This document shows positions 1 to 64,000 of a DNA stretch of 64,000 nt, piece by piece. The notes beneath the pieces were generated by a model. That model saw only the letters and a list, made by a program, of their open reading frames with translations, searched no databases and was not told the origin of the DNA. The position numbers and the translations under genes are program-made. Source of the stretch: Octopus vulgaris (Eukaryota); the NCBI GenBank assembly GCA_951406725.2, contig OX597817.1:120962001-121026000 (forward strand), read 5' to 3'. Position 1 is the first letter of the stretch, and the number at the start of each line of letters is the position of its first letter.

Positions 1-619
1 ACTGTGTTCAATAAAACTACATTTCAATGCCATGTACCACACTACTGTACATGATAAGAAAGAAATTCTTATCTTTTCTTATGAGTTGGAACAACACAAG
101 AAGAAATATTATGACAAATAAATACAAAGTAGAGAATTTCTCTATTGATAATTGTAGACTTTTCTGATGTTTACTTGGAAATTCTCTCTTATATCTAGAC
201 ATTGTCATATATGATCAGGTTTTGAAGTATTGATATAATTTTGTAGCTTAACTTGTGGTTTTGTTGTTTATTTATTCATAATAAAAATCGATAAATTTTC
301 ATTTACATGAAATTTAAAATTCTCTTAAACAAACAAAAAAATTAAATTAAAAGACAAAGTCTGGAGATAGTGGGCTTTTGTTGCAATGTTGTAAAATTTG
401 AATATCCATGCTGTTAAAAAAAAACAAATAAATAAAAAGATAAAAATAAATAAATAAATGAAAATAAATAAAAGACTGCTATCTGTGGTGAGTTGATGCA
501 GAATTGGAAGTGTTCTGGAAGAACAAAAAAAAAAAAAAAAAAAACTTGTGATACATAAATAGAAACATAGAAACAGACACACACTTGCCATTTTATTTAT
601 ATTACTGATCAACTTGTTA

Positions 620-790
620 CTTCCCTTTATGATCTGAGATCAAATCCCTTCAAGGTCCAATTCACTCTCATCCATCTGAAACTGATAAAATAACTATCAG
701 TCAATAACTACTAGTGGGGTTGATGTCAGTGACTGCACCCTGAAAGGTGGTACCTCAGCATGGTTATAACCTAGTGACAGAAACTAGTAG
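620..790 (+). mobile_element. Degenerate Meta-type SINE (family B) fragment
   Basis: ctgagatcaaatcc...tcatccatctgaaactgataaaataactatcag...ggggttgatgt aligns by eye to the 18508-18738 copy. Confidence 0.6.
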
Positions 791-1044
791 TTTTTTGATT
801 ACTGTCCCTTGGAGGTATAAAGTTTCACCTTTTTTTTAGCTTGTTGTTTTTTCATAAATGGTGCATTTAATCACAGATTCTAAGAATTTCTGACAACAGA
901 ATCAGTGTGTTAGGTTTCTGAAAGATCTTATACAGTATTTGAAGATTCATGTTATTTAATTATATTCCACAAAAAAATTTTAGATTTTCATAGTCCTTCT
1001 CATCGGCATTATTGAGTTGGGTTTTTTTCCTACTATATTTTAAC

Positions 1045-1411
1045 TTTTACTTGTTTCACTCATTCGATTGCGGCCATGCTGGAGCACTTTCTTGAAGAAT
1101 TTTCAGTCAAAGGAATTGATCACAGTACTGTTTTTTTTTTCTTCTTTAAATCCTGGTATTTTTTCTTCTTTGCTGATCCATTAAGTTACAAGGATGTAAA
1201 CACCCGAACACTGGTTGTCAAGCAGTGTTGGGAAACAAACACACACACATGCGCTGCAGGCTTCTTTCAGTTTCTGTCTACCAAATCCACTCACAAGGTT
1301 TTGGTCAACCTGAGGCTATAGTAGAAAATACTTGCCGAAGGTGCCACACAGTGGGACTGAACCTGGAACCATGTCGTTGAAAAGTAAGCTTCTTACCACA
1401 CAGTCATGCCT
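1045..1411 (-). mobile_element. tRNA-derived CORE-SINE (family A), full length
   Basis: Reverse complement of the 15844-16273 copy: head (ccacacagtcatgcct), core (cttgccgaaggtgcc), tail (ttttacttgtttca). Confidence 0.9.
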
Positions 1412-1451
1412 TTACCATTGCTCAGTTTTGTTTAATATTATGCAATTTACT

Positions 1452-1665
1452 AAGGTGGGGAGCTGGCAGAATCATTAGCATAATGGGCAAAATGTTTAGT
1501 GGCATCCATTTTGTCTTCTGAGTTCAAATTCCTCTGGGGTCAGCTTTATTTTTCATCCTTTTGAAGTCGATAAATAAGTACCCAGTTTATCATTGGGGTC
1601 AATGTAATTGACTTACACCCCGCCTTAAACTTGCTAGTTTTGAGCTGAAATTTGAAACTGATATT
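1452..1665 (+). mobile_element. Meta-type SINE (family B)
   Basis: aaggtggggagctggcagaatc head, gagttcaaattcc B box, tttcatccttttgaagtcgataaataagtacc central domain. Confidence 0.88.
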
Positions 1666-2207
1666 ATGCAAATTACTGCTGACCAAAAATCTTTTATTAC
1701 TCTCTTTCAATGTTAAAACTATTATCCACCGATTAAGCAAGTTCCTCTTGACTATGATCCACTGACAAAGTCTGAGACCAAAATGTTGTCACCATTTTTT
1801 TGCAATATCTTTTTAGTCAGGTGAGGTGGTAGTACCCTTAACCCTACACAGGGCCTCTAAGACTCATGGTGAGAGGCAGAAGGATATCCTGAAACCAAAG
1901 ATCTGGTCCAAATGTCTGCAATTGAAGAGATTTCATTAAAGGCATCGTGAGGTACTAGGAGATGGTATTAAGCTAGGTAACTGATTAAATCTAACACCCA
2001 AGTAAACTATGGCTGGATTTGAACTCAGAATACAAAGAACCAGAACAAATACTGTGAGGCATTCTATCCAACATTCTTGCAGCTCCATCATTCCACTACT
2101 TTTGATTGGTTCATTTTCAGTCAACACCAAAAGAGTGAAAGGTAACATTAACAAAGATCAGATTTACTTTACTTTTATGTACGAAAAGGAATATTTTATT
2201 AATTAAT

Positions 2208-2430
2208 TAAGGTGGCTAGCTGGCAGAATCATTAGCATGTTGGGTGAAGTGTTTCACAGCATTTTGTCTATCTTCCTGTTCTAAGTTCAAATTCTGCTGC
2301 GGTTCATTTTGCCTTTCATCCTTTTTGGGGGTTGATAAAATAAGTAGTAGTTGAGTACTGGGATCGATGTAATGACTTACTCACTCGTCCAAAATTGCTG
2401 GCCTTGTGCTAAGATTTGAAATCACTATTT
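2208..2430 (+). mobile_element. Meta-type SINE (family B); an inverted partial copy lies at about 1975-2100
   Basis: Same head, B box and gcctttcatcctttt-ggggttgataaaataagta domain. Confidence 0.88.
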
Positions 2431-2629
2431 GTTAATTAATTGTTAATATCTTTAAATTACCACCCATACTTTAATTTGCATGGTGCTAGTGTTTTATATT
2501 TTCTTTCTACAACGGCAAGTCACATTTCAATTCTTTAAGAATTTTTCACTTACATCATTCAGTATATTCGGATTTATCGCAATCTATGTCATTAGCTTAG
2601 TTGAACTTATTATCCTTTAGCCCAATTTT

Positions 2630-2669
2630 ACTCTGTATATATGTACATGAAAACACACACACATATCTA

Positions 2670-2729
<60 letters not shown>

Positions 2730-3020
2730 AATATATATATTTATATATATATATACATATATACACATACATGTATATACATATATATATATACATATAT
2801 ATACATATATATATACATATATATACATATATATATATGTATATATATGTATATATATATATATACATATATATATATGTATATATATACATATATATAT
2901 GTATATATATATACATATATATATATGTATATATATATACATATATAAATATACATACGTGCACATATATATATATATGTACATAACACATGCACATGTG
3001 TTTATGTGTATGTGTCTGTA
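2630..3020. repeat. Compound (CT)n/(TA)n/(CA)n/(TACA)n microsatellite
   Basis: Directly visible; source of the YI/HT-rich ORFs. Confidence 0.97.
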
Positions 3021-3779
3021 TGAGCAAACTGTATAATTACTGATGTTTCTAATATAGTTTATATGTATGTTTATTTTTATTTTTAAAAAATAAGCTAACA
3101 CTTGCTATTAAGAATTAATCATCAAGCATTCATTTAAAATTAATTTTGTCATGTTAAATAAAATTAATAATAATAAATTTGTAATAAGACATGAAAATGT
3201 TGTGAGGCAAACAAAATTAAGTATCATGCAATGCTTATGGCACTGAAAATATGAAGTCATGATTCAGTGATTAACTTCAATCTACCTATTAGGAGAACAG
3301 AGACACATTTAGGAAAACATGAGCTGTAGGTTATATGGATATATCTAAAAGGGAAACTTATGATGCTTTCATTTTAGACATGTGAATTTTAGTGGAACAT
3401 GGGAGGTGATATATTAATTCTCATTAATTATGTACAAGTAATTAAAGTTATTTTTGTGTGTAATTAATATCTTTGTTGAATTTCCATTAAGATAAATGAA
3501 GTTCTGAGATAGTATATGTATAAAGATTAATGTATCATATTTAAAATCTAAATAAAAGAGGATGAATTGCTGTGCAAGTCCTATTTTCACTGCACTCTTT
3601 GAACACCTTGAGTTGAAAACGTGTGTAAGTATATATCTTGATAAAGGAAGTTGTAAAACTATAATTAGACATAACATTCTAGCTTTGATTTTCAAAAATT
3701 CAAGCACAAAATTGCAAGTAATTTAAATTGCCTTAATACAGTGGAGACGAAGTATATTTGGGGTCATCTTCTTTATTTT

Positions 3780-4121
3780 AACAGCCACATTTCCATTGTA
3801 GCATGGGTTACACAGAGTTTATGGAGGCAGATTTTCAATGGCCAGATGCCTTTCCCATTACCAATCCTTATCTGTTTCCAAGCAATGTAAAATTTCTCCA
3901 TGACCAGGCATGAGTGGCACTGTTTGCATGATTGTGTGAAGACAAGGAGGACACACACACACACAAACACGACAGGCTTTTACAGTAACTGTCTATCAAA
4001 TCTGTTCATAAGGCTTTGTCAGCCTGTACCTAGAAGACACTCATCCAAAGTGCCGTGCAGTGGTACTGAACCCAGAACCAGGTGGTTGAGAAAGAAGCCT
4101 AACTACAAAGCCATGCTTGCA
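3780..4121 (-). mobile_element. CORE-SINE with family-A head and alternative tail (tail 2)
   Basis: Head/core at 3971-4121, (CA)n hinge, tail matching 7000-7220 (ccacatttccat...gcatgggtt; gatgcctttcc). Confidence 0.75.
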
Positions 4122-5469
4122 TATGGGATGTGTGGTTGTGATAATTTGCCCTTTTGTTATTTTTGTTATTTTATATACTGTTTTCATATATTTTATAAGC
4201 CCATTTATATTTACTTTTGATCAGTTCCCTCACTAATTACAAGTGGACACCTTTGCAATTATTTACCATTGACTACGCCCATACCTATCCAGTCTGTGCC
4301 AGCATAAAATGTGGATGTAAATAATGGTGATGATATTTTGTTCTCTATTGATTATTATCCCATCAACAGAACATAGTGAAACTATCTATTTCTATCCCTT
4401 ACTTACTCTTCCCTCCAGCACACTTACAACCTTCACCCACCATTCTTGATTCTGTTTCTGTCACCATTCACTCTTCTGTTCACCTTCTTGGACTCATCAC
4501 CTTAATGGCATGATCTCTGTGTTTGGTGTCATGATAAAATGCATTCAATATACTGTAAAATGGTTGGTGGAGAAGCAGGAACAATATCAGTCTGAGAAGA
4601 CTCTTTAGTCTTTTCAAAGACACAGTAACCTCTCTAATGCTGGTACTTTGATAAAATGCAGCAAACATGTTCTGTAAAGAGGCTGGTGATAGAAGGGCAT
4701 CCAGCCATAGAAAAAGAATTGTATGAGCAAAATGTGGTCCTTTAGCATGTCTCTGAGGGCAGTAACTTCAAATAAGAACTTGGATCATGAATACCTGTCC
4801 AGCCAATGCTAGCATGGAAACCTTGGATAAATAATGATAGGTGACTTTTTGACCCCACAATATGCTAGAAGTAATCATATCTATAGAACATTGTGAAACT
4901 AAGATTATAGTTCTCTGGCCTATTAAATTTATATTAAGTGTATATTATCATCATCCATTTATTTTTATGCCTGGTTTGTTCATACTAGTGTACTATACCT
5001 GGATACCCTTCCTGTCACCCACTGTTACTTATTTCTGTTTTCAAATAAGGTATTTTGTTTTTACTCCACTGGTTTTCACATGAATCCACTGAGCTACAGT
5101 AGGTTGCATTGTGTGCAGGTGTCATGAATAAATGCAATATTGCTCAAATGATGTTAATGTGGAGATACACTGAAATAAACATTTACACACACACACACAC
5201 ACATGAAAGGCTTCAATACAATTTCTGTTAAGGAAAATCTACTCAGAAAGCATTAGCAAACCTGGGGCTATATTGGAAGACACTTGCCAAGGTTTTATGC
5301 AGTATGACTCAAATTCACATTATCAAGTGAACTTTATCAACACCTATATGTTGTTTATAATTACAATATTTATATTTACACTTCATTTTGATCAGTATGG
5401 TCTCCAGTGGGCCTCAGGTGCCTTATTCTTGTGTACATAGTTCCCAATAATAATAATAATCCTTTATCA

Positions 5470-5792
5470 TTTACTTGTTTCATTCACTGGACTTCAGCCA
5501 TGCCGAGGCACCACCTTGAAGGGTTTAATTGAACAAATCAACCCCAGTACCTAATTTTAAATCTGGTACATTTTGTATCGATTTATTTTGCCAAACTGCT
5601 AAGTTACAGGTATATAAACAAACCAGCATCAGTTATTATGTGGTAGTGATGGAAGACAAACACAAACATATGCACATACATATATACAGCTGGCTTCCAC
5701 ACAATTTATTTACAAGGCATTGGCCAGCTTGAGTCTATAGTAGAAGACACTTGCTTAAATCGAGTTTCTTAAGCACAGCTATGCCTGCACCT
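5470..5792 (-). mobile_element. CORE-SINE family A, internally deleted
   Basis: tttacttgtttcattcactggacttcagccatgccgaggcaccacc...agaagacacttgc...cacagctatgcctgcacct. Confidence 0.85.
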
Positions 5793-6233
5793 ACAGCAAA
5801 ATATAATCATCTTAATAAGAACTTGTTTGAAACACAGTAAAACTGTTTTATTTATCAATAATATAATATCAGAGTTCCTCAGAAGCCAAAATTATGTTGT
5901 AATTGTGTCTCCATTTCTCACCCAAGTATGGCAAAGTGTACTTACTGTTTGTAATAAATAAATAATTTTTGTTTTGCTTTAGTTTTTTTTTATTACAAAC
6001 AATGTACATACTGACATCATCATCATCATCATCATCACCAGCAGCAGCAGCAGCAGCAAACTTACTGGGTGGGAGTTAAGGGTGATTGAAGGTTGAGGGT
6101 TTTCAAAATTATTATTAAATAAATAAATAAATAGATAAAAAATATGCTGGAAACTAGTTTCTTGATGTTATACTTTTCACCATTATTAGATTATGATGCT
6201 GTGAACTTACATCAATTCTTGATTACATTTCAG

Positions 6234-6278
6234 TGTGATAAAAGGCTGCACCAGACTCGACCGATGTCATAATGAGCG
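6234..6278 (+). other. Candidate small exon (VIKGCTRLDRCHNER) or start of a terminal exon (CDKRLHQTRPMS*)
   Basis: Acceptor ttcttgattacatttcag, possible donor cg|gttggt, 45 nt, three CpGs, not a recognised repeat; no protein family recognised. Confidence 0.25.
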
Positions 6279-6827
6279 GTTGGTATAGAGAATCTATTTG
6301 GTACCCAAAGAATGTTGGATGTAAAAATCTATCATAGATTGCTTGTTGTTAATGGCTTGTTTTGCTGGTACTTTCAATATACATGAAAGTCTGTATCACT
6401 ACTAAAATAACGTGACATAACACTTTGAACCTAGCTAAAGGGCTATGAAACGGCCATAAATTCTTTTACTTGAGAAGCACATGGTCTCTCGTGTCTTTTA
6501 CACAGTTGATATATGTCTTGAATAATCTAACTATGGATTTAACTTTCTTTTCATTTTGAACCAAACTTCCTTTACTTGTATTGGTTGGATAAGCGAGTGA
6601 TTGAGAAGTTTCATGCAATAGTAAAACATGTGTATACACATAGACATACACACAAACAGTCATGTTCACTTGCATACACACATTCACACACAAACAAAAA
6701 TGGCAAAAATATAGATGTAGTTCCTTCATAATGTTTATTCCTGTAAAATTTTTTGAGTATAAGATCTTTGGTAAAATGCCTGTGTTTGATCATTTATATT
6801 TTTTTTTAGTACTTAGATATGGATACA

Positions 6828-7222
6828 AGCATGGCCGTATGATCAAAGAGTTCACTTCCTGGTCACACAGTTTGGGGTTCAGTCCCACTGCACATGAGCA
6901 AATGTCTTTTATTTTAAGTCTCAGTTTGCCAAAGCTCTGTAAGAAAACAACCCATCATGTGTGTGTCTGTGTGTCTGTGTATGTGCGTGCATGTGTGTGT
7001 TCTTGTCTTGATATTGTGTGATACTTATAAAATGATTGTCAGTGTCATTGTCATACAAGTAGTATCATTTCTTTCCATGGAGAAATATCACCTTTCTTGG
7101 GAAACAAGTGAATACTGGTGACAGGAAAGACACGTGGTCAATACAAAATCTTACTCAATGGATTCTGACTAAACTATGCAAACATGGAAAAATAGATGTT
7201 AAAATAGTAATGATGATGACAA
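6828..7222 (+). mobile_element. CORE-SINE with family-A head and tail 2 ending catggaaaa...gatgttaaa(atg)n
   Basis: A/B-box head (gggttcagtcccactgc), (TG)n hinge, tail shared with 3780-3960, 26910-27100 and 43780-44030. Confidence 0.8.
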
Positions 7223-7389
7223 TGATATTGAAATATTTGATTTTTCTTATATTAAAGATTATATACAACTTTATTTTGTTAAAAAAAAATTTGAGATTTA
7301 ATGAGTGCTCCCTCCCTCCCTTCTTATATATATGAGGAGAGTTGCCTCTACATCCACTTAATTTGATCCCTCTTACAGCCATTTTTACC

Positions 7390-7480
7390 TTGTGGAATTG
7401 ATCCCTTGTAAAGACATTGGAGTCTAAGTTTGAATATTTTGAGCACAATGTGTCTTCTATACTGAGACTCTCTGGATCTC
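7390..7480 (-). pseudogene. Possible Penelope-like GIY-YIG endonuclease C-terminus remnant
   Basis: Translates RRHIVLKIFKLRLQC-(frameshift)-QGINS, resembling the PLE C-terminal IFKLxTLxPxGLN motif; short and frameshifted. Confidence 0.35.
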
Positions 7481-7511
<31 letters not shown>

Positions 7512-7995
7512 AATGAAAAAGGCATTAAATACTACAAAACGTACACATAGGACAGACACAGAAGGACTCTAGTATTTTATCAGTTATTGGCCAAAAAATA
7601 CTAATACCTAGTTTCATGCCTTTAATGATAAGACTAGGGACTTCGTATATCAGCAGCACAAGCAAGATTTGCAGAGAATTAGGACACGGGCAGACAAAAT
7701 AAGACAAGGTGGACGTACGAAAGTAAACAACAGAAATTTGAAATGATAGACGAAGACAATAAATAAATAAATATAGCTTTGGGGCCAAACACGAGAATGA
7801 TTGATTAACGCCTGGGAGAAATCCTCAAGTGGATATCAAGAACAGAATTGAGATGAGAAAAAAAGAACAGAATTAAGAAGGGCAAAAAAAAAGGTAGACC
7901 TGCATGCTTGGCATCCAGTGGCTAAAAGCAGAAGACAGAAAAATCAGTGACTGGTCATGTGTGGGTAGCAGATAAAAGAGAGAGAGAGAGAGAGA
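7512..7995 (-). mobile_element. Probable Penelope-like 3' UTR/pseudo-LTR remnant
   Basis: CT-rich lead-in, GAAACTAGGTA hammerhead-like 3' core near 7605-7615, ends in (TA)n; same layout as 49076-49700. Confidence 0.4.
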
Positions 7996-8186
7996 GAGAA
8001 TAGGGGAAAGCACACACACGTACATACCCACATGCATACATACAGACAGACATACATACTTAAATATATACATACATAATGGCTGTCAACTCCTTAAATG
8101 AGTATGACCACAGCTGACTGAAGAAAGTGTATCACAGAATTACATGTCAGAATGTCAGTGGCTCTTGAGACCTGTTAGCAACTTAC

Positions 8187-8305
8187 AGAACCTGTTACGG
8201 ATTTGACATTTATGCAAATTCTTCTGACTTGGCTGTTCCAGATCATTCTGGTGATTTTCTCTGTGCACCATCATGTGATAAATCTGAGCAATTGACATAC
8301 AATTT
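8187..8305 (-). other. Candidate 119-nt spliced exon
   Basis: Minus-strand acceptor ctatcttccag| and donor |gtaagttg; one open frame NCMSIAQIYHMMVHRENHQNDLEQPSQKNLHKCQIRNRF; non-repetitive. Confidence 0.3.
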
Positions 8306-8417
8306 CTGGAAGATAGTATGCAAGCATACATACACCATGCAAACATATATACATGCATACACACATATACACCTACACACATATACACCTACACACATAT
8401 GTACATCATGGTAGAAT

Positions 8418-8775
8418 GACTTGCTTGAGACAGCATTCACCCAGGGTAGGTTGAGCTGGCTTCATTCATCCTCAATGCTGCATCACTCACAAACACCGAC
8501 CAGGCCTGGTGATTTGAGGCTAATGACCGCGTGATCTCCAACCACTCCCTATTCCAGCGGCGAACGCCATAGACATGGGGGCTTAGGCTGGGTTCCAGAT
8601 CAGCCTTGACTGTCATCAGCCAGGTTTTTCGTTGTCCACCACATCGCTTTCATCAACCCTGAAGGGGAGCTGGGGCAATTGCTTCATGGATGAATTCTCC
8701 TGGTTGACGATGGAGGGCATGACCCAGCCAACGCAGACGTCTCATTAGGATGACTTGTCCCTCCGTAGAATGACC
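8418..8775 (-). mobile_element. RTE-clade LINE 3' end, 5'-truncated
   Basis: RRLRWLGHALHRQPGE...GGQRKTWLMTVKADLEP...NHQAW matches the RTE RT C-terminus (RLRWxGHV; GGQRKTW); caag-type short tail. Confidence 0.9.
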
Positions 8776-8789
8776 ATTGGTGTTAAGTC

Positions 8790-9082
8790 CATTTTGCAAT
8801 CGCATGGTTCCAGTTCCACTCTGATTAGGTGGCACCTTGAGCAAATGTCTTTCAGTTTGACAATTCTGGATTGACCAAAGCCTTGCGAATGAAACTAGGC
8901 AGATGGAAACCAAATAGAAGTCCAAAAAATGGACAATACATATGATTCAAGAGCCCAGGCTTATCACACTGTATTATGTGGTTTCATACCTGAAGATGAA
9001 GTTAAGGCTACAAACATAATCATGTATGTGAAAAACCACAGTTAATCCATAGAGTAGATAGTTCCATTGACTGAACAACTAG
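8790..9082 (+). mobile_element. CORE-SINE with third tail type (second copy about 29760-30003, minus strand)
   Basis: ggcaccttgagcaaatgtct core, gaccaaagccttg...ggaaac, then a distinct tail (gttaaggctaca...gttccattgactgaacaact). Confidence 0.6.
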
Positions 9083-9524
9083 AGCATACACTTGCTGAAA
9101 TCTATAATAATTCTCCTCCCTCTCTCTGCTCACACACGTCTATGTATGCATACACATGTGCACACACATTTATTTGTGATTATCAATTGTCTTTGGTAGA
9201 TCATTGAACTACATTTTTACAATGCAGCTGTTCATTGTTATAACTTCCTTTAGCATTGAAATGAACAAATTTCAACATGCAGCCGATTGAAATGTCTACC
9301 TTGAAAAGATATAGAGCTGTTGTAAAAACAAGATGTATCTGTTTTTTGTGCTTTGGTGGAGAAGGGTAGGGTCATTTTTTTATCAATAATTTTTTTATTA
9401 TCTTTATTTTCTCTAATAACAAACCTAGTTTAGTGCAAACCACTAAAATTTCATGACCTTTTAGAAATAGTAGCTAAATTTCCCTCATATCACCCATTAT
9501 CTTAAAAAATAGACTATACATTCA

Positions 9525-9694
9525 TAGGCATGGCTGTGTGGTAAGAAGCTTACTTCCCAATGGCATGGTTCCGGGTTCAGTTCCATTGTGTGGAACCTTG
9601 AGCAAGTGTCTTCTACTATAACCTCAGATCAGCCAAAGCCTTATGAGTGGATTTAGCAGATGGAAACTGAAAGAAGCCCACGATATATATATAT

Positions 9695-9733
<39 letters not shown>

Positions 9734-10128
9734 TCAGTTTATTTCTTCTTATTCCTTTCTGAACAAGAGCATAGGCTCAAAAGGTAAATGACTTTTCCAT
9801 TGTTCCTGAGAGTCAAACTGATACACTTGCTTGTTATTCCTACACCTGACTTCATCTTTGTTTTTCTATAAATTTGAGCTATATATGTATGGACTTATGT
9901 CTGTGTGTCTTTGTATCTGTATCTGTCCCCTCCCCATCACTGCTTGACAACCGATGTTGTTGTGTTTATGTTCCCATAACTTAGTGGTTTGGCAAAAAGA
10001 GACCAGTAGAATAAGTACTAGACTTTAAAAAATAAATCTTGGGCTCAATTTATTTGACTAAAACACTTAAGGTGGTGCTCCAGTATGACTGCAGTCAAAT
10101 AACAGAAACAAGTAGACAAATAAAAAAA
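9525..10128 (+). mobile_element. CORE-SINE family A interrupted in its internal (TA)n by a pLTR-like element
   Basis: Head 9525-9682, (TA)n, insert about 9733-9885, tail 9895-10128. Confidence 0.9.
9733..9885 (+). mobile_element. Short pLTR-like element (family P) with hammerhead-like core
   Basis: cctttctgaacaagagcataggctcaaaaggtaaatgact; homologous to 56487-56680 (+), 55660-55850 (-) and 16347-16420. Confidence 0.65.
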
Positions 10129-10594
10129 TACCTCTATATGTAAGGACTTATTCCTAAGAGAATCAATTTACTATTTATCTAGAAAAAGTATGGGTGATAA
10201 CAGCCTGCATGCTGAGCGTTCACTTGGACATAAATAATAACATCAACTCATCTTAGCCTTTGTAAATACAATTTTTGACTATTTGGAGTTTCCACAGAGC
10301 TCTGGTCTTCCAGAGAAATAAAATTTATTAGAATTGCTTAAAGAAATATGATGATTTACTCTGTGTATTTTTAGAGTGAGTAGCAGTTGTGAGATTTTTA
10401 GCTTTGGGTTTTCCATTGTTAAATGTGACAAAGTTGTAAGAACCAATTATATATTACTAAGAACAAATCTTTTAAAGGAAGTTGTGTATATCTGGTGAAT
10501 GTTTGTGTGTGTGTGTGTGTGTGTGTATGATGCATGCATATATGAGAAATGAAGCAAGAATGTACACACACACACACACACAATTAAATAAACA

Positions 10595-10897
10595 AACAGG
10601 AAATTATGCAATGAACTTCATCAGCTGACAGCTATTTCTGCTATAAGATACAGAGCACTTGGAGCTCTGAGGAAGCTGTAAGGTGATGCCCGAGCACTCA
10701 ACTCTGAGTGCTTTGCATCTCATAGTATCTTATAGCAGTAACAGCTGTAAACTAATAAAGTTAATTGTATAATTTCCTGTTCCTTTATCTTTTATCCAAT
10801 TTCACATTATGCTCTGCATTGAACTATCTCTCTATTCTGAAGGGTAAGTATATCGAGTTCTAACACCAGGTTATTAATATCACTATGCTTAAATGAA
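10595..10897 (+). mobile_element. Fold-back element with hammerhead-ribozyme core (Penelope-like pLTR remnant)
   Basis: 57-bp inverted repeat 10595-10651/10725-10781; CTGAGGA at 10667, 10-bp stem II base, GTAACAGCTGTA 3' core (inverted arm reads GAAATAGCTGTC). Confidence 0.7.
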
Positions 10898-11539
10898 ACA
10901 CACACACAGGGTTCCTTATAGTTTCTATCTACTGATTCTTCCTACAGAGATTCAGTGGCTTGAGGCTATAGTGGAAGGCTCTTACCCTGGGTGTGATGGA
11001 GATTGAACTCAAGACCATATTCACAGAGTTATTACCATAAAAATCCACATGGCAAATTATCAGAATATTCTAGTGTATTCAGAAAGAGCTGAGAATTTAT
11101 AAATTGAATGTTGCCCCAGTGTTTAATATACTTCGTGAACAAGGTTTGCTTGTACAATAAACTACTTAAATAATAACCTTGGGGTATTATGAGATGTTGC
11201 TATTGTGAATTTGCTGTTCTCTTAGAAGTTTTTTTTTTTTTGTTAATGCATTCATTATGAAAATAAAGGGGTAGATGTCTACCATGAAGAAGAAATAGAA
11301 ATGGAGTAATCAATTGCTGGTGGTGGTGGTGGGGAGCAACACATGAAATCAATTTAAATAAAAGAAAGCATTTTCACAATGGTGGAAGCAGAAGTAAACA
11401 AACAAGTGTATAGCTGGTTGTTTTCTTTTCTGTATGACAATTTTAAAAGTGCCATTAGCTTCGGATTTCCATTATTTTGGATGCCATTATTTCAGAAATT
11501 TACTGTATGTAGAAGCTTTCCTATTGTTGTGAGTGTTCT

Positions 11540-11760
11540 TGTTGTTAGCCTTAGGTTAGCTTTCATGAAACAAACCTATGATCAAAGCAATTCAGCCTTG
11601 AATATCTTGTCATGTTTTTTCTTAGGCAGAGTAAATCCAAGGCTTTAATACCCAGTCTGTACCTTCTGTTCTAAATTTGCAAGGTGTAATCTTAGAAGAT
11701 ATTTGGCTGCAATTTCTAGCAAGGAAAGGAATTGCATAGAGGCTCCTTTGTTGGCAGTTG
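11540..11760 (-). mobile_element. Retroposon 3' end with (AAC)n tail (family F); further copies about 22300-22800, 38880-39060, 45400-45730, 48200-48300, 50340-50410
   Basis: Recurrent ttgttgtttagcc...gacctatgatcaaag...gatttggctgctatttctagca motif set. Confidence 0.7.
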
Positions 11761-12101
11761 TAGCTGTTATAACAGTTCACACAACAGAAGAACAATCGTT
11801 AATAAACCCTTTAAGGAAAGATTTAGATATTTGTTCGGGTGTGAAGCATGTAGAGGCTCACCTCCAAAAAATTAATAGGTTTTGATGAATTCAGTGTGAA
11901 GTAGTTTTTCTCTGTAAATAACTGGCAGAGGAATTTCATGAGGCCAAACTAATTAGATATTTCTGAAGCATCATAAATATTTGTGAAACTGGCTGAAGAT
12001 GAGAAGTATTGCGTTTCAACAAAGGATGAAGATATGATAGACAACATTATGGTAACTGTTGCTGTGATGATGATGATGACGACGACAACGATGATGATGA
12101 T

Positions 12102-12140
<39 letters not shown>

Positions 12141-12167
12141 ATGTGTAAATTTTGTAGTCATCGTTTG

Positions 12168-12470
12168 TTCTTTTACTTGTTTCAGTCATTGGATTGCGAC
12201 CATGCTGGAGCATTGACGTGAAGGGGTCAGTTGAACAAACTGACCCTAGTACCTTTTGTTTTTAAAGCATTATACTTATTGTATCAGTCTTTTTGTTGAA
12301 CCACTAAATTACAGGGATGTAAACAAACTAACACCCCTAGCTGTCAAATGATTATGAGGGACAAACACAAAGACTCAAATGCACACACATACATCTTTAT
12401 ATATATAACAGGATTCTTTCAGTTGCATCAACCAAATCCATTCACTAAACTTTGGTTGGTCAGAGACTAA
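12168..12470 (-). mobile_element. CORE-SINE family A, 5'-truncated
   Basis: ttttacttgtttcagtcattggattgcgaccatgctggagca...ttctttcagtt. Confidence 0.85.
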
Positions 12471-13959
12471 CATAGTGAGTTGAAAAACTTTGATTAACTG
12501 AGATTATCCAAGTAATTAATATACAAAAGCTTCTTCCAGAGGGTATTTAAAATCTTTGAAAAAAAAGGTAAGAAACCTCTGCCACCACAGCCACCACCAC
12601 CAATATGGTCAGCAGATTTCAGGCTAATATAAACAGGGCAGATTGGAGTGGATACGTTACTATGTTAGTCATGGTTGTGGGTTATAAAATGCATTAATTG
12701 TCATAGATTGTTCAGCATGGCAAATAATTCATTCATCCATTCTACCAGCTGAAGCAAAGAGGCCATGAAGAGCTGTTGGGTTGTTTATTTACGGTTGCTA
12801 AGATTGATGATTGCTTCAGACACAAAAATTAAATTTCTCCTAGAAGAAATTATTAGTTGACACAGGTAGGGAGAAAAATTACTAAGAAATTAGTAAAAAT
12901 AACAATTTGCGATTTGCTAACTTTTTTAATTATATAAAAATTTTAGATTAATATCATGTCAGTTAATTTTTAAAAAAAACAAATCTTTCAATGCATAACT
13001 CAGATGTTACAATAAGAATCCTAATTCCCTGATCTCATGCAGGATCATTTTTTTAAAGTTACTTTTAAAAAATAAAGGATAAAACCATATTTTGTATTCC
13101 CAAGTATTTGAAAATTTTTACAGTTAAAAAATTATATGGAAATATTTGTTTAAGTTAAATCCATAAATAACTATTTGCTGAATGATGAAATTGCTACTCC
13201 ATTTACTGATTTTGGGAGTATTATTTACTTCTCAGTTATATTGGGAAATTAAATTCTATCACTGTTGCTTGTTAGATCGTAAATAATATGATATAACAAG
13301 CAATAATATTCATTCACAATATGAATAAATAAAAAAACAGATAAAATAAAACAGAAATGGAGATGATGATGGTGTGGAGGGAAGAGAGACAAAAAGAGGA
13401 GCGAAAGTGAAAAATAGATTAGAAAACAAAAACAATAGATAATTAAACTTTTTTCTATTGAATATATCAAGAGCAACAACAGCTAAATGGATTAGATTGA
13501 CTAATGTAATGTATATACTTGCATAATAACATGATAAAACAGATATGTTGTATGGCCTCAAAAAAAAAGAAAGGATGTGGAATTCATTCTTAGTGAGAAT
13601 GAGGTGGGTGATTGTAGTAGTGGTAGTGGTGATAACAGTAGTGATGATGATGATGACAGTAGTATCGGTGAAATTTTTGACAGAATTTTCAAATTGAGTA
13701 AAACGACATCTTAAGCTTATTTGGTAAAAGGTCATAAATTAAATAACATTATTGAATGCAGATATAATCAGCTTCTTCAACTATTGTCATATGTTTACAA
13801 CATGGAGCAATATCTTTTGTTTCTTTTCTTTTTCTTATTTATTTATTTATTTACTTATTTTGCACTTTTTCAGAAGATAAAACTGTAAGAACGGAAGATA
13901 GGGGCTATGCTACATTATTAAAACTGTTGCCTTCGAAGCACAAGTTGTTATTATTATTA

Positions 13960-14006
<47 letters not shown>

Positions 14007-14174
14007 ATTGTTCTTTTTCTGAAACTATCTAAAATGAATTATGTGTAAAAATGAACTGACGAAAAAAACAGGAAAGAGAAAAAGGCAAATTGTAGATTAT
14101 CAAATTTCATGAAGATCAATAATAATAATAATAATAACAATAATTGTAGTAGTAGTAATAGTAGTAATAATAAT

Positions 14175-14352
14175 AATGGTTTCAAATTTTGACACAAGGC
14201 CAACAATTTTAGGGAAGTGGAGATAGGTTGATTACATTGATCCCAGTGCTCAGCTTTTACTTATTTTAGCGACCCTGAAAGGATGAAAGGCAAAATCAAC
14301 CTTGAGAGAATTTGAACTCAGAACGTAAAGACAGTTGAAATGTAGCTAAGCA
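14175..14352 (-). mobile_element. Meta-type SINE (family B) flanked by (TAA)n
   Basis: gaccctgaaaggatgaaaggcaaaatcaacc...gaatttgaactcagaacg. Confidence 0.88.
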
Positions 14353-14362
14353 TAATAATAAC

Positions 14363-14400
<38 letters not shown>

Positions 14401-14407
14401 TAATAAT

Positions 14408-14930
14408 GCAGTACCAGGCAGTGGCTTTCATGGCTTCTCATCTTAACTGATTGGAAGTGTTATCATGTACATTGTTTTGCCTTAGCAAATATTCTGCTCA
14501 ATACCACAGATTTGTTTGTCAGTTGTTTGACCATAACCAGTTGAGCATGTCCCTTAGTGGCTGATGATATGTGCTTCTCTGATTATGGGCAGAAGTAGTT
14601 GGGGAGCATCATAGCCATGTGGTGAGAGGAATTCTTTGGATAATTCACCTTTGGAAACATGGGTGTTTCATTCAATATCCACAAGCAACTCTATTCAAGG
14701 TCCTTTTGAGCAGGATGGGCTACTCAACCTGAAGAAAATTCTAACTGGGCCCAACCTGCAAGGTTATGCATTGTTTATTTTGATATGAGATCACCATGTT
14801 GCTCACATGTGGTTGTGTTGCATGTTCCTGGTGTACCCTTATCAGACAAGTAGTCATGATGAGTAAACTGGGCTTTGTATATTTGTACTCAGTGTCACTT
14901 TGATGGTAATCAACTATCTCCATCTAACTC
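14408..14930. mobile_element. About 520-bp non-coding insertion embedded in a (TAA)n array
   Basis: Higher-GC block with sharp (TAA)n boundaries on both sides, no convincing ORF; recognised from memory as a dispersed octopus repeat. Confidence 0.6.
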
Positions 14931-14994
14931 AATAATAATAATAAGGAGAAGAAGAAGAAAAAAAAAAAAAGATCTGTTTCTAATTTAGGCACAA

Positions 14995-15350
14995 ATTTAC
15001 GTTCTGAGTTAAAATCCCACCGATGTTGATGTTACCTTTCATACTTTTGGGGTAGATAAGTACCAGTAGTGTACTGCGGGTCAATCTAATCGCCTGGCCC
15101 ACTCCTGCAAAATTTCGGGCCTTGTGACTAGAGTAGGAAAGGAAATTGATTCCTGGAATTTTGAGTAGGATGGGGATAGTTGATTATATCAACTCCACTA
15201 TTCAATGTTATTTGTTTTATGCACCCCAAAAGGATGGAAGGTAATGTCAACCTCAGTAGTATTTGAAATCAGAACATTATGACAGAAGAAATGCTACCAC
15301 TCATTTTTTTATCTGGAGTACTAATGATTCTGCCAGCTTGATGCCTTAGT
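14995..15350. mobile_element. Two Meta-type SINEs in tail-to-tail inverted arrangement (14995-15140 +, 15150-15350 -)
   Basis: cctttcatacttttggggtagataag and caccccaaaaggatggaaggtaatgtcaacc. Confidence 0.8.
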
Positions 15351-15422
15351 AATAACATTGAGGAAATATGTCAAATATCTTAATATTCCAGCTACGAGAA
15401 TTTTCATATTTCAGTAGTTATT

Positions 15423-15640
15423 CTTTTACTTGTTTCAGTCATTTGACTGTGTTCATGCTAGAGCACTGCTTTAAAGGGTTTTAGTTGAAGAACTTGACTC
15501 CAGAACCCATTCCCTGCAATCCCAGTACTTATTCTGCCAGTCTCTTTGCCAAAATGCTAAATCACGGGAACATAAACACATCAGCACCGGTTGTCAACTC
15601 ATGGCAGAGGGACAAACACAGCCACACACACACAAATATA
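15423..15640 (-). mobile_element. CORE-SINE family A 3' half
   Basis: cttttacttgtttcagtcatttgactg...ggggacaaacaca. Confidence 0.85.
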
Positions 15641-15843
15641 TACATACATATTCATATTATATGTAATTTTCTAGATGGTGTAATTTAATTATTCATTTTG
15701 AATTGATAAAAGGTGTTTTTTTTCTGATATTTTATGTATACTATATTGTGTGGAATTTGATTTAGTATTTCTAAATTGAATTCTTTTTCCTTGTAAGTTT
15801 GGATTTTATTCCCTCAAATAATAATTATCATATATATATAATA

Positions 15844-16031
15844 GGTGCAGGAGTGGCTGTGTGGTAAGTAGCTTGCTAACCAACCACATGGTTCCGGGTT
15901 CAGTCCCACTGCGTGGCATCTTGGGCAAGTGTCTTCTGCTATAGCCCCGGGCCGACCAATGCCTTGTGAGTGGATTTGGTAGAAGGAAACTGAAAGAAGC
16001 CTGTCGTATATATGTATATATATACATATAC

Positions 16032-16065
<34 letters not shown>

Positions 16066-16265
16066 ATGTGTGTCTGTGTTTGTCCCCCTAGCATTGCTTG
16101 ACACCGATGCTGGTGTGTTTACGTCCCCGTCACTTAGCGGTTCGGCAAAAAGAGACCGATAGAATAAGTACTGGGCTTACAAAGAATAAGTCCCGGGGTC
16201 GATTTGCTCGACTAAAGGTGGTGCTCCAACATGGCCGCCGTCAAATGACTGAAACAAAAAGAAAA

Positions 16266-16273
<8 letters not shown>
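15844..16273 (+). mobile_element. tRNA-derived CORE-SINE family A, young full-length copy
   Basis: A box tggctgtgtgg, B box ggttcagtccc, CORE-like cttgggcaagtg, internal (TA)n(TG)n, CpG-rich tail, A-rich end. Confidence 0.95.
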
Positions 16274-16348
<75 letters not shown>

Positions 16349-16719
16349 CCATGATAGATCGCCAGCCACTACACATTCTTTATTTTCTCTCCTTGTTTCT
16401 TTCCGTGTTCCTTTCTGTGGTTGGGAAACAAGCTTCTTACTACACAGTGATATGAAATTTTACTGTATGTGTGATATCTATTCATTAACTTGGTCATGAA
16501 AAACTAGCTTCTAGTTCTGAGTTCATGTACAATTGCTACAACATTAAGTGCAGCTGAATCTCAATGTACTTTTACATGGCACAAATCAAAATAACATCTG
16601 GTTTCGAGTCATACTACATACCACTTCAGTCATTGTAAACACGACTGCAATTTATATCATTCAAAAAATTTCACTCATCTGATGTTATTAGGGTTCTTCC
16701 TATGTCTGTTGCTTTTCGC

Positions 16720-16880
16720 CTTTAACCATTAGCATTTAAAATGACCATATTTGACCCAAATTTTCTATCTGTTTTATGTTCAAAACCAACCAGATCTGGT
16801 CTTTCACACCTAATCTACAATGTCATTCCAAACATAAACAATCATATCACTGAAATTTAGAGTAATCTAAATGCTAAAGT
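16720..16880 (+). mobile_element. Deleted piggyBac-type MITE, same family as 60514-60738
   Basis: ttaaccattagcatttaaaatgaccatatttgacccaaat...aatctaaatgctaaag. Confidence 0.65.
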
Positions 16881-17894
16881 AGAAGATACTTGCCCAAGGT
16901 TTCACATCTTGGTGGAATTTGAACTCAGACATACCTAAAGGGAGGTTTTTGTCAACTGATAGCTTGGATAATCTGAGTTGATCAAAGTTTTTCTACTTAC
17001 TGTGTCACATATGTGAGACTGTACCATATTTTTTTTTTTCTGAGATTTTATTTATGATCACCAAAAAGGTGACCAGAAATAAAGCCACAGAGGGAAAACA
17101 AATCACAATTTTAGCCAGGAAAATAGTCACGAGTAGTATTTAGTATAACAATGTTTGCATGGAACAAATAGATAAGAAAGAACCCCATCAGCATTGAAAT
17201 GATAACTAAATAAGAATATATAAATAAAAAAAGTTTTTTTTTTTTCTTCCTTTTTAAAGACATCATAAAAATCTCTATCTTAGAAAGAATTTATTTAGCA
17301 CAGCTTGATTTTTATTGTAGTATGAAACACTTCATTTTGACAAGGGAAATAAAATAAAAATGTTACACTATTACCATTTTTATTTAATTTCATTTCTGAA
17401 CAATCTGTTTATATACATTCTTTATATATTTCATAGTAATAATACCCATTGTTCATTGCTTGGTCATGCTAACTTATACGGAATTACTTTTCTGTTTTCC
17501 CTCTTGCACTATTTTCTACTGTTACTACATCTCATATACAACTAATAATTCACCTTCTACTTTTACTACTTCTCTCTCTCTCTCTCTCTATCTATCTATA
17601 TATATTCTTATCTTCACCCCCACCTCTTCCTGTTTCTACTTGTATGACTATTTCCACTGACCTCAAAAATTTTCACAATTTTCTGCTGTATAATTTAGTG
17701 TTTCACCACTGGTATTTAAAGACTTTTATTTCCAATATTGGTTTGTTAGCTGTCATATGATTTTGAGAATATACTTTTGTTACTATGAATAATATCAAGC
17801 AATGTTGCACAGGTGCAATAATTATAATTTTTGTGTATGATGGTCACATAAAATTGATCTATAACATAGAGACAGTAATAAATTGACCTTAAGA

Positions 17895-18110
17895 AAGGCA
17901 GAGAGCTGGCAGAATTATTATCATACCAGGCAAAATACTTGACATCATTTCATCTGTCTTTATGTTCTGAGTTCAAATTCTGATGAGGTTGACTTAGCTT
18001 TTCATTCTTTTGGGGTCAATAAAATAAATTCTATTTGAGCACTGGGATCGATATAACTGGCTAGCCACCTTCCCCAAACTTGGTTTTGTGCCAAAATTTG
18101 AAACCTATAT
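17895..18110 (+). mobile_element. Meta-type SINE (family B)
   Basis: Head, B box and central domain; flanked by an attgaccttaagaa direct repeat (TSD). Confidence 0.88.
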
Positions 18111-18169
18111 ATTGACCTTAAGAATAATATAGGAGACTGTTATGTGCTTATAGGCTTATAAGGCTGGAG

Positions 18170-18440
18170 TGTGTCCCAGTTTCTATGGCATATAAGCAAC
18201 TATAAGAGTACTATACTCTTCCTACCACATGCACTGAATGAGATATCAGTTTATCACATTGTTAACTTCAGCTGCTGCTGTTAGTGCTCATTTTCAGTCA
18301 AGTGAACTGGAACAATGGAACAATGTGAAATGTAGTGCCCTGATCAAGAACACAATGCACTGCATTGTCTGGGAATTGAAACCATAATCATGCAGTCATG
18401 AGTCAAACGTCCTAACTGTAAGATCATGTGCTTTCACCTG
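18170..18440 (-). mobile_element. Degenerate CORE-SINE (family C)
   Basis: aatgtgaaatgtagtgccctgatcaagaacacaatgcac...gggaattgaaacca. Confidence 0.7.
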
Positions 18441-18507
18441 AAAATAACATTATCAGAATATCACAGTATTACTATAATTGATTGGATATTGGTATAGATA
18501 TGTTTAA

Positions 18508-18738
18508 GGCGGTGAGCTGGTAGAAACGTTAGCACCTCGGGCAAAATGCTTAGCGGTATTTCGTCTGCCACTACGTTCTGAGTTCAAATTCCGCTGAGGT
18601 CGACTTCGCCTTTCATCCTTTCAGGGTCGATAAAATAAGTACCAGTTACGCACTGGGGTCGATATAATCGACTTAATCCATTTGTCTGTCCATGTTTGTC
18701 CTCTCTGTGTTTAGACCCTTGTGGGTAGTAAAGATATA
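18508..18738 (+). mobile_element. Meta-type SINE (family B), young copy with 17-bp TSD
   Basis: GGTATAGATATGTTTAA duplicated at 18491-18507 and 18739-18755; gtcgacttcgcctttcatcctttcagggtcgataaaataagtaccag matches the Meta/Sauria-SINE central domain. Confidence 0.95.
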
Positions 18739-19149
18739 GGTATAGATATGTTTAATATAAATATACAAATGAGAAATTTGAAAATTACTATTTTGGAATT
18801 GTGGTATCATTAGAGCATCAGATAAAATCCCTTGTATTTTTTTCTGGTTTTTTGCATTTTGGGTTTAAATTCTGACAAAGTCAACTTTGCCTTTCATCCA
18901 CCCAGAATTGGTAAAATAAAGTACTAGTCAAGTACTGAGATTGATGTAATCAATTTACCTCCTGTTTCAAACTTGCTGGCCACGTGCCTAAATTGAAAAC
19001 AGTTATTTTATATGAAGACTATGAAATTTGAAAAATTAAACTTATAATTATTGTAACAATGTAACATTATGTGAAGCAATAATATATTCTCAACAATACC
19101 CACCATATCAGAGATAACACACACAAACACACACTTTATTCTTTTCTCA

Positions 19150-19540
19150 TTTTACTTGTTTCGGTCATTTGACTGCAGCCATGCTGGAGCACCACCTTGA
19201 AGGGTTTCAGTCAAAGAAATAGATACCCAGGACTTATTCTTTATAAGCCTAGTACTTATTCTCTCAGACCCTTTTGCTGAACCACTAAGTTATGGGGATA
19301 TAAAAACCAACACCAGTTGTCAAGTGATGATGGGGAGAGACACAAGACACATACATGGATATATACATATTTATACATATGACGGACTTCTTTCAGTTTC
19401 TGTCTATTAAATCCACTCACAAGGCTTTGATAAGCCTGAGTCTATAATAGAAGACACGTACCCAAGGTGTCATGAAGTGGAGGCTGAATGCAGAACCATG
19501 AGATTCAGAAGCAACCTTCTTATCATACAGCCACACCTGT
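19150..19540 (-). mobile_element. CORE-SINE family A, full length
   Basis: Reverse-complement match along the whole consensus. Confidence 0.92.
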
Positions 19541-19684
19541 ATTTCGAATCTGAGCTTGTCCGACATCTGTATTTCCAAAGGCATGAAACTAATACTAGCT
19601 CATATTCAAATCCTGTACATATTAAATGATATATCATCATCATCATCATCATCATCATTTAACGTCCGCTTTCCATGCTAGCAT

Positions 19685-19972
19685 TGGCCCAGTGGTTAGG
19701 GCAGCGGACTCGCGGTCAGAGGATCGCGGTTTCGATTCCCAGACCGGGCATTGTGTGTGTTTATTGAGCGAAAACACCTAAAACTCCACGAGGCTCCGGC
19801 AAGGGTGGTGGCGACCCCTGTTGTACTCTTTCGCCACAACTTTCTTTCACTCTTTCTTCTGTTGGCCTGCTCGCTTAGCCAGCAGGGTGGCGTCATTTGA
19901 AGGCTAAAACAATGTGAAGCGCATTGTGACCAGCGATGTGTAACAACATCTGATAGCCTGGTCAGTCACGTG
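19685..19972 (+). mobile_element. Young tRNA-derived SINE (family D) abutting a truncated (CAT)n-tailed element
   Basis: A box tggcccagtgg, B box gtttcgattccc, tRNA-like head with tcg in the anticodon-like loop, CpG-rich, GC-rich body. Confidence 0.9.
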
Positions 19973-20228
19973 ATATATATATGTAGAGAGAGAGAGACTA
20001 TATATGTGCAGAGAAGGAGTGTTTGCTTATCCTTGTGTAATATAGTTGTTTGGCATGAAGATGATGATAAAATAAGTGCCAGTTTTTTAAAAATAAATTC
20101 TAGGTCTGTTTCATCAATTAAAATTTTCAAGGTGGTGTTCTACATGGTGCCATCTAATAACTCATACAAGTAAAAGAATATGCAGGAATGCATAAATGTG
20201 CATGTGTGTGTGTGTGTATGTATGTCTA

Positions 20229-20638
20229 TACTCTTACTCTTTTTTACTCTTTTACTTGTTTCAGTCATTTGACTGCGGCCATACTGGAGCACCGCCTTTA
20301 GTTGAGCAAATCGACCCCGAGACTTATTCTTTATAAAGCCCAGTACTTATTCTATCGGTCTCTTTTGCCGAACCGCTAAGTGATGGGGATGTAAACACAC
20401 CAGCATTGGGTGTCAAGCAATGCTAGGGGGACAAACACAGACACACAAACACACACACATATATATATATACATATATACGACAGGCTTCTTTCAGTTTC
20501 CATCTACCAAATCCACTCAAGGCATTGGTCGGCCCGGGGCTATAGCAGAAGACAGTTGCCCAAGATGCCACACAGTGGGACTGAACTCGGAACCATGTGG
20601 TTGGTTAGCAAGCTACTTACCACACAGCCACTCCTGCG
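20229..20638 (-). mobile_element. CORE-SINE family A, young full-length copy with (GAGTAAAA)n tail
   Basis: Near-identical to the reverse complement of 15844-16273. Confidence 0.95.
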
Positions 20639-20649
20639 TAAATAAAAAA

Positions 20650-20905
20650 ATAAAATGCACCCTTTTAAAGCCTGGCCAGGTTCATGGGCCTGGTTTCCTG
20701 GTTTCTATGGTGTATGTGTTACCCAGGTGGACGAGACGCTAGTCTATCACAGCGTTACTCATCTTTGCCAGCTGAGTGGACTGAAGCAACGTGAAATGAA
20801 GTGTTTTGCTCAATAACACAACGCATCGCCTGGTCCAGGAATCGAAACCACAATCTTATGATCATGGTGCTGACATCCTAACCACTAAGCCACGCACCTC
20901 CACAC
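20650..20905 (-). mobile_element. CORE-SINE family C variant
   Basis: Minus-strand head gtggcttagtggttagg...gtttcgattcctggacc; ttgagcaaaacacttcatttcacgttgc core. Confidence 0.88.
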
Positions 20906-21229
20906 ACGTGTGTGTGTATATATATATATATAATGAAAATATTTGCTAAGTCAGGCTCAGTCCTGCAGTAACTGACAACCATTGATTATCTGTCTTTAGG
21001 CTACTAAGAAACACTATGACTGAGTTCAATTATTTTCACAGTTGTAATACTGGATTTAATGTTTTTTCTGTTTTTTAAATTCACCACTCAAATTATGCAC
21101 ACATTCCTTTTTCTCTCTTTTTTTTTTTTCTTATTTTGGTAGTCATTCATCAAAGTTAAGCAGCCCTCGAAATGTAATCCTAAAGGAGATGCAAAATACA
21201 TCACAGAGAAACTTAGTATATCTGACGAA

Positions 21230-21314
21230 TATACATACATATATATATATATGTGTGTGTGTGTATGTGTATACATATCTATCTGTCTATCTATATATAT
21301 ATATACACACATAC

Positions 21315-21365
<51 letters not shown>

Positions 21366-21401
21366 CATATATATGTGTATGTGTGTGTATACATATGTGC
21401 T

Positions 21402-21499
<98 letters not shown>

Positions 21500-21960
21500 C
21501 GTACATGCATATTTTATGTTATATATATATATATGTATATACACACACATACACGTGTGTGTGTGTGAATAAATTCATTCTGTTCATTGTGATCATAGTA
21601 AGCAACAATTAAGTAACTGAATGTTAAAAATAGAGAAGGGTAGAAGAGAGAGAAAGAGATTTGCAGTTCATGTATTGTATGTTATGATTGTATGTATACA
21701 GATGTATGCATATGTGTGCGTGCATGTGTTGATTATACATTGAAGCACATACACATACATCTCATATATATGTATATATATATATATATATATAAACACA
21801 TATATATATATATATGCACATGTACACACACATATACATATATCGGTGCACATAACACAACGATATACACACACACATATATGCACATGTACACACACAT
21901 ATACATATATAAGTACACATAACACATCGATATACACACACAGACGCACACACATATATC
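21230..21960. repeat. Compound dinucleotide microsatellites including a roughly 66-bp tandem duplicated unit (21811-21945)
   Basis: atgcacatgtacacacacatatacatatat..gt.cacataacaca.cgatatacacacac occurs twice. Confidence 0.9.
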
Positions 21961-24344
21961 ACCTAAATGGTTGTGTTTTATCTTTTTGCTACTTAGCCTG
22001 TCTAGCACAAAGCCTATCAATAAACTCCCATAGAATAACAAATCACCTCATAAGTAACACATACATGTGCAAATATACATATGTACCTATGTGTGTTAAC
22101 ATTTTATTGTTTTAATTGCAATTTCCCATGCTAGCAGTCTGGGATTCTTTTTTTGTTGAAGTAATTATTTTCAAATCTGGGTACCCTTCATACTGCTAAT
22201 ATCTTAATAGATGCTTGTAGAACTGAAACCAATTTTTCTTTTTACTTTTTTGTTGTTGTTTTTATTTCTATTCAGTTTTGCTACAAGGTGCAAGCAGACT
22301 TATCTGCTTTGCTAATGAGTATAACATTATAGCTATAGATATTGTGTTGCTTAGCCCTAGGCTGTCCACGATTGAGTAGGTCCATCTGCTTTATTAAAAA
22401 TACAGCATTATGTTTAGTTTATTGTGATTATTCTTGTTAAGTTACAAGACAACCATGGGCAAGCAGACATTTGCTTTCAGTAAGGCACGGCGTTGTGTGT
22501 GTATGGCTGGAGCAGAAGCTATTTAACCCCAGGTCACTCATGACAGAGCAAACCTGTGCTTTACTAAGGAGACCAAACATAACAACTTTAGTTACTGTTG
22601 TTATTATTGAGCAGAGCTATGATCAAAGATGTCCCAGACATGACCCTCCTACACATTATTTTTAGATATAATGTACACAGGACAATGTTACCTAGTGTAT
22701 TCATTTGTAAGATACTCGGGTATGAGTTGAGGGAAATTTAGCCACTGTTTCTAGCAAGGTGAATGATGACATATAGATCTCCTTTATTGGTTCACCATGC
22801 CAGTAGTTTGCTACAAAGATGTATTAAAGCGAATGGAGTCAGTTATGGTAAACACAGTATAGATGTTTATGAAATAATTTTTATTTTCTCACTCTGCTTC
22901 TCTATAGCCCAATAAAATTCTGAACCAATCTTTCTATTCATGGTGAAAGACAGGATGTTGGTGATTGGTATTTGGTGTTTGAAAATATAACAGTGCCAAA
23001 TTTTGAACTATGACACAAAGTAGTAATAATTCTTCACTACTATCGCTGGACATATCAATCAAAATTATGTCTTTTGACTGCCTACAGCTCAAATTGGTAG
23101 TTATAAGGACCAATGGAAAAAAATCAGTTTTAGAATTTACAGTTAAATGCTATTCGGTTAGTTTACAGTTTTGCTTATACACATATGCATATATATATAT
23201 ATATAAAATGTATATATGTTTACATGTATGTATGTAAATGTATATATATATGTGTGTGTAGTTGTTTTAGTATTTATTATAGTTTTAAAGTAAGAATTCA
23301 TTTTTTTCCTTTCCTTTTTATTCTCACTTTCTTATCAAATACTTTTTCTTCATAAATTATTTGGAATTTTTCTTTTACTGTCAGTATCATATATTGAAAA
23401 GAAACCAAGTTTCTTATAATGTAACAGTTATTTTCTTCAGTGCCACATCTTAAATAGAATTCTGAATTGGCAAATATTTTTCAACAGGCTGCATTGCACT
23501 AAATCTTTAAGCCCACTCCCATAAAGACAGTATAATTGCAGCTTTCAAATGATTTTGGTTTTCTCTTTCTTCTACAAAAGCATTAATCCACACTACTCAG
23601 AGGAGAATAACTGTTGAAATTATATCTGACTTTTTTATAAAAATAAAGTGATTCTGTCATCTCTCATGAGAAGAAAAATATTATTTATAGCTTAATTATT
23701 GAAAGCAAACATTTGACTACCAATATTTCAGTATAGGGACATTGGTTCAATCACTGTTTTTACCATACAACCTAACATTTATTAAGTACTTCAATTAATT
23801 TATGACCAGCATTAATACCGTCAATCTTAAATCTTATTGCTGTGATGTGGATTAACTGACCTACTCATATTGAAGTTCACTGTTATAGCTTATTTTTCTT
23901 CTTCAGCTTTCCCCTTCTTTCCATCCTTCCATCTCTTTTAAGCCTTGTATTGTTTTTCTAAAGTTTTGTTTTGTGGGTAAAGTTCTTATTTAGATACATT
24001 TCAGAAAAGGATTTTGATCTCAGTCAAAAAGTAACATGTTTGGTGGATTTAAAAAAAAAACAACTTCTTAGATGAAGAATGTTGTTATTACATATTGATG
24101 TGTCTAAACAGTATCTACATTACAGTTGTTATTGGCACTGATTTTGCTGTTGTACTCTACAGTGCTCTTCAGGTATCTATTGAATTTGGTAACATTCTTG
24201 GATTTTTATTAAATCCATTGGAATGGTGTTGGTTATTTTTGTGCCACTTGCTTCTTTTGCTCGAGCCAATGTACATGTGGATTTACATGTGGTCTTCTGT
24301 TGCACCTGTTGGTGCAAAGAAGCTCACATATAATGATAATAATT

Positions 24345-24980
24345 ATGATTTGCAGCATAGTCACATGGCCTCGTATTTGAGACAAACATTATCAATACAT
24401 CAAGCTCTTTCTTGACTGGTACTTAATGTTATGGGTACCTCCTGCGAGGAGAAAAGAATAAATTGACACTCATTTCCACCCCATAAAAGAGAAAAGGAAT
24501 GCCATACACTACAAGGCATTTTTGTACAGTATGCTATCACTTCTGTCCAGTAATTATAATAATTGTTTCTAACATAGGTAGAAAACCTGAAATTTGGTTG
24601 ACAGAAGTCAGTCAAATTGACAAAAGTACTGACTGGTCCTCAGCCACTAGATGGATGAAAGGCAAAGTTGGCTTCCATAGAATTTAAACTCAGGGTGTAT
24701 ACAGTTGGAGGAAATTATGGTTCCAAATTTTAGTGCAAGGCTGGCAATTTTGAGGGAGGGTGTAAGTCAATTACAGCAACCCCAGTGCCTGACTGCTTAT
24801 TTATTTTATCAGCCCCTAAAGGAGGAAACACCAAGTCAAACTCAGGAGAATTTGAACTCAAAACGTAAGACAGACGAAATGCCACTAAGCATTTTGCCTG
24901 GTGTACTAATGATTCTGCAAGCTCCCCACCTTGGAAGAAATAAGGCAAATCATTTTTCTTATCACTCCACTGAGTCTATC

Positions 24981-25025
<45 letters not shown>

Positions 25026-25077
25026 TAATGCATAAGCATTTTTCCCAGCAGACTAACAGTTCTACCAGCCCACCACC

Positions 25078-25118
<41 letters not shown>

Positions 25119-25555
25119 TGCCATAATTTTGCCATAAGCAGTTTTGGAGGAGGTAATGAGTTGATTACATTGAGCCCAGTATTCAACTGGTACATATTTT
25201 ATCAACCCCTAAAGTTTGAAAAGCAAAGTGGACCTTGGTGGAATTTGAACTCAGAATGTAGTGACAAGCATTTTGCCTGGTATGCTAATGATTCTGCCAG
25301 TTCACCACCTGAATAATAATAATAATAATAATTCTACTTCTAGCACAAGGTTAGCAGTTAAAAGGGGCAGAGGCAAGTCAACCACATCAAGTCCAGTACT
25401 TGACTGGTACTTTATTTTATTGACCCCCAAAAAAGGATGATAGGCAAAGTCAACCTTGTAAGAATTTGAACTTAGACAGTGATGAGTCGGAAGAAACACT
25501 ACAAAACATTTTGTCCAATGTGCTTAACAAGTCTATCAGCTCACCACATTAATAA
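24345..25555 (-). mobile_element. Head-to-tail cluster of about 6 Meta-type SINE copies or fragments, several separated by (TAA)n
   Basis: Repeated aaggcaaagt..acc...gaatttgaactcag and attctgccag.tcaccacct motifs, all in the same orientation. Confidence 0.85.
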
Positions 25556-25585
25556 TGATAATAATAACAGTGATGATGATGATGG

Positions 25586-25622
<37 letters not shown>

Positions 25623-25678
25623 ATTTCCTGATAATTTAATTGGCATCATAATTTGTCACCATTTATTTCATTTTATTT

Positions 25679-25709
<31 letters not shown>

Positions 25710-25719
25710 CACACAATCA

Positions 25720-26200
25720 TGTTCTCATGCAAGGAGCAGCTTGCATAGAGCTTGGTGTAATCTACTTATTGCTGGGACAAGAATCAAGCTGAATTGACCT
25801 TCGTATTTGTTAACGTTGCACTCAGAACAGGATATTCTTTGATCGTTTCTCCTTTCATTTGACTTTCTTTTATTGGAGCCCCCTTTTCAACGAGCAGAAG
25901 GTGTTACAAGTGAAACACTTGCAAGCTGTGTCGACTAATTGTAGCCTATTATCACCTTGAATAGCAAGTCAATTGTAAATGTTAAAGAAGTTGATTCACC
26001 CACCACCGACCGAGCATTTCACAGCTACTAATGGATATTTTACTATAGTGGCTAAGTTTGTTGCTTTCGTTTTCTACAAAGTCTACTAAATTGCCGTAGT
26101 TATTAGCTGTTTCCGTATCATTTAGAAGTGCTGATTGCAACAGAATAACGCATTTAACATCAGTATTCTGCTGTGTAGACATCATTAATGAAAAGCTGGA
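25720..26200. promoter_or_regulatory. Unique CpG-retaining segment (candidate promoter, conserved element or exon)
   Basis: 11 CpGs counted in 25801-26150, no recognised repeat; minus-strand acceptor tacttccag|26195 and weak donor 26000|gtgaat bracket an open frame. Confidence 0.35.
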
Positions 26201-26844
26201 AGTAATAATGCTTGCATTGTTTGGTTTTTCTCTGCTAATAATATAGTTTAAGCATGTACTAATTAATGTGGGGAGAAAATAGATGATAACAGTTTTTTTT
26301 GTCCTTAGTTCTACTCAATGAAATTTTTAAAATAAATTGAAGAAAAATATTGGTTCATATTAGAACATTGATCTCTAATATAGGTGCAAAGGCCATAATT
26401 TTGTGTTTTTTTCTTCTTTTTACCAGTTTAATCAGTAACAGTTCATAACTGGTACTTATTGACTCATTACAAAGAAATGTTGCACTAAATCATCCCCAGT
26501 GAGGTTTACAACTCTAATATAGTAAGAGAAAGAAATGGAGTGGGAGGAAGGGACAGAGAAAGAGAGAGAGTTGGGGAAAGAGAATTAAAGTTGAGAAAGG
26601 CATTTAGTTTGGTGCTCTCTGAAATCTACCACTCTTCCACCTTCAGATTAGGGTTCCATAGTTTTGGTAAGATGACATATTTAACAGTTCTCCCTTGTAT
26701 TGTCTTTGTAGTAGATTAGCAAATAATGTAACAACTCTGCATTACCCTCTGGGACTTCACTGGGGTTAAAAGTAGATCTGAAGAAGATTTCACACAATTA
26801 CATATAGAAGTGTGACATGAGCAAATCCAAAGACTTAACCTTCA

Positions 26845-26902
<58 letters not shown>

Positions 26903-27102
26903 ATACTACGTGTGTGTGTATGTGTTAGTGTCTCCTTGTGCTAACATTGTACAATAGTTGTAAGCAATGGTCACCATCATACAAGCAGAGTCACTCATTT
27001 CCAGTTTTCCATGAAACATGTATAAGCATATTTGGCCATAAAAAGAGCCTGCCTCATTCAATTTCAACTGACATCTAGAGGCATGGAAATGTGGACATTT
27101 AA

Positions 27103-27323
27103 CCCTTTCGTTACCATATTTATTTTGAGATGTTCTGTGTGTTATTCAATTAATTGTAAATATAACAAAGAATCTAGTAAAATAACTTAGTTATCATTAA
27201 ACTACTGTTAGGAACATAAATTGTGAGTAAGGTTTGGTGGGAGACTTTAATTCAAAACTTATGAAAATAAGACATTTGTACTCAGAACCAGAGCCAGTTT
27301 CAGCCGGGTTGATATTGAAAGGG
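27103..27323. mobile_element. Complete piggyBac-type MITE with TTAA target duplication
   Basis: TTAA 27099-27102 and 27324-27327; TIR CCCTTTCGTTACCA / CCCTTTCAATATCA; splits a SINE tail (gtggacat-TTAA-acaatgatga). Confidence 0.92.
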
Positions 27324-28869
27324 TTAAACAATGATGATAGTGATGATTATGATGAAGATGATGGTGACAATCATGACGAAGACAATGATGATGGTGATGA
27401 CGAAAACAATGATGATAATGGTGATGACGATGATGATGATGATACTACAATAATAACCAAAACAAATGCACATGAACTATTAACTTCAGTTTCTCATTGT
27501 TATAATTTGTTTATAATTCAGAAGCTTTTCTCCTTTGAGAGAAATATAAGATAATTTTAAACACATAACAGAACTTCATGTAATGATTTAATAAACTTTC
27601 CAAGTCACAAGCTTTAACTAACTTATTAGTTAGAAATGCAGTTCTGTCATTCATAATATTTCTTGATAAGTTAAAGATTTCAAAGAACAAATTTCAATAA
27701 GAAAATATTGATTACAGATGTAAATGTTAACGATTTCAGCACACTCAGCTAAGCACATAATTACACACCTGAAAAATACATACATTACACACACTTTCTT
27801 GCACATTCTCACAAATATGCATGCATACATGCATACATACATACATACATATATACGTACATACATACATACATACACACATAGAGATTAAGTAAAATAT
27901 TTTATTGGGATATTCAAAAATTGATCTTTTGTCATAAAAGAAAGTATTTTGTTAATGCTTAGGTCAAATGTGTTTTAGAATAAAGAATATTTCAAGTCAA
28001 GCCAGAACAATTTTGTATCCAATAAATATGTATAGATTAGCATATGTTTTACACTTTCTCCTTCCTTATTAAATTCTTTCTATATATCTATTTATATATC
28101 TATCTATATAAATCCTTCTCTCTCTTTTCTTCTTTCAGATCACTTCAGTCCTACCATCATCTTATTTGTTTTTTATTTAAAAAATACAAATCTTGTTGTC
28201 CCTAAATTACAAAACAGTAATTTTATTGATTTGTGTTAAGTGCTAGCTGTTATAAACAGAATATTGTATGTCTGACTACTTTTAGAGTCAGTCTAGATAT
28301 TTTTAATGGTATTTTGAAGGCTATTGTACATTTTACATTGACTGTTTTCAATATTTTCAACCAATAAACCCAATTGCATAGCATGAAAATCAAACAAGAT
28401 TCTATCAAGATTTGCCTAGAAGCAGTTGCTTATCCTGTTTTCTTGCAGCAAATCTATTTTCAACTCCTAAACATTCACATTCCTTGTGCCCAGATGGATT
28501 ATAACCTTATTGTTATCTAACAAATCACCATATGTATTTAATGAAGGAACAAAATTTCTACTTTGAATCACTGTTCGTATTAAGAACATAAGATTCCTTA
28601 CCATAGCTTTTCATGCAGCATTCTAGTATTATTTCCCACTTTTTCCTCAAGAAGTTGTTAAGTAACTTGGCATGTTAGAATTTACTAATATGCCAGAATT
28701 AATCTATACAATGTTGAAAAACAACTTAGCAAAACACTATTTCTTGTTGCTTTGACTGTCTCCCTTAACATAATGCAGATGATGTTTGAGAATAATTTAA
28801 TTTTTCTTTGGTTCTTTTCCTCTGCATCAACAAATATACATATTTTTGTTTTTATATTTTCTTATTGAT

Positions 28870-29121
28870 TCAATAGCTAATACTTCAACAAGTTATATTA
28901 AGTCTACCCCTCTGCTAAAAAGTTTCACCAAGAATGAAACATGTCTGAAGTAGTCTCGTGTGAATGACATTTCAGACTGTTTTCATTTCTCATTAATTCT
29001 CTTTCACTACACCATCAAATATAGATTTCTGTATGTTTACTTCGTGATTTGATGGTTAATACTTCAAAAAGTTATGGTAAGTCTACACCTCCACTCAAAA
29101 ATTCCATCAAGAAAGAAACAT
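28870..29121. repeat. Roughly 70-bp direct repeat (about 180-bp period) with a 60-nt hairpin after the first copy
   Basis: taatacttcaa.aagttat..taagtctac.cct...caagaa.gaaacat at about 28878 and 29057. Confidence 0.8.
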
Positions 29122-29319
29122 AGTAAATTATAATATTGGTCATTTACCAATATTATTCCTCATTTACTCTATAGCAGATCTGACTTTCTTTAATGTTACT
29201 AACATTAAACATGTCTTTTGCAGACTATTAGTCTCATTTTCAGAGATAGAAATTTGTACGTAGTTCTAAAGTATACATAGTCCAAGAGGACATTCACATT
29301 CAGAACTAATATTACCAAA

Positions 29320-29645
29320 TTCCATCCATCCATTTTTTCCTGGAGAATCTTGTGGGTGGAATCCTCAGGCACTCTCCCCACAGGTTCTATCAGAAGCAAC
29401 AGTCATTAGACTGGATCCCCAAGCACGACCATCAAACACTATGAATATTATCCAGCCATCTCATTCTTGGTCTATCTCTAGGTCTCCTGCCAGTTGGCTT
29501 AACTTGAAGAATCTGTCTTGTGAGTCTTTCCTACCACATTCTAACTATGTTTCCATAGTACCATGGCTGTGAACTCTTAATGCAGAGAAGTAGCAACTCA
29601 ACCTGGAGAAACTCCCTGATCTCTAAGCTTTGCACCCTGTCCAAT
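29320..29645 (-). mobile_element. RTE-clade LINE 3' end with (GATG)n tail
   Basis: LDRVQSLEIREFLQVELLLL...YGNIVRM...KPTGRRPRDRPRMRWLDNI. Confidence 0.88.
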
Positions 29646-30004
29646 ATTTCTAAATTATAAATTCAAAATAATTTTCTTATTAGTTGAGTCACTAGGCACA
29701 AGACATTTACTGAAGTCTTCATTAGTTTATTAGAGTAGTCAGATAATTACTCAACTGAATTAAATCATTCAGTTAGTAGCTGAATATTCCACTGACATGT
29801 ATACCCATAATGCAATTATCAGGTCAAATCAGCATGATAGAGTATGTGAAATAACTGGACCTTTGAATTACAAAAAGAATCCATTTGATAGGCTCCCATA
29901 CAGTTTTCATTTACCCAATTTTATTGAAAAGTTAAGGCTTTGGTAAAAGACATTTTGCAGATGCCATGTAGTACGATTGAACTTAGAAGCTCATGATTGC
30001 AAAG

Positions 30005-30700
30005 ATGTTTTTTTTTTCTTCTAGCACTGACTTAAGCCACTCAAGCTGCTTGCTCCTTTCTTATCATTTGGTTTGGGTTTAGAAGTTCAAAGTGGATTAA
30101 ACATTTCATATCCTACCAAACAGATAACAACACCCTACGTGGTGAAGACCACCTTTAGCCTTGGGTGCCAGCATTTCTCCTTTCCCTACCCACTGTCTTC
30201 AGCACTTAACATTTTTATAGAGAACCCATTTCTCGTCACCAGTCACTATTCGGTCCAAAAACCATTCATTCATGAGATGTGATATCATTAAACTTTGAAA
30301 ATTTGTGAGGAACCCATTGACCCAATTTGTTGACTTTTCAGATGGCACAGGTGTCGATGAATGGTTGAATGACCAAATCCCAACTTCTCTGCTAGTTGCT
30401 CAACAGTTACAATGGGGTTTTGTGCCATCAGGGTTTGCAGGACATCCTTGTCAAGCTCTACAGATCTCCCAGGATGAGGCTCTTCTTCTATTCCCAGTTC
30501 AGAATTTCTGGGAACCACCATTGACACTGGCTTACATTTATTGTCCTATCCCCAAACACTGCATTAATATTACTTGCACTTTCTTATTGAACTCAAAAAG
30601 CAAAATATGCCGAATATGCTCCTTTGTCACTTCCATTTCAGCTTTGAAAAAATAACTGTTACAATCAAACTGCACCCTTCAAATCTTGCACTAAGTACAT
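30005..30700 (-). pseudogene. Decayed mariner transposase (HTH and start of the catalytic domain)
   Basis: ATG at 30636: MEVTKEHIRHILLFEFNK...CQWWF, EEEPHPGRSVELDKDVLQTLMAQNPIVTVEQLAEKLGFGHSTIHRHL, WVPHK, VTGDEKWVLY, PKAKGGLH; several frameshifts. Confidence 0.93.
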
Positions 30701-30714
30701 GGTAAAAAAGCAAG

Positions 30715-30930
30715 AGACCAACAAAACTCCTTGTAACACTAAAGATGAACTGAAGGCAAGGATTATGGCAGCATTTACCAATTTAAACAAGGAGACCATC
30801 CAGAAGAGTTGCGGGATATTCCAAAGTTGACTGGAGGCCATGGTTGAAGCCAATGGAGATTTTATGAAATAAATTTACTCTTTAGTACTTCAAGATATTT
30901 TTATGTAATTTTGGTAAATATATCTGTTGC
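30715..30930 (+). pseudogene. C-terminus of a second Tc1/mariner-superfamily transposase
   Basis: ETNKTPCNTKDELKARIMAAFTNLNKETIQKSCGIFQS*LEAMVEANGDFMK*, the typical LKxxI...RLEAVVEANG C-terminus. Confidence 0.82.
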
Positions 30931-31001
30931 ATAATTTAGACAATAGTTTATTTGCTGCACATTATATATATATATATATACATACATACATACATATATA
31001 T

Positions 31002-31032
<31 letters not shown>

Positions 31033-32624
31033 CATACATACATACATACATATATATATACATACATACATACATATATATATACATATATATGTATGTA
31101 TTTAGGCTAAATGCTTTCATGCTGTAGTTACATATGTATACAATTATGTGCTTTAACTACAGCATGAGAGCATTTTAACTCTTATTTCTAGCAATGAAGG
31201 TGTACTAACACCCTTGTTGCATTTAGTGACATTTATAGTTTTTCTTTTTTCGTAACACATTGTGCATGGCTGTTTATATTAATTTTTACTCACACACAGA
31301 TACACAAACACACACACACACACATGTGCACACATACGTATACACATATATGTGTTGAAATAAAAGAAAATATGAATGAGAACCAAAACATAGGGTGACA
31401 ACAGTAGAGAATAGTGGGAGGAAAGGGGTAAAAAAAGAAAGAACAAGAGTGACAATAGTGAGAGAGTTAGAGCAAGAAAGAGACAAGGACATATGTTTTG
31501 GGGTTTTTTTCCTTAGTTTTGCTAGAAAAGTCTCATCTTTATCTTTGTTTTCCTTTTTTCTCCTCTTTTTTTTTGTATCTATTTTGTTTTGTTGTTGAAG
31601 GGTATTTCTTGTCAAATTAAGTAATAATTCGCCTATTGAAATGTAATAAACATAGAGCAAGATGTTAGCTGGTGGGTGGAAATTGAGTAATTATGACATA
31701 TGTCATATTGATTTTCTTTTTGTTTTTTTTTTTTGGTTATTTTGTCTTCATTGCATTCAGTTCTAAGACTATTTCTAATATTCAATATATATACACACAC
31801 ACACACATTTTATATATTCATATACATGTATATACATTTTATATATGTATATATATATATATGTGCTTGTGTGTGTGTATCAATGTGTGTATATATATAT
31901 ATGTACGTATATATATGTGTGTGCGTGTATGTATATATATATATATATATTCATATACATTGCAATGACATATCATATATATATATATATATATACATAC
32001 AAAGAGAGAGAACAAGAGATAGATAAAGATAAAGAGAGAGATGCACACACACACTCATACATATAAAAATATAGTCATATACACTCAACACACACATACA
32101 AACACATACATATGTGCATACATTTATTTTTCCTTTTGATTAGCTTTATTGATAGGTGAGACACACGACATAGTAATTCTTATGATTCATTGAGAATTTC
32201 CAAGACATCTAATAATGATTATATTGGGTAGCAGAATTAGTAAGAGACATCTAACAATTATATAAGTAGCAAAATTGATATAAAACCCAAACAAAATGCC
32301 TCATATCATCTCCTCTTCCTGAGATCATATCTGGCCAAAATCAACTTCATCATTCATGTATGCAAGTTCCTTTTTCCCCATCATAAATATGTGTTCTTGT
32401 GTCTTGTGCCTATACTGGAAGCCATTAAGGTTCCTTGAATTACTCAAGGTAGCAACCCCTACCCATTTTGGAACACCTCATTGTACTCAGTGAAAATAGT
32501 ATACATTGTACATGGAGCTGTATGTTAAGAATGGTTTCCAAAGATGCCATTATTTTACTTAGCAGTGTTCTGTTGCCAGTGATAATGTCTTTGGATATAC
32601 CCATGCCACACTTCTAGCAATAGC

Positions 32625-33058
32625 CATCCATCCATCCATCCATTTTCTTCACTTACTATTCCTGTTAGAATCATGGTGGTAGAGTCTTCAGGTACCTTGT
32701 CTATAGGATATTATCAGAAGCAACCTTCATTTGATTTTTTGGTTGCATTACCAGGCACGACCAACTGAGACTGATGGATATTATCCAGCCATTTCCTTCT
32801 TGGACTACCCCAGTTCTCTTGCTCATTGGCTCAGCTTAAAGAGTTCAACTTGTGATCCTTTCCTATGACATTCTAACGACATGCCTTTAGCACTGGGGCT
32901 GTGACCTTTTAATACATAGAAGTAGCTGTTCAATCTGTAGAAACTCCTTGACCTCCAAGCTGCATAAGCTACAACCTGCCAGGGTTCCTTTGGAAGAAAT
33001 CCATTTTAGCCACTTGTACCTGTGATATGATTTTGGTCCCTACCCAGCATTACTCTAG
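32625..33058 (-). mobile_element. RTE-clade LINE 3' end, same family as 29320-29645
   Basis: Shared atattatccagccat, acattctaac and agaagtagc motifs and (GATG)n tail. Confidence 0.85.
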
Positions 33059-33060
33059 TA

Positions 33061-33243
33061 ATCATCATCATTATCACTTAATGTCTGTTGTCCATGCTGG
33101 CATGGGTTGGACGGTTTGACCATAACTGGCAAGCTGGGGAGTTGCACCAGACTCCATTCTGATTTGGCGTGATCTTTACAGCTGGATGCTGCCCCTAATG
33201 CTAACCACAGAGTGTGCTGGAAGTTTTTACATCGTACTGCACT
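33061..33243 (-). mobile_element. (GAT)n-tailed SINE/LINE 3' end (family E); copies about 4640-4840, 33730-33835, 43555-43740, 51950-52082, 53340-53475
   Basis: catcatttaacgtc...tccatgctggcatgggttggacgg and aggaagggcatccagctgtagaaa motifs. Confidence 0.8.
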
Positions 33244-33687
33244 TATGTGGTAATATTATTTATTAATTCATTCTAAGCTTCCCTTTTACTTCAGCTTTGG
33301 AAAGTGAATATGTATTTATTATTGGTTTCAGTTATTAAAGCACTACTATTCTGAGGTATCATCATCAAGGGTTTTAACTGGCCTTAATAACCCAAGTTCT
33401 CATTTGTCTCAGGTAAATATTTTAAGAATTTCTGTTTGTTAAATGGCTAAGTTGTGTTTTAAACAAATAAACATATATGACCGGTATCTGCACAATTTAC
33501 ATCTACTAAATTCCACTTAAAAGGTATTATCTAACCCTAGGTTATAGAAGAAATTTGCTCTAGGTCTTGCACAGTGAAATCCCACCCAGAATATGTAGCT
33601 GTAAAGCAAACTTCTTAATCCCTCTTTTCATTTTATATGCATACATAGGTACATAACTTCATACAAAGATACGTACATACATACATC

Positions 33688-33727
<40 letters not shown>

Positions 33728-34459
33728 GTGTTTGGCGTTAGGAAGGGCATCCAGCTGTAGAAACACTGCCAGATCAGACTGGAGCCTGGTCCAACCCATG
33801 CTAGCAGGGAAAACGGATGTTAAATGATGATGATGGTATGAAGATATATGACTTTGTGGTTAGGGCATTTGGCTCACAACTGTAAGATTGCAAGTCTGAT
33901 TACATATGTGTGCACGTGTGTGTGTGTATGTATGTATTTACAAATGCTGAAAATTTCAGTGGTTGTAAATGTATGCCTAAGTTCCTTTTGAAGAACTGGA
34001 AAATTGATTGCACTAATACCTGATTAACTTGTCACTGTTATTTCCAGTCTTATAATCTAAGGGAGATAACTCTTTTACCTTTTTACTTATTCCTGATTAC
34101 CTTTTCCATTTCTGTTTTTTCAACCTTTCATGTTTTCTGTATACTTCCTCACGCCTTTTTGAGTTTGTTCTCTCTTTCAATTTTTAGTTTTTATGGTATG
34201 TGGTTTGTGCCTGATAACTGTGTGGAAATGTTACACATATAATAATTCATTATTTGGCATGTTCTCAGCATAAGAAACTATTAGTAGCACATACAAATAT
34301 GTATTGTGTCTATTAAGTAATTATATGTGGATGTATGTGTATGTGTATGTATGTGTGTATACATAGGTACATATACACACATATACATATGTGTGTGTGT
34401 GTGTGTGAGAGAGTGTGTGTACATATAGCTACATGAACATCTATCTGTATATATGTTGG

Positions 34460-34799
34460 GTCAGACCCCCTTTGGTCACGACACTGACCATGGGATTGCA
34501 CCTAGAAAGTTACCCTCCTAGTCACAAGTCTGGGTAAGGTGGTTTATGGAAGACCAGCAGTCGCCCATGCATACTGGCCTCCCCTCTGCACACCACCAGT
34601 GTTATCCAAGGGAAAGGCAGCAGCCGATACAACTTGGCACCCGTGACATCACAGCTCATTTCTACAGCTGAGTTAACTGGAGCAACGTGAAATAAAGTGT
34701 CTTGCTCAAGAACACAACATACAGCCCGGTCCAGGATTCGAGCTCACAACCTCACGATTATAAGTTCGATGCTCTAACCACTGAGCCATGTGCCTTCAC
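34460..34799 (-). mobile_element. CORE-SINE family C, full length with TSD
   Basis: TSD ATCTGTATATATGT(T/A)GG at 34443-34459 and 34800-34816; A box tggctcagtgg, B box gctcgaatcc, cttgagcaagacacttta core. Confidence 0.93.
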
Positions 34800-36554
34800 A
34801 TCTGTATATATGTAGGTAGATAGATATATGGCTTCTACTGATTAGAATTCTGTAATTCTGTAGGGGGGCCCTACCATTGTTAAATCAAGATTGAGCTTTA
34901 GATTTTAATGGATGCAGGGAAGTCAGATAACAATAACTCTGCATTGGCTTAATAATAAAATCCGTAAGTTGGTCATCCTAAGCAACCTTTACATGTTAAA
35001 ATATTTATTCAGTAATGAGATAGATTATACTGAGATAAGGATTATGCAGTCATTTAGCATAAATGCACAGAAGAATGATAAGTTGTAGAAAGATATAATA
35101 AGCCTTTGCAAAATATTCAAGCTTATTATCTATAGAAGAATAAATTTTGACTGAAAATTCCTTATATATCACTTCAGACTATTTCGAACTATATTAACCA
35201 TATGAAAATTACTTAAGCAGCTTAGCTATCTTAAGAATGTAAATAATGAATGTAATACAGATTATACGCCTATTGTAATGGAAACCTTTGACCATGCTGA
35301 ACAGATCTACCATATCAACTTAGAGAATAGTGAATATAATGACAAAATTCTTTCAAAAGCAATAAGCAGCATCCAAGGAAAGGAAATATAAACACATTTA
35401 ACCCTTTTTTGAAAGTAATTTTGCAGTAAAAGTCAAAAAAACAAACTCAAACAATGATGACTTAGGCCTCACTCACACAGAAATATGACCAGGCAGCATG
35501 TGCACTGCTTTTGCTGAATGTTTTAGGAGCCTATGTGGTCATGTGCAGAGACAGAAGCACTGTTGGCCCTCTCACCATTGAGTCCAGCGAAATATTAGGG
35601 AATGGAGTGAAAGAGAGCTGCACTAGTGCTAGGTCCCATATTATTTTCTGCTGGATAAAACCAGAATAATGTAAAATGTGTCCTTACTCAAGGACACAAT
35701 TTATTACCCAGTCCAGGAATTGAACTCATGACGTTATAACTGGAAAAAAAAATAATAATAAAACCAAATGTTTTTATTGGATTCTGAATTGATGTTGAAA
35801 TTCATTGTTAGTGATTTGAATTATATTGTGTTAAATTCCATAGCTTCAACACAGTGGAAACAGCTAAGAAAAAATAATGTTGGACTAAATAGTGTTAGTG
35901 TAATTAGCTTCATCTATCACGATTCATGACTGGAAACTCTGTTGGTGGTCAACTTTACATATCGTTTCTCCAGAATTGATTAAATTTTCCAATCGATTCA
36001 GCAGTTTTTGCTCTCTAGATGGATGAAGTCCTTAACATACTATTTCTAGTTTCTCTGTGCTAGAGGTAGTAGGCCTTGCTGTTGACACTGGCCTATTACA
36101 GGTTAGACTGGGTGCTTCCTCGGTTACGTGAATGGCTGTGATCATTAACATCAAAGTAGAATGTGAACTCAGAACAAAAGTAGCTAAAACAAATACTACA
36201 ATGCATTTAGACCAATGCTCTAACAATTGTGCCAGTCCACTGCCTTCGATTGGTAATTTAGTTAACAAACCTGGAAGAATGAAAGGTAACGTTGGCACCT
36301 TAGCACTATTTGTAATTAGTGCATAGGGGTCTGAATAATTACCACAGAGCATTCACTTTGATGCTCTAATGACTCTGCTAATTCACTATTATCTAATAAA
36401 AATAATTAAATCACTTGGCTGCACCCCATGAGCAGTAACCCCTGATTTATACTCGCTGGGATGTATCCAGCACCTTACAAAGAGGAAAAATATTACAATC
36501 GACAGTGTTTTGTATCCGAAGCAAAATTAATTTCATTTCATTATAGCAGTTATC

Positions 36555-36770
36555 AAGGTGAGCTGACTGAATTGTTAGAGCAAGGCAAAAATATGTCCTT
36601 CTCTGTCAGTTTTCTTCTGACTTATCACATTCTGAATTCAAATCTTGCCAAAGTTAACTACACCTTGCATCCTTTCAAGGGTGATAAAATAAAGTATCAA
36701 GTTTGATGTGGTCTAAGTACTCCATCCCTTTAAAACTGCTGATTTTGAGCCTAAATTAGGAAGAATTATA
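36555..36770 (+). mobile_element. Meta-type SINE (family B)
   Basis: aaggtgagctgactgaa...ccttgcatcctttcaagggtgataaaataaagtatc. Confidence 0.8.
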
Positions 36771-37399
36771 CCAAATATTATTCTGATTGTTGCTTTCATA
36801 GTGCACTGTAGAACTCAGTGGAGATACCATGACCTGGAAAGAGTTTAAGATTCACTACGCTTGTTGATATCTATGTAAGACTGCATTCTTCGAAAAGTTA
36901 GGAAGCTTTGTAAAACTATAAATAAGCTGACATACCATGATATTTAACTTCAAAGTGGTTGTCAGTTTTAAAAAGAGGCAATCACATGGAGAAAACAGTC
37001 AATTTTATTCTTGACTAAATAAATAAATCTGCTTAAAAGAAGATACTATCCCTCAACTGAGCAATACAACTTTTGCTGTGCTGCAAACCTGGGTTTTATA
37101 CTGCAATGATTGGTGTCAAAGAATAGAATTGTCAGCATTGGAAAAGTATATTGTCAAAGCATTTATGTACATTTATGTTTATTTAAAGCTTACTTTGTCA
37201 GCTGAAAGAATACAAAAGAGAGAGAGAGAATGAGAACTAAACTGGAAGACCCATCATTTTCACCCAGTAGTTTCTCAGTACTAAGAACATATTATATACT
37301 CCCTTTGAGTTTCCTATATCTGTTCTGTTGCCACTGCCTATAAACACCTGTTGACTAATAATTCTCTCTTTCTCTCTCTCTAAATATATATATATATAG

Positions 37400-37692
37400 G
37401 ACCACAGGTAAAAAATTTGGTTCTGGGTTTAGACCCACTGCATGGTTGAAAGAAGCTCATCATATATGTGTGTGTGAGTCTTTGCATCTGTGTTTGTTCC
37501 CCATCACCATTTGATAACTGGTTTTGGTGTGTTTCTGTCCCCATAACTTAGCAGTTCAGCAAAAGAGATTGGTAGAATAAGTTCCAGACTTAAGAAAAGA
37601 ATAATTAGTACTGGGCTTGATTTGTTTAACTAAAATTCTTCAGTGTGATACCCCAGCATGGCAGTGGTCTAATGACTGAAACAAGTAAAAGA
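37400..37692 (+). mobile_element. CORE-SINE family A, internally deleted
   Basis: gggtttagacccactgcatgg...ccataacttagcagttcagcaaaagaga...aatgactgaaacaagtaaaaga. Confidence 0.85.
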
Positions 37693-37757
37693 TATATGTT
37701 TCATATATATATATATATATATATGTCATATATATATATATATATAACATATATTAT

Positions 37758-37797
<40 letters not shown>

Positions 37798-37807
37798 CAT
37801 ATATTAT

Positions 37808-37862
<55 letters not shown>

Positions 37863-39073
37863 GATGTTCAAACAAGCAGATGTGTTTTTCTCTCTCTCTT
37901 CTATCTTTTCTCTTTTCAAAAAATGGTTCTCCCAGCATTTACTATTTTCTTTTGTTCTGGTCTAATGACTTGCCATATTTGTTTTTGTTCAGTTTCCTTG
38001 TATGTCTTCACTTTGACCTTCCGTAAATCCTAAATTTTATTTTAGAATTTATGGGAGCAACTGTCTTTGAAAACTCGTATTGAAAATGAGGAGCAGATAG
38101 ACAGCTGACAATTGATGAAGGGTCCTTTCTCTGCATTAACTAGTCTTGTTTTCCATTTTTTTTCTCGTTGTTTACATATTTCACTCTTTTTTCCTTCATT
38201 TGTTTATGTATTTCATGTTATTTGTACCGTTGGGGATGACCTGTACCCATATATGTATATGTGTATGCATGTGCAAATATATACATACATATGGAAAGAT
38301 AGAGAGAGAGAGAGAGTGTGTGTGTGTGTGTGTGATGCAGGAAAGAATGAGAACACAAGAGAGAGGAGGAGACAAATTATGAGTCAGAAAGGACTCATTT
38401 GATTTTATGCTTAATCAAAATGATATGGTTGCTTTTGTTTCTTTTATTTTTACGAAAAATCTTGAAAACTTTAATAATCAACTATGGTAGTATTCTATAT
38501 AATTCTAATTCATGGGTGACTGAGGAGATGAACTGGCAGCTATTGTGTCAGTTTGCCTTTTGCTATTAGCACTGAGCTGTTTAAAATGACCAAAATATTT
38601 AATATAAATAATGATTCATGAAGAGGTGTAATAAAACTAAAACACCTCCAAAGGTCTTATTAATGTTTACTCTACATACCTTCTTCTAATTTTAATTAAT
38701 TGAGATATTGATTGCGTTGTCTGCCCTGCTTGCCTTGAGTAGATGTGCTCATTGATAGTATGCTTACTTTTCCTTATTTCTGATGAATAAAAAAGTCTTT
38801 GATGAATGTAGTTTTCTTATGCATTACTTTATATTAGTGGTTACTTTACTAATTTGGTATTTGATGCTGTTGATAATGTTGCTGTTGTTTAGCCTCAAGT
38901 CTAAGGCACTCTAATTGCAACTATCCCATCTTTTATTCAGGCATGATATATCAAAGATTATACTATTCAATGTGTTCTTTCCTTTTTTAAAATGGAAGAG
39001 TGTGATTTAAAGGAGATTTAATTATTATTTTCTAGCCAGCTTTCTTATTGCTTGCTCAATCAAGATAACACTG

Positions 39074-40751
39074 ACAACAACAATATTATGATAAAGATAA
39101 TGCCATTTAGAAATCAACAACCAAATACATCAAATCAGTATTTTGAATTCTTTTTCATTGATTCGATTAAAAGGAATTATTCACAGCACATTTTAAAGGG
39201 ATTGAGTCATTGTTGAGTGGTTGCTCATGTAAATAGGTATCATAAGGTAAGAGAAGATTAGTGAAATGAGGTGAAAGGAACAAAAATACTTGAGAGACCA
39301 TGAATATTTCACAGAATTAAGGGTCAACCCAATTGGGTTATTTCTGAAAATTTTATCCCCAAAACCTAAAAGTGTAGTCTGTGTTGTGTCTGTATGGAAA
39401 GATAGTTCTCATCTGCTACTCATTTAAATGTGCAAGAAATTGGAATACAATGATTACTTAATGCACTTTATGTATACACTTTATATACTTTATGCACAAT
39501 TTTATAGACTTAATACACAGCACTCATAAAATAAATATTCATTCTTATTTCTCCATTTCCCCAGAACCAAAATGGAATATCTCATACATATGATACAACC
39601 TTTAGTTAAATAGGCATTATCAGCCACGTAAATAAGCACGAATATTTCATGGAATTGCACTTATGTGCATGTGTTAAGTGATAGGTGATATAAAAAAAAC
39701 TTAGTTCAATTAAAAAAAGAATACAATTCACTATTCAGTCACCATTGCCATCCCCACTACCAGTGCCATTTCCATCTCCATTACCACCAACTCTATCTCC
39801 ACCACCACCACCACCATCATCATATCACTCTCCCTCATTTCTCTCTCCCCTCTCTCTCTAGCGTTCTTTAACTTCACCATCAAAACATCACCCCTCTGCT
39901 AAAATTATTGTTTCCCCTACCTCACGTCATGGACGCTACTATAACCCTTTTTCGCTCTGTCTCTTTTTCTCTCTCCATCTTTCTCTTTTCTCTTTTTTTT
40001 CTTTCTCCCTCTTTCTGCCTCACTCTTCACCTTATCCTCTTTTCCTCTTTCCTTTTTCTTTCTCCTCTCTTTCCCTTCATTTAATCACATGAAAGTGTTA
40101 CTATTACATTTCCTCTACCTCACTTCATGGACACTTCTTGCTCCCTCTTTTTCACTCTCCCTCTTTTCTTTCACCCTCTGCTTCTCTAATCATCTGAAAA
40201 CGTTACTGACGGGCTAAGTAATGTCATGACAGGTAGAATTATTATAAAATAACTATCGCAACAGGCAGTACTGAGTTCAGCTTCTACTTTAGGGCCTTGA
40301 AAAGTCAGCTAAAAGCTGACTTAATACTCAACCTCAAGCTAATTTTTTTCTAATTATCCTGGTAAATGATATGGATTTTTATTCTACTGATAGGAAGTGT
40401 ATACTGGCTAGTGGGTGTAGTCTATCCTAAACTAATCAAATCTTGTTCAGGCATGTTTTTCCAGGAAAACAACTTATTCAACTATGTGTGTGTTTCATAA
40501 TAACATACACTTTGCAATTTTTTTTTACCAGGCTTTAAAAAAAATCTAACTTTCTTTTTGACAGTTTGGAAACAAAATATTTCAGTATTTAATCTGTATT
40601 TTTATTTTGTGTTTTGTTTACTTCAAGACAGCAGTTTCTATTCTTCCTGAATAAAACATTAACATTACCTTGAGTGAGGTTTCTATTTTTTTTCTTCAAT
40701 TTTCAAAGAAGTAAATGCATTCAAGTTTTATTATTATTATTATTATTATTA

Positions 40752-40803
<52 letters not shown>

Positions 40804-40939
40804 CACTACTACTACAACAACAACAATATTATGATAATGATAATGCAATTTAGAAATCAACAACCAACACATCAAATCAATATTTTAAATTCTTTTTCTT
40901 CAATTCCATTAAAAGGAAAAATTCATAAGACATTTTAAA
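39074..40939. repeat. Roughly 125-bp direct duplication (39074-39197 and 40817-40939)
   Basis: acaatattatgataa.gataatgc.atttagaaatcaacaaccaa..acatcaaatca.tatttt.aattctttttc...attaaaagga...acattttaaa. Confidence 0.88.
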
Positions 40940-42719
40940 ATATATTCTCTAAGAAAGAGACAAGATTGATTTGTAAATGGATTACAACTTCAATTATATA
41001 AAAAATAAAAACAATCTTGAATTTTAAGATAAATTATCTAGCAAGGTCAAAATTTTAAACTGAAAATTTTTTATAGAAAATATTGAAATATTTAAAAAGA
41101 AAAAAAAATCAAGTATGACATACTAAACCCCAATATATTCATCTTCTTTCTCCACTGTTTGGACTTTTCTTTCATAGGTTAGTGTTTAAAATATCTAAAC
41201 TTATTCTATACAGAAAATTTTCACAGTTAATTCATTTCTTAAAAAATGTCCTTTTCTTTAAAATTTTAATTTTATCTTTAAATAATTTTGATTTAAAAGA
41301 AAACAAAAATTATTATTAAGGAAGTTTTTCTCACGATATATTACAGGTGCTTGTTTTCATCATGTCTAGAATTACAATAGACAAAATTGTCTCTAGGGGA
41401 AAACATATTTTAGATGTAAATATAACATAGCATGGCTGTCTAATAATTTTACTATCTTCTCAATTGTATTTTGAAAATGTTTCAGTGAATTTATTCACTG
41501 GCAAAGGGCCAAAAATTCTGTGGTAAAATGTTTTGATTAAAATTTTTTTCCTGTATATCATAAACACTAGCTTTAAAAAACTAAAGTAAGATATAAGAGT
41601 TGTACATGGATGTAGATAAATATTTAATCTGTGAATCTACAACACTCCAAGACATTTTTTCATGTAAAAAAAGAAGCAGTAAGTTTATTTTCAAGGTTAT
41701 AAGTCATTGGTTTCTGATCTGGTTTCTCCATGCAATAGAAAATGTGTAACTTCTCAGTCTACATTAAACTCATCACACAGGGACATCTACCACAGAGTAG
41801 ACATTCTTTTCAGCCATGAGAGATAGATTACTAAATAATATATTGAAGACAAATTTAAGACTAAGACTTCATTTTTAACACATCAAGGATTTGTGAAGAA
41901 ATGGGAAAAAAACATTCAAATTAGAGTAAGAAGTATTTAGCTTATTAAGTTCTTTCCATTAGGATGGTAGAAATGTTTGTCTTATTTTGAAATATCAAGA
42001 TATAAGTGAAGCTTAATAATATGTTGGCACCTAATTGGAGGAGTTTAGAAAATTGCTTTTCTATAAAAAAGACCTTTAATATATTTTCTATTAAAAAATA
42101 ATTAAGTAAAACAGACAAAAAGAAAATTTATTGAGTAATTCAAATGGAAATGAGAGGGGAAAAAAATTAAATTAGATAACAATTTTCATTTCTAAAACTA
42201 TTAGTCTACTTAAAGATATTGCAAGCTTGAGTGTTTTTCACCAAGGTAGTTCACTGGAACAAGTGAGAGTTTGCTATGTAGGAATGAAACCAAATATTGT
42301 TTTGCAGTGAATTATTATATTACTTGGCCAGGTCTCATCACTGACCAACTTCCAGAGGTTGTTTATGACCAGAAATGATGGTGGATCTCTTTGTGTTTTA
42401 ATTTCCTGATTTTAGAATGAAGTCTGAATTTTTTCCTTTTATAAATATAGTATTTACAAATCCTTCACATAACATATAATTTTCCTCTCCTCTACATATA
42501 AATGATGCAAAAATACCTTATATGATGATAGGAAGAGTCAAACCACATTTTAAATCAAAAATTAAAAAGACAAAGAGATTTGTCACCATTTCAGACTATA
42601 AACAGTCTGTGGCAGCTGTTCAGAGAAGGAACCTGGTTATGTGATAGAATTATTCTACTGCATAAAAGATATTGGTTTCATCCTTACCAAGCAAAATCAC
42701 ATCTGGTTCAGCAGTTTAA

Positions 42720-42905
42720 TATTAGTTTCAGATTTAGGTACAAGGCCAGCAATTTTGAATGGAAGTGGAGTAGTTGATACCATTGATCTTTGAAAGGATG
42801 AAAGGCTAAGTTGTCTTAAAAGTGATTTGAACACAGAACATAAAATGCTGGAAGAAATGTTGCTAAGCATTTTATACAACATACTAATGATTCTGCCACC
42901 AGCTT
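42720..42905 (-). mobile_element. Meta-type SINE (family B)
   Basis: tgaaaggatgaaaggc...atttgaacacagaac...gattctgcca. Confidence 0.82.
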
Positions 42906-43483
42906 CCTTTTATCAGTTTAATAACAACGAAGATATTTTACTAAATTCTTCATTGCTTTCAAAATTCACCGAAACAAAGACAGTGTGTTTCAACAGGAAT
43001 ATGAGGACAAATGGGCTAATGGCTTAGTGAGAGAAAGACAGACAAGAGACATAAGCACTTTTAGGGCATCTATGATTGTTCACTGATCAGATGCTTGGTG
43101 CAAATGCTTGTCACAGAGTAGGCTTCTGCTGCAAGCCACCAATGACCAGGTGATGGGATCAAACTAGATAAAATATTAAGTTGGCCATTCAAGAAGAGGA
43201 ACACTCTGTAACATACTTCCATACTTCCATTCTCTTTCTGTCTTGCAAATTTTAGTTGCAAGAATTTGGATAACCAAAGGCTATGATAGAAGACATTAAT
43301 GCATGGTATTGCACATTGCAATCAAACTTCAAACTATATAGTTGACTGCACAACCATGCCTATAGTGTGAAATTTACTCAAATCTCTCTACCAATTATTG
43401 TTGCTCATGTAAAGATATACAATGTGTTCTATCTTGCATTGATTTGTCATATATGTATACACACACATATGTGTTTGTGTGTG

Positions 43484-43539
<56 letters not shown>

Positions 43540-43779
43540 TATGTCGATCATCAACATCATCATCATTTAATGTCCATATTGTCCATGCTGACGTGGGTTG
43601 GGTGGTTTGACAGGAGCTGGCCATCTGGAGAGCTGCCTTGGTTCCATGTCTGTTTTGGCACAGTTTCTATGGCTGGATTGCCTTTCCTAACACCAACCAC
43701 TTTACAGAGTGTATTGGGTGCTTTTATGTGGCACTGGGCATGTGTATACACACACACACACACACATACAAACACTCAT

Positions 43780-44030
43780 CATTATCATTCTCTAATGTCC
43801 CACATTTCCATGCTTGCATGGGACAAGCAGAATTTCGTTGAGGTAGATTATTTTTCTACAACTAGATACCTCTCCTGTCACCAACCCTTGCCTGCTTCCA
43901 AGAGTAAGGTAATATTTCACCCCCTCCCACGTTTTTGATAGAAGACTGTTAATGATCAGCATCACATGTATGATGGTGATGCTTGTTCACAACCATCACA
44001 TGATGACAAGAGTGCACACAAACACGTACA
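43780..44030 (-). mobile_element. SINE tail 2
   Basis: taatgtccacatttccatgcttgcatggg...cctgtcaccaaccct...aaggtaatatttc. Confidence 0.75.
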
Positions 44031-44035
44031 TGCAC

Positions 44036-44066
<31 letters not shown>

Positions 44067-44223
44067 TATACACACACATGCATTTATTCATGTATAAATG
44101 TGAAAAATAGATCTATACACACACAAGTATGCATATATAAGTATATGGATGTATATGTATATGCACATATACAAGTGTTATGTATGAATATACATATCTG
44201 TATGTATGTGCATATACAAATCC

Positions 44224-44269
<46 letters not shown>

Positions 44270-44356
44270 ATATATATATATATATATATATGTATTCATG
44301 TATGTATCTATATGTATTTATGTGTACATACATCTACCTACACACATGTATATAGG

Positions 44357-44388
<32 letters not shown>

Positions 44389-44910
44389 GTGATAGAGAGA
44401 TAGAGAGATAGATAGATAGATAGTTAGATAGATAGACAGATGCACTCATAATATACACATCATATAAATATATGATTTGTTTCTTTCAAATTCTGAAGAC
44501 AAAGTTAATTGTTAGGGTTATGACTGGCAGATATGAAAAGATAAGTGTGAAAAAAATATGAAACAAACAAAAATGTTATTCTATATGAAATGTTGTCTGA
44601 AGACTTATTGATATATTTCAATATCATATATAACTTACTGATCAAAACATCAGCTATTATTATAACTTGTCAAGTATGCTTAACTTTTTTCATTGGATTT
44701 TTGTTTTCAATTTCTTGCAACATAAAAGATGATGGCACTCAGAAAATGTGTCTCCACAGTTTTAAACCAAAAGTAGATTTGATGGTAATTGGAATAAATT
44801 TCATCTCAATAACCCTTTCTAGTCTAGTTAGATGGAGTTATTAGCTGGTAGAGCATGTGTAGACAAGAAAGGAATCAAGATTAATAAACTTAAGGAGGTT
44901 GTATATGGGT

Positions 44911-45108
44911 GGGAGGAAGGGTGCTGAAAAGTTCCTGGCTTTGGGTAAAAGAAAATACAGGAGGCTCAGTTAATTATGATTTTATCCAACGAATTTCTCT
45001 TTCAGATTCACACACTTATTGCAGCAGTCCTTTACTTTTTCTAAGCCTTCTAAAAGGACTCGAAAGGTTGAGCCTCCAACCAGGCCTTTCGGGATATCTT
45101 TAAAACTT
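44911..45108 (+). mobile_element. Mariner-type MITE, right end truncated
   Basis: gggtgctgaaaagttcctggct resembles a mariner TIR (gagggg.tgctgaaaagtt). Confidence 0.65.
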
Positions 45109-45133
45109 AGAGATACTACTGAACAACTCAGAA

Positions 45134-45302
45134 CAGTGCTGTCTTAAGGCATGAGATCCCAAGGTGGTTGCCCAGGGCCTTATGGGTTTAGGGGTCCCAA
45201 TTCTAATCTGTGTATACTGTGGTCTGTTGTCAGTTAATAACTACTATAGGGCCCCATGCACTGATTTGCCCACGGGCTTATAATGCTGCTAAAACGTTTT
45301 TG
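45134..45302. mobile_element. hAT-type MITE, degenerate
   Basis: Starts cagtgctgtcttaa, gcccagggcc/gggcccc subterminal motifs, decayed right TIR gctaaaacg. Confidence 0.55.
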
Positions 45303-45459
45303 GCTCAGTATTGGCTGTCAGATTTACAATGTTTTGTGATAAAAGCATTCAATTCTTTCAGTAATTCAGACCAATTTATTCAAAATGTATTGTTGTTTTT
45401 ATAGTTGTTGTTGCCCAGATCAAGCAGACACATTAAAAACATTCCAGCCATGATCCTGC

Positions 45460-45673
45460 TGCCAATCCGCCTGAGACCACTCCTTGTTCTGTGAGACAAC
45501 TTTCTGTTTTGAAATGATCTAAATCAACATCATCCATCAAAATTTTATGTTAACTTATATCCAAAACAGAAGCTTAATAATGATAAAGCTATTTTACTAA
45601 ATTTTCATTGGTTAAAAATTAATTGAAACAAAAGCAGTGCATTTCAAGAGAAACATGGTAATGAAAGGATTAA
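45460..45673 (-). mobile_element. piggyBac-type MITE, inverted copy of the 27103-27323 family
   Basis: taataatgataaagctattttactaaattttc...atggtaatgaaaggattaa. Confidence 0.75.
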
Positions 45674-46099
45674 GACAATAGGGCATAATTTGAAGAAGCT
45701 TTGGTTGCTATTTCTAGCAGCTTGAATAGACATTCACTTCTAGTTTATTGCTGTAAAAGCACAGCTGCTATGATGAGTAATCTGTTGGCTTGCTGTAAGG
45801 AGTTCAGTTGTTTCATATGCAACAGAATTACCTATTGTCCAAAGAACGACTTAGACTTGAGCACCAGTCATTTGATTCTTTGTCCTTTATACAAGATTAA
45901 GTTTAGAATATCCATTTCTTTATGAGTCTCATCATGACTCAACAAGTGATATGGAAAGATATTCTTAAGGAATTTCCAGTGGCCTGCTAAAGGTAGACAT
46001 AAAAATGAATTTTTTGCTGAGGATAAATGAATGAGTCAAGACTATTGAAAAGGTTGCAAGATGCAACGAAAATTTTAGGAAAATAAAAATAAGAAATAA

Positions 46100-46850
46100 G
46101 TGGAAATTTTACCGGTGAGTGTGTTACATCATAAGGCACAAAAAGAAAATGATTCTCCCCAGACACAACAGAATATGCTTCAACACACGAACTCATATAA
46201 AGAATTTTGCAAACCAAATCCAAAAACTAAATGAATGAGAATTGTAGTATTAATGCCTTGTTCATTCCAAAGTTATAAGCAGCGTAAATAATGAAATGAA
46301 ATTGCTGCAAATGAGAGTCAAAGATACTGCAAACATGCTGTTTAAAATAAACCATTATTTATTTAAAATTAATAAGCAATAACGATAATTTGGGGACCTA
46401 ATCATATAGATGTTATGGCAAAAACAAAAGTAGATGAATTTGAAAGGGGGTACGAAAATTATTTACATAGATCGTATTCCATATCTATCTCACCCAATAT
46501 CATTTGCTAAAACATATTCAGTCATGGGTAGTAAAAAATACTGAGAAGAATCAATAGATAAACTATCAAAATTTAATCCTCCTCTATCTCAACCTGATTT
46601 ATCATCTTATAAAACTTATCAGTTAGTGAACAATAGAAATATACAAAGATTATTGTTGGCTACATACGGGTCATATTCCTCTAAATTATATACTATCACG
46701 AACAGGTCATATGGAATCACCTTTATGTTCTTGTGGAGACTATTCATAAATTTTATGGCATTATCTATATCTCAATGCAAAAATAATCAGATTGAAAGAG
46801 ATAAAATATTAAAATCAGTTTTCAAAAGATTACCAATGTTAAAGATATAA
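46100..46850 (+). pseudogene. Decayed LINE 3' region with RNase H and zinc knuckle (I/Nimb/Ingi/R1-like group)
   Basis: IIWGPNHIDVMAKTKVDEF at 46385 (RNase H WVPSH..GNE.AD..A motif) and LHTGHIPLNYILSRTGHMESPLCSCGD at 46660-46740 (RLRTGH...CxCG). Confidence 0.8.
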
Positions 46851-48337
46851 TTCATTTTCAAGGATTTACCAACCATTAATAACTATTCTTAGAACCAACT
46901 AAAGTGATTTCACAGAATATACATTTAAACATTTTCTTAATGTTTGTTTTGTTACATTTTATTAAACTTTATTAGTTGGGTATTAGATGCTTTTTTTAAA
47001 GTCTGGCATGACTTTCAAGCATTATACAGATGTTTAAATTAATTATATAGAATATTTAAACCTCTATCATATCTACATCAATTGATTTGCCAGTCACTCA
47101 CCATCAAATATCCTATTCTTGAATGCTTATATGGCACTAAACTGGGCTTGAACTAGGAAAATTTAAACTAAGGCAAATAACATTTTACCCACCAGATTTC
47201 TGATGTATGCATCAGTTGATACAAATATTATTGCCTTGGGTCTTGAAATAACAGTTCTGTAGGCTCCTAGTTAGAATCCAGTCTGGGACAATGTACACAT
47301 CTAGGAATAAATGACCTGATAATAATCCATGATCAAATGGATGGAAATGTGGTGTCGATGTAAATATTTTAAAAAATTGTTGTTTTTTTTACCTCGAAAG
47401 ATGAGAGTTAAAAAAAATTATATTATTTAGTCTGTCATGATCCTCAGGAACCATAAAGCCAGAGCTTAACCAAGTTTCTATGGGGTCTAAGTGGCAATGA
47501 TTACAACTCCCCTCAGTAAAAAATACATAAGTCCATCACAGGGTTATACTATTATTAAGGACAAGCTTATTTTGAAACATTTAGATTTATAATCAAGCCT
47601 TTAATTTTATGAGATAGGTAGAAATCCCCAAAATTCTAGTGAAGCAAACGAACGTTGTAATCTCTACATATGGTGAGCTAATATGGTTTTTTAATTTACT
47701 AAAATTTCACATCCCATGAGAAGAACTAATAATTTTCATCATGATGAACTCTGGTTGACAAAAACAAGGGATACAACAACAGAATTTAAGCTTATTAAAA
47801 ACAGAGTGCTGTGAAGAATGAATCATATTTTTGAAGTGCAGTATCAACTCTGGATAGATTTTACTCCTATCAGACATTATCAGTAGAGCTTTGTCTTTCC
47901 TAATGAGCATTAGTAGCAACTAAGGAAGTAAAATAGCTATAACAGATAATGAAAACTGGTTCTTAGATATAATTTATAGAGATACATCTTGTTATATATA
48001 ACATTTGCACAAAACACTTGTGAGGCTTCACGTACTACACAAGAGATAAAATGTTGTATCTAAGCAAACATGTACACACTCATAGACATATACATATGTG
48101 TGTGTGTATATATCTAAAACTGTATCTTAATGTATCCTCATTAAAAGGAGACAGAGATTAACAGGGAGGTTAATGTGAGTTTTGATGCTCATAGCTAAGA
48201 GTGTTGTTGTTTAACCTGTGGTCAACTGATTGCACAGTATTATTTTCAAATGCACTCCAGTCTTGCCTATCTCATCTTATACACTAAAGTGTATCTCAGC
48301 GTAAATGATAAATTATGTTGTTACATACATACATACA

Positions 48338-48477
48338 AGCGTGGCTGTGTGGTAAGAAGCTTGCTTCCCAATCACATGGTACCGAGTTCAGTCCCACAGC
48401 ATTGCACCTTAGGTAAGTGTCTTCTACTATAGCCTCAGTTTAACGAAAGCCTTGTCAGTGGATTTGGTAGGCAGACG
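48338..48477 (+). mobile_element. CORE-SINE family A 5' half
   Basis: gtggctgtgtggtaagaagcttgcttccca...gtggatttggtag. Confidence 0.9.
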
Positions 48478-48480
48478 TCC

Positions 48481-48900
48481 ATCACACCAATTCTACTGAT
48501 GAACATCAGAGGCCTCTTGTAAAACAACAGCAAGAGCAAAATTGCATACCTGGGGGAACTGTCTGCATGCAGTCAAGCTATATGCATTGTACTCACAGAG
48601 ACTCATCTATCTGTAGACAATCCATTATGCAGAGATACACGTACCAATGTATACTGTGTTCCACACTGACAGACAAGTGAGTAGTCACGGTGGAGTTGTG
48701 ATGTACATCCGTGAAGATGTTACAGCATTGACACTGCTGTTGCATTCAATCCATTCTGCGACACACTCATAGTGCATCTAAAGCAACTTGATGTGGTAAT
48801 ATGCATATTATACCACCCACCTGATGCCTCAAACGACGATGGCAAGTTTGAGGAATGTCCTACAAAAATAAAGGAAGTTCTCACAAACCTAGACCAATGC
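48481..48900 (+). pseudogene. LINE APE-type endonuclease fragment (CR1/L2-like)
   Basis: LLMNIRGL, IVLTETHL, YTVFHTDR..SHGGVVMYIRED, ICILYHPP are canonical APE motifs; one stop and frameshifts. Confidence 0.9.
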
Positions 48901-48915
48901 TTTGGAGGGAACGAA

Positions 48916-49700
48916 AGAGAGTGTGTAAAAGTATATAGATGGAAGAATCAAGGAGTGGCAGGAAAAAAAAAGAGACAGGGACATAGTGAAATGAAAAGTA
49001 AGAAAGGCAAAGAAATGTGAGAGAGTGGGGGAGAGAAAGCAAGAACAAAGTGTGAAAAAGGTTGAAAAAGTTGTACACTTCACTATGTCCCTGTCTCTCT
49101 TTTTTTCTCGCCATTCCTTGATTCTTCCGTCTATCTACTTCTACACACTCTCTCTTGCTCTCTCTCTTCTCCCACTTCTTAATTCTTTTGTTCATCTTTT
49201 TCTCTCTCTTCTCTTCCCATGTAACACATTGGCCAACTGCTAGCCCTTTTGCGTCTGACCATGGTCACTGCCACATCGATATTCTTCCCTCTGCCATAAA
49301 GCTTCATTTCCACACACGCCAGCTGAATTAAATTCGTCCTCAGTCGAAAGACGCCTGTTGTTATGTCCTGTTATTATTATTATTATTGTTGTTTTTATTG
49401 TGTTTCTTTATTTATATTCGTGAAACATTGTCTGTTTTTCCATCCTTGTTTTCGCATACATTTGATGCTTTTTTCCAAGGAATCTAATTCTGTTAGCTTA
49501 GTTTTTCCTTGGGGCTGGCCAGATTGGAGCAATCTCAAGATTAATCAACCGAAATTTTGAGGATGATCCGGCTTTTGACTGAAGATAAAAGGCTTCGAAT
49601 GACCCGTCCTTGTTTTTTTTTATATTGTCTATCTAGATGTTTTGTTGTCCCTTTTTGTATCACCTTGTTGTCCAGATGTTTTGCGTTCTTGTCCCATTAT
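48916..49700 (+). mobile_element. Fold-back element: 78-bp inverted repeat plus probable Penelope-like 3' region
   Basis: Arms 48916-48993 and 49076-49153 (about 8 mismatches); CT-rich body ending in (TA)n. Confidence 0.55.
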
Positions 49701-50561
49701 ATATATATATATATACATATATAAATTCATTTTAAGACAGTTGTGTATGATTTCATAAAGATTTGGCTTTGGATGTAATTTCTAGCAAGCTTAGTCACTG
49801 TGTTGAGGTTTGTCAAATTAAATAGCTAAGACTGGCAGTTGAAACCTAACTGTGAGCTTCATCTCATTAAAGTCTCAGCTTCTAGCATTCATCATTCATC
49901 ATTCTGAAAGAAGTTTAGTATGAAACCAAAGAGTATGCGACAGGTTGTCAGATGTTATAGGAAAGCAAATACATAAATTAAAGCATATTCTGCATCAATA
50001 TTTAATTTGGTCTAATTTTATAGAATCTATAGATTTGTTCATTTATTCATTGTTTATAAATATTCTCCATCATTGTGGTACTCTGATAATGCATTCCATC
50101 ACTTACAATATACGAATGTGTGTGTGTGTGTGTGCATGTGTTTGCATGCGGGTGTTTGTGCGAATGATATTTCGGTCAAGTTAGTCTCTTGCTAGTCTGA
50201 ATTTCACCTTCTGGTGCAAGAGACTGACTCAACCAAAATAAAATGTATTATCAGTCTCTACCATGGTATTGATGAGTACTCTTTTCTTGTTACATAGTGT
50301 GGTTCCAAATGCACAATGTCAAAATAAAAGATGTGATGCACATGGTTGGAACTCATTTGATCCTAGGTCTGTTTGACCAGGAGTTTGTCTAGGTGGCTAA
50401 AAGCAACAATTATGGAACGTCAGTAAGCATTTCTATTCCTACATTCATTTCTTTGTTTCAGACTTTCACCACAGACCAGGATTTGCTTATCTCAAACTAA
50501 TTCAATGTTCTTTTGATTTTGCTGAATAATATATGTAGAAGAAAAATATAAAAATAAAGAA

Positions 50562-50563
<2 letters not shown>

Positions 50564-50612
<49 letters not shown>

Positions 50613-50847
50613 CAAAGCACTGCAAAAAGTTGTTTACCTCTCACTTTCTCTTATTTAGATTCATTTCTATCTTAGTATTGTGAAAAGTATCGCACAATAT
50701 ATTTGTTTTATATATATACATATATATAAATATATATATGTATATATATATATATAAATATATTATATATATATATATACATATAAATATATATATATAT
50801 ATATATATACATATAAATATATTATATATATATATATATACATATAA

Positions 50848-50920
<73 letters not shown>

Positions 50921-51280
50921 ATACATTTTTACTTTGGAGTTTTGTTTCTTGTTTAGAATATTTTTTAAATAGTTGATTCTTCACATGAGCACCATAATTT
51001 TCAGTTGGTAAACAATAATTCTTGCAGATGTAAATTTATTTTTTTGAAGACAAATCTGTCATTTACAAAATCTATTTTATTTTTCACTCTCACTATATAT
51101 ATATATAGATGTGTTACATTTGCATGTGTGTTTTTGTGTGTGTGAGTGCATGTGCATGAGTGTTTTTTTTCTCTTTCTCTCTTTATCTATCTATCTATCT
51201 TTACAGATGTATATATATATATATATATAAATAAGTATATATATACAAATGTATATATATAAATATATATATATACAAAT

Positions 51281-51311
<31 letters not shown>

Positions 51312-51320
51312 CATCATCAT

Positions 51321-51351
<31 letters not shown>

Positions 51352-51370
51352 GTGGTGATATATATATATA
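50564..51370. repeat. (TA)n-rich microsatellite tracts
   Basis: Directly visible. Confidence 0.95.
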
Positions 51371-51374
51371 TATA

Positions 51375-51857
51375 CTGGAGACGCATGCTCGGAGTGTTTA
51401 TATATATAGTCAATGCGGTACGCTACAGCCACGGATGGCGTGCCATATATATATATATATATCACAAGAGGAAATATATATATCTGACTATTTGGTCTTC
51501 GATGTGTATGTGCCCAGGTGCAGATGAGGCTGGCGAAGGCCACGATCGGATGGTGTTTGTTACGGCCCAGAGGCCATCGAGGGTATGGCTACGGGCAATT
51601 CGGATGGTTTTCTTGTGCCACCCATTCCAAGATACAATTCCATTAATGTTCATCTATTTTGATTTGTTTGATTTGATTTTATTTGATGTTGATTTTCACT
51701 TGCCTCACAGGCTTCACAAGTGTCCAGAAGGAAGGTATGCAGGTGGACTATAGTCCAGGTAGGGCCACAGGTATGGCCTGACTAGTCTTGCGGCTTCGGA
51801 TGGTGTTTTATGTGCCACCACACTGGTGGATAGGCTGGCGCGGACATCGATGGTGTT

Positions 51858-51860
<3 letters not shown>
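51375..51860. mobile_element. GC-rich repeat with internal tandem cggatggtgttt units (family E body), scrambled
   Basis: cggatggt/cgatggt motifs repeated about five times, tttga runs; related to 53340-53450 on the opposite strand. Confidence 0.55.
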
Positions 51861-51913
<53 letters not shown>

Positions 51914-52210
51914 CACATGTGCACACACACACACACATATATATATAATCATTATTTAACAATTGCCTTCAATGCTGGCATGAGTTGGACAGTTTTCCAG
52001 CAGCTGGCCATACAGGAGACTGCACCAAATTTCTATGTCTGTTTTGAATGGTTTTTGAAGCTGGATGCCCTTCCTAACACCATATGTATATATAAATATA
52101 TAAATTTAACTGTATTTATATATGCACATATATATATATATATATGTAAATAGGTAGGGATTAATTAAAGAATTAAAGGTAATGTTTTGTAGTAATCATT
52201 ATTAATATTG

Positions 52211-52250
<40 letters not shown>

Positions 52251-52476
52251 TAAAAATAGGGATGGTGGTTCAACAACAGATGTGTTACAGTTAGACAAAG
52301 TACCTTACATTGTTCCTTTTAACTCCTTGTTTCTTGAATTCAGATTTCACTGAGCTCAACTTTACAGACAATAATATAAAGAACTAGTCAAGTACTGGTG
52401 TTGAGGCTGTACTACTGTATCCTTGGACTGACAAAAGCCTTGTGAGTAGATTTGGTAGACGGAAACTGAAAGAAGC

Positions 52477-52525
<49 letters not shown>

Positions 52526-52531
52526 CACATG

Positions 52532-52573
<42 letters not shown>

Positions 52574-52899
52574 CATAATATACACACACACACATATATA
52601 TATATGCATATATATACATATATATATTATATATATATATACATATATATATAATAGGGTGAATGCTGCTGTTGATTAGCTCCAAGAGGCCATCGCCTCT
52701 AGCTAGCTATGTGACACACGAACCTGAGTTCATTATAACCTTATATATATGTGCATTTATTGGCATATGTATGGGTGCACATGTATATATTTCATGCGAG
52801 TCTGAGTGAGCATAATGCATATAGGCACATGTACGTGGGTGTGTGTGCATGCATGTGTATGTACATACATGCATATGCGATTGCTATGAGCATTTTTAC

Positions 52900-53203
52900 T
52901 TCTTGACTTTTTAGTTTCTCCCCTTTGTTTTTTTTCTCCCTTATTTAACGGTTATTCTAATAGCTCTTTTGTTTTAATAACGGTCACTTAAATAGTAATT
53001 TCTCTTTATTTAACAGTCATTTTCATAGCATTTTTTATTGCCTCAATAACTGACGAGATGCCGGGGGAAGGTTTCTACGTTGACACCCGAAACTCGGTAT
53101 CTTATTATGGCAACCAAATAATTGTCACATATATTACAGATAAATTCCTCTATTTACATAATATCAAGGTCTCATTCATTCTTTTGTTGTCTTACCATTA
53201 CTA

Positions 53204-53205
<2 letters not shown>
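52900..53205 (+). mobile_element. pLTR-like element with type I hammerhead ribozyme motif
   Basis: TTGCC-TC-AATAA|CTGACGA (53050)...GAAA (53089)...ATC|TTATT-AT-GGCAA; upstream triplicated ttatttaacggt.a unit. Confidence 0.72.
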
Positions 53206-53269
<64 letters not shown>

Positions 53270-53600
53270 TATACATATGTATTGTCAAGTACATCAACAT
53301 CAAAATAAAAACTCAAATGGAAATTGTAGTTAAAACATCAGTGCCAGTGACACATAAAAAGCACCAACCGATCGTGGCCATTTGCCAGCCTCCTCTGGCT
53401 TCCAGACCCTAGTCGAACCGTCCAACCCATGCTAGCATGGAAAACAGACGTTAAATGATGATGATGATGATGATGTATATATATATATACATATATATAT
53501 ATGCATGTATATATATATGTATATATATATGAACATACATATATATAAATGCATGTATATATATAAACATACATATATATAAATGCATGTATATATATAA

Positions 53601-53634
<34 letters not shown>

Positions 53635-53706
53635 ATGTATATATATATATATATATATATGTACGTATATATGTATATGTAAGTATATATATGTATGTGT
53701 GTATGG

Positions 53707-53751
<45 letters not shown>

Positions 53752-54093
53752 ATATATATGTATGGATATATATATATGTATGGATGGATATATATATGTA
53801 TGTAGGGATATATATATATATATATATATATACATATGCAATATAGAGTAAAGGTAGGAGAAACCAAAATAAACATGAGTTCATATTACTAGTTCTTATC
53901 TATTTTTCGCTGTTTAGGGTGTTTAATCTGCTGTGGTTAAACACCCAAATGCACTTGTATATCTAATGCAGGGTTCCATCCAACCTGAATGCTGAAACAT
54001 ACATAGGGACTAATAATATAAACTTGTGTTTATCTGAATTCCTTACATATATGCATACACACACACACACATATACATACATACATACATACA

Positions 54094-54127
<34 letters not shown>

Positions 54128-54129
<2 letters not shown>

Positions 54130-54288
54130 GGTGCAGGAGTGACTTCCTTACGAACCACATGGTTTTGGGTTCAGTCCCATTGCATGGCACCTTAGAAAAA
54201 TGTCTTCTGCTATAGCCTCAGGCCAATCAATGCCTTGTGAGTGTATTTAGAAGAACAGAAACTGAAATAAGCCCATTGTATATATATG

Positions 54289-54332
<44 letters not shown>

Positions 54333-54547
54333 TGTTTGTGTGTCTGGGTTTTTTCCCTATTATCATCACTTGACAACCAATGTCGGTGTGTTTACGTTCC
54401 CGTAACTTAGCAGTTTGGCAAAAGAGTCTGTTGGAATAAGCACTAGGCTTACAAAGAATAAGTCCTTCGGTCAATTTGTTTGACTAAAAAAAGGCAGTGC
54501 TCCAGCATAGCCGGAGACAAATTACTGAAACAAATAAAGGATAAAAG
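54128..54547 (+). mobile_element. CORE-SINE family A, full length
   Basis: aggtgcaggagtg...gggttcagtcccattgcatggcacc...actgaaacaaataaaggataaaag. Confidence 0.92.
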
Positions 54548-54587
54548 AATATATCTATATATAGCCATGACAAATATATTTTGTGAA

Positions 54588-54775
54588 TTTTTTTTTGTGA
54601 CTTATGGATTTTTAGGCAGCTTAATATTGGCTGTAATGGATATATAATACTCTCCATTTTGATTAATACACCTACTCTGTTGACCAATACGTGCGGGCAT
54701 TTATTTTTTTTCTGATTTATGCATTCTTAGACAGCTTAAGCTCGGCTATAATGGATATATATTACTGTACACTTC

Positions 54776-54780
<5 letters not shown>
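54588..54780. repeat. Roughly 80-bp partial tandem duplication between microsatellites
   Basis: ttag.cagcttaa...ggct.taatggatatata.tact at about 54612 and 54727. Confidence 0.8.
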
Positions 54781-54825
<45 letters not shown>

Positions 54826-54838
54826 ATATATATATATG

Positions 54839-55049
54839 ATTTCAACAATATTAAGGAATGACCCTATAGGCCATTCGATCCACTGGTTTACCAAAGTGTC
54901 GAAACTATGCATAGTCCAAAGATGATAAGGGTAAATGTGTTTATTTCTCCTTTGGTTTCAGAATTACAACTATTTAGGGGTTTGAGTTTGGCTGCTCTTT
55001 CTAGTGGGTCGAATGGCCTATCAGGGCCATTCCTTAATGTTGTTGAAAT
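54839..55049 (+). mobile_element. Fold-back element in (TA)n with hammerhead 3' half
   Basis: 48-bp inverted repeat 54839-54886/55001-55049; GAA-ACTATGCATAGT-C at 54901-54916. Confidence 0.7.
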
Positions 55050-55620
55050 TATATATATATTGTCTGTGACTATTTCTCTTTCTCACTAGACCGCTGGTGG
55101 CAAAAAATTTTTCTTGAATTTTTTGCTACCCTTATATTGATTAATTGATATATATATATATATGTATATATATGTTTATATATATGCTTATATATATGTT
55201 TATATATATATGTATAAATATATGAATATATATGTATATTTATAAAAAGTGTAGATGGCTACTACTACAGCCAATGAACTGCTGCTACAACTCCAACCAT
55301 CACCACCACGGTTACTACTACTACTACTACTACTACTAGGACCAATGGTCACTGCTACTACTGCTATTATGGCCAATGATCCTTTTCACAATTATAGCCA
55401 ACGAATCTAGTCAATGCACAACACAGCCACCCCCCCCCCTACAAAACACCACCACGTGGACTCTGTTGAGACTAGTAAGAAACAATTATGAACTTTTTTA
55501 TTACACTTAACTTTTTAAAATATTTTGGCTCAGGTTCGTTTTTTCAAGAAGAACCGAAACATGTAAATTCTCTAAGAAAATTAAAATTTATTTTATATAG
55601 TGGCATTTTTAAACTTCTTT

Positions 55621-55652
<32 letters not shown>

Positions 55653-55659
55653 GTTGAAA

Positions 55660-55850
55660 TATACAGTAAAACAAAAGCTGTTGACAGGAGTATGAACAAC
55701 AAGCAGTTGTATTAGATTGATGCTCAGGAAAGTGAGAAAGTCTTTTATGTTTTGAGCCTATGTTCATCAGCAGAAAGGAATAAGGGAAAATAAACAGAGT
55801 GAGAATAAAAAAATATCTTGTGTATTTAGCAATCAAGCATGGTGACTGGT
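55660..55850 (-). mobile_element. Family P pLTR-like element
   Basis: Minus strand cctttctgctgatgaacataggctcaaaacataaaagact. Confidence 0.65.
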
Positions 55851-56486
55851 TGGAGCAAAATAGGTTTGGCAGGAGAAATAGAAAGAAGGGGAGATAATAA
55901 AGTATTGGTGATCCCAAAACAAAGGTGAGCATGCATGTGTATGTATGTGAGAATGTGTATGTATGTGGATAGGGGCTAGTGACTTTGACGTGTGTCGATG
56001 TATGCATGTGTAATTGTGCATCTGTAATGTGTATATATCATATAAATTTATATTAAGGGCAAGCAAGTAAGTACAAAGGCTTAGCCACATGCTGAAAGAA
56101 GATGCCAAATGGCTCTAAACTACCTTAAATATCACAATAAACATGTATTGAACTTGGGGGAATAAACAGAAAAGGTTCACAAAAAGATTCAATTACATAT
56201 CAATTGAGTTCAAGATTATGGAGAAATTCCCATTTTCCATAATCATTGAAATATTACCCAATGCACATTAATACGAACAACTGTACATACATATGTGTAT
56301 ATATACATGTATCTATATCTATATCTATATATATCATCATCATCATATGTTTATAGATATGTATATGTATCTGATGGAGAACAAAATAATGGTTTACACC
56401 TGCTAGATGTGTCAAAACAATTGTCGTGATTAATAATAAATTCTTGTATATCCCATCTGTCTTTCATTTGCCATATATATGTGTGT

Positions 56487-56680
56487 GCAATAGATCGTTA
56501 GCCACTACACACATTTTTTTCTCTCCTTGTTTGTTCTGTGTCCCTTTCTGTAGAAGAGCGTAGGCTTGAAATGTAAAAGACTTTTTCTATTCCTGAGCGT
56601 TATACTAATACATCTGTTTGTTTTGTACACCACCTGTCTTTGTCTTTTATTTTTTTCGTAAAACTCTCCCTTTATATATA
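56487..56680 (+). mobile_element. Family P pLTR-like element
   Basis: ccctttctgtagaagagcgtaggcttgaaatgtaaaagact; ends in (TA)n. Confidence 0.7.
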
Positions 56681-56827
56681 TATAAGCCCTAACTGGTTCT
56701 CTCCCCTTGAAGGGGAACTTCCTCCTGCCTTCTATTTCTTAGCTAACACTCCTTCTCTTCATCCTTCATCTCTCACTCTGAAAGCAATCACAGCAACCAC
56801 CAACAGTCACCAGTCAAGTTTCTCATG

Positions 56828-56869
<42 letters not shown>

Positions 56870-56870
<1 letters not shown>

Positions 56871-57403
56871 CACATTCTGTGACCATAATGTCTGAATCAT
56901 CTGAAGGGAGACATCATGAATGAATGTGCTCAAATTAATGTAACTGTGGAATTACTGCATTGGGTTCATGTGAGACTCACAAAGTGCATTTAACTTTGCA
57001 TAACTAATGGAAACCATGTTGAAAAAACAACTGAATGTGGAGGTTGTGTTGGGACCCAAAATACTGTGTTATTTACTTTGAGAGGATCTCTTATAAGGGT
57101 TCGTGGTGCACATAAGCACTTGTAATTATATCATAGACAGTTGACAGATGAAAGTCATTTGCTATGGCTGCCAGTATTGCCAGATCACCTCATTTCACCC
57201 TGCTGTGTATTCCTCAGTGACAGATGTCCAGCAGGGCAATAACAGCCGAATCTCTTCTCATGATATATAGCTCAGTATTCTGTGCTCTAAGCAGGTTAAA
57301 AAAAAACCATTGAAATAAGCACTGAAGTACTGATGACATTAATATGGAACTAAAATCCTTGAATGGCATAAAAGGACCGTTGTCCAGTCATTGAAAGGGT
57401 TAA
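56870..57403 (+). mobile_element. Probable piggyBac 3' remnant
   Basis: TALGSCETHKVHL-(frameshift)-CITNGNHVEK resembles the Cys-rich C-terminus; ends tgaaaggg-TTAA. Confidence 0.45.
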
Positions 57404-58139
57404 AAAAATAAAGGAATGTGTGTGTGTGTGTGTGTGTGTGCTTGAAGGTGATTAAAAAAATCCAAATATACAAATCAAAATATGGAGAGGTTTCAACTAG
57501 AATAGTGTGATCAATATTTTGAAATGCTACACTAATTCCTTATTATCTGTGCCTAAATTATGTATGTAGAAACTATTTGGGTTCCACCTCTATTCTAACT
57601 GGAAGACTGAAAATCATATATAAATTTACATGTGTATGTATGTGCATGTGTCTGCTGTATAAATATACATACATAAATACATACACTCTCGCACACATAT
57701 ATATAAAATACTTTATTTGTATGTTAAATTGAAGATTTACAATAAATAAAAATGTATAATTCTTGTTGTCGTCTGTTAAATTAAACTCTTAAATGATGTA
57801 TGTAGAAAATGTTCAGATTTATGTAGTATGTTAAATGAAAAATCTAAATTATATTCTAATCTATTACTTGTTTCAATGAGCAGGTTTTGCCCATGCTGAG
57901 GTATCAGATAGAAAGTTTTATTTCCAATCCTTTGTTAAACAGTATGCCTAATACTGTATTGCTGAAAAAAATGATGGTGACTGAACTCCTTGCCTATGCT
58001 AAGCTGAGTCCTAAATTATTACATGTTGATGTATCTTAGTTCCAGTCTACTCCACACACACATTTGCACGCACACATATATACAGATACTATTGAAACAA
58101 GTGTATTAATACCTAACATATCCATTTGTTTCATGTCCT

Positions 58140-58312
58140 TGTGGTTGTTGCTAAGTGGTGTTGGCTTGTGTACATTCTTGTAACTTTGTGTTTTGACAAA
58201 AAGAATCTGATAGAACAAGTACCAGACTTTTAAAAAGTACTGGAATTTGACTAAACTCTTCAAGGTAGTACCCCAGCATGGCTGCAGTCCATTGACTAAA
58301 ACAAATAAAACA
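58140..58312 (+). mobile_element. CORE-SINE family A 3' half
   Basis: gtaactttgtgttttgacaaaaagaatctgatagaacaagtacc...ccagcatggctgcagtcc. Confidence 0.8.
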
Positions 58313-58315
58313 TAA

Positions 58316-58358
<43 letters not shown>

Positions 58359-58423
58359 GTTTAAATATATGTTGTGCAAGATTTTTTTTTGGCTAAACTG
58401 GCAATATGACCATTCCGAAATAT

Positions 58424-58486
<63 letters not shown>

Positions 58487-58647
58487 CATTTTTCTATGTA
58501 TGTATGTATATATGCATAGTATATGTTTTTCAATTCAACCCTTTTGTTTAATTGAAAACCTGAATGATGTATAGAAGAAATCCTTTTACATTTTGACATA
58601 CGTTAAATGGAAAACATAAATGTTTATAGACTGAATACATATTAATT

Positions 58648-58762
<115 letters not shown>

Positions 58763-58799
58763 TACATATATATGTAAATATAAACATAAATGTATGTAT

Positions 58800-58878
58800 A
58801 TATGCATATATATATTATTTATGTTATTATATGATTGAACACGATGCATCAATTTCCAAGTAAATTTTATCTTATATC

Positions 58879-58966
<88 letters not shown>

Positions 58967-58986
58967 CATAATATATATATATATAT

Positions 58987-59051
<65 letters not shown>

Positions 59052-59202
59052 GTATATATATCTGTATTTATATATATGAATATATATATTTATATATTAT
59101 TCAAAGGAATCCAATATATATTTATATATATATGCATATATATATTATTTATGTTATTATATGATTGAACACGATGCATCAATTTCCAAGTAAATTTTAT
59201 CT
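58800..59202. repeat. Exact roughly 72-bp duplication bracketing a (TA)n array
   Basis: atatgcatatatattatttatgttattatatgattgaacacgatgcatcaatttccaagtaaattttatct at about 58800 and 59130. Confidence 0.92.
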
Positions 59203-59205
59203 ATC

Positions 59206-59261
<56 letters not shown>

Positions 59262-59930
59262 CAGAGAGAAAGAGAGAGAGACCTTAATACATGTTAAGTT
59301 TCGTTATGCATGTTTTAATTCCAGTGGTGTGCTAAATTGAAACCCTAAATGATGTATGTAGAAAAATATTTTAATTCTTTGTTAAATAAGACCCTAAATC
59401 ATATACACAGAAAATAGTTTCATTACACTGTTAAGTTAAACTTAAGGCTGAAGTCATAGACTCAAGTCATTAACTGTGGATAAATCAATCATTGCACTAC
59501 ATGCTTCAACCAAATAATCTTGTTTGAATTGAACTAAATGAAATATAGAGACTTTTATTAAATTCCCCTGTCACTTAGTGTGTGTGTGTGTGTGTGTGTG
59601 CTAGCTATGTGTGTGTTTGATGTTTCACACCTGTGTCTTGCAAAGTCCTGTAAAATCTGTGTACTTTCCTACAACATAGGAATTGAAAACATCATTGATA
59701 TTGTTGTTGATATTATTATTGTCATTTTTCAAATATTATCAAAACAAATGTGGAAATAATAGAAAATTTGCTAAGTGTTAATGTTTACAGATATTTATGC
59801 AGTTTTCTCATTGTTCTAGGAGAACAGTTCTGTTACCAATTTTCAAAACAAACACATATTTTCTCAGTATTCTATTAAATTCAGTTTTTTATGTAAAAAA
59901 AATATCAACCATGTCAAAAATGTTAAGTAA

Positions 59931-60478
59931 CAGGTGCCAACGTGACTGTGTGGTGAGAAGCTTGCTTTTCAGCCACATGGTTCCAGGTTCAGTCCCACTG
60001 TCTGGCACCTTGGGCAAATGACTTCTGCTATAGCCTCAGGCCAACCAAAACCTTGTGAGTGGATATAACAAATGGAAACGGAAAGAAGCCTGTCGTGTGT
60101 GTGTGTGTGTGTGTGAGTGTGTGTGTGTGTTTGTGTTTATGTGTTATGTGTCTTTGCATCTGTATTTGTCTCCCACCACAACTTGACAACTGATGTTGGT
60201 GTTTTTACTTCCCCATTCTTTAGTGATTTGGCAAAATTGATAGAATAAGTACCATGCCTAACAAAAAAATTAAATAGATAAATACTGGTGTCGATTTATT
60301 CAACTAAAGCTGTATCGGCCTTTTCCTTTCTCTTGGATAACATCAGTGGTGTGGATAGGGGAGGCTGGTATGCATGGGCGACTGCTGGCCTTCCATAAAC
60401 AATCTTGCTCAGACTTGTACCTCAGAGTGTAACTTTCTAGGTGCAATCTCATAATCATTCATGACCGAATGGTGTCTC
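59931..60478 (+). mobile_element. CORE-SINE family A joined to a family C 3' half
   Basis: Family A to ...tcgatttattcaactaaag (about 60309), then aagctgtatcggcc...aactttctaggtgcaat matching the reverse complement of 34460-34635. Confidence 0.88.
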
Positions 60479-60513
60479 CCATATCATTCTCATTAGAATA
60501 GCTTCTTGATATT

Positions 60514-60738
60514 GTTTAACTCTTTTGCATTTAAACTGACCATATCTGGCCCAAATATTCTACCTGTTTCATACTGGTACTGGCTAGATCCAGCCTCTCA
60601 CACTTACAATGTTGTCTTATAACTGAACAGTCATATCATCAAAATCTCAAAGCTATGCGATAATGTATGATTAATACACAAGAAAGTGAATATGTAAGCA
60701 TTACACTTGAAAGAGAAATCTTATATAAAAGGGTTAAC
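60514..60738 (+). mobile_element. piggyBac-type TTAA MITE at the 5' end of the hAT transposase
   Basis: ttaactcttttgcattta...tataaaagggttaa; homologous to 16720-16880. Confidence 0.75.
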
Positions 60739-62204
60739 ATTGCATTGTTTGTTGCTAAGTCTGGGAAGTCTCACACAATTAGAGAAACATTACTTCACCC
60801 AGTTACTGAAGAGGTTTTGTCAGCCGTTGTGCACAAAAAACCCGATAACATTATGAAGAAGGTTCTATTTAGTAATAACACAATTTCTCAAAGCATCAAT
60901 AAAATGGCCATCGGTGTCAAACATCAGCTCATTAATATTCTCCAGTATTCTGAATTTTCTATACAAGTGGATGAACCAACTGCTGTGGACAATCAATGTT
61001 TGATCATGGTATATGTCTGGTATTTCAATGAAGACCTTCAACCTTGGGAGGAAATGCTGTTCACAGAGAAATTGTCACTTGATTCAAGAGGTGCAACTAT
61101 TTTTCATGCTCTCAAGTCTTTCCTTTTTGAACATAATATCCCACTCAGTAATATTCTTGCCTGTGCGTCTGATGGAGTCCCTTCAATGATAGGAAGATAC
61201 AGAGGTTTTTCATCTCTCCTAAAGCGTGAAATTTCTAACCAGATACTGACTGTTCATTGCTTGGCACACTGGCAGCATTTAGTGGCAAAAAATATGAATG
61301 GTAGGTTGAATGATGCGCTACAGTTAGTTATCAAGACTGTGAACAAATTGAAGTCCAGTTCCTCGTCTGATTGAATTTTCCATCAACTTTGTCTGAGAAA
61401 TGGTGAGAAGGGAGGACCATACTAAACTCTTATACCCTACCGAAGTGCAGCAGCTGTCGAAAAGAAACTGTGTTTTACGCTTTGTTGAACTGTTTCATAT
61501 AATCATATCTTTCTTTGAAGATACTCCACTATCCACTTCATTGATGGCTGCAAGGTGCGATATCCTTCTTCTTTGTGATATATTCACAAAATTAAATGAC
61601 TTGAATAAGTTATGGCAAGGAAACAAAAAAACTCTCGTTGATTGTAATTCATTTATCACTACTTTCATTTCGAAATTGGTATTGTATAAGACTAACATTG
61701 TAAAACGTCAATTCCATCAAATTCCACAACTTGATTCTTTGAAAGATGAATTAGTTGATGAGGATTTAACTACATATCACTACCTTTTACAATCATTGCA
61801 TGATAACATGGTGGAGTGATTTCAAGATGTTATTGCGCTGAATATCCCAAATTGGTATAGCAGTCCATTTGAGGTTGATGCAGTTGATAGCAAGGATGAC
61901 ATTCAGGAGGAATTGATAGAATTACAAAATGACAATGACACCACAATGCGATAATGCCGTAATGGCAAAGAGGGTTTGTGGTACCATCAGAGTATATTGA
62001 ATTCCTATCCCAGTCTGTGGAAACATCTGAGATTTCTTTTGCCTACCTCATACCTGGTTGAATCTGGTTTTAACCTCGCTGGAACTTTGCTTTCCCATAA
62101 AAGAATTGGACTGGACATGACACAAAGAGGAGATTTGTGGCTAAAGTTTGAAACCAAATGTTTCTGCACTAGCAGCATCGCACCAGACACATGGTTCTCA
62201 TTAA
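60736..62204 (+). pseudogene. hAT Buster/Charlie-family (ZBED5/SCAND3-like) transposase, 5'-truncated and disabled
   Basis: IALFVAKSGKSHTI, FSIQVDEPT, CASDGVPSMIG, VHCLAH (CxxH), LLYPTEVQQLS, PTSYLVESGF, RGDLWL, HQTHGSH*; stops at 61372 and 61817 plus frameshifts. Confidence 0.95.
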
Positions 62205-62794
62205 AAAGTTTTATTCTTTTCTAAACTAAACCCACAATAAGGGATTTGTAAAAAAACCACATATTTAGTACAAATAGCACTAACAGGGCAATGAGTCTAT
62301 GATATAGTGTATGTGTCAAATGATACGGGGTAGTTAGGGGATTTTGTGTTGGGGGGCTGTGACAAGGTTTTTTTTTACACAGGTGGGCAATGGATGACGA
62401 TGATGAACTTTATTTATGTTTTGCTTCTATATTATTGATTTCTTACCTGAAATTCATTTTGCATGATTTTTTTTCTTATTGTTATTTTACATGATTATTT
62501 TTGGAAGTGACAACTATATTTGATAAAATCAGTTGCAATAAATTACTGGTACTTATTTGGAAAGTTATCTCCCAAAGAATTCTACACTCTGGAAGGTGTA
62601 GATAAAATAAAACAGAATAACAGAGAATAATATGAATCTGTTATATTTTCTATTTTAAATATTTTTTCTGCCCTCAGAAATGGTATAAACAGCAACAAGA
62701 ACCGGATGAACTTAACGAGTTAACATTTACGAAAAATAAAACCAGAAAGTATCATATTGAAAATTCATATATATTGTAAGTATTATATATAAAT

Positions 62795-63140
<346 letters not shown>

Positions 63141-63600
63141 TTATTCTGGTAGAGAAGCTTTAGCAGATGCATTTTTATTTTATATTTTCACATACAGACC
63201 CAAAGAGTTATCTGATGTAGCTTAAGTATCCAAAACCTAACAACACCAAAAACACATTAGACTAAACAGAAAGAAAAAAAAAATGTTAAAACTGAATTGG
63301 AGGAAAAGAATTGCTGGCACTTTATTTATTTATTTATTTATCTATGTATTTATTTATTTATTTATTTTCCTTTTAATTTAATTTGCCAAACAATGTTTGG
63401 TAAATCTCCAGCAGCATCTGTACCTCCTAAATGTTCTAATTCGATCAGAGCCATAAATCCTGCCAAAGAACCATTTTTATTCTGCTGAACTTGTTTTTCA
63501 TTTGAGTAAATCGAAATTGCATGGCTATTCTTTGAAGAATCAGTTCTCAAGTCATATAACAAGACACATAAAGGAACTGTAGGGAGATTCTAATCTGAAA

Positions 63601-63812
63601 GCTGTTGCTGCTGCTGCTGTAGCTGTTGCTACTGCTGCTGCTGCTGCTGCTACTATTCTAATTTACTATAAATACTACAGCTTGTACTGTTTTAGCTGCT
63701 GCTACTACTACCTCTACTACTACTACTACTACTGCTGCTGCTACAACAATACTACTGCTACTGCTACAATACTGCTACAATACTACTACTACTACAACAA
63801 CAACAACAAGTA
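63601..63812. repeat. (GCT)n/(ACT)n/(AAC)n trinucleotide tract
   Basis: Directly visible. Confidence 0.92.
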
Positions 63813-64000
63813 CTGTGACTAAGTTGTTAGATGATTGGGTTTTACTTTATAATTTAGATTTTGAAACAAGCTTTGTTTTCTATTTGTGTGTGTGTGTGTT
63901 CATTCATTAATTTGTTTGCTTTACTTCTGTTTTATTTTCTACTAAAATGGATTAGACTAATACATATTACAGAGGAATTGTTTTACAGCTTCTCTGTCTT

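Follow-up and report, generated by a model that had tools for sequence, protein, structure and literature searches.

In the genome of Octopus vulgaris, a TA-rich pile-up of short repeats holds seven hammerhead-like motifs, two of which belong to worn copies of a single ∼195-bp repeat, family F. In the ancestor of F a minimal type I hammerhead was likely still intact, and enzymes of Penelope-like elements (PLEs) likely drove the spread of the repeat; the other five motifs are likely chance occurrences or truncated remnants; we consider this account, taken as a whole, probable. Family F is a genuine relic of an ordinary kind, sitting in an octopod genome, and an island of six hammerhead families is not supported. 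The result adds an octopod repeat to the known carriers of a well-described motif and assists in classifying one of the many short octopus repeats. A literature search found no published minimal hammerhead in an octopod repeat, and the study of small PLE hammerhead variants by Lunse et al. (2017) may list octopus or position-6 variants. In what follows, the window is the whole 64-kb stretch of DNA analysed, and the island is its part at 52650–56700, which a preliminary description had read as a dense ribozyme island.

FAMILY F AND ITS COPIES

Self-comparison finds four copies of family F within the window, and these four from one 64-kb window are the evidence on the family. The motifs at 56544–56579 (+) and 55742–55777 (−) both belong to it.

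56488..56672, + strand: copy a, ∼185 bp, hammerhead relic 56544–56579
55653..55845, − strand: copy b, hammerhead relic 55777–55742
9733..9879, + strand: copy c, outside the island, hammerhead relic 9755–9790
16346..16418, + strand: copy d, a 5′ piece alone, immediately 3′ of (TA)36

The core box of copy a (56548–56554) is followed by an extra A, a 4-bp stem II with a tetraloop and GAAA at 56568, and the cut is predicted after 56575; position 6 is T, and C11.1 and C15.2 have become T. Copy b has C at position 6, A in place of G12 and of G16.2, and one stem II mismatch, and terminates in the TA array 55621–55652. Copy c retains A6, with G8 changed to C and G12 to A, and has a TA array on its 5′ side. 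Copy d stops within the core box, with T at position 6. Half-distances among the copies are 0.13–0.18, near the 0.2 reported for a Penelope wave in Octopus vulgaris, and we counted this for spread by PLEs. The proposal that copies a and b form one head-to-head insertion was rejected, as a and b share 11 private states, fewer than a and c (15) or b and c (21).

THE HAMMERHEAD CORE

When copies a, b and c are pooled, no position of the published minimal hammerhead of Penelope type goes unrepresented, each being seen in at least one copy; the earlier claim of such a hammerhead with its palindromic stem III was right. The complete parse is reached without CpG repair; 2 of 20 000 column shuffles match it, as do none of 260 control triples drawn from three control repeat families. 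The order of motifs is that of the published consensus (box, extra nucleotide, G10.1–C11.1, GAAA, CG, U, H), and the U-rich 5′ flank also agrees. The extra nucleotide between A9 and G10.1 is found in all three full copies; the closing pair 10.1–11.1 of helix II is G–C in two and G–U in one, with 11 of 12 cells paired; UA follows in all three; and helix I, for which 3–5 bp are required, has 4 bp in two copies and one mismatch in the third. In a window-wide scan the F copies rank 2, 3 and 4 under two scoring models, and sites scoring like them are expected 0.00–0.43 times per shuffled window, with a scoring model built from the published consensus but after the F copies had been viewed.

The copies are mutated, as the preliminary description had said: each has a damaged core and none is intact. 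The CUGANGA box is complete in none of the three full copies, and A6 is kept in one copy of four (T in two, C in one). GAAA is intact in one of three, the other two having lost G12 to A at a CpG, and the two-base palindrome 15.2–16.2 is one change from CG in all three. G12 is missing from copies b and c, and G8 too from c, and both are predicted to be dead; copy a, which keeps G8 and G12, would be no more than a slow cutter in dimeric form.

Could the likeness be accidental, F being an ordinary SINE-like or unknown repeat that was never a ribozyme? Rfam covariance models give no hammerhead match at gathering score in the window, no copy is intact, there are no compensatory changes among 8 pairs across the three copies, and no retroelement frame lies nearby; conservation within the hammerhead span is not clearly higher than outside it (24/108 differences versus 93/336). 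Set against this are the shuffles and control triples, the ranks in the scan, and a spacing to the 3′ end that fits a Penelope-like element, and we judge an accident very improbable.

INSERTION ENDS AND TA RUNS

In all three full copies (a, b and c) a TA run, terminal in a and short in c, lies 97, 93 and 93 nt past the cut site, that is 117, 113 and 113 nt from the start of stem II; 2.8% of window positions show such spacing. All four copies touch a TA array, and for two of them the background is 1.9%. The Poseidon element PAc of the green anole starts reverse transcription 111–118 nt past the stem II start; PAc and F share an insertion end at ∼111–118 nt, together with AT-rich targets, and the PAc hammerhead is dispensable for insertion in vitro (PMC11167929). 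PAc is autonomous, with an ORF starting at stem II (PMC11167929), whereas F shows no ORF.

Published work suggests how F may have inserted: a PLE RT/GIY-YIG protein would nick AT-rich DNA, and reverse transcription would start within the RNA ∼85–92 nt past the hammerhead cut site, so that each short insert would carry its hammerhead close to its 3′ end. A 5′ start ∼70 nt upstream of the core is common to copies b and d, with copy a within 10 nt, which points to a non-autonomous unit rather than random truncations. The copies would then have decayed neutrally, chiefly at CpG; their local density follows the TA arrays. RT or GIY-YIG had no match among the 147 open frames of the window, an absence expected for short copies. 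No tRNA genes were found in the window.

That the carriers sit in (TA)n, as first described, holds for family F but not as a hammerhead-specific trait: in a flank test two SINE-like families likewise adjoin TA arrays, and the best hammerhead-like site of the window, at 46042, is far from TA.

54144..54274, + strand: copy of SINE-like family A (10 copies in the flank test)
54335..54563, + strand: copy of SINE-like family B (10 copies in the flank test)
53283..53460, + strand: fragment of another dispersed repeat, matched 7 more times in the window
46042..46078, + strand: top-scoring minimal hammerhead in the whole window, not part of the island

Site 46042 combines an intact U3–A8 core with the extra nucleotide, a 6-bp stem II, an AT palindrome and a 3-bp stem I, and is the sole zero-mismatch match to the full descriptor in the window, where 0.00–0.03 are expected. 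It is single-copy in the window, and the nearest (TA)4 is 1.8 kb away. Site 17980 fits a relaxed descriptor, yet is decayed sequence from SINE-like family C; sites 47316, 38620 and 10692 are relic-like but inside the shuffle range.

COMPARISON WITH KNOWN SYSTEMS

The minimal hammerheads (min-HHRs) of metazoan PLEs (Cervera and De la Peña 2014, PMC4209133) share with F the type I form, the extra nucleotide after A9, G10.1–C11.1, the U-rich 5′ flank, a two-base palindrome in place of helix III and a short helix I; the 4-bp stem II of F is at the short end of their range. As here, they are mostly solo, scattered and variable, with several families per genome, they include opposite-strand pairs a few hundred bases apart, and a U3–A8 variant like that of site 46042 is among them (PMC4209133). 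The published alignment covers 56 motifs from 40 species, with the molluscs Lottia and Crassostrea and no octopus example, and position 6 is A in all its rows (PMC4209133); in F this position varies, and the copies in the window show no linked ORF. Naiad/Neptune PLEs resemble what is seen here in their (TA)n preference and in inverted truncated copies beside the main copy, although Naiads, unlike F, have no hammerheads (10.1101/2021.04.23.441226).

Animal non-LTR retrozymes, proposed to derive from PLEs, resemble F in being short, in not coding for protein and in having a type I hammerhead (PMC7229834; 10.64898/2026.07.22.740005). F might then be a dispersed monomer of a retrozyme, whose circular RNA arises when hammerheads cleave tandem units, or else a SINE that bears a hammerhead and is mobilized by a LINE, and the short, non-coding form of F, its apparently fixed ends, the existence of solo retrozyme monomers and a size within the 150–450 bp range would all suit this. 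Retrozymes are, however, tandem, and those described carry canonical hammerheads, whereas F is solo and minimal (PMC7229834; 10.64898/2026.07.22.740005). No tandem F array is present in the window (91 tandem-repeat rows and self-comparison), and the copies are in one register, not circularly permuted. We find this reading improbable, and the retrozyme option of the preliminary description was not sustained, there being no tandem units in the window.

THE OTHER FIVE MOTIFS

Letters and coordinates of all seven motifs had been given correctly. Five lie outside family F, and are listed here with a second foldback element.

53040..53110, + strand: motif 1, both boxes exact (CTGACGA, GAAA), with a TC triplet end and a stem I of 5 bp
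54838..55050, no strand: foldback element holding motif 2, with 47-bp inverted ends, 91–92% complementary, between TA runs
55525..55568, + strand: motif 3, GGTTC/GAACC stem, GAAA, CATG and TA at 55533–55565
56199..56250, − strand: motif 5, AT-rich hairpin (z −3.0) beside TCAATTGA, with an adjacent 8-bp palindrome
56371..56428, + strand: motif 6, ACAC/GTGT, AAAA, 8-bp palindrome and C, with CAATTG within 56396–56425
53849..54046, no strand: second foldback element, arms ∼70–80% complementary, 12-bp inner hairpin 53917–53946

Motif 1 has CTGACGA at 53050, GAAA at 53089 and TC at 53100–53101. It lacks a stem II closing at 10.1–11.1 and a palindrome and folds as a bulged hairpin, and 3.8 sites of its score are expected per shuffled window; it is also the sole window site with both exact boxes and stem I (6.5% of shuffles for 5 bp). 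Motif 2 (GAAA, a 10-nt palindromic insert and TC at 54901–54916, with no CUGAnGA box) could be a truncated 3′ half; counted as GAAA, a 12-bp palindrome and C, it lies 16 nt inside the left arm of its foldback element and 133 nt from the TA end. In motif 3 a 6-bp palindrome is followed by A, the 5′ box is three positions off CTGANGA and the score is at chance level (23–40 such sites expected). Motif 5 has no 5′ box, and motif 6 no fitting box and stem II. A CUGANGA or UUGANAA box 5′ of helix II is found in none of the four motifs at 54901, 55533, 56200 and 56396. Motifs 2, 5 and 6 score below 0 bits, where 347–1107 such sites are expected; of simulated hammerheads decayed by 13%, only 3% fall that low. 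The motifs at 55533, 56200 and 56396 look like chance; motif 1 could be either chance or a relic. The second foldback element, absent from the preliminary list, has a weak hammerhead likeness (6.7 bits) and ∼90 nt from its cut site to a TA run.

A RIBOZYME ISLAND?

At least six unrelated types of block had been counted in the island. Each of the five non-F blocks is found only once in the window, so six is a reasonable number of unrelated types, but it does not stand as a count of hammerhead families, two of the seven motifs being one family. A special multi-family ribozyme island is not borne out: one family is shown, and relics also lie outside the island. Neither a minimal-hammerhead descriptor nor Rfam picks out any island block. 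A descriptor scan allowing up to two core mismatches gave 18 matches in the window, none of them an island block; Rfam at E up to 10 over 52000–57500 gave 114 matches, no hammerhead among them and only microsatellite-driven miRNA/snoRNA. Against shuffled DNA the two F motifs beat chance as whole hammerheads, but the other island motifs do not.

Loose 3′-half patterns number 13 in the island versus 4.0 in its own shuffles (P 0.002), or 4 versus 0.46 with stem II, and four of six pattern definitions give P 0.002–0.004, for island boundaries chosen post hoc. Shuffled whole windows equal the island count somewhere in 7, 3, 3, 6, 24 and 26 of 30 cases under the six definitions, and for the loosest pattern another 4-kb window holds 16 versus the island's 13. 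G–C-closed hairpins before GAA/AAA number 53 in the window versus 57.6 in shuffles, and 6 versus 2.8 in the island (P 0.10).

TA arrays are dense in the island (22, or 5.4 per kb, versus 1.9 per kb across the window), as had been noted, but equally so over the whole of 48–60 kb.

48001..60000, no strand: TA-rich zone containing the island; (TA)5+ arrays per 4 kb 22, 28 and 17 versus 0–13 elsewhere

Since the island holds 22 of the 123 TA arrays, finding two of the four F copies there has a chance of ∼0.15 (binomial, by hand).

Several observations would suit at least six unrelated PLE or retrozyme families with hammerheads, targeting TA arrays and building up a ribozyme island whose weak motifs are older or cut off. 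The 3′-half patterns exceed the island's own shuffles, motif 1 stands alone in the window, motif 2 lies just inside an inverted arm as a 5′-truncated copy beside an inverted piece would, the element at 53849–54046 is laid out similarly, and in published work a genome typically has many unrelated families. Yet the 5′ box is absent from four of the five non-F motifs, their scores are at chance level, shuffled windows often reach the counts, G–C-closed hairpins before GAA/AAA are no commoner than in shuffles, and foldback elements also lie elsewhere in the window (10588–10788 and 42257–42709). Moreover, with the arms flanking motif 2 still 92% alike, any box there ought to have stayed recognizable. 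We think such an origin improbable; if true, it would reveal no more than a common preference for TA tracts, which PLE clades are already known to have. Essential parts are missing from the other motifs, which likely arose by chance or are broken remnants, and the island is therefore likely an ordinary repeat pile-up. The 3′-half enrichment, together with the two foldback elements, would still accommodate one to three further relics.

ABUNDANCE OF FAMILY F

Four copies per 64 kb would scale to ∼10^5 per genome. A bolder reading, which we put forward tentatively and regard as doubtful, is that F is a very abundant unclassified short element of octopus moved by PLE enzymes, that one subfamily (copies a and d) multiplied while bearing U at position 6, a crippled ribozyme whose fold would serve as a protein-binding signal, and that at 53849 and 54838 further families of this sort inserted head to head, giving foldback elements of a type often misfiled as MITEs. 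The find would matter more had a high-copy subfamily truly spread with a changed core: the anole element inserts without cleavage, and two subfamilies numbering thousands of copies would offer a natural test of what the hammerhead does.

Pattern scans of metagenome, genome and viral contigs gave 0, 0 and 0 matches for family F, and likewise 0, 0 and 0 for a SINE-like stretch of the window. A search via chance translations found no further repeat copies; three low-identity matches of translated repeats in repetitive proteins were judged spurious, and atlas matches were below 0.8. Among sequencing runs, 20 of the 24 listed rows match part of 54838–56800, none of them half of it, with no RNA run among the matches listed; these rows were left out of the evidence. 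A transposase relic in the window has its best matches in Octopus proteins.

Family F and its probable hammerhead relic

The preliminary description proposed that 52650-56700 is an island of at least six unrelated hammerhead-bearing families, and it was accurate in the letters and coordinates of all seven motifs. Two of them, at 56543 (+) and 55735 (-), prove by self-comparison to be the same dispersed repeat of about 195 bp, family F, which recurs at 9733 and is represented at 16346 by a 5′ piece.

56488-56672, +, copy a
55653-55845, -, copy b
9733-9879, +, copy c
16346-16418, +, copy d (5′ piece)

The three fuller copies were aligned and tested as a composite, in which each position need only be satisfied by the base of any one copy. 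This gives one complete hammerhead parse: a 4-bp stem I, the box, an extra nucleotide, a 4-bp stem II (G-C closure, tetraloop), GAAA, a two-base palindrome and UA. The layout is that of the consensus for minimal hammerheads of Cervera and De la Pena (PMC4209133). Of 20000 column shuffles, 2 produced a complete parse; among the 260 triples drawn from three control repeat families, none did.

As the preliminary description expected, the copies are mutated: none has an intact hammerhead, A6 is kept in one of four, and the damage is concentrated largely at two CpG sites. The three-copy comparison revealed no compensatory changes in the stems, and in the alignment the hammerhead span is not clearly better preserved than its flanks. 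In the three fuller copies, TA repeats are reached 97, 93 and 93 nt past the cut site (117, 113 and 113 nt from the start of stem II). Because the first 8 nt of copies b and d agree, about 70 nt ahead of the core, and copy a begins within 10 nt of there (by eye), we suggest that F is a fixed non-autonomous unit of about 195 bp. Copies a and b might be taken for a single insertion, lying 0.8 kb apart on opposite strands, yet they are no closer mutually than to c and are thus separate insertions. Half-distances between copies, inflated by CpG decay, are 0.13-0.18, near the 0.2 reported for a Penelope-like wave in Octopus vulgaris. We judge family F to be a real, decayed hammerhead family, probably of Penelope type; of the proposed set of six it is the one that is supported, and it covers two of the seven motifs.

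Hammerhead scans

A descriptor of the whole minimal hammerhead, run window-wide and graded by core mismatches, matched 1 site with no mismatch, 4 with at most one and 18 with at most two; none of the proposed island blocks is among these 18. A decay model, drawn from the published consensus but written after the F copies were known, scored every position on both strands, in a strict version and then in one that allowed bulges and a deletion. Rank 1 falls beyond the island, and ranks 2-4 are the three fuller F copies (17.7, 13.8 and 13.2 bits), scores expected 0.00, 0.12 and 0.18 times per shuffled window, or 0.03, 0.33 and 0.43 times with bulges and a deletion. Among simulated true hammerheads, 3% score ≤0 and 23% ≤6 at 13% decay, rising to 14% and 41% at 20% decay.

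46042-46078, +, intact minimal hammerhead, U3-A8 core variant; rank 1, single copy here, far from TA arrays
47314-47353, +, hammerhead-like relic with 7-bp stem II candidate; about 11 bits, inside shuffle range
38609-38662, +, hammerhead-like relic with 7-bp stem II candidate; about 11 bits, inside shuffle range

The suggested check against Rfam hammerhead models gave no match, nor did any other Rfam family match at gathering score in the 64-kb window.

The other five motifs

While the F pair beats chance, the other five motifs, all present, hold no complete hammerhead above chance, and self-comparison within the window found no second copy of their blocks. Motif 1 (53050, +) scores 9.0, with 3.8 such sites expected per shuffled window. 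It is the sole site in the window where a stem I accompanies both exact boxes (a 5-bp stem I occurs in 6.5% of shuffles), yet no stem II stands in hammerhead register and the predicted fold is a bulged hairpin (z -2.7). It may be a hammerhead relic, with the odds leaning against. Immediately upstream, 52938-53040 (+) comprises three units, each about 33 bp long and diverged, with a TTATTTAAC-like start, under the tandem-repeat threshold.

Motif 3 (55533, +) scores 4.6-5.5 and is probably chance, because 23-40 such sites are expected per shuffled window. Motifs 2 (54901), 5 (56200, -) and 6 (56396, +) score below 0, with 347-1107 expected per shuffled window; since simulated true motifs fall that low in 3% of cases at 13% decay and 14% at 20% decay, these are not whole hammerheads. 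Motifs 3, 5 and 6 are each very improbable as relics.

Motif 2 sits in a 213-bp element whose ends are inverted over 47 bp (z -10), 16 nt into the left arm. It may be a hammerhead 3′ half cut off at the inversion, as has been described for inserts of Penelope-like elements, or part of a MITE-like element; we consider a relic here rather unlikely. The foldback element 53849-54046 has a perfect 12-bp inner hairpin placed similarly, and its would-be cut site is about 90 nt from a TA run, but it has four core changes and scores 6.7 bits, with 12 such sites expected. Descent of this site (53910) from a hammerhead is improbable. The hairpin, with CTTG and T 7 nt beyond it, also resembles a Helitron-type 3′ end. 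Perhaps one or two further relics exist beside family F. Foldback elements with long inverted arms also occur elsewhere in the window.

10588-10788, exact CTGAGGA box at centre; 12.3 bits with bulges allowed, right half poor
42257-42709, outside the island

Association with TA arrays

The claim that (TA)n flanks the ribozyme-bearing elements holds for family F, with a (TA)4 array no more than 25 nt from an end in 4 of 4 copies (background 1.9% at two of these), but is not peculiar to it: 5 of 10 copies in one SINE-like family and 6 of 10 in another do likewise, and 0 of 9 in a third. These families are called SINE-like provisionally, for their layout and likeness to octopus repeats rather than for any library match. 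Of three hammerhead-like sites outside the island, none adjoins a (TA)4 array. Among Penelope-like elements, some clades are described as targeting (TA)n (10.1101/2021.04.23.441226).

For 3′-half patterns the island exceeds its own shuffles in 4 of 6 definitions (P ≤ 0.004), but shuffled whole windows match its count somewhere in 3/30 to 26/30 trials; the notion of a special ribozyme island is not upheld. TA arrays are dense across the entire 48-60 kb, and 22 of 123 lie in the island, where the chance of finding two of four F copies is about 0.15. Since SINE-like copies also adjoin these arrays, we explain the island as part of a TA-rich zone gathering several kinds of short repeat, with nothing special about it. 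Besides the motifs, it contains SINE-like copies from two families, one further dispersed repeat and two foldback elements, and 26% of it is simple repeat. A 71-bp direct duplication (54589-54659 and 54704-54774, 82% identical, spaced 115 bp) ends at a TA array.

Predicted activity

In the hammerhead, G12 is the catalytic base and G8 the acid. Copies b and c are predicted from sequence to be dead as ribozymes, because G12 is lost in both and G8 also in c. G8C abolished cleavage in PAc, the Poseidon (Penelope-like) element of green anole (PMC11167929). Copy a has U at core position 6; a natural A6C variant is reported to cleave at <0.1 per minute, and minimal hammerheads cleave weakly and as dimers only (PMC4209133).

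Relation to published repeats

Scattered, variable, solo minimal hammerheads, with several families per genome, are on record for many animals, molluscs included (PMC4209133). Our literature search turned up no publication that deals with hammerheads in repeats of octopus; Lunse et al. 2017 may bear on novelty. Penelope-like families are covered in the curated O. vulgaris repeat paper, where the word 'hammerhead' occurs 0 times, and the giant squid genome paper gives 235 Rfam hammerhead loci. Family F may already be in the repeat library of PMC13282606. Also drawn on were 10.64898/2026.07.22.740005, PMC3088659, PMC6765202, PMC6962438, PMC8967140 and PMC7229834.

Window content

The window is AT-rich and dense in repeats, with 91 tandem-repeat rows and no tRNA genes in its 64 kb. 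The anticipated link to a Penelope-like coding frame did not emerge: 0 of 147 open frames (≥55 residues, outside simple repeats, whole window) match reverse transcriptase or GIY-YIG families. Other features are as follows.

60664-61819, +, broken hAT-type (ZBED8-like) transposase relic; its ten best matches are all Octopus proteins (identity 69-82%), which points to an octopod host
30291-30545, -, helix-turn-helix match (E 1e-4) of the kind usual at the N-terminus of DNA transposases
48715-49017, +, short frame; by eye, its first half resembles part of a LINE-type endonuclease, and Pfam gives no match
29321-29629 and 32631-32961, related pair of about 310-330 bp (self-comparison)
28779-28942 and 28964-29121, related pair of about 160 bp (self-comparison)
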